Assembly: GCA_050084515.1 (NCBI GenBank)
Contig: CM114271.1
Location: 18,352,001-18,416,000 of the forward strand
Reading direction: 5' to 3'
DNA: 64,000 nt
Source of the DNA: Blasia pusilla
Lineage: Eukaryota
Positions 1 through 64,000 of the stretch are shown in pieces (the first letter of the stretch is position 1; each line of letters starts with the position of its first letter). The translations under genes were made by a program, and so were the position numbers. A model generated the notes under the pieces. The model saw only the letters and a program-made list of their open reading frames with translations, was not told where the DNA came from and made no database searches.

Positions 1-3000
1 GATCTGCTCATCAACAGAGGATACAGAGCGTATACTCTCCACCATGGCAGAGGTTAGGATGGAAAGTGCTTCCTTGGCTGTAGGGCGAGTGGTAGGGCTC
101 GGATCAGTGCACGAATAAAAGAGCCTCACCAAAACGTTCAGCACCTTGGCCTCATCACTGTCATCCGCTGCTGAATCCTTGCCACCTGATGAAGATGAAG
201 GTGATAGTCTAAATTTGTCTATTTGTGAAGGAAGTAAGGGCCGTTGTCCCATCTGCAGAGTTCCCTTCACATTTGTCAGCATTTGCAGATAGAAAACACT
301 CTGTTAGCTGATCCAACCAGAATATACTTCACTCCCAGAAGAAAGCTGCACAAATCAAGACACGTAAACAGGACTTACTGGCAATGAGGAATCAACAAGG
401 AGTAAAATAAGTGATTCTCATAAAATCACTACGATTGTGATTTTTTAGTGTCAAACCTGAATATGTGAATGAACCTCGGCCTCTGACAGACCAGCATATG
501 GGACTTGGAGAGTAAGCAATTCAGCCAGTAGGCAACCAAATGACCATAAATCAGCTTCCTGCAACAATGAAGGATCATCAATTACGTTTTTTCTAACACC
601 AACACTCTACCAACACCAACTTGTCTGATGGAATCAATTTTTGTTCATTGATGCACTACTGACTGCAACCTTTTTTCAATATTCAATACCCAAAGTTCGT
701 GTATGTATACAAAAGCAAAGCCCTGGGCCTCCTGAAGGGATTTCTAAACCAGTCTGGTGGCGATATAAAAAATGAGTTCCTTCACTCACTTCCACCAGAA
801 GCAAAATCCACAAACAGTTGGGAGTAACCTCAACTGCAAGTGCAAAGTTCAATTTAAGAAGTACCCATTCTAGAAACTTTCATCCACATATCACAGGTCA
901 CTGACTAGCACGAGTTACATGAAAGGGAGCACAATGGAAAAAAACTGAATCATTTACCAGGCCATATGTATGACGACCGTACATCGCCCTCAGCACCTCA
1001 GGAGCAATCCAGCGTGGAGTACCCACACATACATCAGCAGGGGGCACTCCTCGATGAGCCAAGTAGCAGGTGTGAGCAGAAGAGGACTGAAGGGGAACCG
1101 CACTGTCAAAGTCACAAAGCTTTACAACTGGTCCTGGAAAATCAGGTTCATGGTTTGATTCCAAATCAATCAGCACATTGCTGCTTTTGATGTCACGATG
1201 GATGATACCCTTGGAATGCAGCAAAGAGAGTGCACAAGCAATGTTTCTTGCAACATGCAATGCCAATTTGTGAGGTGTATGTGTTTGGCCCTTTCTAGCC
1301 AGTCCCTGCAGAATTCCCTGTTTCCACATGAAATGCAACATTCGCATAAGCTAATGATACACATTCACAAAAAATTTACTGTATTAGAAAGTATAAGTAG
1401 CACCAAAATGCCGTAAACCTACTGTTATACTTCATCTCCAAGCCAACAGACAAGAACACCTACCACAGCAAGACACTGATGAAAGAACACAACACTGCTG
1501 AAGGTATACGCCACTCATTTTAAGCTCATGTTGAGGGTCTAATAACATGGTTTCCAGAAATCTCATTTCTTCATAATGAAGCTCCCATTTGCAAAGTGAA
1601 AGGCACCAAGCAGAGGACAAAGCTTCCACCCACATGACTAAAGTTGATAATTCATGACCACCAGAATAAAAACGTAATCAGACCAAATCCTCTGGCGTCA
1701 GTACACCCCGGAGTGTTTCCATAGGAGTGAATGTACTACCAAACTTCACTGAGCTTGAAAGAAGACATTACCTCCAAGGAACCACCTTTAACGTACTCCA
1801 TGAAGATCATTAGTTGGGGAGGTTGGGGTGTTGCCTCAGCTGGATCAGACGAGGATGTAAAACCCGAGGAAAATTGGTGTCCATAAAAGGTAACTATACA
1901 AGGGTGGGGTTGAAGGCTGCATAGCATGCGAAGTTCGCTTAGACAGCTGCTCTCTAAACCCTTTCCTGTACTACACGGTCCTTCTGCTACGGGTTCAATT
2001 TGCCTCACCTGCAAGATCAACATCCAAACAGGTCCAATTTTCATGCTATCTATGTTCCCCACGCATGATCTGCTGGGACCATTAAGTGAGATTTATATTT
2101 TATTAGATTTTGTACTATTCTCTACATTTTCTAAAAAGATGTTTAAAAATCTCTGAGAAAACTTTGAAATCCTTGTGACAACAAATTGATCAGACAAACA
2201 GTCTTTGAGAGTTCCAACAATTGTGTTTGAAATAGTTGGAAAAGCATCAACAATTCAGTCAGTCAGATGCCAACTGAGAACATAAGACATCCAAAATTGA
2301 CCACTTCCACAAAAGCAGACACAACTGAAACGAGACAGAAGACATCCAATCCAGCATACCTTGGCTGCAGCTTTAAAATTACCAAAGGTGCACAGCCGAA
2401 CGATGGCCCCAGATGCACCATGGCCAATGTCTTCATGTAAAATTGGCATAATGTTATCATCACTCCCAAGGGATGTCTCTGAGGCACCCAATGGAAGATG
2501 AACCCGTCTCAAAGGGATATACCTACATAGACAGAACGTGAAAGAATAATCCGTTTAACATACTCACACCTGTAGAACTCTGTGACTTTAAACAAACCAA
2601 AGACCTCTAGACATGTAAACCAGAATATACTATCGTCGGCAGCTAATGAGATGAAGAAACTACTATTCAACTTACTTTCAGAAGAGTGGAGACAGTGGTA
2701 CCATCAGATATATCTTCTCTAAGGATTCCCAGGAGCAATAAGGAAGTCGAACTCTTTACAACCACTTCACGACCATGTGTATGAAGTACTGAAAACAAAA
2801 GCTAAACAGGTAGAATTAATAATAAGATAAGGTCCTACCCATATGCTCCAAACGGTTAGCAAAACTCATCAAGTATGCAAGCTAGACTAACACAAGATGT
2901 TTATCATCCCGTAACAACTAGATGACCTCATGGCATTGCAACGTAACTAGACTTGAACATCGATGTACAGTTGAAACCTCAGGTAGCTGATCAATACCTG

Positions 3001-6000
3001 CAAAAGTACTCTGGATCTCTCTCTGGTCGGATGTCAAGAGGACGGCACGCATCAACAAGCATTCGCGTGCTGCCACTTGAATTCTCAACAAGTGTCACAT
3101 TCCAGGCATGTGGCATGTAGTCGAGATAACCACGAACCAGTTCACATGGTATAGGAGGCTCTGCCCTATCACACAAGTACTGTTCAAAGCAATATTAACA
3201 TAGCTGATTGTTGAACATTAGACATACATGATATGACTTCCTAGGAACTGAAAACCACGTCTGATATCATTTCATTTCAACCAAAAACCAGATACACAAA
3301 CATTTACATACCTTGAACAGAATTGCTCGATGCCTACAGACACCATACGTCAAAGATCCAATGGGAAGTATATTGGATCCTCTATGTGACTTCAAAAATC
3401 GCACAGCACCTTCACAAAGCATGTGCACACTTGGCAGAACAGCCCCTGAATTCAGCTTCTCTGACAACTTCCCAGTTGAGTTTCCACTGCCACTAGAACT
3501 ACATGAGCAAACAAAGGGCATCCCAGCAGTACCGCCAACAGCAGCACGGCGCATGTTTGAGATATTCTGTGTCTTATCACTTCCTCCAAAGCAATCAGAA
3601 ACAAATAGAGCCAGCATAGCTATTCTTTGATAAACGTTTATCTCCCGTTCTCCATCAAGCCCTGCTAGAAGTTGCTGAGCTGAGAGAGCCATAACATCTA
3701 ACTCTTCATCCTTCTCCCTGGGGACAAGACATCCTTCAATGAGTTCACATTCCACCCCAGAAAATAAATATTCAAACTCCAATAATCCACAAGTACAACC
3801 AGGTCAGCTTTCAGCAGATAGATGACATTTACGGAATATCCCAAGATGTCTTACTTTCCCAATCAAAGTGTCAAACTATGAATGGAGTTGAATTCCAGTT
3901 ACCTGTCCACAAGAATGACCTCTCGTGAATCAAAGCAGGGTTGCTCCCTTTCCAGCACCTCCAAAGGAAGAAATGGTCTATCACGGCCCGCATCATAGAA
4001 TCCATCATGGAGTCGATCATCAAATCCACAGAATGATTCCATGCAATACTTGTACGAGACCCTTGAGAATTCTTGCACCGACCTCCTTCTTTTACAAGGT
4101 TTTGGATTCCTATCAATGTCACCATCTTGTCGCCTACCTACTTTGACACCAGCAACAGTTGCAACTGTGCTCAAGTCCTCACTCAGCACCTCTTTCGTGA
4201 CATCCTCCTGGAACTCCACGAGACTTAATTCCTGTTCCTCCTCCTTGGATCTATCCCCAATTATGGCTTTCCTACAAAAATTCTTCTCATTACCACGTCT
4301 TCCGTTGGGTTCACGTCGTAACCTAGCTATAGTGATTGAGGATGCATGTTCTTCTTGGCAGTTTTTGAAACTCTCCTCCGTTTTTTTGGCGCTTTCACCA
4401 TCTTGATGAACTTCCTCATTGAAGCAAACCTCCTTACTTGATTGGATGGCATCTCCAATCTGGTGAACACCTGCAACACTTTTGACACCATTCCCTCTGT
4501 TCACTTCAGGCACAGAGAATAGTTGTTGAGCCTCCATCTTTTGACCAGCTTCTGAGGAAGCATTCTCATGATGTATCTCCTCTGAATATCCATCTTTCCG
4601 AATTATCTCAAACGCCTGTACTGTGTCAGAATTGACATTTGATGAGATTACCTCACTTAAGTCTCCATAATCTTCTGACCGGTGTTTCCGACTACTATTT
4701 AGTCTATCTTGCCGCGCTTTCTGTTGCTGGTTGTCCTGCTTCTTCCAGCCTCGCCTGCCTCTCAAAATTGTTTGACCTTTAGATGTGGGTGAATTGCCTT
4801 TGCCAGCAAGGGACACTGGTGAAGAGGGATTGGTACAACCTATCACATCCAACCAACCACAAATTATGATCCCTTCATAGCATTAGAACTATACAATACT
4901 AGATGAACAGACAGAGATATGAAAACTCACCTTCAGGACTATCATCAAGATGTTCCTCCGATGATGAAATCTCCCAGTCGATAAGATAATCATCTCTTTC
5001 AGGAACCTTCAGTATTTTGCACTCATTCTCACTTGCGTTCAGCCTGTCATTGCCTTCTAGTTTGATATTGATCCACTTTGGAATATCACCAGTGTTCTGC
5101 AGCTTATTGAACTGAAGTACACCAACCAAAAGGAAAGTAAGATCTCCTCTCAAAGCCATAAGTGGCATAATTCATTAGTTGTCTAAAAGAAGCCATGCAC
5201 TCATCGCTTCCAAGAATTTATTGAATCTCAGATGCCACGTGGCGTATGATACCTGGACATTGAGAGCTCTCAGTGATGTCATAGAAACAAGTTCAAGGGA
5301 GCTCAAAGATGTGAGTCTGTTGTGAGCCACGTCAATACATGTCAAGCTTGGAAGGTTTGTCAACTCTGAAGGAAGTTCAACCAGTTTGTTGCTCGCAACT
5401 CTGAGGGTCTTCAGGGCTTTGAGACCCACAAGCTCTTTCGGTAGAACCTTTAACTTGTTGAAGGAAAGATCCAGCTCCTCCAAATTCTTCAATGAGCCAA
5501 TCTCAGCTGGAACCCATCTGTAAAGAATTGACAGCATAACCAAGATTCAAACATCCAAAATCTTTCCAACTCTGATATGGCTCTTACCCAGTCAATATAG
5601 TAGGCCTGCGGCAACTACAGTCTACACCTACCAATTCAAAAGCAAGAGTTTGGTGCACAAGGGTTTGAAGAGGTGATCATACACATTTACTACATCCGAA
5701 ATAGGTCAGTTAGGTAGGCTCTCATGAGTGCCATCCACTTAGCCTGACCTAGAAGACTCACATACTCTTAGCAGCAACAGAATGTTTTTTTTTCTCCTTC
5801 ATTCCATTCTTTTTTCTTGAATTAAGAGCTACGAGGCCCAGAAGGGAGTTTTAGCATCATGATTTTGATAAAGTAACAAACGGAAGAGACCCATTCCATC
5901 AGATAGATACATGCCGTCTATTGAATTATTTTTTGAAGAAACTTCCTTCAATCCGTGGGCATAACCTTGACACAGACCTAAAAAGCAAACCACGATCCAC

Positions 6001-7115
6001 GAAAACTAGTATGACAGGTGGACCAGCCAGTCCTAAATGCTTGACAAGTATCTTCCTTGGTTATCCGATAGTCTCAGACCATGTGCCCATCGGCGGTCAC
6101 AACTATCAGCCTAGGAACATACGGGAGGAACTACTTATCTGTTCCAATAAGGAATGCTAAGATTATTTCTAGGCGTTCTGCATAATGAGCATGACATATA
6201 GGAGGCTTGGCTTCTATGAGATTTGAAGTTGTGACAGACACAAGGAGAACCCCCGAGACATTCATTTTACCAAGACAATAAGACCAGGGAGTGATTTCTC
6301 ACGCCAATGCCCTAGAAGTCTCCAATGCCGAACAAGCATGCGAGATACGACCGATAGAAAACAGCAATTATTTTTCAGAGCAAGAACATTAAAATTTAGA
6401 CGTGTGATGGAGAATGTGTTGGTTTCTTAAACACTTACGAGATGGAGAAATGACAAACAGAAAGGCGCGTGAGAGAATGAAGTTGTGCAATCTCACGGGA
6501 GAGAGAGGAAGCAGACGGACGAGCTGGCACTTGATGAAGCTCCAGCGCCCTTAAAGACCTAAGGTTTCCCAGAGGAGGTAAACTTCCCAGTCCCGTAGGA
6601 CAAATCTTCAAATACAAATGCTCGAGATGCGTCAGGTCTCCCAACTCTTGTGGAAGTGTCCTGACTTCATTGGAGAAAAATTTTAACTTTCGAAGATTTT
6701 TAAAATTCCGAATAGAGGGTGGTAGCACCGTGAAGGTGTTATCAAACACGAACATATTCTTGACTCGTGAAGCGGTATCCTGGTTAGCGTGTGTGAGAGA
6801 CGAAAGCGTGCAGCCACTGGGAGAGACATCAATGACGTCTTCTTCCTCGGATCGTTCGGGTGCCCTCAAATCTGCTCGGGCTCTATCCGCATCCCCAGAA
6901 ATTGAATCTTCCTCTTCTTGTGTCGTTGCGTCGACAGCTTCTGTCAACTTGCTCTCGAGACATTTTCGAGGGTCCATGATGAAACCGTTTTTCTTGGTAT
7001 CTTCCCCGGACCCTTGCTGGATTTCGATTTCTGCACCGGGCGTTCGCTCTGATCCAGGGTGGTGCATACCCTGTAAGCCTTCTCGATCAATTCTTAAACC
7101 AACCATACTTCGCAT
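1..7115 (-). CDS. LRR + EDR1-like domain + Raf-type Ser/Thr protein kinase (At1g04210-like); 3' end runs off the window
   Basis: Exons with GT-AG boundaries and consistent phases: 7115-6439, 5517-5253, 5111-4931, 4839-3903, 3717-3312, 3179-2998, 2522-2360, 2008-1772, 1317-958, 558-457, 252-<1. LRRs ([15 protein letters not shown]), EDR1-like motifs ([24 protein letters not shown]) and kinase motifs ([34 protein letters not shown]) are present. No stop codon before base 1. Confidence 0.92.
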
Positions 7116-8992
7116 TCAAAAGCGATTCGAATACCAGTAATCGGCGATACGCGCAGCGCCGGGAAAGCCGGCGATGAGCTCAGCAGGATAACCAATAATC
7201 CTCGAACGTGCCTTTCTTCGGTATCCTTGCTCCTGCAACATTTTTCTTCCATGCCATGATCGAGAAGGGAAGGGATGCGGGGGCCATATTCTCCACAGAG
7301 CTTTGAGGGGGGCCGAGACTGCCTGGTATGAGACCGTAAACGGCAACTGACAGAGTGATACACTTATCAGAACCGAGTCTTGCTGATTAGGAGTAACCTC
7401 ACTCGCAAAGACGCCTTTCCTTTGGTTGTCAAGCACGTCACGTGATCCACCAACGAAGACAGAGGAATGAAACTGTGATTTCCTTCGTCAGAATCGTCCA
7501 CCGCGACCATAAGTTCCCGCCATTAATCAAAACGCATGGCATTATTCAGTCTCAGTGAGAGTTGTTCTAAGGCGAGGCAGGATAAGTAACTTGCTCGAGG
7601 TTAGGACAGGTCTTCAGACACTTCAGACACTTTAGGACAGGTCCTCTTCCTCCTCCTCCTCCTCCTCCTCTCCAAAGAACTGCAGACCAACACTCGTTCT
7701 CATCGGCTACAGCATCCGACCAGTTCTAACCCGAATTGCGAAGGGTTTTGATGTTCTTTCCCTGGTAAACAAATCATACCAGACGCTCGGATTCAGCGCG
7801 TACCCCACCCACGTCTGTATCCATCTGCTTCATGTCCCGGGTCTTCCCTCGAAGCCGCACATCAGCTACGCTTCCGTCGCCGCGGACAACACCACGCGCT
7901 GCGCGTTATCAACGAAGTAGGCCCTCCGTACTCCATTTTCGCTTGTGTCTGTCTCAAATTCCTTTCCTAGTAGCTTTCCTTCGCAGGAGCCGCAGGACGA
8001 CTGCAACGCAGCAGCAGCAGCAGCAGCAGCGCCTGCATGCACTGCCCGGCTTCGCTCGTCACCTCTAACGTAACGGAGCCCTCCCTCATCTGTCCACCTC
8101 CGACCGCCAGATCTTTTTTATTCGACGGATAAACAGCGACGACGGAGCCTCCCTAAACTCCTCGAAGACCCTATTTCTCATCCGTCCAACTCCGACCGCC
8201 AGATCTTTTATCCGACGGATATACAGCGTCGACGGACGGAGCCGTCCGACTAGTTCTCATCCACCGTCGTTGGACTTTCCTGGCCGCCGGGGTTACCCTC
8301 TCGCTGGCTTACTTCAGCTACACACTCCCGGGCCCTCGGACCTTTTCAAAATCAACGGTACTAGTGAAGTAGTGTCAGCGGATTGGCGTCTCGACGTCTT
8401 CTTCGGCCTTCCTGCCCATAACCGCCGGCTCGCAGCGCCCGGCGCGATCATCCCCGACCGCCGATCAGGACGTACAGTCCCGGCTGACGGAGGATATTTG
8501 AACCACGTTTCGTGCATGAAAAAAAATCATACCACCCGTTGTGTACCATCACGCAACGGGAAGACTTGCTATATCAGGGCGTCTCATAATGCGGGACGGA
8601 GGTCCGACGACGTCTTCTTGGTTCTTGACCGTAAAATGTGGACGATTTATCCATTACGTCCATGTATATTTAATTTTGCTAAGTGCCATTTTAAATACAT
8701 CGTGCGAAAACGGACGAGAAAATGGACTCAACGTCCCGCCGTAAGAGGGGGGCGTCCACCTCCTCCGGCACCCCGCATTCAACCGGATGACAATCCATAA
8801 AAAAGGTTATGGATTAGATGTCTATTGCTACAGCCTACAACTTGAGACGACTTATTTTATAACTAGCATGATGGTTGTGCTATGCATGGGTGACTCGTTA
8901 ATTTAGGTTTAACTCTTGTGTTTTATTCATTTAATTTTTGTGTTACATGTGTCATCACCAAAGGAATCCAAAATATACATGTGTCATCATTG

Positions 8993-9020
8993 GAGGATGG
9001 GGTTTGCAAACCCCATCCTC
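8993..9020. repeat. perfect 28-bp palindrome
   Basis: GAGGATGGGGTTTG|CAAACCCCATCCTC is self-complementary. Confidence 0.9.
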
Positions 9021-9819
9021 TTTTAATTATATATAATCTTGTTTTAATTATGTAGATAGGATTACTCTCAAATACGTCTCAAATTATGCCCACTAGTAAG
9101 AATGCCCCTCCGATGCACATCCTCAAAATTAACGATTCAAATTTTAAACTTATCTTAATGAAATTGTAATATCCCACCCATGACCTTCACATGCCCACTA
9201 AGGCGACTTTGGGAACACAAATGCATGTGTTTGGCATCAATTTCAACTTCCAAGCTTGAAGTTTCAACGGAGGCAATTCAAAGTAATCATTGCCAAAATA
9301 GAACGCCATGTGAGCTCGAAAGAGGCTGTCAAATATGGGGAAGTGCACCATAGCCTTTTGTTGACAAAAGGAAATGCAAAGTTTTTTAAAAATGCTACGT
9401 GGAGACAAATACTGTCAACTCTTCACATACAGTTGCCTTCCAGAAAATGGGGATCCCACTCTGAAGAGAGGATAATAAGTCTATCACCACCAAGTAAGAA
9501 TGAACGAACTTTCAACACATTAGTTGGGCACGTAGGCAAACATCAATCCTCCCTGAATCCTCCTCAAGCATTCAATTAGGTTCTTGCATTATCAAGCGGT
9601 CCAAAAAATGAAATTCATGTAATTTGGAAGATGGTGGGGTTAGCTAGATCCTACATGGGACAGATGTCAAGGCATACAACAATTTTGAAGCATTCTAAAA
9701 TTTTCCTTCAACCTTAACCGCCATTGTTGTCAACAACGCTTTGATGCACGCAAGGTTGCAAACTATGCACCAAAGAAATAGCGCAATCATTAAAAAAAAT
9801 TTGCTATATGATCGATACA

Positions 9820-10457
9820 AATCAAAATATTATGCAAAGAATGCATGAGCGTGGGATCAAATCGCTTAAGCAAGGGCAATCATATCGTCATAAACTTAAC
9901 CAGATTTCTACCACATCAACTATCACACAAGCTCGACAAGAATCAACCCATGTAGGGATTCCAAGTATTTTTTGTTTTGTCAAATGTGATAGGTGAATTT
10001 TCTAAATGAATGTTCGAACCTAGTCTACTCATAGTTTCTCCTAACATTGACTCTCTCGAATCAACTCCGACGACATCAAATACACAAGCTTGTTGCTTCC
10101 ATTTAATGTTATAATGATCAAGAGTAGAATTCTTGATCAATCAAAATATTATGCAAAGAATGCATGAGCGTGGGATCAAATCGCTTAAGCAAGGGCAATC
10201 ATATCGTCATAAACTTAACCAGATTTCTACCACATCAACTATCACACAAGCTCGACAAGAATCAACCCATGTAGGGATTCCAAGTATTTTTTGTTTTGTC
10301 AAATGTGATAGGTGAATTTTCTAAATGAATGTTCGAACCTAGTCTACTCATAGTTTCTCCTAACATTGACTCTCTCGAATCAACTCCGACGACATCAAAT
10401 ACACAAGCTTGTTGCTTCCATTTAATGTTATAATGATCAAGAGTAGAATTCTTCATC
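9820..10457. repeat. 319-bp tandem duplication (two apparently identical copies)
   Basis: 9820-10138 is repeated at 10139-10457. The duplicated ORFs 9943..10140 and 10262..10459 are offset by exactly 319 nt. Confidence 0.95.
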
Positions 10458-10929
10458 AAGAGTAGAATTCTTGATTCACTTTGTACATTATATTATTGCC
10501 GGACCTACAACTCAACTCCATGCAAGCAGTAGAGGTCTGCAATAAGGAATTTCAAAACAAAAATTTAATGTGATTTTGCGTACGAAATAACAAGCTGATC
10601 CAAGAAACTATTACCAAATGCACACCAAATTTGTACTTGTTTGCTACATTGGATAAATGTATCAAAGCTACGGCTCCAACCATAACCTCTCAAGTCGGAC
10701 ATTGGACTACATCCTAGTTCAATTCCCCAAACCCACATTGATTCTCACCTCATGTTGGAATCTATCAAGTCAAAGTTTTCAAATTAATTCACTCATGGTC
10801 CTTTTGGAGCTTTCACTTTACTACACAACCCAACAACCGCGACTATCAGACCATGAAGGACATTTTGATTGAAATTGAAATTTTCAATGTTAAGGAGCAA
10901 CTCAATTGAAACTTGTATAGTCAAACTTA

Positions 10930-10983
10930 CAAGCTAGGTCGTAGAACCAGCTTGCTTACAAGCTGGCTCTACGACCTAGCTTG
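10930..10983. repeat. 25-bp-arm inverted repeat, 1 mismatch, 4-nt loop
   Basis: CAAGCTAGGTCGTAGAACCAGCTTG-ctta-CAAGCTGGCTCTACGACCTAGCTTG. Confidence 0.85.
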
Positions 10984-11521
10984 CTTACAAGAGAGTTACA
11001 TTCACAAATACCCTCACAACCAAAGAAGGTTTTATTGAAGACTGAGTTACAGTCAATCTCATCGGACACCCGAACTGCTACATTTGGTACACACACAAAG
11101 TAGGGAAGCTTAATCTTGGTTAGTCACTTAAGCGCGATTATCTTAACTAGGGTTAGTTAATCACATTTAGTCTAACTGAAGACAATGATTAGGATTAGGG
11201 TTAGGGTTTCTTCTACATACTTTATATAATTAAGGAAGGGGGCTAGCCTCCATTCATTCTCTTATTGCAAAATTTTGTTTTCCATGGTGATGTGTGAGTG
11301 TGAGAGTCGTTTCCCATCAATTATGCTTCTTTAGCAATTTTCTACAGATTTGTGTACATTACATAAATTAGATAGTACTTGGATGACTCCACTCAAGATG
11401 CAACTTTTCGTACCAAATTCACTCGGCCGCTTCAATTGTTTACACAGCCTTAAGTTCACACCTTCCAATTCTAATCACCTCAAAGAATAGGAGAAGATGA
11501 ATTAACCCAAAATATGGCTAA

Positions 11522-11669
11522 TCTATATCTATATTATTATTGGAGAGTGCCTTCTGCATTTGCAAATACCTCTTTGCTTGATATGTGGCAACCAGACAAC
11601 AAGAAAAAAAAATTTATATAAACATGAATAATCCTTTCACTCGCGTGCATGGTACAGATTGTCCACTAG
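11522..11669 (+). mobile_element. short non-autonomous Helitron-like element
   Basis: A|TCTATATCTATATT start and CTAG|T end, with only a degenerate subterminal hairpin. Confidence 0.4.
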
Positions 11670-13489
11670 TAATAGTATGCTTGGATGCACATTAGTAAGG
11701 AGGGTGCATTTGACTTGTTAGTCTCAAGCTTCTATAACGCACTTGATTGATATTCAAGGCAATATGTGCTAAAAAAATTGGCATTCTCTAAACATTTAGA
11801 GGGCATTGTTGACATAACAAAGGAATGGGGCCATTGATCATCAACTACGTTGAGTCCATTTTTGGATTAGCATATGATATAGAATTAGGATTGGAGACAA
11901 AATTAGAACCCAAAATATGAGGTCGATGTATTCTTAAAAGACTAGAACTTTGATGATGATGAGGGGTCCACTATGGACATCGAGGCAAACGATGTTGGGG
12001 CTAAGATTACATAATGGGGAAGTAGAGAGAAGGAGGGGGGAGGGGGAGGGGACATGTGGTACCTCAATTCAACCTCTTGGTTAAGTTCATTGGAGTGAAG
12101 GGGAGGAATTACCATTGGGCAAGGATTGAGAAACTGAGGAAGTTGGAAGAGTCTTGTTGACCCTTGTTGATAGTTGGGAGAGAAATTGTAGACAACGAGG
12201 GTTGAGGGACATCTTTTCCTTTCTCAAATGGAGATGTGGGATGTGTGTTGCACTACTAAATTTAAGATATTTTTGCAAGTCCTTAGATCCACAATAAACT
12301 CATAATGTACGTGCAAACAACTCACAAACTTATTAGTACTGCACTTACCAAAAGAGAGTTAATAATCGCAAGTCTCTTGTGTTCATTTTTTCTTACACTC
12401 GTGACATACTCAAAAGTTAAACACAAGGTAATTACAAAGTTTAAAGTATGACAATTATTGGACTTGCACAACTACAAGTGCCAAACTCTGCAAAGCACTC
12501 AAATTTTTTTTAGCAAATAAATTGAAATCAACCATTCCATTCAATAATTTATTTGCAAAACAGAATAAATGCCCAATTTACTTGTTCCCCAAAAATTATA
12601 CATATGTACTAAATATTTACTTGTCTACAAATTGGCAAGTTTGTAGAACTTTTATCTTATCCAATATCATTGACGTGCACCTAATGTGTCGTGTGATCAT
12701 CTAGACGGACCTGCAATTGTGGTAGGTGGGGATTCTTGTACCTCTCTACTCCTTTGTGGGGCCAAAAATTTGTATTGGCTCCCAAAGGCCATAAAGTGTT
12801 TGCACCACCCGATCAACTTCCCAAATTTATGGGTTGGTTACATATGGGCCCAATGGTAGGTGCCACATCCTTGTAACTATGCTCCACACTCTCTTACCAT
12901 GCATGCATGGCTCTTGCTATTGCCATCAAGGTCCACATAAACCTTGACGTTGTCCTCCTCCTTACTCTCAAATATTGAATCACTATGTGTCTCTAATCCT
13001 CCTCCCAAGACTCCTCTATCCAACCTCTAGACCTAAGCAAGAGGATCCACCACTAGCGCAAGGACGGGTATGATGAGTCTTATCCCTATGCCCCTCTCCA
13101 CACCTTGCTTCTTGCTCGAGAGTTGCATGTGATGCTACCACATATGAATAAATTAGTGTTAGTGCTCAAAAGGAAAATAATATGTAACATTCAAACGAAG
13201 AAAGTGGAAGTGAGTTTAGAATGTATCAACTCCAAAAGTACTTCATGATTGGCAAAGACTTCTTTACAAGTCCTTCTACCATGCCATACATCATCCGTAA
13301 GTAAGATGCCAATGAAAATTCCGTAATATGCATACCATTTCAAATCAATCCCAAACCAACGTTAGGTATATTCTAAATGGGAAAATAAATTCCATAAAGG
13401 ATTAAATATACTTAAGGTAAACGAGGGGAGATGATCAAGAGCAAGTATTTTGAGAGCTCAAGGACAAATTGACGTTGTCATCCATTTTG

Positions 13490-15424
13490 AGGAGACGCAT
13501 TCGCACATATTGAATCCATTTTAGTGGCATATTGAGTATAGTATGTTGGGTTTAGAAGGAATGCTTACTTAGAGAGAGATGAGGGGAAGGCATTCATAGT
13601 GGCATATGCAAGCCGCTTAAACAACATTTCGGAGGCAAAGCTAGTACAATTCCTATGAAAGGGAGTTCTTAGTTACAATATGGGCAATGTCCCATTTTAG
13701 ATGTTCTTTCTTCGATAACCCTTTCATGGTCATCATTAATCATGAGCCACTCAAATGGTGGATGGAGTTTGACAACCTTGTAGGGAAGCTTGCGAGATGG
13801 GCACTCTTATTGCAAAAGTACAATTTGCAGGTTTTCCATTGCCTCACACATTTGAATCAAGATGCATACACATAAAGCCATAACCCATGTCCGAGCAAGG
13901 ATCATGATATTGAAGCACCATAGTATGGTGAGAGCGATGGGGAGATAGTGTCGAGCTAGCATGCATCTGCCTTTTTATGTCTTTTGGTTATATTCGGTCA
14001 GGAGAAGGCATCCACTTCGAGAGTGAGGTTGGATGTTGATCCGGATGCTATGAGGAGTTGAAAGGGAGTCAAGATATCCATGATGATGAGATGGTTTTGA
14101 AGTACCTCCATATAGACATTATAGCAAGCATGATGGGTGCTAAAGAGCAAGATTGAGCCCTATAATGAACCAAGAGGTTTAGGTGGGAGGGAATGCATGT
14201 GCTTCGAGTTTGGGAGGATAGACGAGTGTGGATGTTGCCTCGCATCCATCGTAGAAACCAAGAGTTGTGAGACATGGTCACAAGGAGTTGGGTAATTTTG
14301 GAATCAAGCGTATGTATAGCTTGCTTCAAATTTAGTAATGGTGGCATGGTATGCATATTGACATTCAAAGATTGTAGCAAGATGCATATATGTGATGGAG
14401 AGCGAGCATCGTTCCATGCTCCGACACCACACTTGAGTCCTTTGCCAATCATGGGATTAGGGTATCTATGGAGTTTTAGAAATTGGAAGGCCTTTATTAT
14501 TAATGGGGCAATACGTATTGGTCATTGGGGAGCAGTTTTCCAAATTGATTGAGTTGGTAGTGTTTCTAGATAGATCGAGTGAGGATAACTTTCAAGCCTA
14601 GTATGATCAAATGTTGATAGATTGTCATACTACTTCTTAAGATCATCTATAGATAGATGGTTTAGCATAGAAAGTTGTGCAGATGGTGAAGAGAAGATTG
14701 TAAAAGTATGGGCTCTAAAGAGAACACTTCTGAGATTGAGACCTATAATTGTTATGATTGGGTATGGATTATTGCTTCAATTGACAAGTTTCCTTGGCAT
14801 TATTTTCACCATATTTCTTGCTCTATGGGAGGGAGCCAAATTTATTGACATCAATTCAATTTAATGTAGCCAAGGTTCTTGACCTCAACAAACTAGATGT
14901 ATGGATGCAAACATGTTCTCAACAACCTTGACACTTTTAAAAAGTCACGCATATGGCATTTGAGAACTTGGCTATCGCTTGGCATCGCGATACTCTGAGG
15001 TATGCGATTGTGCGTGAAGGAGGCTATTGACAAGAGATTTGGAAATTCCATCTTGATAATTATGTATATCTATATCAAAAATACCAACAAGATTGGGTGT
15101 GATGGCGGGACATACTATTTTGCAAGTGCAAGAGGTTATACCTTCAAGAGTACTTGATTCAAAGAGTTGTAATATTACCGTTTGGAAGATCATATGCATA
15201 AGTGTGCGTCATATCAGCTTCCAAAGGTTGATGGTAGTATTGATCCAAGCTTAGCAATTATTCTTATAGGTTTGAGATGTATGTTGTGTGGGTATGCCAA
15301 GGGAGCAATCTCGATGCTAGTGTGTGATGGATATTCTCAAGGATGGCATATGTCATGTTTGATGCCGCCTCTTGACTTGGTTCCTCATGAATATTGGCTA
15401 TGTCCCAAATGTACAGAAGTGTGA
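13490..15424 (+). mobile_element. older, heavily degenerate Ty3/gypsy pol fragment (RNase H-integrase-PHD) of the same lineage as the 16.2-27.6 kb element
   Basis: SHFRCSFFDNPF...GKLARWALLLQKY (13687) aligns with AHFRCYLFGNPF...GKLAKWALLLHEY (24752 ORF). The terminal LRCMLCG...MLVCDGYSQGWHMSCL...WLCPKC (15182-15424) aligns with the PHD at about 26590-26727. Confidence 0.85.
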
Positions 15425-16238
15425 TAGGTAGATTACAAGATGACTCTTGATGTTATGGATTGCAGGTGGGTGATTAATTATGGGGCGACACATCACTCGA
15501 CCTCTTGGTCTCAATACCAAAAAGGTGCATAGCATTTGGATATGTTTCATAAGCTATCTCGAGCTAAAGAGATCTAATGATCAACGAGAGGGGCAATTGG
15601 GGTTGTCTAGTCATTCATTTGTAGATGTTTTAGGATTCATAGTTAGAAGGTTCTTAAACTTGTGTATATGATAGCTGATGTATGTTGAAAATGATGTGCA
15701 TTTGCAAGACAATTATTATAGTAGATGAGAGCTAGGACGAGATCATATCAAGGCCCTCTAGATGGCTCTTGTACTTCCCTATTTGGAGATATTAGGCATT
15801 TGTATAATCAGTTGTTTAGTATAGTAAATTGTATAGTTGCTATCAAAGGGAGTGCCCTCTTGTGAGAAGCCCTTTCCTCCCTTCACACATTTAGTGCCTT
15901 TAAATAGGACCACATGGAGAGTGAGTACTTTGTATATTCTAGGTTTGTCATATCTTAGTTAGTCGATAAGTAGAGTTGTACTATGTCAACAACATAGAGG
16001 TTCAACTCGCTATTCGGGCATAATGTCATCCCGAGATGTTAGATGAGGTTGGAGACAACTCCGTTACATTAATTTTTTTGGATGATTTCCCTCTTTTGCT
16101 ATTTTGGACCAAGTGATCTGTTGATCGAGTCAATGACCCCCAAGGATTACACAATAATCTATGTGGATATGTTATTAATTTGGGTTATTTTTGGGAGAAA
16201 AGCTCTTCCCAAGGGTATAAAGGTAAAGGAGAGGGCTT

Positions 16239-17983
16239 TGTCACATCTGAGTAGCCGATAGGCTGAGATCTATCGTGGATAGGGCGTTGTCGTATAGTAA
16301 ATCAACCAGTGTGTAAACTCTTTCGTCATTAAGTGTTAGATAGAGTTTCATTAGTATTAAATAAATTGGCTTAGAAAAAGGAGATTCTTATGTTTAAACC
16401 TCTTTATGGTGCCTCTTTTATGCGGGCCCAACTTTAGGAAAAGAAGGTAATAAATAAAAGATGACTTTATAAAAGTAAAGTAGTTGCTTTAATGAAAAAC
16501 AAAAGTAGTCTTGGTTGGTGGCTAGGTTAGTTGGGGTAATTTGGAAAATATCATGTGGGTAAAAGAGGATATTTTGGAAGAGATAAGAGGAAATCTACTT
16601 GTGTCAAAATGTGATTGGCTAAGCCTTGAGAGGAAGCCATGTGGCACAAGATAAGATAAGCTCTATTTCGTACTCTTGTGGATCCCTTGTGAGTATATAA
16701 AGAGGAGGGACCTTCAAGGGTTCATCACCTTCTATTCCATATCTTGAGTCTCTCGTGTCTCTCTTGAGTGTATGGCTTTGGGATTTCTTGCTCTTCCAAT
16801 GAGAGTGGATCACCCCTCTTGGGAGAGTAACTTGACTATGGTCATTTCTTTGAGAGATTTCTAGAGTGTGGTGTGTGTGTGTGTGGGGATGAGAGGTTTG
16901 TCACCGTAGAGGAGTTTAGTCAAACTAAAATAGCGGAAGTTTTGGCTTGTTACTTCCCCAATGAGAGTGGATTACCCCTCTTGGGAGAATAACTCCGCCA
17001 AAACCCATTCTTGAGGAGAGTAGAGAATGTGTGTCAAGCATGGATAGGGGTGGAGCACGAGCTATGCCCGACTTTCCTTTCCTCAATCCTTACCATGTCA
17101 ACGTACTCTTTGTAGATAGGCACTGGTTCACTCGCTATTTAGTTTATCACTTTGGGGAGGCGTTCATGAACCAGGTCATGCAATCTCCAACTCCGGTGAT
17201 TCTTCCTATCGTCACATATGGAAGGACATGGGATTGTACTTTGTATGTCCTTATATAGCGATCCATGGATGTCAATAGGCCTGGTCAAGTAGGGTTTAAC
17301 ACTAGTTGTGCTATCTTCCTCGTGTACAAACGTAAAATAGTTTATAGGGATTTTATTTACGAATTTCGGGGTCCGATGTTACGAAGAAGTGATCGCCTAG
17401 GCACTTCCATTTGTGATACCTGTCGTGAGAGAATGGAGAGTGTACATCATAATTTTGTATTGAAAAAGGAGAACTTATTAGAGAGTTCACCTTGCATCGA
17501 CCGCAGCTAGAAGGCCCGCCCTTGCTCGAAGAAAGATTCTCGACACGACAGCGTAGGAGCCAGCGGACTATCTTGAGTGTAACTTTGTGCCACAATGTCA
17601 GATGTTGAGGATAGGTCCATTGTGTCAGGAACGTCGTTTATGACAACTTTCATGTTGAGGTCTTTTAGAGCCGGGTGACTTGTTGACTAGGTCACCCGCC
17701 CCAGTAACCTGTCTTGCCTTGAGTTACCAAGGGGAGGGCTATTTTTAGGGGAAGAGCCTTTTGGCTCTTCCCAACCCTATATAAGAGAGGAAGATGGATT
17801 TCCTAAGCCATCTTTCTCATGTTGGGCCGTTGGAGCACCTCCCTTGTATGTGTGTGAGCTAGGACTAGGGTGCTAGTGTCCGGATTCCTTGATAGCACAG
17901 GGTGGACGAGGCTGGATATGCCGATGTAGATTGAAGAGTGGAGTTTTAGGCCGGGTGTGCCGTTTTTACTACTCTTTATTACA
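16239..17983 (+). repeat. 5' LTR (repeat A1), interrupted by a solo LTR at 16288-17550
   Basis: 16239-16287 plus 17555-17983 match 26947-27425 and the reverse complement of 29866-30349. TG...CA ends; TATATAA at 17778-17784. Confidence 0.88.
16288..17550. mobile_element. solo LTR of a different family inserted in A1
   Basis: TGTCGT...ACGACA terminal inverted repeat flanked by a 4-bp TSD GCGT (16284-16287 and 17551-17554). Removing it restores the LTR sequence seen at 26947. Internal TATATAA about 16695; no coding motifs seen. Confidence 0.85.
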
Positions 17984-17994
17984 TGAGAAAGATG
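17984..17994 (+). promoter_or_regulatory. self-priming (Tf1-type) primer binding site
   Basis: ACATGAGAAAGATG (17981-17994) is the exact reverse complement of CATCTTTCTCATGT (17809-17822), which begins about 30 nt downstream of the LTR TATA box. There is no TGG-initiated tRNA PBS here. Confidence 0.75.
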
Positions 17995-20900
17995 TGAGGG
18001 GGCTGGTGGGAATTCGTTGTTTGCAGGTAGGCAAGCGAGTTGCCTCGGTTGGGAAGCCCTTGGAGACGTGTGTGTGAAGTTTTGTGTGTCATTTTTCTGT
18101 TCAGAAGGCCGTGGGCGGAAGCGCTGTCCGTTTTTCTCAGATTTTGCTGGTGCGTATTGATGGGGGACAACAGTAGGGTGTAGCGCAGGTCGTGTCGGCA
18201 GGAGTAACGTTGTCTTATAGCTCGTGGAATGTCGGGAGTACCTAGGGAGAAGAGTTAGAGCTTGTAGCCGCCAGGGGGTTGTCAAGTAAAGGGCGGCTAG
18301 GTCGCATAGGGTTAGGTCACGCAACTGTTAGGGATAGGGCACTGTGCATGGGAAGGAAGGCGTAGGAGGTAGCTAGGTCGGGACGAGTAAAGCTGGCACA
18401 GGTGGACCACGTGCAGAGGGACGGGCGTCACACGCTCCGAGGATGCAAGGAAGCAGGGCCGCAGCCGCATAGGGCTACGTGCCCTCAACGCGCCACGTAG
18501 GCCCAAGGCCGCGGTAGAGAAGGGAGAGTCGGGACTCGGGAGCAAGGAGCTCCAAGAAGCCGGGCAGCGTGCCCGAACGGGGTCTGAAGGAGTAAGGGCG
18601 GGCTCATAGGGAGCCGCATCGCGCAAGCCAAGGTGGGAGCAAGGGCTGACCGCATAAGGCGGCGTGCCCGGAGCTCCAAGGACACAAGAGCTTGCATAGG
18701 GCCACTTGCCCTAGAGTGAGACTGCATATGGCACATCCCCGGGGCTAGTCGAAGCAAAAGAAAGCACGCAGGATAAGGTCCGGGTCCCTGGGAGGACAGA
18801 AGTTGGGAGTAGCAGATTCGAAGGAAGGAAGGAGCCCGGAGCTCTAGGAACAAAGGAGGTACGGGAGGAGCCATTATGGCTCCTAGATAGCGGGGGTAGG
18901 GGCCATTATGGGTCCAACATAGCTGGAAGGTAGTTAGGGGAGGGATGACCGCGTGAGGAGCCGGGCACCTCCATAGCGCAACATGCCCAAAGGAGAGTCG
19001 GACGGAGGTTGGGGATGGACGGAACCTTCGAAGGAAAGAAGGAGGCAGTTGGTAGTAGCCATAGGGAAAAAGAGAGGTAAGGCACAACAGCTGGAAGCCA
19101 GGAGGTCCAAGGAAGTTGGAGGGTTAAGAGAGGGAGAGCGAGCCGTATAGGAGCGCGGGCCAAGGCCAAAAGGGGTTGACACGCGTGCATGGTAGCCATG
19201 CTAACTACATAGAGACTAGATATGGTTGATGGCATATATGGTTGAGCCGCTTACTAGGTGGAAGTTTGGACGTAGTTGATTTGGGTAACATGGTTCGGGT
19301 CATGAGGTTGTGAGTCACCACGTGATTTGATGGTACTTTTTTGACTAGTGGTGAGATTGTGATACCTGTCAAGATTTTCGACGGAGTGGTAGTGATGGAG
19401 ACACACGTGTTGATGCCGACGAGTAGTCCGCATCTATTGACGGGAGGATCGACGTGTTGGTCGAGGAGAGTGTTGTGTTGCGGAGATTGTCATATCATGT
19501 GGAGGAGTGCATGTTGACGGTGCAGCAGGTTGGAGGGCGTGATCAGGTTACCCATTCGAGTCCCTTTTCCCGCACTTGTCGTGTGTGATTGAGAGTGCTG
19601 GGTATCGGGTAGTAGCTAGTGCTAGGTGGGTGCAGTGATGGTGACGAGTGTAGATTCTTTTCATGTATAGTATGTTGGTGGATATACGGTGGTTGCCGAG
19701 TAGGGGTCGCGTGTATGAACCGAGAGAGTGTCGCTAGTTTAGGTGAGTCAGTTGGGAGGCTCATGGTGAGCCCGAGTGTTGAGCATGCGTGAGGCCGGGT
19801 ATGTCATCACGGGATTGATGTTAGCATAGGTGAGCTAGTGAGGCGTGTGGGAGACTCTTGGTGAGTCTGAGTGCTTGAGCGGGTGAGACAAGGTTTGTCA
19901 TCACGGCATTCTTCCAGGGTTCGGAAGAACGGGGTAGTGCGAGCAGTAGTAGTGATGTGACACGGAGTGGAGTGAGATACCGAGGGGTTACCAATGAGGA
20001 GCTACCTCGACATCCATCCGTGGTTGGATCGTCATCACTCGACACTGGGTCTGGTGACGAGATCCGCATGCGAGACGATAGTACTTGGCGGGAGATGGGC
20101 GACATGGGCCATCGGGGCATGCGTCGTTTTCGGTGCAAGTGGGCACCATCGACTTAGATGATTTTATCCAGGAGTTCGACACTTGGTGCGACTTCGAGAT
20201 ACGGACCGACACGGTTCAACCCTTTCATGGCATGGAAGGGTTGTTCCAAAGACTTGGAGGGTCCCTCGATGGATGACTACATGGAGTTTCGAGCACGATA
20301 TTCAGTAGCGATCGATGCTTGGAGGATGTATTGGGCTCCAGGGTATGTGTCCACTAGTGGTCGCGAGGCATATGATGGGATTGTGAGAGGAGAGAGACCC
20401 ACACCATCAGCCCCGAGACTAGATGGAGAGGAGGTGAGACAGGCGATGTGGCATCTAGCCATCTAGCCCACAGCGAGCACCAGTACCAGGGGAGCGGGCC
20501 AGTGTGCCTAGAGAGCAGGGCGGGTACCGTGAGCCTATGAGGCAACGACCCGCACCTACATATGCTGCCCAACAGGGACCGACGTGATCTTTTTGGACGT
20601 GTGGAGGGGCCCATAGGCAGAGAGACTGCCCACAGTATGGGAGAGGACCACCAGCGCCTCCGATTGCTCAGGAGCCACAAAGGATGGCCCCACCACAACA
20701 CTAATCTGACCATTGCCACAGATATGGTCACACTAGGGATAGATGTTTTGACCTTCGCCGAGGGGCACGTCCAGAGGTAGGCCGAGGGCCTGGGGGCGGT
20801 CGTCCTGCATGAGGTCGGAGAGTTCTTCCTGGACGTGGTGGTAGAGGACCACCACCAGCCAAAGGAGATGGAGGAGGAGCACCAGAGCTGGCACTTCTCT

Positions 20901-22390
20901 CACGCATCGATTAGTTGGAGCAGAGGATTGCTACCATGACGATGATGCAGCTTAGGGAAGGCACGGAGCTACGAGCAGCTAGTGTGACTCCAACTTCTAC
21001 CTCTTACCCTGACCCGGGTGAGGATCTCGCCAGTATAGGATTTATGTGTAGTGCAGCCCAGGTTGAGACAGCTGCAGTGGTGACTCGGGGTGCTGCGAGA
21101 GGCACCGAGCCATCGAGAGGTGGAGTTGAGATTGACCCACCAGAGGGGACCGATGGGCAGCAAGCCAGGGTTCCACAATCGTTCACATTGTTGGAGGCAC
21201 TACACACACCATCGATGGTGCCTCGACGACCAGCGGTGCCCATAGTTCAGGCACCTACGTCGACGTCACGAGGAGTTGGAGTGAAAACTCCTATGCCGGC
21301 TCGAGTGGAGTGAGTGTCGACCATAGTGTTGGAGGTGGCCACCAGAGTGAGTCAGACTCCACTATTTTCCGCCATAGAGTTGGCGACGTTGGGAGTTGGA
21401 CTAGCTGAGGTGTTCCGGTTGGCCGGCACATTGTGTGAGCGTGGAGAGATGACTGCTTCTTGTTCAAAGGTAGTTGAGGAGGTGGTGGACTTGCCCTTAG
21501 AGCCGGTGCTTGGGACGTTCCCCATAGAGTCATGGCATGCGGCGGCGGCGAAGTTGGTAGATATGCCAGCTCGACCGGCCATAGAGCGAGCAGTGGTGAC
21601 ACCTGGAGTAGTGTTACTGGATAACCAAGCTGGAGTATTTCGCTTGGTTAGTCCGATGGGGAAAGTATACCACCCGCAGCGCATCCTACTTGATTTGGGA
21701 GCGCAACCCTTGATGTTAGGGAAGGCGGCGTGTTTAGCTTTGGGGTTATGGAAGGCCGACATTGAGCCTTGTCCCTTCGATCTGACCTTGATTGGGCGTA
21801 TCACCCCTCGGTATATGACTCGACAAGAGATTGTTGTCGAGTCCAGCCAGAGCATGCGGGATAGTGCTATGGTGCGACACGTGCGATTACGACACCGATT
21901 GAGTAAATGCGATATGTTGGTGGGGAGTGCAGTGTTATATCCCCTAGGATTCATCCTTGACTTCTGGGAGGAGACCGTTGCTTATCGGCCAGGATGGTGG
22001 TCAGGTGACTGCCGGATGAGTTAGTTACCCGTGCAGTTTGCGGGACGAGGTGGTTGATCATGAGGCGAGTCTATGACCACGTTGGCAGCTTTCACAGGTA
22101 GTATTAGCTGGCCAGGAGAGTTGTTGGAGGGGAACGCACATGCGGAGGATGTCCTAGTAGCGGATAGTCCCACGGAGAGACATGCCATGGCGGGTGTCTC
22201 TTCCCATGTTGGCAAGGCCTCTTCACCATTGTGGGGTACGACTCGAGAGCTACAGAGGAGTGTCGAAGACCTCTTGAGGCAAGCGTGAAGTCATGTTTTT
22301 ATCCCATAGCCGCGAGAGTCATGTGGCGATCGGGCTCTTGGAGTGGAGACGATGACCCCACTAGATACCACACCTGTTGTGTGGCAGTGC

Positions 22391-23345
22391 CCAGAGGAGG
22401 GTGTTAGGGTGTTAGATCTCTTGGGAGGGATTAGCACCGGATTGGTTGCACTATTGCAGGCAGGCATACGGGTGCATTAGTACCTTTATGTGGAGAGAGA
22501 TGAGATTGCGCGGCGAGTATCATTACGTCACGTGGCGAGATTGGTCCAGAGGTATCCTGAGTTGTTGTCGATATCTGCAGTACGGGGATATCAGCATACG
22601 CTACCCGCCGACATCTCTTTGGTGGGGGCGCAGGATGTGGATAGAGTTGGCACCATTCATTTGGTTATTGTTGGATGGCCATGTCAGGGTCATTCATCAA
22701 CTGGCCGAGGATTTGGATTGTAGGATCCGAGGTCAAGGATGTTTTGGGAGATGCTGCGAGTATTACGACACTTGCAGGAGAGTCAGATATGTTCTCCAGC
22801 GTACATTTTGGAGAACGTGCCGTTGTTGGGAGACACTCGTGCATGTGTGATGACGAGTGTACATCAGGTGAGGTCCTGGTTGGGACCTGCTGTGTTGTTA
22901 GATGCAGCGAGAGTTGGGTCACGTGCCCATCGTCCACGACTGTGATGGACAAACCTGATACCATCAGAGGTACTGAGTCGAGCATAGGGTGGAGTCCAGA
23001 GAGCACCACATCTCACAGTGGATGCTATTTTGGGCTCAGGGTGTCGATCTCAGGTGGTGACACGGGATGATAGACCACCGTTGGCCATGGCCAATAGGGT
23101 GGGGGAGTTGAGGGCAGCCTTATCTACGTTGGTGAGCTTCCCAGCATCCCATGCCTTCCGTCACGGATGGTCAGGCATGCTTTGGGATGAGGTGACCGGA
23201 GCATTGGAGGAGCCTACAGCAGATGAGCGCGAGCGCGCCATGGGGTTCGCTACCGGTACTACGGCGGTGCAAGGGATGACTGAGGCATCCCGGAGACAGG
23301 TATTGGGGCAGGTGATGGACCTTAACTCTCTCACATGGATAGTCA
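22391..23345 (+). pseudogene. DNMT3-like C5 cytosine DNA methyltransferase domain inside the retrotransposon polyprotein frame (disrupted)
   Basis: All motifs are in one frame. Motif I VRVLDLLGGISTG (22403); IV LVIVGWPCQGHS (PC at 22679-22684); VI YILENV; VIII DAARVGSRAHRPRL*WTNL; IX-X ERERAMGF...SRRQVLGQVMDL. In-frame stops at 22478, 22721, 22943 and 22985. Confidence 0.88.
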
Positions 23346-26300
23346 ACCTAGGTATGGTTGAGCAGAGACGGATGCGAGTGTCATCCATGCCGTCACGTCC
23401 ATGAGTTGGACCATTGCCTACAGGGTCTATACATGCATTGGCTGGGGGCGAGACGAGGAGAGATAGGCACCCATGGACTTCCTGGGACATCCTTTGAGCA
23501 GAGAGTGCGAAGGCGGATAGAGTAGCACATGTTAATTTTTCGGATGTGGAGCATGGTGTAGGAGGTCAGAGTGGAGTGGCTAGTTGCGGAGGTGGCTAGA
23601 GTTGCTACATAGCAACAAAAGCCGGAGGTTGCGTCCTCTCCAATTGAGGTCATGATGGAGACTTGGCAGCCTGTGATAGGTCTCAAGTTGATAGGAGGAG
23701 AGCGACGGCGAGTTCATAGGTTTTTGAGAGGGCATGTCAGTTTTTTTGCCTTCAGTATGAGAGACTTGGGTACGTTGAAGGGTCCCGGGATACGGATTGA
23801 GTTGGCTAGTGATACGCCGATCTTTCGTCGACCCTACAGGTATTATGATATGGAGCGAGCCTTGATTCAGAGCAGGAGTCAAGACTTGTTGGAGGCAGGA
23901 CTTGTGGAGTTATCACATGGAGAGTATGCATCTGCCACAGTCATGCTGGCGAAGAAGGATATGTATGGCAATTGGACGGATAGGCGGATGTGTGGAGATT
24001 ACCGTCCTATCAACCAACAGACGAGGTCAGATCGGTATGCCATGCCTACTCCTGAGTAGATCTTTGATGCGGTAGGGCATGCAAAGATCTTCAGTACTTT
24101 AGATCTCCGTGCTGGCTATCATCAACTTCCTATCAGGTTGGAGGACAGGGAGAAGACAACATTTTGTGGGATAGATCGGTTTGGGAGAGATTGCTTGTAT
24201 CAGTGGTGGTTCTTACCATTTGGGTTGAAGAACGCGCGTGCAGAGTTTCAGAGAGTGATGGATAGGATTCTGGATGGCTTGGATTTTGTACGATGTTACA
24301 TAGATGATATTCTTATCTTCAGTTCCACGGTTGAGGAGCATGAGCGACACTTGGAGGAGGTGTTTCGGCGATTGCAGTTACATGGACTGAAGTTACATCC
24401 AGGCAAGTGCAGATTCTTTCAGGAGCAGATTGAGTACTTGGGACACACCATATACACGAGTGGGTTAGGCGTTCAGAAGACGAAGGTAGAGGCTATTGCG
24501 TAGATTCCAAGCCCTATAGATTTGAGTCGAGTCCGAGCATTTCTTGGACTGGCAAACTTCTATCGACAATATGTCAAGGGTTTTAGTGCGATCGCAAAGT
24601 CTTTGACCTTGTTGACGAGACTTGATCAGGTTTGGTTGTGGGGAGATGATCGGGAGCAAGCATTTCAGAGCTCAGGACAAAGTTGGCGTCCTCACCCATT
24701 TTCTGAGAGACCGTTAGGGGTCGCCCATTCCAGTTACATACGGATTGGAGCATGTTGGGTCTAGGAGCAGTGCTTACTCAGAGGGATGACGAGGAGAGGG
24801 AGTTCGTTGTGGCTTACGCGAGCCGATCGAACAACATTGCAGAGGCAAAGTACAACTCCTACGAAGGAGAGTGCTTGGATGCAGTGTGGGCCGTGGCACA
24901 TTTTAGGTGCTATTTATTCGGCAACCCTTTCACACTTATCATTGATCATCAGCCGTTGAGGTGGTTGTTGGAGTCCGACAAGCTTACGGGCAAGCTTGCC
25001 AAGTGGGCTCTATTACTACATGAGTATGAGTTTGAGGTGGTTCATAGGCTAGGTCGGCTGAACCAGGATGCGGATGGGTTGAGTCGTAACCCATGTCCGA
25101 GTCCGAGAGACGACACAGGAGCTCGATGGCACGGAGAGAGTGATGAGGAGATGGTGCCCGGTTGGCATGCATCTGCCTATCTTTGTTGGTTGACTATGGC
25201 AGGTCAGCCACATGTGATGACTCCAGTGGTGGGGTTGGATGATGAGTCTTTGGATCCGGAGGTTAGTGAGGAGGCGACAGGTGGTCGTGATATCCATGAC
25301 GACGTGGAGGTTGTGGAGTTCTTGCGCACTGGCATCATTGCGAGTACAGTGAGTGCTAGGGAGCGGGATCGGATCCTACAGAGAGCCAAGAGGTTCAGGT
25401 GGGAGGGGACTCACATTTTGCGGGTATGTGGAGATGGTAGGATACGAGTGGTACCTCATCCTTCCCAACGAGCACGTGTAGTGCGACATGCCCATGAGGA
25501 GTTGGGACATTTCGGAGTAAAGCGTACTTACAGCTTACTCTAGGTTCAGTATTGGTGGCGCGGCATGCATACTAGGGTAAAGCAGTTTGTGGCCAGATGT
25601 ATGGTATGTGACAGAGTGTGAGCATCCTTCAATGCTCCCACTCCGCAGTTACATCCTTTGCCGATTATGGGTTTAGGTTATCGGTGGAGTTTAAACTTTG
25701 CAGGACCTTTGCCATTGACAGGGCGTCATCATAGGTACGTGTTGGTCATGGTGGAGCATTTCTCCAAGTGGATAGAGTTGGTGGCACTACCAGACAAGGC
25801 AAGCGAGGGAACAACTTATGCGTTTCTAGATCGTATGCTTAGTCACTTTGGTGCACCGGCGGAGGTGTTGACTGACCAGGGTACCGAGTTAGGGGAGAGT
25901 TTCAGGCCTTGTGTGATCAGGCGCTCATAGATCACCGCACCACGTCCACAGATCATTGTGAGGCGGATGGGTTGGCGGAGAGAGTGGTACATACGGTGAA
26001 GAGAGGATTACGCAAGTATGGCTTGCAGCGGGGACAGTTGAGGGAGTGGGACCTACAGTTGCCATGGTTGGCTATGGGTTATCGCTTTAGTCGGCAGGCA
26101 TCCTTGGCGTCATTTTCACCGTACTTTTTGCTCTTTGGGAGAGAGCCAGATTTACTTGCAGTGATTCGACGTGACATGGCGGAGGTGTTAGATCTTGATG
26201 ATCCAGATGTATGGATACAAGCATGTTCTCAAAGGGCAGAAGTTTTTCGTAGAGTTATGCCCATGGCCTTTGAGAACTTAGCTATTGCCCAGCATAGAGA

Positions 26301-26589
26301 TACATTAAGGTACGTGACCATTCGTGGAGGAGGTTATCATCCAAGGATTAGGAGGTTTCATCCTAGAGTTTACGTGTATTTACAGCAGGCGGCACCCACG
26401 ACGCTAGATGTCACTGCAGGGCGCACGATCCTACGTATGCGCGAGGTATTACCGACCGGAGTCCTCATGTTGGAGGGATGGGATGGTATGGTTTGGACGG
26501 ATCATGTGCGCAATTGTGCGCCATGTCATCTTCCGAACGTAGATGGGACGGTGGATCCGAGCTTGGCAATGGTACCTGCAGGCTTGAGG

Positions 26590-26727
26590 TGTATGTTGTG
26601 CGGATCTCCGAGGGGTGCAACCACCATGTTGGTATGTGATGGTTGTTCTCGAGGGTGGCATATGTCATGTCTGACCCCCCCTCTTGATATGGTTTCCACG
26701 GGACGATGGATGTGTCCGAGATGTGTA
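26590..26727 (+). other. PHD finger (C4HC3) at the integrase C-terminus
   Basis: CMLCGSPRGATTMLVCDGCSRGWHMSCLTPPLDMVSTGRWMCPRC at the end of ORF 25909..26730. Confidence 0.9.
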
Positions 26728-26806
26728 TAGGGTAGTAGGTCATGTGACAGAGATGTGATATTTTCTATCTGGAGTTGGGGGGATCCAACTGCTAGCTAGG
26801 GGGGCG

Positions 26807-27563
26807 GTTGTGTGATCTCCATGTATATGTATGAGTTGATTTTTGTACATGTGTGGATCGACCCGTGTGTGGGAAAGATCGGTGTTGTGTGGTGTAGATG
26901 TGACGAGCGATGTATGTTGTGTAGCGATATGTATGCGCACGACAACTGTCACATCTGAGTAGTCGATAGGCCGAGATCTATCATGGATAGGGCGTAGGAG
27001 CCAGCGGACTATCTTGAGTGTAACTTTGTCCCACTATGTCGGATGAGGTTGAGATATGTCCATTGTGTCAGGAACGTCGTTTCTCACAACTTTCATGTTT
27101 AGGTCTTTTACAACCGGGTGACTTGTTGACCAGGTCACCCGCCCCTGGTAACCTGTGCGCGCAGGTTACCAAGGGGAGGGCTATTTTTAGGGGAATAGCC
27201 TTTTGGCTCTTCCCAACCCTACATAAGAGAGGAAGATGGCTTTCCTAAGCCATCTTTCTCATGTTGGGCCGTTGGAGCACCTCCCTTGTATGTGTGTGAG
27301 CTAGGACTAGGGTGCTAGCATCCGGATTCCTTGATAGCACAGGGTGGACGAGGCTCGATATGCCAATATAGATTGAGGAGTGGAGTTTTAGGCCGGGTGT
27401 GCCGTTTTTACTACTCTTTATTTTTGTTGTGTGATCTCCATGTATATGTATGAGTTGATTTTTGTACATGTGTGGATCGACCCGTGTGTGGGGAAGATCG
27501 GTGTTGTGTGGTGTAGATGTGACCAGCGATGTATGTTGTGTAGCGATATGTATGCGCACGACA
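26807..27563 (+). repeat. 3' terminal repeat block B-A'-B'
   Basis: G-rich PPT-like tract (AGGGGGG, 26798-26804), then B 26807-26944, a 2-nt spacer AC, A' 26947-27425 (LTR copy lacking the final ACA), and B' 27426-27563. B and B' are each 138 bp with 2 mismatches seen. Confidence 0.88.
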
Positions 27564-28200
27564 TGGTCTTTATTGACGATTTCTCCCGGTATACTAATGT
27601 TTACCTCCTCCATTACAAATCCGAAGCTTTTTCCCGTTTCACTCAATTTGTGGCTAAATAGAGACACAACATCAACCTCGATGCATTCAGACATTGCAAT
27701 CTGACAATGGTGGGAAATATAAGTCATCTTCTTTCTTAGACTTCTACCATTGTCGGGAATCTCCAAGTAGCTCACTATTCCCCACACACCACAACAAAAT
27801 CGTGTTTCAAAATGTAAGAACATAACTCTTGCTAATTCTATACGTTCTTTGCTTTTCCATTCTGTTCTTCCCAAGACTTATTGGGGTGAAGCGTTGGTCA
27901 TTGCTAATTATTTGCAAAATCGTCTTCCAAGCAAAGCATTGCCACTTTCCAAAACACCATATGAGTTATGGTTTAATCCTAAACCTGTGTTATCTCATCT
28001 TCGTATTTTTGGAAGTCCTCCATTTGCTAAAATTAATGATCCTCATTCAAAGCTGCATTTTCGCACTGAGGAATGCATTTTCCTTGGTTACAGTGACCAA
28101 AGCAAAGCCCTGCGTCTCGAGAGGCTGAAAGAAAAAACTATCATTCTCTTGTGATGCTGTAGTTCTTGAAGATCAGACTGCTCAGACCACTCCATCGTTC
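27564..28200 (+). mobile_element. Ty1/copia integrase core fragment (3' half of the copia at 30350-32409, now inverted)
   Basis: VFIDDFSRYT...SDNGG...PHTPQQN...YWGEALVIANYLQNRLP...TPYELWF...HLRIFGS. Confidence 0.88.
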
Positions 28201-28227
28201 GCTTCTTCTGATGCAGAAGATATGGCT

Positions 28228-30349
28228 ATCCCATCATATGCCTCGCGACCACTAGTGGACACATACCCTGGAGCCCAATACATCCTCCAGGCATCGATCT
28301 CTACTGAATATAGTGATCGAAACTCCATGTAGTCATCCATCAGAGGATCCTCCAAGTGCTGGAACAACCCCTTCCATGCCATGAAAGGGTTGAACCGTGT
28401 CGGGGTCCGTATCTCTTGGAAGTTGCACCATGTGTCAAACTCCTGGATAAAATCATCTAAGTCGATGATGCCCACTGCACCCGAGAAACGACGCATGCCC
28501 CGATGGCCCATGTCGTCCATCTCCTGCCAAGTACTCGTTTGTCTCTGCGTGATCTCGTCACGGACCGGTGTCGATGATGACGATCCGATCCACGGATGGA
28601 TGTCGAGGAGCTCCTCTCAGTGGTAACCCCTCGGTATCTCACTCCACTCCGTGTCACACCACTACTATCGCCGCAGACTACCCCGTTCTTCCGAACCCTG
28701 GAAGAACGCCGTGATGACAAACCCTGTCTCACCCGCTCAAGCACTCAGACTCACCGAGAGTCTCCCACACGCCTCACTAGCTCACCTATGCTAACATCAA
28801 TCCCGTGATGACATACCCGACCTCACGCACACTCAACACTCGGGCTCACCATGAGCATCCCAACTGACTCACCTAACCAAGCGACACTCTCTCGGGCCAT
28901 ACGCGCGATCCCTACTCGGCAACCGCCGTATATCCACCAACATGCTACACATGAAAAGAATCTACACTCGTCACCATCACTGCACCCATCTAGCACCAGC
29001 TACTACCCAATACCCAGCACTCTCAATCACACACGACAAGTGCGGGAAAAGGGACTCGAATGGGTAACCTGATTACGCCCTCCAACCTGCTGCACCGTCA
29101 ACATGCACTCCTCCACATGATATGACAATCTCCGCAACACAACACTCTCCTCGACCAACACATTGATCCTCCCGTCAAGAGATGCAGACAACCCGTCGGC
29201 ATCATGCACACTGCCCCTCCATCGTCAACTCTCGCAACGCCCTGTCGCGCCCCAAAACATCATGTGGCGCCCCAAAACATCATGTCGCGCAAACCTCTCT
29301 GTCGATCCCCATGCGCGGCATGTAACGTGACTCACCCTGGTCGGCTCCCAATCATGTCCGGAAAATCTCAACTCACGTTCGCCGGACTAACCTCATCCGT
29401 CCTACCAACCACGACCACTCCAATCCTACCACGCGTTGGGGGAGGGCGCGTTTAGGGTCCGCGCCCGTCGCCGCCCGTCTCGCCGCTCGTCGGCTCTCGT
29501 CCGTGGCCCCTCGCCCCCTTGCCCTCGCCCATCGCCGCCGCGCCCTAACCCTAGACCGGCCGCGACCTAGCTAGCCATTTTTACTTAACAGCCCCCCGAC
29601 GGCTGCAAGACCCAAACCTTCTTTTCTTCTCTCTCTCGACAACCTCACTCGCGTTCACCCGCCGCCCACTCCGTACTACACTCTGCCGCTGTCCCCAATC
29701 CCTGTGCACCAACAAATTCTGAGAAAAACGGACAGCGCTTCCGCCCACGGCCTTCCGAACAGAAAAATGAAAAACACCCGCAACACACGCGTCACTTGGG
29801 GACCAAGGCAACTCGCTTGCCTACCTGCAAACAACGAATTCCCACCAGCCCTCACATCTTTCTCATGTAAAAATAAAGAGTAGTAAAAACGGCACACTCG
29901 ACCTAAAACTCCACTCCTCAATCTACATCGGCATATCCAGCCTCGTCCACCCTGTGCTATCAAGGAATCCGGACGCTAGCACCCTAGTCCTAGCTCACAC
30001 ACATATAAGGAAGGTGCTCCAACGGCCCAACATGAGAAAGATGGCTTAGGAAAGCCATCTTCCTCTCTTATATAGGGTTGGGAAGAGCCAAAAGGCTCTT
30101 CCCCTATAAATAGCCCTCCCCTTGGTAAACTGGCGCAAGACAAAGTTACGAGGGGGCGGGTGACCTGGTCAACAAGTCACCCGACTGTAAAAGACCTCAA
30201 CATGAAAGTTGTCAGAAACGATGTTCCTGACACAATGGACCTATCCTCAACATTTGACACTGTGGGACAAAGTTACACTCAAGATAGTCCGCTGGCTCCT
30301 ACGCCCTATCCACGATAGATCTCGGCCTATCGGCTACTCATGTGTGACA
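28228..30349 (-). mobile_element. second copy of the DNMT/PHD Ty3 family: 5' LTR (A3), leader and gag N-terminus only
   Basis: The reverse complement of 29866-30349 is the LTR. 28228-29180 matches 19430-20381 (gag DLDDFIQEFDTWC...AWRMYWAPGY). The self-priming complementarity is conserved (29855-29868 vs 30030-30043). Confidence 0.88.
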
Positions 30350-32409
30350 ATCATGAAAAAACGAAAATCCAAATGAGTAGGGGGGGAGAAATAGGCCCGC
30401 AAATATTTCTATGAATTAATTCTAAAACATTGAGAGCTCTTTACACTAGAGTAGTGTTAGAAAAAGGTTTGTGAGTCTGCTTGCCATGTAGGTTGTCTCG
30501 ACATGAAGAAATCTGAGAGGGATTATGCTTTGGAAGACCGCAAACCATTTGCTGATTTTGAATTTGAGAAACACGAGCGGCGCTGATGTGACCCAAACGG
30601 TGATGCCACAGATCAGCGATCGTGGGAAGAATCGCAATGGCAGATGTAATGGAAGAGAATCGAGAGGGTGGAAGGACAACTTCTCCGAGTTTGTACAAAT
30701 CATTGATTAAATAATATGTTGTGATGATCTGGTTTGTAGAATCGCGAAGTATGCACTTTCTGTCATGAATCAAGGCAGATCCTCCTGAAGTGTCTAGTTG
30801 CATGATTGAGAAAAGATTTTTCTTCAAGCTTGGTATAAATAGAACATTACGAAGAATATATTGAATACCATTAGTCAAAAGGATCTCAAGTCCAGATCCT
30901 TTTATCTCCAGACTAGAACTATCACCTAGGAAAACATACGAAGATTTTTCATATGGAGTGTAATTGGAAAAGTAATCACTAGAGAAGGCCATATGATGAG
31001 TAGCACCGGTATCAAGATACTATGTGTTATCTTGAATATTTGAAGCCGAAGTTGAATAGGCAACGGTAAAGAAGAGATGAGACGTAAATTTGGCTTTTGG
31101 AGCAAAAAATCTGCACTGAATTTGCTGATCTGCAAGACGTTTTCGGCAATCTTTAATATGATACCCTTGCAAATTGCAGTAGAAACCCTTCATTTTCTTA
31201 TAAGTATTCTGCTGATTGGAGGATGAAGCCTGCCAATCAACTTGATGATTGGACGATTCGCCATGTGCAATTGTCATAGAAGCAAGAACAAATCATGATT
31301 TGAAAGGACCAAAGCCTTTCTGAGGAGCTTTGCCTCCACTGTAACCTCTAAATGAGCCGCCTTGCCTCAAATTTCTGAATTTGGACTTCGATTGAAAAGT
31401 GGCTGAACCTCGTCCAACTAAAAGAGCCGAGGACGGTTCAACAGTCTGCGTCTTCATCATTTTCTCCTCCCTAAGAAGGAAAGTGATCACAAATTGCAAA
31501 GTAAGGTTACTCTGACCTTGCAATGAGGTCAATAAATTGCGTAACTGTTGGGCATTGATCGCATCAATGCAAGATACTGATTTTCATCAGTAGTCACCGA
31601 TCCAGCAGCGTGGAGTTGATCAATCAATGCCCTAAATTGATGGACATGTTTGGTAACACTATCGCCTTCTTTCATCTTAAGAGTCTACAATTCATCTTGC
31701 AGATACATTTTTGTGACAGTGTCCTGGGCTTGGTATAAAGAATCTAATTTTGTCCAGCTTGCGCTGCAGTCGTAGCGGAACTGATATGATGAACTTGCAA
31801 ATTGTCTAAACGGTTCGCTATGAAAGATAAGGCAATTCGGTTGAAAATCTCCCATTCGTGGACATTCCCCGCCCGGTGGCAGGAGCGGTAGCCGCTACTG
31901 GCTTTAGAGTTGTACCTTCTACGATGCCTACTAAATCTTTGGCATCGAGGTACAATCTCATGCATAATCGCTAGATGTAGAAATAGGTCCCGTCAAATTT
32001 CGGGATGTCGTCAATCTTGAGGAACATGTTAGAATTCACCATCGTGAATTGATGAAAATGATAGAAAACGGATCAAGGACTGTGAATTCGTAAGAATCGA
32101 AAGTCTGCATCCACCAAGCAATCAGAACGAGAAAGGCGTTTGAGTAGAAGGCGTCCCCTCTACTCTAGGAATGTTGAAGCGTCCCTCAAATTCCAATCCT
32201 TTTTTGAAAACGTAAGAGTAGTGACTAGCGACCAGGCTCTGATACCATGTGAGAATTGCAGAATGAATTGAAAAATGCCTTTGTACTCTCTGTGTTCTCT
32301 ATATGTATTGATAGATTGAAAGCCGATACATAAATAGTAAAGTCTGCGCTAAACTAAGAGCCGTAATCAAAAGACGTGACGATAACTGTGTCACTTCAGA
32401 AATATCTCA
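30350..32409 (-). mobile_element. Ty1/copia element 5' half (LTR, iMet PBS, gag, protease, GAG-pre-integrase), decayed
   Basis: PBS TGGTATCAGAGC (reverse complement of 32236-32247). Gag ATG at 32042 (IPKFDGT), knuckle remnant YCNLQGYHIKDC, protease LDTGATHHM about 31020, LWHHRLGH, and LELIH..ICGP up to 30350. LTR about 32248-32409; its outer end is uncertain. Confidence 0.85.
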
Positions 32410-34667
32410 TAGCTATGTATCATTTCGCAAGATGAAACGTTACTAGCACTAATCAATGGTCATAAGTAGAACATTGATCCTAATCTAATCTAGATTGTTC
32501 GTATGGGTTGATCCGTGTGATCAATGTTTAGATCGACTACTATCAATCAACAATCTGCTGATTTGTTTCGCTGATGAATCTCTATAGATTGCATGTCGAG
32601 GATGATAAAGTATCGCTCGAGTGTGCATCCTATTGCTCTTTAGGCTTGGTAGAGTAAGAGACAATAAATGTTGTGGAGAACAAAAAATTAAGAAATGATG
32701 TTGTGGTGGGAGTTGACATTGTTGGATCATCCCGTGCAAGAAAGGATGGATCAACAACAGATATGAGCTCTCAAGCTCGCTCTCTTGGAGGTATATCCCC
32801 TTCCCTCTCCTAAGCTCTCTCTATATGGTAACCTATGCTCATAAGTCACCTTCTTGGCTCATGACCTGCTGGAGTGGGTCAAGGGCTACTTCCCAAAGTG
32901 AAAAGTCAAATGTATCTAAAACCGTAACTTACTCGAAATAGTAAGTTCCTCAATAAATTCCAAATGAGCCGAAATGAAAGGGAAACCTGCTCTCTCAGGT
33001 TACATGTGGCCTCAACAAGTCATCATCGATCTCATGAGGTTTTCATCCAGTATCTCCGAAGGTGCTCGACTCGATCTCGTCAATCTATCCTAACAGACGT
33101 GATATGGAGCACAAACTCTCAATCTCTCTAATATGTAAAAAATCTTACTATGACAAGTATTTGGGCATTTTTAGGATTGATCGATTGCATCCAATGGCTG
33201 TTTCAACATACATGGATATATATTAATTGTGAAAATAGGATTTAGTGTAGGGTGAAAAAACTATTACGATTCCCATATAGAAGGTGTAGAAGATCACTCA
33301 AAGTAACTTCAAGATATTCGCATACCCTCACAAATAAAGGTCCATACTTTTAGAGTAGCCTAAGGTCTTCTGCGAACCTTGCAACTCCTTTGCAAGTTCT
33401 TTGTAACTCAATTATTGTTGTGATGTGTGTGCAAATTCCCTATTCACAAGTGACTTGCACACCTCTTGCATAACTATGTCAAATTAGCCAAATCAGCTGT
33501 GATTATTTGGCAAATGCAGCGTCCACGTAGGAGAAATACTATTTCAAGCTGAAGTCTAAATGCCATTAGCAAGCAACATAGATGGAGTGTGTTTTCCTGG
33601 TGTGAATGTTTTGTATGTAATTTCATGCCACATTGTAGTAATGTTTGAAGGATTTCTGCATCATAAGCATTCTCTATTTTGGCTTTGATCCCAAGGGAGG
33701 ATAGGGGAAAATTGTTAACATCATACTATGTATACTACTAAATCAAGAAGGCTCTTTCTACATATGGTAGGTCCCAATTGGCTGAATTCTTCTACTTTAG
33801 AGAGGAGAGTTCCCCTCTCACATGCTAGGGAATGAAATCAACAATTAATGACCTAGTAAGGTCTCTAGCACTCGTAACAAAATTTGCACCTTTAGAGTGA
33901 ATCAAGGGGATGACGTATATTTGGACGCGGGGAAACCATGAAATATGTAGACATGAGAGTCATCAACAAGCCAATTTGGAGATTTAGATTTGTCCATGCC
34001 CATCCACTATTTCAAAACAGAAAAGAGGACATTAAGTCGGGCTCAAAGAGCCTCCTTCCAAGGGGTAAGGAATCCCTCAACTGAATAGGCAAAATAAGTA
34101 CCCACAAGCCCCGGCCGCGTAGGGCATCACCTACACATGGCCTACTGAGTTGAAAGCCAATAGTCTCTGAAAAGAGTTCTATAAATGATGGAGTGCAAAA
34201 ATAATTGGAATTTGTGAAGACTTTTTACCATCATTCAACCCTATAATCATTAGTCTAAAGTTACAAGTGAAGTGATTAGCACCAACTTTCACGCTTGAAT
34301 CCTTAAATGGATGGTGTCAGAAAGCACAAACACCCCGCCCTCTACTGGCACAAACAGTAACTGGAGAACTTCATATGAATGAGTAGTGGTGTGCTCACAA
34401 GAGCTGCATAGTGGTTGGATTCGGGTGCAGCTAGTAATGAGGGGGCATCCAAGCTGCCCAAATCTGGCAACCTCCCCATCATTATTGAATCATTTTCTTG
34501 AAATCTCCGTGGATCAGGCTGAAAAGTTGGTGGCCTGAATCCCTGTGGAAAACAGTGTGGCATGGATGCCTAAATACATGGCAAGAGGGCGGTGTGTTCC
34601 TCCCTATTCAGCATGTTTAACATGTGATCTGGATGACATGACAGCAACATTTGCACTAAATCTGAAT

Positions 34668-37600
34668 TTACAAATAATGGGCAGGAAGCAAGTGGTCAAC
34701 ATTGAAAATTTTGGACATCAGGCGCCTCACTTCTGCTCTTCCATACACAAGATACCCAAGACCGTGTATGGAATGCTGTACACTAGTTGTGGCAAAGTTC
34801 CTAAGGCGACGGTTTTTCTCAAAGAGTACTTTCCTTTCTTCATCAAAGATAATGTGCCAAGTCAACTTTTTTTCTCTCAATGATCGTCCACCTAATCGAT
34901 TCATTAGTATCAACCTATGCTTTCGGTCTAACCAGATACCAGGCCCATCCAGGTGTTTCATGAGGAGTTGCTCCGCCAAGATTACATCCTGCACAATTAC
35001 AAGATTACATCGGTGTGTTAAGAGGTTTCTTAAATCTTACCATTTTCACCTTCCTCTCATGCAGTCTCAACTCTTTGGGAGCCAAGGTTGGAACACGGAC
35101 CGAAGGTCTCATCAGAGTCGAGGTGAAATGGGCAAAAGACCAATCAAAAGATGTTTGTGTTCACATAAGGGGGCAATCCCATGAAACGGGTACCCCTTCA
35201 ACAGAAAAGTTGTTTACTGATTCACTCTACAGGTTTCAGGGTAAGTGTAAGGCTTTGATCCTTGGCATCGTCCAAGGACCTTCGGACTTTCTGACCACAA
35301 TTAGCAATTTCATGCGGTTCTTGACTAGCATACTTCTGTTTTGCTCCATCCAGTGGCCCCACCCTGGAGGCCCTCTTCCTTGGATTGGTCCATTAGGTCT
35401 TTAATTCCAACCCTGTAAAACGGTGTTGTTTGTTCCCCACTACTAAGTAAAAGCCAACCCTTTAAACTGATTACTAAGCTGATTTGTTTGATGCCCTTTC
35501 TTACAAATGATTAATTACATTTCCAAAAGTTGTGACAAGTTGCTTCATCCACTCCTGGATAGTCTGCTGGAGCTGGAATTGGACTGGATGTGAAACTCAG
35601 GATTCAGTGATCTGGAGTTCTTACTCTGATCATTTCCAAAAGACTACAACGATTTGGTGGCTAGGATCCAGGATGCATGATTCATCCGTCTATCACACAT
35701 GAAAAGCCCCCTTGTACTCAGAATTCCCTCTGAGAGCTACTGACTTTGAAACAAGTCATAGAAGACTTCAAACTGCACAAACTGAAGACCCTCTCACAAA
35801 CCGCACTGAGTAAGAATAATGGGAGACTGCACAGATGTACCACAGAGCGTAAAGAAAGGACGAGAACCGTACTTACTAGTAGTGGTCATTTAAATCATAC
35901 CAAGCCCAGGTCAAAGATTGTACCTTGATGACAGTCCCCAAGTACTCCAAACGATCGAAACAGAATCGGGGATGGTCCCCTTTAAACTTTGATGGATGAA
36001 GAAAACACAGCTGCAGAAGGTCCGAACATCTTAATTAACTAATAATTCTGGAAATTTCAACCATGTAAAGATGCTTTGTAACTAAGTTGGAATCAAATTG
36101 TCGACATTTATGGGTTGGGAGCCAGATGACCCCAAGAAGAATTGATCAAGCAAGTGAATGCCATAGAAATGTATGCAGATGCAGTGAAGTCCATACCTGA
36201 AGGCCGAGCTCAAGTTCACAGTTCCTTGCTTCAGTTATTTCTGGCGATTGGTCGTTCACAAGAAGAGGATAACCTAGTGCTTCCAGAACTTTGGGTAGAC
36301 TATTGATCTCCCAAGCATTCCCACGAAATCGGTGCATACCAGGTGGAACACATGCTCGAAAGAGCCTGGGGCATGCAAAAAGAGAGTCATCTGGAGCCTG
36401 CACCCAAAATTCATCAAAACATTACTAAACCAAAGAGGAGTCGATGAGAAATCCCGACAGCGACAAGGCTACTACTTCCTCCTTGAGACAGGAGGGCTAG
36501 TTCTACAGGTCTGGAACAATCTACATTTTGTCTTTGGTGCTGACTTGAATCTTGGGTGACGAAACACTAAAAAAAACGAATTCAGTCCGGAAGTGGAACA
36601 CATTTGATACGGTTGCTACTACTAATAAGTTGGTATCCGTCACCTTATACGCAGCAATATCTTGCCATGTGAGCTTCCTCTCGAGATCAGGAGATAGAAA
36701 ATCTTCGTCTGGGAGCCCAGCACGTGGCTTAGGCTGGGCGAAATCAGCTTCCAGATCCATGCCAAAAACCTCGAAAAGCAAACGGTAAACCTCTCCCATT
36801 CCTAAGGTCAGATATGTTGCGGCAACAAGTGCCCAGAAAACACTCCTGCAGTCATTAAATGTTCGATCAGTGAACAACTCAATCTGTCAAATTACATTTG
36901 ACATTCTTCTGCTCATATTATCATGCAAGTAATTTCCAACGAAATCCGTAGCAGCAACACGCGTGATATCCATCACAGGGCATCATCCTGACGGGCAGAA
37001 GAGAAAGGATTATCACAAACAGGAGTGAAACTCGTCGGCAGATACAATATCATCAAATATTCATACAGAACGTAAATACCTTGCTGCCTGCTGTCTCTCA
37101 TCTCTATGGGGTACCTCCAACTCTTCGTTTGGGAAGAGAAGCCGATCCATGGAAGCAGAATTGAACCACCGAGGCAGCACCTTTTTGTTGGTCAAATTGA
37201 ACACTCTTTCTCTCAGAGACCCTACTTTCTCCAGGGGAAACATCTGCAGAAGCAATTCCGCAAAAGCCAGCTCCACTACGTACTGTCCCAGAAACCAAAG
37301 CCGCGAGTGCGCTATCCCAACAATTTTCGTCTTACCCCGTTTCGTGAATTTATGTTGGAAGGCGAGAAAAATGAGAGAATCTAAATAGCTAGCGGGGCTA
37401 CCTTCCACAGGCTCCAGGACATCAAGGGAATAACCTAAAGCATCCTTTGCTTCTAAGAGATACTCGTCAATCCATTCCTGGTCTAGTTGGTTAAGGTTCT
37501 GCAGCGGTAAGCACGAGCTCAGTAAAGGGAAAGCTTTCATTTGCAATTGAGGACTTCGTAGAAATCTTTCGGCCAGTTTACTGTCGTCCAGCGCAGGTTT

Positions 37601-37879
37601 AACAATTAATTGTCGGAAGTTCGGAGCGGGTTTCTGGTATTTTTTCGGCGCAGAGTCGTTCCTCTCTATAACTTCCTCAATGTCCGACAGCGCAACTTTG
37701 CCCACATTACGAACATATACCGACGCTTCCCTTCCACGTCTCAGAGGGGAATCAAAACGAACGATTCTTTCCAACGGAGGTAGGGACAAAGCGAGAGAGT
37801 GAGAGGACGACAGATTTGAACAAGGGCACCGCATAGTCGAAGTGAACTGCCCCGGTTGCCAAGCCAATTGCAACGCCAT
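34668..37879 (-). CDS. RNC1: chloroplast RNase III-domain group II intron splicing factor RNC1
   Basis: Exons 37879-37080, 36845-36644, 36397-36197, 36010-35924 and 34988-34668, all GT-AG, give 1611 nt (536 aa plus stop). Motifs AHSRLWFLGQYVVEL, LCFLHPSK..HPRFCFDRLEYLG, LLMKHLDGPG and NRRLRNFATT match my recollection of RNC1. Ser-rich, transit-peptide-like N-terminus. Confidence 0.9.
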
Positions 37880-38889
37880 TTCAAGGACTCACGAGAGAAA
37901 CTCCAATCCCACTATCCCTGTGCTTTGAACTGATGGAATATTTGAACGAAAACCCAGATCAACTCTGCACAGTCGGGAGAATGGCAACGCGAACAACAAT
38001 TCACCGAGAGATTCTAGGGCTCGGTTGCTCTGTTTCTTCGAGTGTGGGGAGCGATTCCGAAGACCTGCGGGCAAAACCCTGACCCCCAAGAAGGACCACT
38101 CTTTCTTGGAGCCACAAGAGTGAGGGAGGCCAACTCGAGCCAAGGCTGGGTATGAGGTGAACTAAGATATGGGTTAGGTCGGCTAAACTAGGAGTGCTAA
38201 ACGTCAACATTTTTTTTCCTTTTTATGTTTATCTATCTACTCTCAAACAGTCTCTTTTGAGTATAAAAAACTATTTTTGGGGTGGGAGGGGGCGTGTTAC
38301 TTCTTTTGGTGACTCCCCGTTCCCAAAGAAGTGAAGCTCCTCTACAAGTCTGAAATGTCCTCTTTTGAGAAAAAGTGAAAGAGATTTGAATGAGATTTTA
38401 TTCAGCCGGCCATCTATTTGAACCAGGGGAGCAGCTGGCCTTATTTTTGAACAAGGGGAGATCTATACTATTAAGCGAACACGGGGTCACTAAAACCGGA
38501 TAGAAAAACATTTTTCACTTTCTATTTAATTCCACCTTATGGAAGAGGGGTGCCTGAGTTACATCCACACAAAATTTTCCATGGCTTCCATTTACAGAAG
38601 TGAGCATATAGTATTGGTTAGAGGCTTATGAGGTGGTCATCAACACAAAATCTTCCAAGGCTTCGGCTCTCACAAGTGCATATATGGTATTGGTTCCAGG
38701 CTTGTGAGGCCCTTATCCGCACAATTGGTTCCATAGTTATTGTAGTAATTTCATATAATTGTGGAAAGTTATAGGAAACCTGGGTGAAAGTTGGAGTTGG
38801 AGTGCAAGTTGGAGAGGAGGGCAAGTTGGAGTCGTGGGTAGAAGGAAGGTGTGGCCGTGTGAACGAAGAGCCGAAGATCCAAAAAGCCC

Positions 38890-39030
38890 TGTTCCGATCG
38901 GAAGGTGAGATTTGTGTTCCAATCTGAAGGTGAGCTTTGTGTTCCGATTCGAAGGTGAGATCCGAAAGCCCTGTTACCGGTCCAAAGGTGAGATTTGCAT
39001 TTTGATTTGAAGGTGAGCTCCGAAAAGCCC
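38890..39030. repeat. degenerate minisatellite, about 5 units of 25-32 bp
   Basis: Recurring TGTTCCGATxxGAAGGTGAG(A/C)T core. Confidence 0.75.
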
Positions 39031-42000
39031 CTTTTCAGATCGAGCGAAGCAAATGAAAAGTTTTAGTGGAGCACCTTCGAAATTTATAATATGGGAGGAA
39101 AAAGCTTCCACTTGGATGATCGATAACCGCAAATTTCGGCCTCTCCTTATCCCAATTAGCTGATTTGGGCCTCTGGTTATCCTTACGTTTTCAACGTTGT
39201 GAACGCATTGATCAGCATCACAGACAGTCGATGTCCAAAGGAAAGCCCATACCACACGAGCCTGGATGTGGTTGTAGGAGCGCATGAATTCATTAGCAAA
39301 TTCTGAATTTGATGCTATGGATTTGTGCCGAAAGGGATAATCACTTCAGATTCATGAGTAAGACACATTCTATCTTAGATTTTAACTCTGTATTTTGGAC
39401 AGTCAGCTTTGTGTCAACATTAGACTAACAGAGTGTTGCTTGTTTGACTCATTCGAACGAATGGAATAAGGCTGAAGTTGGTTCCATTTTGAGGATAGAC
39501 AGAAAATGGATAGATAGAACATCAAACATCTACGAAGAATCACAGCTTTGGCTAGACATTATAACCAGGTGGAAATCGTCCGACAAATATCTAGAGATCT
39601 AGTAATAGAGGTAGACTTTCAGCTCGTCTGAACTATGCTTGCACTAACCGCTATAAATAATCTGAGATTCATGTTGTGTCATCTGCAGAGCTAGAATTGA
39701 GATTCAAATCACCACAATTCACCTGAATTTTGGTGAGTTGAATTGGCATCAGGCTATAGGCCCATAGGCCTTCTTCTTGGTGGTCTATCAACGTAAGTGG
39801 TGGTACCAGCTTAGCAATTTCAGCATAGATCGTTGCTCTTTGTGTTGTGCCTTTTGCACGAGCGACCAGGTAGTGACTAGGTTTCATCACACATGGTGTA
39901 GGACTTTGATTACGTGCCCAGCCAGATTTTTTTTGGTTTAAGGTGATTGTCCCAATCCTAAACTTGAGCCATGTTCCAAACAAGGAATCCCGCAGTTATG
40001 GCTCTTCAGTTATCGTGGTTCAAGTTTGACTCAGCCGCTTACTCACTGCTGTGTAGGAGCGAGAGATAGAAAGACAGTACTCATAAAGTAGTGCTTCGGC
40101 TACAAGAGAAGAAAAGCACCCGTGCACCACTTACGCAGTGCTAGAGAGAGACATTGTACTCATTAAGTAGTGCTTGTGTAAACCTTGCGACCACAGACAC
40201 TGCTCCCTGGTCCCATGGTGCTAGAGACTGGAATCTAGAATTGTGCAGAGAGAAGAAGTGACGAAGATGCCATTTGAGACGAGGGGCTAGAGAGAAACTA
40301 TATTGATTAAGTGGTGCCTATCTGAGTGCCTATCACATCCTTGACCCCATCGCGTACTGGTTAGACACTGCTAGGGGGACTCCACTCATGAAGTAGTGAA
40401 TATTCTAGCCTTGCGACCATGGCTATTGCTCATTTATTAGACGACAACATAACAACCTTGTATTCACATCTACTTTCCTAGAAAGAGCAGTGAGAATTTT
40501 TCTTGTACGACAGTTACCTTTGATAGTTGAGAGCTAGAAAAGGTGTTGCATCTGAGTCTAAGAGATTGCAAAAAAGGGATCTTTTGTTTGCTTTCTATAG
40601 CCAAATGGGATGCAAACAACAGATAGATAGAAAACGGTTGAGGCAATATTGTAGGTGACGTTGATCAACGGTCTACCCAGTCACTCAGTAGTAACATATA
40701 GCTAACTTCTAGAGGATCATTGCTAAGCGCCTACTAACTAACAACGAATTAGACTATTAAATCCTCTATCCTAGAATTCTCAACTTTAATTCTATCTCCA
40801 ACCTAGGAATCATGGTGGCACATGTTGCCATACATGAAGATTGGTGATGTCGACTGGTGTTTTCTTAATAGTGGCGAGAGTGTCCATGACAAGGAAGGGG
40901 GAGATAGGCGTAGAGATAGCCCTTCTCCTTTGATTTTCGTGTTAACTTTTTCCTCCTCTTAAATCATTTTCAATTAATATTAAATAAATAAATTTCTTTT
41001 CTTACAAAGTTTAGAGAGTAGATTTAGTTTTTTAGAGGATTATTTTAGAGTTGTTATTATGCAAGTTCTATGAGAATATAAAAATAATTATGATTTTTTA
41101 CTTGGTATATCTAATTTGAAAAATTAATTATGAATATGTTTTAAAATAAAAATTAGATTTATATTATGATTTCTTATTATTTTAAATAAATAGATTTTTT
41201 TCAGCAAAATGTTGCCATTTGATTCGATTCTGTGAAAATTTATCTAATATTGTTGTTTTGTCGTCAATACATCGCACGAGCATTCTTACTAGTTTATCTT
41301 AAGTGCTTGAGAATGGGATCAAGGGAGGCACAACTCTTTCTAAATCATGGGAGTTTTTCCTTTTTTCTTTTTGGGAGTTGAGGTTTTTCCACCAAAAAAA
41401 AAGGGAAGGCGGGACTAGGGGTGGGTGAAAATATCCTTGACGTGGAGACAAATGGAGTTTAATATCAAAATGGTGAATATGTAAAGGATGGGAATGGGAA
41501 TTTAAGTTTTTACTAATTTATACTATTAAGGTTGTAGGCTTGTCGTAGGACTGAAAGTTCATACTTACTAAAAGAAATGATTTTTTTTTAAGAAGAGAAA
41601 GCTACTTGACTGGGTTTTTTGCAAATTGGGCGAGTGCATGGCACATGCTGAAAATATAGTACTAGTTTGTAATATTACGGGAAAGTGCACATTTTTTATA
41701 ATAACAAACTAGTGTATGAGCATGCGATGGGGGAGTTCAAATGATCAATGTTTAATTAACTCCCAAAATTGTTATGTGATAATTTAAATCAATTTTGAAT
41801 AATCCTATTGGTTGAGAGATCAATCGATCATATTGGATCAAAAGGCGATCGATCCTATTGGTTGAGAGGGCCAAGTGTCAACAAGAGGTGAAGAGTTTGA
41901 AAAATGTAGGGGCACTCTCCAATAACCAGTATGCGGCCCCTTTTTAAGGGTTTTGAGTTTTATAACGGAGTTCGTAAACACAAATTTATTGGGAATGGTC

Positions 42001-42912
42001 AGGAGTAACACAACACGAATCGGATTTTGATTTGGACTAACACGATAGTGGGGATAGGGAGTAACACAACTAAATCTTGAGTAACACGACGCGCTGTATG
42101 TTTGGAGGATCGGAGAACACTTCCAAGATTCAAGAACACAAATTGGGACACGGCTAAAGAAGGCTAGGAATAACATTGTGGATACTATTCAATTTAGAAT
42201 TAACGGGAAAATTAACACTAGCATGGATGCTAACATCCGACCGTTCAAAACTCTTACCCTAGGGTCGAGAATGTGCAAAATAACTTGCACTATGCTGGCT
42301 CTGCACTTGGAGTCGACTTCTTGTAGGGGGTGTAATAATATAAATAACTAACTTCCAACATTTATAATGATTTTACATGTTAAAAGAAAAAAAGAGGTGA
42401 AAGATTAGAGATTTAAAAAAATTGAAAGGACGAGGAAGGGGTTTAGGAATAAAGTTGGGAGTTACTTTTTAAATCATGCATTGCAAGAGCATGCCAACTA
42501 GTCTATTTTATTGACCAAAGGTGCTACTTCATGTTTCTTGTTATTATAATATTATGGTGTGACACATTCCACACGGTGATGATCAAGAAGGGGGTTAAGG
42601 TATGTAGGGAGAAAAGTTATTTTTCCAAGAAAAGGAAGATAAAGGGGATGAAATTTTAATTAAGGGGTATTCTTTTTTCTAAAACTAGAAGGTGTGAGCA
42701 TGAGGTATCCAAAAGAAAAAATATGGTTGGCATAGAACATATGGGTTCAAGTAGAGTTTAAAATTATAAAAAAAAAAGAATTCATAAAAATTAAGATGGA
42801 AGAGGAGATAGCTTCTTCTCTTTTAGAATGAAGACATGGGGGATTAGAATAAGGTAAAGTAGGGAGGTTTTCGTGTTCCCAAAACAAGGAAATAGGAGGG
42901 ACGGGGCATCAA

Positions 42913-43117
42913 TCTATACTACTACTACAAATACCCATATCAAGTTTAAACACTCCAAAAGTCAACACCAGTTATTTTTACCCAACCCAAAATTTCCAGA
43001 TCTCCCCCAAAATTTGTACCTATAATGATTATAAATTTTGAACTGCCACTCCCTCCTTAGCTCAGGCAATGCATCCCAAGTTTTCCATGCACGTGCCTTG
43101 CATGGGCATCTTTCTAG
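42913..43117 (+). mobile_element. short non-autonomous Helitron-like element
   Basis: A|TCTATACTACT start; hairpin CCATGCA-cgtgcct-TGCATGG (43085-43105) 8 nt before CTAG|T; AT target site and no TSD. Confidence 0.65.
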
Positions 43118-45224
43118 TGTTTTATATAAGAAGATGACATGGAAAAGAAAAATGTGGTGGAGAAGTGAGTGGTAGGATCATGAGTTTTGAGGCATTTTGA
43201 GTCTTTGAGGCGAGAGAGGCGTTGAAGGTATGAGGCATTGGCAAGCTAGTCGGTAGGCATGCCACTGGGTTAGGAGATTTTTTTGAGGCATTCTCAACAT
43301 AACTTCCACATCATCCATCCCAATGCTATTCCTCACACATATAGTGCGCTTTATCGGGGAGCTCTTATGTATGTTGTAGTACTACCATACCCATGAGGAG
43401 ACAATGTTCTATATTGGAGCACGTTATTGCTTCTATATTGTTGTCTACAAGTGAGATCTTGGTGGGATACATCACTTCAACACCTTGGTGAGTGCACGAC
43501 ACTATTGTAATTATTCGTAGAATCATTTTGATGATGGAGTGATACCACACTAGTCAAGAGGTGGGCTAAATGTCAGGGTTTGTCTTGAGTGAGATGTGTA
43601 TATGTCCTACCTTGGACATTTCTTGTTGGAGGCCTTATGGCTTAGGAATGAGATAGACAAGTTCTTGCAACCGTCACAATAACTTACCTAGAGAGCATTG
43701 GGGAGTCATCCAGAATAGTTAATTTTATGGTAATCACGTTAGCGAGGGATCCAAGAGGCAATTCATGATTGTGTGTCAAAGGAAGACAAACCTTCATATG
43801 ACCCACAGAATCCATAGCATAGACTAGTTAGTCACAAACCTATAGTGGGCGGTAGAACCTATTGTAGGACTAATGCTAGTCTAGTTAGGCTCGCACCTTG
43901 AGATTAACCTTAGGAGAAAGGGACATAGTGACTCACATAGATACGGGATTATATAAGATACGTGAAAGTACCTTGAGCCAAACTCTAGGTCAAGGGTGAG
44001 ACGCAAAGAATTTGCAAAATGTCAAGATGAGTGAGCCCCATCGTAAAACATGAGGATTAACTAGACAACCATAAGACACCAAATGGAGGGAGTTAAGACA
44101 GGCGTTAGCCATTGAATGCACAAAAGAAAGGTTGAGGTTCTAAGATGTTTCGTGAAGTCAAAATGAGTTGAATCTCCTAGAAGACTTCCCAAAAGTTATC
44201 TGCTTCATACGAGGACAAAGACTGGGAGATACACCCGGCGATTTCCAAGACGGGTGATCTTCTTGTTGCTTATTGCGCTGATCAGCTCGCTGATTCTGAG
44301 CTGATGGCCGGGAGTCTTCTATTGGTACCCCCAGGGGTTCGTGAGCTTGGTGGCTCACCCAAGACTGCTACAAGGATTAACTCCATGCAGGGACAATTGG
44401 ATTTTCTTAATTTCTACGAGTGTGTGTATGTGCACTCAGTGTATCTATCAGGTTTTCCTCCCATAAATAGAAGTACCGGGTCATCACCAAGTATAATTGA
44501 CGTTCATGGGCGGAGCACCGTTTGGCAACGAGTTCTTTGACAGGACTAATTAATTTTCTATCTTTTCTAATACTAAAGCAACGAACAAATTGCTATATTC
44601 TTTCATCCATTGCCTAAGGGGAATAGCTAGAGATAGGAGATCCTCTTCCATGAAAACTAAATGGATGGGTCTCGTAGGCAATGAGGCTTCTCCCCCCTCC
44701 TCTTCACCCATCACCCTCTTCCTCTCTCCTCGGCTAATCTTGTGATCCCTGGCAGCACCGCCAAGAATACAAGAATGTAATGTACAAGAATTATAAGAAT
44801 TGATCTTTTTATGATGATTTATGGAGTTCAATCCCCAAGAGGATCACTATTATCCAAAAAGAAAGGTTAAAGTTTGTGGTTTATGTGAAGTTGATAGTTA
44901 TGTTGGTACAAAAAAAATTCAAACATTCATCCGCTTATTCTCCTTCTCACAAGTACCGAGATTTTCCTTTCCTTTGTTCTCTCAAGTAGAATCAAATGAA
45001 CGCTCTGGCAAATTCGCACTCAACACCAAAGAACCTCATAGAGATCTCATCAACAAGATGGCTTCTCCTACTTTCGGAACTCAATCTGTCATGGCAGGCT
45101 ACTCTCTGTCAAACAGATTTCTCACATCTCGATGTTGATTATTCTATTGGTGAAATTTTCTCTCCCAATCCACTCCTCACTCTGCAGACTGAAAGTATAG
45201 ATGCAAAAGTATTACTGAGTTAAT

Positions 45225-46020
45225 GAAATGGACAACCAATAATGAGAGTGCAGATGGATTGGTGAGGCACACATGAGATTCACAACAGTGAAAGAAAATA
45301 GATGAGTTATGGCTAGATTTTTGCCTTGAGCCTTGTAATTTTTGGGTTGGATTAATATTAGATGGGGTGAATTCATTTAGTGATAAGAAAAGTGTTTGGT
45401 GAACTTGGCATGTGGTTTTGATTAATTATAATCTCCTACCTTAGCTTTGGACCAAGAAGTTCTTCCTTCAACTTGCTCTAATAATTCATGGTAAGGAGTC
45501 AACTTCATTTACTAACTTGGATGTCTACCTAGCTCCCCTTATACAAGAGATAGGAATATTACGGAAGAGTAATTTTGCTTATGATAGTAGTAGCCAACTT
45601 CTTGATAAACATTTCACTCTCAGAGCCATGATCATGTGGAAATTAGTGACTATCCTGGGTTGGGTGTGGTTTCTGGTCAACCCACGAAAGGGAAGCTTGC
45701 TTGTGCAGTCTATGGACCATAAGTGGACTCATATTACTCTAAAGCCTTACATAAGCCCATTTTTCAAGGTCATCAACGCCATGCGGAAAAGAGCCATCCA
45801 GACAAGAGTCGAATAAAAGTTCATCTCAATGGTAGGATTGAATATCGTGTAGCACCCACTCGGGTATCAAGCTCGGATGTATTAGCATGGGCTGAATTGA
45901 AGTGGGTGTATGATGAGGGTCCCAAACCCAAGAAAGGGAGGGATTGCTAACCCCTCCTAGATCCATATAAAGTATATGGAGTGGTGTGAAGGAGCATACT
46001 ATTTGACTTGCCTTATTGGA
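45225..46020 (+). mobile_element. CACTA/En-Spm Tnp2-type transposase remnant
   Basis: Stop-ridden translation LDGVNSFSDKKSVW*TWHVVLINYNLLP...LALIIHGK...NLDVYLAPLIQE...HFTLRAMIMW. Confidence 0.75.
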
Positions 46021-47493
46021 ATGTGAGCTACTATGGGCTATGCCTTTGCAATAAAACTTTCAAAATATTCATATTCATTCATAGAGTCCTTTTATACTAT
46101 GATAAAAACCTTAAAAATATATTGTTCATTTTCACGACTGAATTGTGACTTAAGCCCAAAAATGGTTTTCAAGTGATTGGTGAAATCTTGGAAGGTTCTG
46201 GCTAAAAATTCCACTTGAGTGCTTATCTCATTGCTAGAGCATATAATGATATGCGCCTACTCTCCTTGAACATTAATATTTGTTGTTGCGGAAGCGTGCG
46301 TTCAGCAGGTCACGCTCTCAATGTTGTTATGCATCCAAACACACACTCTGGTTAGTCGGGTCTTGGATCAATCAACATGCTAACTTTCTGAGTTCTCATC
46401 TCGGTCTCTCATCAAGCTCACCCTTCCTAGTTTCGCGGTTTATAACACAGGCAAGTCTCGAAAGACTTGGAACAGACTTTTTGGTCGGTTCAAGAACCTC
46501 AAACGGCGTTTCGCGCATGGCGGTTCCAACTGTCCGATGGACATCCAATTAGTCCCTAATCGAGACTCGCACAAAGTGAATCTCAGGTCGGAATCCAAGT
46601 ATGGCCTACAAAGTCCACTCCCTTGGATCAGGTTTGGGTTTCAAGTTCCAACGCCAAACTCCCGTTCCATCCGTGCCCTTGAGACGCCGTTTGGTGCTCA
46701 AAGTGGGGATTGGTATTCCAAGACTTCTTGGAAAGACTCCTCCCTCACTAGTTCTTATGGGGATCTCTGGGGTTCCCTAATTTTAGGTAAAGACACCCGG
46801 GCTCTCCAATTGGTCCTCAACCCGATTGCTCTCACAATTATTTTCGGCCAATATCTCAGTCTGTACTTATGCGTTTGCTAAGATCATTAGTGCGTTGGAA
46901 GCGTCTCAAGATAAGTCTTTCTATGATAGCATTTCTCACATTTTTTTTCTTTCTATAAAATTTAATCCAAGTGAGGATTCCATTTTAGGGTGAATTATCT
47001 CATAGTTGGCCTTCGGTTTGTTTTTATTGTAGAGAATTTCGTTGAGATGACGCGTGTAGTCCAATTTCTTGAATGGATACATGGTGAGATAAGGGAATGA
47101 TGATAAGGAAAAGATGATTTATCAACACAACTTAGTGTGCCTCCATCTCATACATATCTTTCATATAAGAAGATGAGAGCATATGGAAGTCACTATAGGG
47201 TGGATGAGGGTAGTGCCTATAGCACATATGATTCAAGTATTGCATATATATTCTTGGCTTCAAGTTCAGAAAGTCTAGACCAAGCTTGTCAATATCCTTA
47301 CGTTTGAACTTTGCGAGATATAATATTGGATTATGGGAAATTAGAGGATCCAGTAGCTGCAAATCTGATTATTGGTCTTGCAAATCACTTGTGTGAGGTC
47401 TACAATCCCTTGTAGTGATACCAGTCTTCCTATGACACTCTCTATAGAATCCTCTTTATTGCCTTGGAAAATGAAGGATGGGCGCTCTCCATC

Positions 47494-47495
<2 letters not shown>

Positions 47496-47554
<59 letters not shown>
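47496..47554. repeat. (GA)n microsatellite
   Basis: About 29 perfect GA units. Confidence 0.97.
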
Positions 47555-47557
<3 letters not shown>

Positions 47558-49875
47558 TCTATTCGGAATCCATAATTTGGAAATAGAGGAGGCTTGGATA
47601 TGATAGAGAATGAGACCATAAAGGGAATGTAGATGGTGGAACACTCCATCCTCAAAAGGGAGGAGGGACAAAATCCCACTCCTTGGACAGAGGAAAAGAG
47701 AGGGGAGGTATAGAGTGCCTTTCGTGAAGGGCTAAAGAGCATTCCCTTGACCTAATCCTTAAAATGTGCCCCAAAAAAACTAATATTCATAATATAAATA
47801 GCCAACTTGACAAATGTTCTAATGTCTAAAAATCCGTGTTAAGTTAAAAAAAAACAAGTTGGGCGAATAACTCTCAAATCTGATAGGATGCGTTTCAAAA
47901 TCAAAAGAAAAAATATGACCATAACCAAATATTTACATATGTCCGGTGTCTCGAAGGCATGGCATCTTTAAAGGGCACTCTTCAATAATAATATAAATTT
48001 TTACCCATATTATCATAGAAGCGATGTGATCCTGATTTATTTATTTATTTTCCCGGGAAGTTTGTGACACGTCAAACATCGGAAATGAAAACGGATTATT
48101 TCGGAGATTCGAATTCATACGTTTAACAGTTTGCATTTCACCCAACTTGCTCGCGGAAAGGGAACTTGTCCGGCTCGATACCACACTTCACATTTAACGC
48201 GCCATAGAAAGGCGGGACGAGCACCCGGAGACGTAAACGCGTTCCCGGCGAAACAATGACCGGATAACAGCGTTTGTGGATTAGTTACCACGCGTCGAGT
48301 ATGCATTGGACAGTAGGGTGTCCATCCCTCAGTCTCTATTAATGCAGATCGAGATTCTCTTTGTTCTCCCCGTACCTTTAGGCCACGTGGTAGAACTATT
48401 GTTAATGGATGGCGTTATCGTCCCAATCCAAGGTAATAGTAGCAAAGCTGGAGTACGGATTGGTTGCAATCACTTGGTTGTGAAGACCCGGCCCGCGATA
48501 GACGAGAAGCAGTCAATAATGAAGAGAGCGCGGGTCGGGAAGATGGGTGAATGTGCTCGTGAGGCCGGGTTTTCATCGGAGTACACTCGGACCAGCGCGT
48601 TACATGCGACACCTGTCACGCTGGAGCATAGGTAGGAAAAGTGCTGACCGGCAGATCCAAACCAAGTGAGTGGCACGTGTGGATGAAAATGGCATCTACG
48701 GCAAGAAAATGTGGCATTGACGAGGAGTGCCATTCCTACCGGGTACCGTCGGATGCGCGATCGCACGTCTCCAGGGCTTTTCTTTAACGGGTTCCATCCA
48801 TGACGAAGGACGAACGACGAATTACCGTCCGGCTGGGTTCTCCGTGATTGGGAACGCGTCCCGGCGGTACGCTGTGAAGGTCCGGCCGACGAGCGATGCT
48901 CTCCATCCTGTTCCTCCCTCCCAACAGTCTCTCCTCTCGCTTCTCCGACAGGCACTTTCTACGCCGAGTTTTTGCTGGTCTCGGGAGCCCTCCTCGCTTT
49001 CCTCAAATCGGTCGCGGGTGGATCTTGCGTAGCGTTCTGTTGCGGAGTGAAATCGGTCCCTGTGACCCAGTGAGGGCGTTGTCAGGCAGTGGACTATGTG
49101 GAGAATTCGTGGAGTTCGAACGGATTGAGACGTCTACCGGGTGCTGGTCGGACGAGTTGGTTTCGAGCGGTATTTGCGAGGAACAGGACGGGGTGGGGTG
49201 CTTTGATTTCTTGTGATTGGAAGCGCGGAGGAGTGCGACGGAGTCCTTTTGAGAATCGGTGATGTGGGTGGGCACTCGGACTTCCGGCGGTGATTAGAAG
49301 TCTATAGAGGTTTAGTTTAGCCAGCCATGGCTTGTTTTGATCTTTCTCGCTGCTGTTTGGGATAGTCGGAACGTGCTTCCCGAGTGGACGGGAAGGCAGG
49401 ACGGTGCTTTTTTCGCAAGGAGACGAGCGCAGTCGGAACCCCAAAGCCAAGAGGTGCTTCACGCAATTGAATTTGTAGCCTCTACTTTAGTCGAGCGGGC
49501 AGGGAGATTGGGAGGAGATTTACCGGAGTGGGGATCGAGAGAGGACGTGGTGGTTGCTATGCAGCTGACAGAATCAGATCGTCGGGTTTACAGAGCGGCC
49601 TGACTTTGGAGGTCTTCAGTCTCAGAAGCGACTCGACCGGGGGAGAAAGCCGCAGAGAAGTGCGACGCAAAGCCAATCCCACTCATTCCGTGAGAAGGAA
49701 TACTTGAGAGGATATAGGAGTGATTCTTTCGCGAACCTGTACAAGTGTTGAGTGATCACGACCGGCGCATATAAGTTGTAGGAGAAGGTGGTGTGACTCG
49801 GAGAACCCTCGGTCGAGGACGAGCGAGTCACGAGCGCAGTAGGAAGTGAAGTATCGAGGAGCTGGTTCGAGGAGG

Positions 49876-50739
49876 ATGGAGCACCAAATGGCACAGCAAC
49901 CAATTGGGATGATGTCTGGGCAACAGCAAATGCAGTACCCTCAAATGACACAGAATCCTCAGATGCAGGCGCAGATGCAACAACCATATCCGCAAGGCTC
50001 GCAAGGCATGCCATCTCCTCCTGGGCAGTCAGGGCAGCCTCAAGGGCCGTACCCCGGTGGTCTTGCCCAGCAGCAGGTGAGTTACCAGCACCTTCAGCAG
50101 CAGCATCAGCAGCAATTGCAGCTGTTTTGGCACAGTCAAATGCAGGAAATTGAGCAGGTGAGTGATTTCAAGACCCACCAACTCCCATTAGCACGAATCA
50201 AGAAAATCATGAAGGCTGACGAGGATGTGAGAATGATATCAGCCGAGGCCCCTGTCCTTTTCGCCAAGGCCTGCGAGATGTTTATTTTGGAGTTGACTCT
50301 CAGGTCCTGGATTCACACCGAGGAGAATAAACGCAGAACTCTGCAGAAGAACGACATTGCCGCAGCCATCACGCGGACTGATATCTTCGACTTTTTGGTA
50401 GACATTGTTCCTCGCGACGAGTTGAAGGACGAGGGTGCTCTCGGTGGAGTTCCCCGCGCAGCTCTACCTGTGGGAACACCAGCGGATGCCATTTCTTACG
50501 GTGGAATGTACTATGCAGCGACCGGGCAGCCTCCTCAAGGGGGACCTCCGATGCAGCAACCTCAACCCAACATGATGGGTTCTCCAGCTATGATGGTGGG
50601 TAGACCGGGAATGCCTATGGACCCTTCAATGTATACGCAACAGGGTCGCCCACCCACCATGCAGTATATGCCTCAGCAAACGATGCAGCAGATGTGGCCG
50701 CAGTCCAGTTCGTCACCGGGGATTCCCCCAAGTAGCTGA
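49876..50739 (+). CDS. NF-YC: nuclear transcription factor Y subunit C (CCAAT-binding, histone fold), intronless CDS, 287 aa
   Basis: [86 protein letters not shown] with Q/P/M-rich flanks. First in-frame ATG is at 49876; the ORF track starts at an upstream GTG. Confidence 0.95.
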
Positions 50740-52383
50740 CTCGAAGCACTCGAGAAGAGAGTGCAGTGTAGTTTTATTCTTGGTTGTAATTAGTCGGAAG
50801 TGGACAGCTTGTGCAAATTTCTCTTGCTGTTAGGTGTCGTGAGCAGGGCGATCGTGTAGGGAAGCCGCAACTACAGTAGAGACCCGGAGGTCTTGAGCTG
50901 TCCGTAGGGCCTTACTGCTGCCTTTTACAAACAACTGTCGATCTCATGACAGACACAGAAATGCAGAGCATCGTCTTCGAATTGGCGCGCCGGAAGCTCT
51001 CGAAGGTGAAAATGAGGGGTCCACGAGGGACCTTGTCGTCGGAACAGTGGTTTTCCAAAATTCCGAGCTTTTAGGACCGTGTGATGCTTCTGCAGTGTTT
51101 GATCTTTGGGATTAGTCAATGACAAAGAGTGCAGTTAATTTGCTGAAAACACTTCTATGCCGGTGATTGTATGTATCATCTGACCATAGTAAAGTTCCTA
51201 TTTTCCTCAATTCTCTTCTGTTCACATGGTTAGTTGTGCGTGCGTTTCCGTTCGTCATCCTTTGGACCGCGGTGTGAGTATGGAATGCAGAGCCTGTGCA
51301 AAATAGCAATTCGATCGGGAGTTCTCGGGGTTCGGCAGTGGCACTGTCCTAGCAAGTGAAACGGATTGTTCTCGAGGGCTCTTCACAAACAGTTTCGTCA
51401 GTAACGAGGTGAATTCGTGTGGAATGCGGTATTGTGACTGACGGGTGGTTGAAAGATGATTTGATGTTCATGGAGTACCTCAACTCGTCTCTTGAGATTT
51501 GCAAATGAGATATATTGGCAATTGAATGGATTGATTCGCTCCGTTTTTCATGCCTGAAAGCTTTCAGAGTTCGGACAAATCATAATCGAGCACGAGATTT
51601 ATCGTAAAAATGTCTGGACCACTAGAGTTGATACAAATGTGGTTCCTCCACGAAACCCTTGAGTCTCATTAGTCTGCAATCATGGCTCCCCTTGACTCAC
51701 ATGGTGGGAGGGTCGCACGGAGTCAAACCTGATCCACCTGCACTTGTTATACCCGCACGCCTTCTTAGATTAGTTCAAAAAGTATTTGCCACAAAGTCCA
51801 CCGTACTACTGTTTGTGCTTTGTGATGTGGCCAGTGCGCACCTATCCCTTAATACACTCGATCAGACGATCTCCATGTCTGGAAGTTGACACGCAGTATC
51901 CATTAAAAAAAGAAGAAGGATCAGTCATGGCATAGTGAATAGTGCAAAACGGGGAAGTTAAAGTCTGGACTTGAAATCCAAACGTGTTAGTCGGAGTTGG
52001 AGTCGATCCCTCGGTCGAAGCATTTTGCCTCAAGAATTTGCCTCTCCCGGAGAATATGAATTTTGCTTGTTTGTCCTCGAAGGCCTGAGAAACTCTGATC
52101 ATACGCATCTGTGTGTCAAAACTCCATAACGAGAGCCTCTCATGCCTTCGACACATAGATTCCGGTACATCTTCATCGATGCGAAGCTTTCCCGGATGGG
52201 TGCGCATGAATTTAGGCCACGGAGACTTGGATCCGATCGTAGCAGACGTTTATTCACGCGGCTTCGCACATGTGGCCAAAGCTACCAAAAAGGTTTTGAC
52301 TTTCTTGGCACCGTGGTGGTTCCTGTGCTTTTAGCATTTGGAGACGACCTGCGTACGATAATGCCGAACCCAACCGAAGAGGT

Positions 52384-52454
52384 GGACAGGATTTGCACCG
52401 TCACAGTGGGATCGGTAGATCTTTAGGACAGGATTTGCACCGTCACAGTGGGAT
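52384..52454. repeat. 29-bp direct repeat, two copies
   Basis: GGACAGGATTTGCACCGTCACAGTGGGAT at 52384 and 52426. Confidence 0.85.
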
Positions 52455-55400
52455 TAGCCATTGGCATGAGGTAAAGCTACCTCAGGAGTGGGTCAGATTG
52501 CGACGCACTTGGAGGATGACTGGACTCCGGCTAGCATCTTCATTCTAATCCGTCTTACATCCCTTCATACAAGTCTTCCTTTCCCTGGACCTGACCGAGA
52601 TGATGTCGTTGGGGTGTGTCCTACATGTCGACCGAACCTTTACGAGTTATTAAACGGCTTGGCTTGACTGTCACGCCTGTAGTTCGTCCCTGCGCTACGT
52701 CATGGTGCGAATGACTAGACTCAGCTCTCGTGCCTGAGTGCCTCGTGCCTGAATAGAGATATTACATTTTTGGGAGTGCCTACTTTAGGTGATGATGATA
52801 CGGCAGTATGTAGCGAATCCTGCAGCGAGATCAATGTCCACATACAGTGATCGAGGACTTTTTGCACGGTTTATACATGACCTTTCCAACATGTAATGCT
52901 CCTTGTGTTAATCACTGTTTGCTCCGGGTGAGCGCGGGTGGGAGGGTGAAGTTGACGGGAATAGAGCTACTGCGGGCGATGGATTTTATCCGCATAGCGG
53001 GCGAATTGTACGAGTGAGGAAGTCCCCGAATAATGGTGATCCGATTTTCACAATACATGTCGTGCCGGGATTGGGAAGGAGATAGGAATAGTAGTGTAGA
53101 ATTTCTAGAATGCCGACGCTTTTCGCCTCGCGCACCGCCTCCGCGCAACGGATTCATCGGCATAGCAGTTGTAGCCGAACCGTAGGAACGTAGACAGGAG
53201 AAGATTTCCATTTTTGGAATCCAACGGTCGAGTCCTCCTCCCACGAGGCAGTAGATTTCATCCCCACAGCACCCGCGGACGAGTATACTTTCTCTCAACC
53301 ACTTCTCGGAAATTGGCGATGATCAAAAGAAACTCGCTCATTGGAGGTCATTCGGCGGGGATCAAAGCGACTCGCGTCTGGAAGATTTGATCTCTCAGTG
53401 GGTCCCCATAGAAGCGAGGAACACTTCGAAGCTTCCCATAGGCTGACACGACCAGCGCGATGGAAACCGCTCCATAGATGCCTACTCTCAGAGCTCAGCA
53501 GAGGACCTAATTTAGTTCTTCATTCTTAGACTTCGCCCCATCTTCGTCCAGACGTTGTTGAGATGCGATTGGTGTTCAGAAGAAACGTTGTTGCGTTGAT
53601 GTTCAGGGCATTAGCCAAATCATTTAATGGAAGACAGCAAACGGACCGCACAATGTTGCCGCAAACCATTTTTGTCACCCACTTCGAACGGTCTGCATAG
53701 AATTTTATGTCACGTCTCTTTCTTTCACGTGTCTATGTTTAGATTCTACTTTTGATGCAAGTTAAGCACAGAACGCGTCGATTCTAAAACGAACTTATCG
53801 AAGCCATGAGTGTTGAATCGACGGTGTCATACTTCGAAAACAAAATTGATGATTGGGGAAACAGGGAGGTGCTCTGATATTTCGTCGCTAGCTTTTGCTG
53901 CTACCCTCCACGGGAGAATTTGAAACCGAGATTAATGTTCGGAAGTGCATTGGTCTCTATACTAAAAATATGAATTCAAGGAAAGAGTTAACCATGTTTA
54001 AATCTGAAAGAAGTACACAGCCAATCGCTGCCCTGTAGGACGTGAAAAACTGATATTACTTTCAGATTGCGAAACTACTTTAAAGAGTGAAAGGGGGGCA
54101 GCAGATCTCACGGTATTTGTTGTACTATCCACGAATAGACTGGGTTTTCGCTTGTTGTACTATCCACTGAAATAGCATGATTTTTTTTTCATATCTTTTC
54201 AGTAAGATATAGGGAGGCACAAACAGCTTAACACCAGAGCTCCGAGAGATGTGGTAAGGGACATGAGATGACTCGACCACACTTGCATTCAATGTTAAAG
54301 CATGCACAATTAGAAGTGCTTCGCTTTCAGTTCGAGGAAAAATACTCCTCGAGTCATAACAGGGCAAGTTTCTCTTCGAGACGAGTGAGATCGTCGCACA
54401 TGCTGAGGAGCGGGAGAGCTCGGGCACGTTCGTTCTTAATTCTGTGCGTGACCGTCGATCAGGTCCAACGATTCAGCAATACGGTTTAAGTGAAGGAGCA
54501 GGTCCAAAATCTTTTCCGATTAGGTGATCTGCGGACCTGCAGCGCCGTGAACTCAGACTCTTCAAAGGAGTGGGGAGTCTCATCCACGACGACTCGGTCT
54601 CCGCCCCCCTAAATCGAGCGACCATAGGAGCCGGTGGGCGGAATCATCGAGACCACGCTGTCTCGCATTTTCCGTTAGAGGGGAAAAGAATGTTTCACTC
54701 ACTACTTGTCCTCACCCACAGCTGTTTCGCCGGCGCCAATGACAACAGATCTGGGTGGTATGAGAGGAGTCCACCATACCCAGACCCATAACCACATAAT
54801 GAGATCGTCACCGCAAAGATCTCATGAGGGCAAGCGCATCGGGTTGGGAATGCTCATCTTCTTCGTTCGGTATCGTTCCAGACGTAGGACGACACACGCT
54901 AAAGACAACAACAGCACACGCACACATCTGGGAATTACTCGGTTGCACTGCAACACTCGCCTTCGCAGTTTTACATCTGTGAGGGCGAGCACCGGTGGTC
55001 TGGTGGGTTGGTGGATGGGAAGCAGTAGATGCTTGCTCGGTGGGCCCAATCGACCAAACAAATACGCGAACGAACTTCGCAATTTGTTAGATCCTGTACT
55101 TTAGATGCTGCACCCTAAAGGAAAAGCACCGGAAAACTTCGCCCCATTAGGCTGTGCCCTTTGAACAATCGGCTGTTGCAGTCATGCTCTCGAATCCCTA
55201 GAGACGCAGTGTGAGTTTGGAGAAACGTTTTCCGAACGAGTTTAGGGTGAGACGCTACCCGAGCGGTCAGCCCATATGTGAGAAGAGAAATTAACCGCGG
55301 AATTGTTGAGCGGTCGGAAAGCATTATCCGGTCCCCGATCGGAGCTACATCACACTCCCTTTCACTGACATCCACCATGTGTATGTGTATGGGTTCTTCT

Positions 55401-57463
55401 CAACTTCTTAAGAGATCGTTGTCAACCTGCGGGTGTAATCTTCTATATTATGATTATTATTATTGTAGAGTGCTCGTTTAGAGGGGGGCACTCCTCATGG
55501 CCATATCTGTTTTTTTTACCTTTAGTTACTTGACAAGGGTCGCATTCTCTCTCTCTCGATTTTGAAAGGCGTCCTGCCTACTCAAGAGTTATTTGCCGTT
55601 GTAAGAGGGCGGATAGGGTTCGGATGCCTTTCACCTGTGTTGCGCACATGCACTTACCAGTTAGTAAAGAACATACGGAGGGTTAACCTTATATGTGGCG
55701 CAAAGTCTTCTTCCAGACTTTGCGGCCGTGGAACATCCACATTTGCGAAGAGGAGAAATAGGAAATTCAGAGTGATTTGCTTTGTGACTCCACGCTTGCA
55801 CTCGCCTAGATTGCTACACGTCTCATCCAAGGAAACTTATGGGAGGCTTTTTCTTGAACTTGGTCAGCAAGTGAACATGAAAGAATAAGAGGAGATCAGA
55901 TTTTTAAAAAAATTGTGCATATTCCCCTCCCAATTCCTTTGCTGCAAGCTATATCCATTCTCCAGTCTAAGATTCCCGTTAACATCCTTACCTTTCGAGC
56001 GAGATATGGAGAGTGCCCTTTCATTTTGTAAACTCCTACTCCTCTTCTATTGACACTTGGCACTTTCGGCCCGTAGCATCGCTCACCACTAGGATTTTTT
56101 GAAGTTGATTTTAAATAGCATTTGACACTTTTGAAAGTTAATTATCATTTTGGGAGGTAATGGGCTTCCACTAGTAACTCCAAGAGCAAAAATCTATTTC
56201 TTTGATAGAATGGTGTTCGTCGCAAGGCACTACTATGTCGTTACCCTCTATGGAATTTTTAGCCCGATAAATATTTTTATTTGCATGAGAATAATTACTT
56301 AAGCATTAATAACTAGAATTTTACTTAATAGTGGACATGCTTATGTGATGCACAATTAAAAAGAAACTTTTTGAATTAAAAAATCTCAACCTCTTCATTT
56401 AGATCATCCTCGTCCAGATCTAGATCTATAAATTTGATGATCAGAGCAAGCCTTAAAAGAGGACCAAGAAATGTAATAACATCCCAAGAAGGGAAGGAGT
56501 CAAGAAATGCACACATGAATGCAAAAAAGAAGATGAAAACAAGCCAACACAAAAACCAACTCAACGAGCTACATGATTAATAGCGTGAAACAAATTTGAT
56601 AAGAACACTACTAGTTGATCAGACGTGAATAGACGATGAGGTGAGCAATCCCAAACCACTTTGTTTGACCTATTAACACCAAAGCTTGTGCATGTTATAA
56701 CTTAGGTTGCACGTAGACAAAGTCCATGTCCGCAGACTCATGTCCATTCCTAGGACGGATATGTCTGTGCAGGCCTGGGTACTCGCGGCCCACACTTGAG
56801 CCTCCCTTGCCCAAAATATAGACACAAGCTCGGCCACCCAGTCTAGAAACATGTCCCCAATGCATTGTTGAGTAGGGTTAGGCACTACGCTAGCCAGCCT
56901 AGCCCACATAAGGCCCACAAGGTTAGGTCCTACACGGGCCAAGCCTTGTGGACTTAGGGCTTGCTATTATGGTGGATATGCATGCTTGATGCGGGCCAGG
57001 AAATGGCTCATAGCCCGCACACCCATTCGATCCCTTTCCACCTCTCGTAATCTAAGCCCATACGGGCCACTAGGATACCTAAAAAATCTGGGCAAGGGAC
57101 ACGTTGGGCATGTCCATGCACATGTTCGTTTCCGTGCAACCTTGGTTATAACAGTACCGAGATGCATTGGTGAAAATAAGAAGTGACTACAGAGAGAGAA
57201 GTACTGCAAACGGGGGCAAGATGATAATCCTCAAGGTAATGTAGGTACCTATTTTTAGGAAAGTATTGAAAGACATATAAAAGTGCCCAAATTTCCACTA
57301 CAAAAGGAATAAATCCATCCTTTGTGACATGATCAACATCAATTTAGCAACCACCACATCGACCAATATCCGAACCTTCCCCGAGACATAACAAGATTAA
57401 CTCTTCAATGAGAGGTTGCTTGTATAGTAGAAGGTACGAAATATAGTTGCTCTTCCCCAATGA

Positions 57464-57692
57464 TGTACAAGCCACAAATGCAATCTCCTCTCTAATCATA
57501 TTATGTATCACTGTTCGTTCTCCATCATGTGCACATTGAAGAATATGTATAACCTTTGGATTAATGGATTAATACTATGTACTCTATAGTACAAGCCACC
57601 AATGCTATCTCCTCTCTAATCACATAATGTATTGTTGTTCATTCTCCATCATATGTACATTGGAGAATATGAATAACCTTTTTGATTAATGG
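57464..57692. repeat. diverged tandem duplication, period about 124 bp
   Basis: GTACAAGCCAC..ATCTCCTCTCTAATCA...TTCTCCATCAT...GATTAATGG occurs twice. Confidence 0.8.
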
Positions 57693-60600
57693 GCTCCCCG
57701 TACGCAATTAGGAATACCCAATAGAGAAGGATGAGGAAGTCCAAAGCATAACTGCAAAGTTGTCGAGAATATACAAAATAGAAGAATAAGAGGATTTGCT
57801 ACAAACCATGCCCCCACTCTTGTATCCACATATGAACGTAGATCAGCTTGATGAGTGTTATAGGATGCCTCAAACGGAATGATAGAAAATTTAATTTAGT
57901 GCAAATTCTCACAGACATGCCCTTTAAGTCAAGGAAACCTCATTGGAATCAATTGACTAAAAGGGGGTAGAATTGCTTGTATAGTGAGAGGAAGAAGATC
58001 TTAGTTGTTGTTGGACCCCTCCTCTATATGGGTAACCTGATCCAACAAGATAGGTGCATCTCCTTGGAAAAACATTCAAATCATAATCGGGGCATCAAAG
58101 CCCAAATCCCAAAAGATCTGCTTCAGCAAATGCGAATGTGGAGGAAAGCCCCACACCTCCAAAAGAGATAGGCAAGATAATTTATCATAAAGCCAAGATA
58201 TAATCACCTCCCTCAAGTGTATTCCAAGAATCAGGTCTAGGATTAAAGGCTTACGCATGGATTGATAATACCGCTAACGTCTTTTGATCCTAGTTGGAGC
58301 AAACTCCTTACCACAAGGTATGTAACGAACCTTTGGCACACATGTAGAAGGAAAAGGGTAACAAGGAGATGATGAGTTGATGATGAGGAGGTAAGTAGAT
58401 TGGGGAAGGAGAAAGAGGAGGGATAAAGGTAGAAAAGATGGGAGTTGGAAGCACGGTTTCAAATGAGATATGTGAGGATGAAAAAGTAGTAGGATTCAGT
58501 AGTAATAGATCCAGATTATCATGAATAGAAAGAAATAAAGAAGGGACTATAGGAGGATAGGGAAGAAATAGAGAGATTCTAATGGGTGAGTTAATATAAG
58601 GAGGAAAATGACAGAATCTACGTTGAGGAGGGGAACTTGGGGGAGAGGTTATCCTTGAAGGAGGCCATCTTAAACCAGAAAAGCAAGGAGATGGATTATC
58701 CAACTCTATATCCATAGAACCAAAAGTAGATCTGTCATTCAACACAAGAGAAGACGTATGAATTGTCATTTTCTAAATGTATTAGGATAATGATCATAAT
58801 AAAAGTAGATTTAGATGGAGAGAATAAGATTAAATCAAATCCAAATGTATGATTGATTTTTTTTTAAGAAATATAAGAAGCAATTGAAAAGGAGAAGTAA
58901 GTTACATAGTATCAAAAGACGTGGCTCTAAAATATAAATTTATAATGCCTTTAAGGAAATAAAAAATAGAGAGAGGGCCGAACTAGTCAGGTAAAGTGTT
59001 GAAAGGGCAAGGAAGACATATGAGAGGAATTGATCTAAGAAAACCCGTACATAAAACTAGGCACCAACGGAGAAGAAAGAACTTGGTATGAAAAACATGA
59101 GCTTTCCAAGACGATTGTAAGAAGACCAAGCACACCATACTCTATCGGAAGTTTTTTAAGGAAATTGAAAATACCAAAAACGAGGATGTGAGGAAAAAGT
59201 AAAAGTCATCCACCGATGATTGATAAGAAGGGACAAGGCTGTGATGTAAGGCCAAGCAAGTAGCAAAAGATTAAGAAAAGAAATAAGAATCCTTTGAACC
59301 AATTATAAGAGGAGCACAAAGTGTGAAATTTTGTTTAGGAATATTTGAGCATATTCATGAGAGAAGAAGGTTCAAAGATCCCAAGAACTTTGGAAAACCC
59401 CAATATATATAAGTGGGAAAAATTAAAACCCAAAGTTCAAGCTTTAGAAGATGAACAAGTTGAGTCTAAGACTCAAGAAATTATGAGTAAAAACTTGGAA
59501 GGTTTCTAAAAAAAAATCTTCTAATTATGCATATTTTTTTATGTAGTAATATACATTAACATTGAAAAAATTTCAAACCCCCTTCCCATACTTTATGCAC
59601 CCCTTATTTTTATTTAAAATTTAATTTCTCCCCAATGTGTCTATGAGTTCTCCCCGCCTTTTTTTCTAGAAAATTCTCTATCGCTTTCACCTTTCTTGTT
59701 TCGGAAAATTATAATTTCCCCAACTTATAACTAATATCTTAATTTTCAGTTAATAAAACTAAAGAAATACTACCAGTCATTCCTCACACATCCTTGTTTT
59801 GGAAGAGGAAAAGCCCTTGCTTTTGGTAAGACAAAAAATAGGGACATACTGATTCGTCATACTCGAATCCTCCATCTCTTTATATTTAAAGATGAAAAGT
59901 CCTTGGCCTCCTCCTCTTCAAACTCCCTCTTAATAACTTCTATGTAAAATGGTCGTTAAACTCAAATATTTAAACAAAAAAAATTAGCTGATTGTACACT
60001 TTCTCAAATCCTATACCCAACTTAGTTATAATTTTCTATCAATGAGGTTTTATTCTTAAGCCACTTGCCTCATGGTATCACATAAATCATGTCGCAATAA
60101 AATAACATGAAGAGACACACTAGTCAATATATTAGAATCTCAAGACTTCAAATTTTACAAGTGTAAGAAAAACCTCATTATTTGATTATGAGAATTCAAT
60201 TCTTTCGAAAACTAATTTTCCACATAGATTTGAATCTATTTCTTTAATTTTCATTCTATTTAGGATTAATTCTAAAATTATTCCAATTGTAGAAATTGTA
60301 GAAATGTTACTTTATTCCATTCATAGATTTCTTTTACTTTTGAATCTTTTTCCCACATTAATCTTTTTCTTCATACATTTGCTTGCTACAACAACCAAAA
60401 TGAAGGAATTAAGTCATGTGGTAAGACATTTAACTTCGAGCTTTCTCCCTTGTGTTATGAAATTTGATTTGGGGATTTACATGTGTGTTTTGATATTTTC
60501 CTAAAATCATGTGCTCATCATTCACTCAAGAATCATATAATTACATCTTCTTTATGTTGTCTTTACTTATCGTTGACAATGGATATTAGCATTTATTTTC

Positions 60601-63600
60601 ATACACTAGGCCAAAGTATTGGTTGGCCACTTGTCTAGTTGTTCATTCATCTTTGAAAAATCACGAATTTTAGTTCAGATTTATTTCAAGCCATTAAGCG
60701 CATAAGTAGTTGGGGATTTTTTTTTCCAACATTTTTTTTTGCAATTCTTGCTTCCTTCCCCTCTTAAGATGTTTCTAACTTTCCTTGTCCTTTTTTGAGT
60801 TTTGTTTGTAAGATAAAGTGGATCTTTATGTTTCCATTACAATACAAAATGTTCCGTTCATAACCAACCAACAGTAACTTTGTGGCACCTTATTTTCTTT
60901 CCGTAAGAGATAACATGAAGTTTTTTGTATTCTCTTGGAGAAAAAATCATATATTTTAGATGGCATTTCTCAATTTCTTAAGATCTTGCTTAATTTTCAC
61001 ATGTCTCCTTTCCTCTTGAGATTTGAACATTTATGATCTCTTCATAGATCTCTTTTCTCCTATTTTATAATTATAATTATATATATATACTAATTCTTCT
61101 TGGGATAACACCAAAAATGCCTATGCCATGCACTTGCATCCTATTAATGCATGCTCAAAATTAAGCACCGTAAATATCTCTCTATTTTTCATATAAATTT
61201 GTACTTTTGTAAAATTTACATGTATATGATTTTATTTCAAAATTATTGTCATAATATTTCAACTCTATTAAAGGTAGAAAAAATGTATTGATCTATCAGT
61301 AGTTTTCCTTTGTGTAAGAATATTTTTTTCAAATGAAGGAAGATTTTTTAATTAAATTAAAATATAGGAAATGCAAATATTAATCCCTCTATTCATATAA
61401 TCCCATGTAATTTGGTGACTCAGCTTATTTTATTCTAAGAAATATTATTACACCTCATGTTTTATTTTTTCAAATATTCTAGAAGAAAATTTTATCACAT
61501 AATAATATAGAGGATTTTCTTAAGGATGACAAAGACCTACGTATTTTTGGAATTTATTTAAAATAAATAAATTCTTAACATATGTTGAATATATAAAAGT
61601 TTAAGAAACACCTCATAATTCTATTATGAGGTATTCCCAAGTAAAAAATATAATTTCTAGTTGGTTAACCTAGTTTATTTTAATTATAATATAAACAAAT
61701 CATTAAATATCCCATTAAGAGATTTACGTTATTTTCTTCCCATAAAAAGTAATAGGGCACCTCATATTTCTCGTTCTTGATTAATTTTGATGTACAAGCT
61801 TGTGAGGGCTTGAGTGGTGAGTCATGATCGTGTGTCAAAGGAGGATCTACCTTAATGGGCATACTGAGACAGAATTTACTATCTAGATTAGCTAGTCATG
61901 AGAGTAAGAAGACGACATAGTTAAACACCAAGAGAGCTTACTTAGGGAAGGTCAATATAGGAGAATAGAGTAAAATAGAGTAGATTTTTAGTCCACGGGA
62001 AGCCAATCTGGCTTATGGGACCCCTTTCACATATGTGAAATTGACATCGCATCCGACGACCACCTTCATATCTAGTTTTAGGATTCTCACTTAGGAGATT
62101 TTTTTGTTTTTTTTTCCTTCCTTTTTGAAGGCTTGGAATTTTATCCAGATTTTTAACCCGGGTTTGTTTTTTCTTTGTGAGGGCTTGGAATTTTATCCAG
62201 ATTTTTAACGCGGGAGTATAGTCAAGGCACACATATGAAAGGCACACACGGAATTCTCTCTCTCAAACATGGACCATCCATGCCCTAGATAGGGCACGCC
62301 ACTGCCCCGGGTTGAGATGGTTGTTGGTTCCATGCGAGCAATTATGAAATGTGAACGATCCTAAGACCAACTGCGAAATATGAAGGCATGAGTTGAGATG
62401 GGCACTTAGCCATAAGATGCATGCAACATGACGCAAGTGACCAAGGTCAGATTGATGAATGAAGAAAAGTAGGAAACTTTGAGATCCACCCAAGTCATGT
62501 TTGGGTCTAATTAGCCAATGCAAAGTTGGAAGTCACGATCCATGTTTGGGTTGAGGCAAAAGTTATGGCCCTAGGTGGATATTTAAGATGGAAGAAGAGA
62601 TTAGAGGACTCTAGCTATAAGTACTGGTAACGAGGGACACTCTTCCTCCCTCTCTCCTTATTTCTTGGAACAAGATGTGGACCCAATTTTTTGTTTAGCC
62701 ATATTTCAGATTGTGAGCGAGGATACCATTTGAGACATATCTTTAGGATATTATCAGCACTTTGGCTTGCATGAGCGAGGGGAAAGGGTAGGTGGCTATA
62801 GGTCAAGGGTTAGGGACAAGCCTCCCTATGGGGGCAATATGTACCTTATGAGACTAGACACCCAATGATCTTCTTTGAATCTTCATTTCACGCGAGAGGA
62901 GTTAGGTCTCGGCCCCAAACCCAAAGCGAGTCTTCCACTTGCAAGGCTTAAGGAAGTTATCTCTTGGTAACAATAGCAAAGAGAAGTAGAGGAATGACTT
63001 TATGACATTTCCTCTCTTAAATCTCTTAACTTTTTTTAGAAGAACCTTTCCTATCATTGGAGATTTCAATTTCTAAATTAAAAGCATAGATTAAGCTTTA
63101 ATGATGATAATTTATTTTTGATTTAAAGAAAAATTTTGCTATTTTATTTTTACTTCTAAAAATATCCTCATTCTATAAAAGGAAAGAAAGACCCCACTAT
63201 TGAATCATAATTTCATTTTTATTTTATTTTACAAGATTCTTTCCAAAAAGAGTAATCTAATCTCTTTAAATTATCATATAGATGAAATCATGAGGTATGC
63301 TATTCATAAATAGCCACATATAACTTAATGGTCTTCTCTTCTTTAATGGAACATCTCTCATTTCATATTGGAGAATTTTACTATTTTAGGATCACAATTT
63401 TCTCACATAGTAATTTAAAACCACGCTCATCCGGGATCCCCATCCCATTTTGCCTTATTCCCCAATTAGTAGTATAGGTGATATTTTCTCCCTCCATATT
63501 AATGTACCACCATCTTTAACTTTAATTCTTGATTCCAAATTTTCTTTGGGAAATCAAGTCCTCTAAGTCTATGATTGGAGAAGTTAGAAAATCCAATAAA

Positions 63601-63637
63601 AAATTCTTGAAATCATATGTCTCTTTCACAAAATTAA

Positions 63638-63900
63638 TCACAAGTTTAGGGGAATAGGAACATTCAATAATCTTCTCCAAAAATTCAAAAAATGGGTGTT
63701 GTTATGACGGAGATGTTGGGAGAAGCAATTCAAAATTTGATCAATCTCATGATGAGTATGTCCAACCATGAGAAACCCAACTTTCACTTTTTTGGAGTAC
63801 CTCTTGTTCCACAAATTTACTAAGATTTGCAAGTAAATACTTACTTTTATTCTCTTGCATAGTGTTATCAAGTGCAAATATAGGATGGGAGAAAGATTAC
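63638..63900 (-). mobile_element. transposase-like remnant (LDN..ENK / FLxVGHTHxxIDQ type)
   Basis: FLMVGHTHHEIDQ in ORF 63638..63976. Upstream, PILYLHL and DNTMQENK join across a 1-nt frameshift. Superfamily not assigned. Confidence 0.55.
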
Positions 63901-64000
63901 CTTCCCATTCTCTAATAATATTATACAAACCCATGACGATGAGATTTATATGATTTTGAATGCTCGGGAAATTCAAAAATAATTCATGTACCTACTCTCC

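Follow-up and report, generated by a model that had tools for sequence, protein, structure and literature searches.

The 64,000-nt stretch of Blasia pusilla DNA analysed here (the window) holds a Ty3/Gypsy-type coding stretch with a cytosine-5 methyltransferase (DNMT) domain in its midst. This raises the question of whether the enzyme is an integral part of the retrotransposon or a fragment that landed in a single copy, and what it might do for the element. Elements of this kind are known so far from algae, and the window presents one in a plant genome.

Organization of the element and its polyprotein

Repeat comparison placed the whole element at 16239–27563, beyond the coding stretch 20915–26730, which the first-pass annotation had taken as its bounds. 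That stretch very probably holds the coding region of a 'Gypsy-DNMT3' retrotransposon, present here as a dead copy. The features are as follows.

16239–16287 (+): repeat A1, first 49 nt; 5′ end of the element, starting TGTCAC; 94% match to 26947–26995, same start at 26947 and 30349(−)
16288–17550 (no strand): 1.26-kb insertion private to this copy, splitting A1; itself a repeated and transcribed sequence of another kind; same-organism DNA contigs join 16286/7 to 17563/4
17551–17983 (+): remainder of repeat A1; 92.6% identity to 26992–27422
17984–20081 (+): leader/5′ untranslated region, including a private stretch of low copy number (~18184–19410); comparison with the inverted copy and DNA word depth
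20082–20914 (+): frameshifted gag remnant; ORFs 20082–20276 and 20158–20466, 53–60% match to the N-terminal part of gag in Marchantia proteins
20915–21313 (+): gag-protease spacer in the same frame as protease and DNMT; aligns after the CCHC knuckles of relative P0004
21314–22024 (+): aspartic protease (PR) region; 28–49% identity to the PR region of 25/25 closest long (PR-DNMT-RT) proteins
22025–22351 (+): PR-DNMT linker; 28–40% identity to relatives
22352–23404 (+): DNMT3-like C5 cytosine methyltransferase domain with four internal stops; PF00145, best PDB matches DNMT3A/B/C, fold of relative P0205
23613–24503 (+): reverse transcriptase (RT; RVT_1 23979–24452) in a frame other than that of the DNMT; Pfam, 101.9 bits
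24722–25027 (+): RNase H (RH); RT_RNaseH, 105.8 bits
25460–25894 (+): integrase (INT) zinc-binding domain and DDE core; Integrase_H2C2 60.9 bits, rve 39.5 bits
25895–26589 (+): integrase C-terminal region; 39–46% identity to the same region of RT-RH-DNMT-INT-PHD proteins
26590–26727 (+): PHD finger at the integrase C-terminus, then natural stop; PF00628, 42.9 bits (26590–26724)
26798–26806 (+): purine-rich, polypurine-tract-like stretch directly 5′ of B1; kept as CTAGGGGGG before B1 in loci L006 and L013
26807–26944 (+): repeat B1; 99% identity to 27426–27563
26947–27425 (+): repeat A2; repeat comparison with A1
27426–27563 (+): repeat B2; 3′ end of the element, ending GACA; repeat comparison with B1
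28228–30349 (−): inverted partial family copy (A repeat, leader, gag start); 90–92% identity to 17551–18183 and 19411–20381

Split direct repeats (A1 - coding - B1 - A2 - B2; ends TGTC...GACA) delimit the element, and at the internal B1-A2 junction both element ends lie only 1–2 nt apart. The coding part is not flanked by two identical LTRs; the A-coding-B-A-B order was found instead, in 3/3 elements with detected terminal repeats (the window copy, L006 and L013), and a search of loci L007 and L012 found no terminal repeats. An initiator-tRNA primer site had no match anywhere within the element. The insertion into A1 showed an RNA depth of 15–213x versus 0.2–25x in the leader and coding bins, and no Pfam domain match. 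At the private stretch of the leader, 1228 nt of the window copy stand against 472 nt in the inverted copy, and DNA word depth was 0–43 in bins 18129–19262 versus 10^3–10^5 elsewhere. The window copy sits within a copia integrase, and the flanks of the window encode an EDR1/CTR1-type domain, LRRs and an NF-YB-type histone fold.

A single polyprotein frame formerly ran gag - protease - DNMT3-like cytosine-5 methyltransferase - RT - RNase H - DDE integrase - PHD finger. The Ty3/Gypsy pol order PR-RT-RH-INT was observed, with RVT_1, RT_RNaseH, Integrase_H2C2 and rve detected by Pfam. The first-pass annotation had read protease, DNMT and RT in the correct order and had overlooked both the PHD finger and the frameshifts among DNMT, RT, RH and INT. 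The integrase C-terminal region (25895–26589) showed 64–72% identity to metagenome loci and 67% over 52 residues to the one PR-DNMT-RT protein reaching that far. The best PDB matches of the PHD finger were those of CHD4, KMT2D/C, KDM5A/B, DPF2/3, PHF21A, ATXR5 and AIRE; going by the names of these relatives and what they bind, the finger probably comes nearest to reader domains that recognize the unmodified tail of histone H3. The PHD pattern is kept in 140/143 RT-RH-DNMT-INT-PHD proteins with enough tail. Membership in the chromoviruses was rejected, the integrase C-terminus carrying this PHD finger and no chromodomain.

Identity of the methyltransferase domain

PF00145 matched the window domain at 31.4 bits (E 1.8e-7; cut-off 22) and its relatives at 35–48 bits. 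Motifs I (22412–22441, LDLLGG), IV (22673–22690, GWPCQG), VI (22811–22819, ENV), VIII (22919–22957), IX (23225–23248) and X (23291–23320) follow one another unpermuted within 22352–23404; the complete ordered set claimed by the first-pass annotation is thus present. Membership in DRM was rejected, as the order runs from I to X and is not circularly permuted (VI–X before I–V).

When the window sequence was compared with the PDB, the best 29 distinct sequences were all DNMT3A/B/C (E 4.9e-9 to 4.7e-6), ahead of DRM2 at 4.8e-4. A 17-sequence profile again gave DNMT3A/B/C as the best 29 (8.5e-25 to 3.7e-19), followed by 4onj (3.6e-15), M.HhaI (1.3e-11) and DNMT2 (2.6e-10); DRM2 matched it at 3.2e-11, and no chain named DNMT1 was among the 57 PDB matches listed for it. 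For P0205, a relative with an intact domain, the AlphaFold prediction had pLDDT 91.7, and all 32 Foldseek matches listed for it were DNMT3A/B/C, the best being 6f57_D (E 3.7e-19, target TM 0.84). Against solved structures, therefore, the window domain appears to have its nearest kin in DNMT3, with DNMT1, DNMT2, DRM and bacterial enzymes more distant, in agreement with the earlier reading as DNMT3-like and unlike DRM. The label 'DNMT3-like' denotes this comparison with solved structures; the trees described below are trees of the element family. Neither PWWP nor ADD, the reader domains of host DNMT3, was detected by Pfam in the window sequence or its full-length relatives, which have a PHD finger at the far end of the polyprotein instead.

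The DNMT as an inherited module

The DNMT is an inherited, integral module of a Ty3/Gypsy polyprotein family and not a private insertion. In the 25/25 closest long proteins, from Marchantia, Calypogeia and Sphagnum, PR precedes the DNMT, and six of these continue with RT, RH or INT. Thirteen of 14 metagenome loci were informative and 13/13 showed the order PR-DNMT-RT, the 14th being a 3-kb contig with the DNMT alone. P0044 and P0186, each a natural single ORF, carry CCHC, Asp_protease_2, DNA_methylase, RVT_1, RNaseH, H2C2 and rve; Asp_protease_2 scored about 3e-4 and 22 bits in both, below the 24.3-bit cut-off (in P0044, 2.8e-4 and 22.0 bits at the place matching the window protease). An unpermuted DNMT3-related domain is thereby part of the family's Gypsy-type Pol ORF. 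The PR-DNMT-RT group formed a clade in both trees (130 tips; support 0.998 for DNMT, 0.973 for RT), and a second architecture, RT-RH-DNMT-INT-PHD, predominates in green algae and metagenomes. The best 150 of 2756 representative matches all belonged to this element family or were fragments. Among named sequences, those nearest to the element come from liverworts, and the closest named matches also include peat mosses; together with the plant-like flank genes, this bears out the earlier placement in a land-plant-type genome.

A host DNMT3 fragment or processed pseudogene landing by chance in this one Gypsy copy might be considered, as nested insertions are common here and the window copy bears two private ones. 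The domain, however, shares the reading frame of the protease, which stays open to frameshift-free reading for 2.5 kb, occupies the same position in the 25/25 proteins of other species and the 13/13 informative loci, and has a tree agreeing with that of RT. Such a chance passenger has next to no probability and is refuted because sister copies carry the DNMT in the same place. The first-pass annotation had named beforehand two outcomes fatal to its reading, lack of a methyltransferase HMM match and absence of the domain between PR and RT in sister copies; neither occurred, since a PF00145 match exists and sister copies have the DNMT in that place.

Decay of the window copy and state of the family

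The window copy is dead, as first noted, with 14 in-frame stops, at least three frameshifts and two private insertions. Protease and DNMT share one frame (20915–23404) with 10 internal stops, and the frameshifts lie between DNMT, RT, RH and INT. The four stops within the DNMT are at 22478 (TAG), 22721 (TAG), 22943 (TGA) and 22985 (TAG), the number reported earlier; motif VIII is interrupted by a stop and motif I has L for F. The latter change, also noticed before, is private to the window copy: position 22423 was T (TTT, F) in 35/36, 26/29 and 34/34 first-mate-on-minus RNA reads and in 33214/54670 of the DNA depth. The decay consists chiefly of C-to-T and G-to-A changes, the window having A or T against a family majority of G or C at 124 places and the reverse at 46 (run X1). 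CpG o/e was 0.67–0.72 in family copies and 0.68 in the window as a whole.

The same organism has abundant sister copies, and their transcription is low. Three RNA runs gave 1547, 2050 and 2034 matching reads, mostly 90–99% alike and mostly first-mate-on-minus, which is the sense orientation if the usual stranded-library convention is assumed. RNA depth was 0.9–5.8x in the DNMT bins and 9–25x in those from RT to INT (23421–26066). In the same-organism DNA run, 182412 contigs matched the stretch, a number that argues against the long proteins of Marchantia, Calypogeia and Sphagnum being domesticated host genes of which the window copy is a pseudogene. That explanation draws on their annotation as genes and on one cluster with the automatic UniRef name DNA (cytosine-5-)-methyltransferase. 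It is very improbable, given that each genome has numerous paralogous models, often incomplete ones, that the proteins come with gag, PR, RT and INT, and that the window copy has terminal repeats and lies in a copia integrase.

Constraint on the DNMT and its possible role

The DNMT protein sequence appears to have been kept while synonymous sites became saturated. Between the window and the loci, pS was 0.72–0.77 (saturated), with pN of 0.255 for DNMT, 0.155–0.186 for RT/RH/INT/PHD and 0.31–0.42 for gag/PR/linker. The catalytic xC[Q/N] is present in 254/278 near-full domains and EN[V/T/A] in 259/278. Among recent (dead) copies pN/pS was 0.63–0.66 for DNMT versus 0.34 for RT, a constraint on the DNMT much weaker than the Ka/Ks < 0.2 reported for Klebsormidium nitens. 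Stops, 1–9 per copy, break the DNMT domain in the window copy and in every one of the 14 metagenome copies.

The weaker constraint in recent copies would fit a conserved domain that no longer methylates DNA, having an RNA target or contributing structure or DNA binding to the polyprotein or particle. ECQ also replaces the canonical PCQ at motif IV in 131/278 domains, mostly of the algal architecture; the K. nitens domain produced no methylation in yeast, a result its authors call inconclusive (PMC5890265), and de Mendoza et al. raise RNA methylation, for the LINE class and not for Gypsy. Loss of DNA methylation is nevertheless quite unlikely, as hundreds of clusters preserve the catalytic Cys, ENV and the arginines of motif VIII, the window lineage retains canonical PCQ and ENV, the predicted fold best matches DNA-bound DNMT3A/B, and the related SymbioDIRS-Dnmt3 domains are described as methylating CG in yeast (PMC5890265). 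No Gypsy-borne DNMT3 is known to be enzymatically active.

With a DNA-methylating enzyme as the preferred reading, the window copy itself does nothing, and any role would fall to such sister copies as may be active. In these, the enzyme would be translated within Gag-Pol, travel with RT and integrase, and methylate either the freshly made cDNA or the host DNA where it inserts, while the integrase PHD finger would tether integration to chromatin without H3K4 methylation. Since the enzyme would methylate the copy and the PHD finger would steer its integration, we propose that the copy could arrive pre-marked like resident silent DNA. This specific mechanism as a whole is tentative, a possibility rather than a probability. 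The enzyme might instead work for restraint, marking the new copy for silencing with less transposition and host damage, or acting in trans on host DNA; this is one option proposed by de Mendoza et al. (PMC5890265), and the C-to-T decay and CpG o/e of the family fit methylated, silenced DNA. Host silencing predicts the same decay signature equally well, the window as a whole having a similar CpG o/e, and the family is still abundant and transcribed; restraint is therefore rather unlikely, though the present data do not separate it from camouflage.

Comparison with known systems

Green-algal RT-RH-DNMT-INT-PHD elements (Scenedesmus 'pol' KAF8056149, Monoraphidium MNEG_11595 and many metagenome proteins) resemble the window element in DNMT (35–40%), RT (33–40%), RH and INT (about 50%) and in the C-terminal PHD finger. 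They differ in that the DNMT lies between RNase H and integrase rather than between protease and RT, in that motif IV is mostly ECQ, and in being separated from the PR-DNMT-RT group by the split of the DNMT tree as well as that of the RT tree. Animal DNMT3A/3B/3C gave the best sequence, profile and fold matches and share the unpermuted order and the short motif VIII–IX region, whereas the window domain is only about 20–24% identical to them, has neither PWWP nor ADD, and is embedded in a retrotransposon polyprotein. Plant DRM is likewise DNMT3-related, with a weaker PDB match than DNMT3A/B/C and permuted motifs in place of the I-IV-VI-VIII-IX-X of the window.

As in chromoviruses, a chromatin-reader module is joined to the integrase C-terminus, but the reader is a PHD finger and not a chromodomain, and the repeats are not plain LTRs. 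Split direct repeats (A1...B1-A2-B2) are described for the DIRS-order PAT/Ngaro elements in PMC4157794, and SymbioDIRS-Dnmt3 also has a DNMT3 in Pol; DIRS-order elements have a tyrosine recombinase, unlike the window family with its DDE integrase and H2C2 zinc domain.

The first-pass annotation had mentioned DNMT-bearing retrotransposons in Klebsormidium, and KnitGypsy-Dnmt3 of K. nitens is such an element (de Mendoza et al. 2018, PMC5890265). No K. nitens protein was found by name among the relatives' matches listed, and a PHD finger has 0 mentions in the account of KnitGypsy-Dnmt3 (PMC5890265). No main-text report of Gypsy-DNMT3 elements in land plants was found in the literature, and one review describes transposon-encoded methylases as absent from land plants. 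Judged from its description in PMC5890265 (repeats in the legend of Fig. 4c), KnitGypsy-Dnmt3 shares with the window element the Gypsy-type pol domains, an unpermuted DNMT3-related domain in the Pol ORF, the intronless structure, the A-coding-B-A-B repeats and copies silenced in the host; the host of the window element, unlike that of KnitGypsy-Dnmt3, is a land plant.

Coding Capacity of the Gypsy-DNMT3 Copy

The first-pass annotation, made from the sequence alone, had placed a cytosine methyltransferase in the same frame as the protease of the retrotransposon, and the stretch 20915-23404 was indeed read without a frameshift as 830 codons in one frame (X at stops) with 10 internal stops. The N-terminal part of this frame aligned to the liverwort post-gag spacer and aspartic protease, and its final 351 codons (22352-23404) represent the C5 methyltransferase. 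The domain was confirmed by the Pfam profile DNA_methylase (31.4 bits, cut-off 22, E 1.8e-7) and by a complete usual set of motifs in unpermuted order; the four stops claimed earlier were counted again within it. The other pol domains identified by Pfam were as follows.

Pfam domains of the element beyond the methyltransferase
Downstream of DNMT, other frame, + strand: RVT_1, 101.9 bits
Downstream of DNMT, other frame, + strand: RT_RNaseH, 105.8 bits
Downstream of DNMT, other frame, + strand: Integrase_H2C2, 60.9 bits
Downstream of DNMT, other frame, + strand: rve, 39.5 bits
Extreme end of the integrase frame, + strand: PHD finger, 42.9 bits

The PHD finger at the integrase end had been missed in the earlier annotation. 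Across the pol frames of this copy, 14 internal stops and three or more changes of frame were counted. The earlier observation is real and its interpretation sound; the function of the element-borne DNMT is one that we infer.

Distribution of the Family

A search for longer related proteins retrieved 31 matches, the best 25 of which originated from Calypogeia fissa, Marchantia polymorpha, Sphagnum fallax, and unnamed sources with 45-75% identity. The protease preceded the DNMT in all 25, and RT, RH, or INT followed it in six of these. A search for proteins of similar length (87 matches) added Marchantia paleacea, Riccia sorocarpa, Sphagnum troendelagicum, S. tenellum, and S. jensenii, along with a Closterium sp. 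match at 37%. The named range of the family comprises at least four liverwort and at least four Sphagnum species, plus the host of the window, and it is by these members that the land-plant range is shown here.

The metagenome scan with the related protein P0206 identified 16 loci, of which L015 and L016 (weak, 34% identity over 62 residues) were left out of all counts. The order gag-PR-linker-DNMT-RT-RH-INT-PHD was observed, as far as the contig extends, in 13/13 loci with context, and the remaining one of the 14 showed the DNMT alone on a 3-kb contig. Locus L013 harbors an additional older copy on the opposite strand with identical domain order. In P0044 (2188 residues) and P0186 (2327 residues), each naturally encoded by one ORF, Pfam detected zf-CCHC, Asp_protease_2 (E about 3e-4, slightly short of the threshold), and DNA_methylase, together with RVT_1, RNase H, H2C2, and rve. 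The domain is not private to the window copy, as the relatives and loci carry the DNMT at the same place (25/25 proteins, 13/13 loci).

Two of the related proteins, P0223 and P0296, are NCBI entries under bacterial MAGs (Candidatus Obscuribacterales and Minisyncoccia); the contigs encoding them measure 2.4 and 10.4 kb and are probably of eukaryotic origin and misbinned. In the window itself, an older, badly broken related Gypsy fragment (RNase H, integrase, and PHD region) is present at 13513-15412 (+). Its amino-acid sequence is 39-63% identical to that of the main copy, and, being truncated at the 5' side, it may or may not once have carried a DNMT.

Relationship of the Methyltransferase to DNMT3

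Comparison of the window DNMT with all PDB chains showed DNMT3A, 3B, or 3C as the best 29 distinct sequences (E 4.9e-9 to 4.7e-6), followed by DRM2 (4.8e-4) and M.HaeIII (1.6e-3), and the likeness of motifs VIII-X to DNMT3 quoted previously was reproduced in the HMMER alignment. A family profile built from 17 sequences (alignment A1) matched DNMT3A/B/C at 8.5e-25 to 3.7e-19, and the other matches were 4onj at 3.6e-15 (presumably tobacco DRM; the entry title reads just "DNA methyltransferase"), M.HhaI at 1.3e-11, DRM2 at 3.2e-11, and DNMT2 at about 3e-10; no chain named DNMT1 was found among the 57 PDB profile matches listed. The AlphaFold model of P0205, an intact relative 69% identical to the window sequence, was predicted with a mean pLDDT of 91.7 (40-row alignment A2). 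Foldseek with this model placed DNMT3A-DNMT3L-DNA complexes at the top (E 3.7e-19, target TM 0.84), and all 32 matches listed were DNMT3A/B/C. The ESM Atlas search returned generic PF00145 clusters and nothing more specific, and Pfam detected no PWWP or ADD domain in the window or in the full-length relatives.

The PHD Finger

The closest solved relatives of the element PHD, among the PDB matches listed, were the fingers of CHD4, KMT2D/KMT2C, KDM5A/B, DPF2/DPF3, PHF12, PHF21A, ATXR5, KAT6A, AIRE, and UHRF1 (E 3.9e-13 to about 1e-8), most of which recognize the H3 N-terminus in its unmodified state (H3K4me0). No classical H3K4me3 reader (ING, BPTF, TAF3) was present among the 60 matches listed. 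By analogy, the finger would have a role akin to that of the chromodomain of chromoviruses, and a possible parallel to the ADD domain, through which host DNMT3 reads H3K4me0, serves as a lead.

Element Ends and Split Direct Repeats

The ends of the element are organized around two pairs of repeats, A and B.

Element and repeats in the window
16239 (TGTCAC...) to 27563 (...GACA), + strand: element
16239-16287 and 17551-17983, + strand: repeat A1
26807-26944, + strand: repeat B1, 138 nt
26947-27425, + strand: repeat A2
27426-27563, + strand: repeat B2, 138 nt

The resulting order, A1 - coding - B1 - A2 - B2, was also found in the metagenome loci L006 and L013. All three share a CTAGGGGGG tract immediately upstream of B1, a conserved B end (…GATATGTAT.CGCAC[GA]ACA), and an element end and start lying 1-2 nt apart at the B1-A2 junction. 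Assignment of 27426-27563 to a copia sequence, with A2 as a truncated LTR, was considered and rejected, as 27426-27563 is repeat B2 and the same layout exists in L006 and L013. No terminal repeats were detected in L007 and L012. A 12-nt initiator-tRNA primer-binding motif occurred five times in the window, where 4.9 occurrences would be expected, and never within the element, and Tandem Repeats Finder reported just two small arrays, both inside the inverted partial family copy (28228-30349, -). The presence of a DDE integrase on such ends suggests a circular or end-joined intermediate, which would be cut at the B-A junction.

The repeats A1 and A2 are 92.6% alike. The divergence between them is about 5-7%, and B1 and B2 differ at 2/138 positions; the B-B similarity may reflect gene conversion between the adjacent B copies, or A1 may be derived from another copy. 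A 5-bp target duplication was not found between the two flanks of the + copy, nor for L006 and L013. The sequences after B2 (27564-28215, +) and before the A repeat of the inverted copy (30350-31019, -) are consecutive pieces of one Ty1/copia pol, the latter with Pol_BBD, gag_pre-integrase, and then ...ICGPISPPLLIWIFVF, and the former with MVFIDDFSRY... and then an SH3_retrovirus domain; the 33 residues of copia that follow B2 gave no Pfam domain. The 5-mers flanking the insertion that interrupts copia are ATGAT and ATGGT. Since the copia pieces adjoin, one original insertion is marked by the 3' end of the + copy together with the inverted fragment's 5' end, which requires that two copies later underwent inversion or recombination with each other.

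State and Expression of the Family in the Host

Repeat A1 is interrupted by a 1.26-kb insertion (16288-17550), and host contigs join 16286/7 to 17563/4. This insertion is itself high-copy, with an RNA depth of 15-213x, far above that of the Gypsy element; reads stop sharply at 16288, and Pfam detected no domain in it. The leader stretch 18184-19410 is GC-rich (57%) with a strong G-over-C skew, is missing from the inverted copy, and is nearly missing from other contigs of the host (word depth 0-43).

From the DNA run that covered the largest share of the words of this stretch, 182412 contigs aligned to it. In three raw-read RNA runs carrying the same species label, 1547, 2050, and 2034 reads aligned, of which 47, 155, and 81 were at least 99% alike; most reads therefore come from sister copies. 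With the first mate on minus, the depth was 0.9-5.8x in the DNMT bins and 9-25x from RT to INT (bins 23421-26066), compared to 0-2.6x in the opposite direction, and the family RNA would be sense under the usual library convention. The family is abundant and transcribed in the host of the window. At 124 places the window copy shows A or T against G or C in the family majority, and at 46 places the opposite holds (run X1); CpG o/e is 0.67-0.72. Such decay and low CpG o/e are expected of methylated DNA, yet the whole window is similar (0.68). The flanks carry host-type genes with an EDR1/CTR1-type domain (3267-3803, -), leucine-rich repeats (6435-7115, -), and an NF-YB-type histone fold (49843-50739, +), and CpG o/e reaches 0.97 at 48-56 kb, unlike in the repeat-rich remainder.

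Constraint and Two pol Architectures

Between the window and the metagenome loci, pS was saturated (0.72-0.77), and pN was 0.255 for DNMT, 0.178 for RT, 0.168 for RH, 0.155 for INT, 0.186 for the INT-C/PHD part, 0.314 for gag, 0.359 for PR, and 0.421 for the linker. As the DNMT value lies between those of RT and of protease and gag, the domain appears to be conserved, more loosely than the former and more tightly than the latter. Among recent metagenome copies, the median omega was 0.60 for DNMT, 0.30 for RT, 0.81 for PR, and 0.89 for the linker, values inflated by neutral decay, since all 14 copies have stops in the DNMT domain (1-9 each). This constraint is weaker than that of the K. nitens elements, reported with Ka/Ks < 0.2 (PMC5890265). 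The catalytic cysteine motif was kept in 254/278 near-full DNMT domains, with PCQ in 109 and ECQ in 131. The latter, an unusual substitution of the conserved proline adjoining the catalytic cysteine at motif IV, was observed in T2-type proteins (RT-RH-DNMT-INT-PHD order), e.g., P0027, P0030, and P0151.

HMMER over 1.84 billion cluster representatives retrieved 2756, 740, and 216 proteins at E thresholds of 1e-3, 1e-10, and 1e-30, respectively. Among 379 stored proteins, 185 showed the T2 order and 52 the order of the window (T1, PR-DNMT-RT), and 133 were too short for assignment to either; the T2 proteins with a species name include "pol" from Scenedesmus sp. PABB004 and the Monoraphidium neglectum protein MNEG_11595. 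The PHD pattern was kept in 140/143 T2 proteins with enough tail and in one of two T1 proteins, as well as in the window and all five metagenome loci reaching that region. In FastTree trees of 130 sequences holding both DNMT and RT, the nine T1 sequences formed a single clade by DNMT (support 0.998) as well as by RT (0.973). This would fit a single old DNMT capture, after which the domain changed its place in pol once; the trees are without an outgroup, and there may instead have been two captures, one at the base of each architecture group.

Significance and Comparison With Known Elements

A transposon bearing its own methylase is of interest because DNA methylation is the chief weapon of plants against transposons. 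On a joint reading, which we regard as unlikely in its entirety, Gypsy-DNMT3-PHD elements would form an old lineage of retroelements spanning the entire green line (two pol architectures, 216 clusters at E <= 1e-30) that reached land plants and is still running in liverworts and peat mosses. It would unite three features not known together, i.e., a DDE integrase acting on split direct repeats like those of DIRS, a functional de novo methyltransferase, and an integrase-fused reader of unmethylated H3K4. If so, each new copy would be written into silent chromatin already methylated, and the elements could have seeded host DNMT3 genes or exchanged them with hosts. Marchantia polymorpha is a transformable model for which methylome data exist, and the occurrence of the family in this species therefore makes the function of a transposon-borne DNMT3 testable in a land plant, with the PHD finger as a handle on targeting and the split direct repeats as a handle on the replication mode.

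Retrotransposons of this kind, with a DNMT3 of their own, were described in one charophyte alga, K. nitens, and in dinoflagellates (Symbiodinium); activity of the Gypsy-borne domain could not be demonstrated there, and the result for the Gypsy type was inconclusive (de Mendoza et al., 2018; PMC5890265). The accessible text of Sarre et al. (2025) and that of a 2026 preprint refer to "streptophytes (Gypsy-DNMT3)" with no land plants named, and Morozov et al. (2019), in the portion available, state that land plants, e.g., tracheophytes, lack such transposons. In the main texts searched, no retrotransposon with a DNMT was found described for bryophytes, and the supplementary DNMT trees of PMC5890265 and PMC12344493 may include such elements. 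The window element belongs to this already described kind, to which the present results add the land-plant range, the PHD finger, the split direct repeats, and the second architecture. Its A1 - coding - B1 - A2 - B2 layout is the "split direct repeat" arrangement of PAT/Ngaro/DIRS elements, as described for these (PMC4157794), and KnitGypsy-Dnmt3, the Gypsy element of Klebsormidium nitens with a DNMT3 domain, likewise has A-coding-B-A-B repeats according to the legend of Fig. 4c (PMC5890265).
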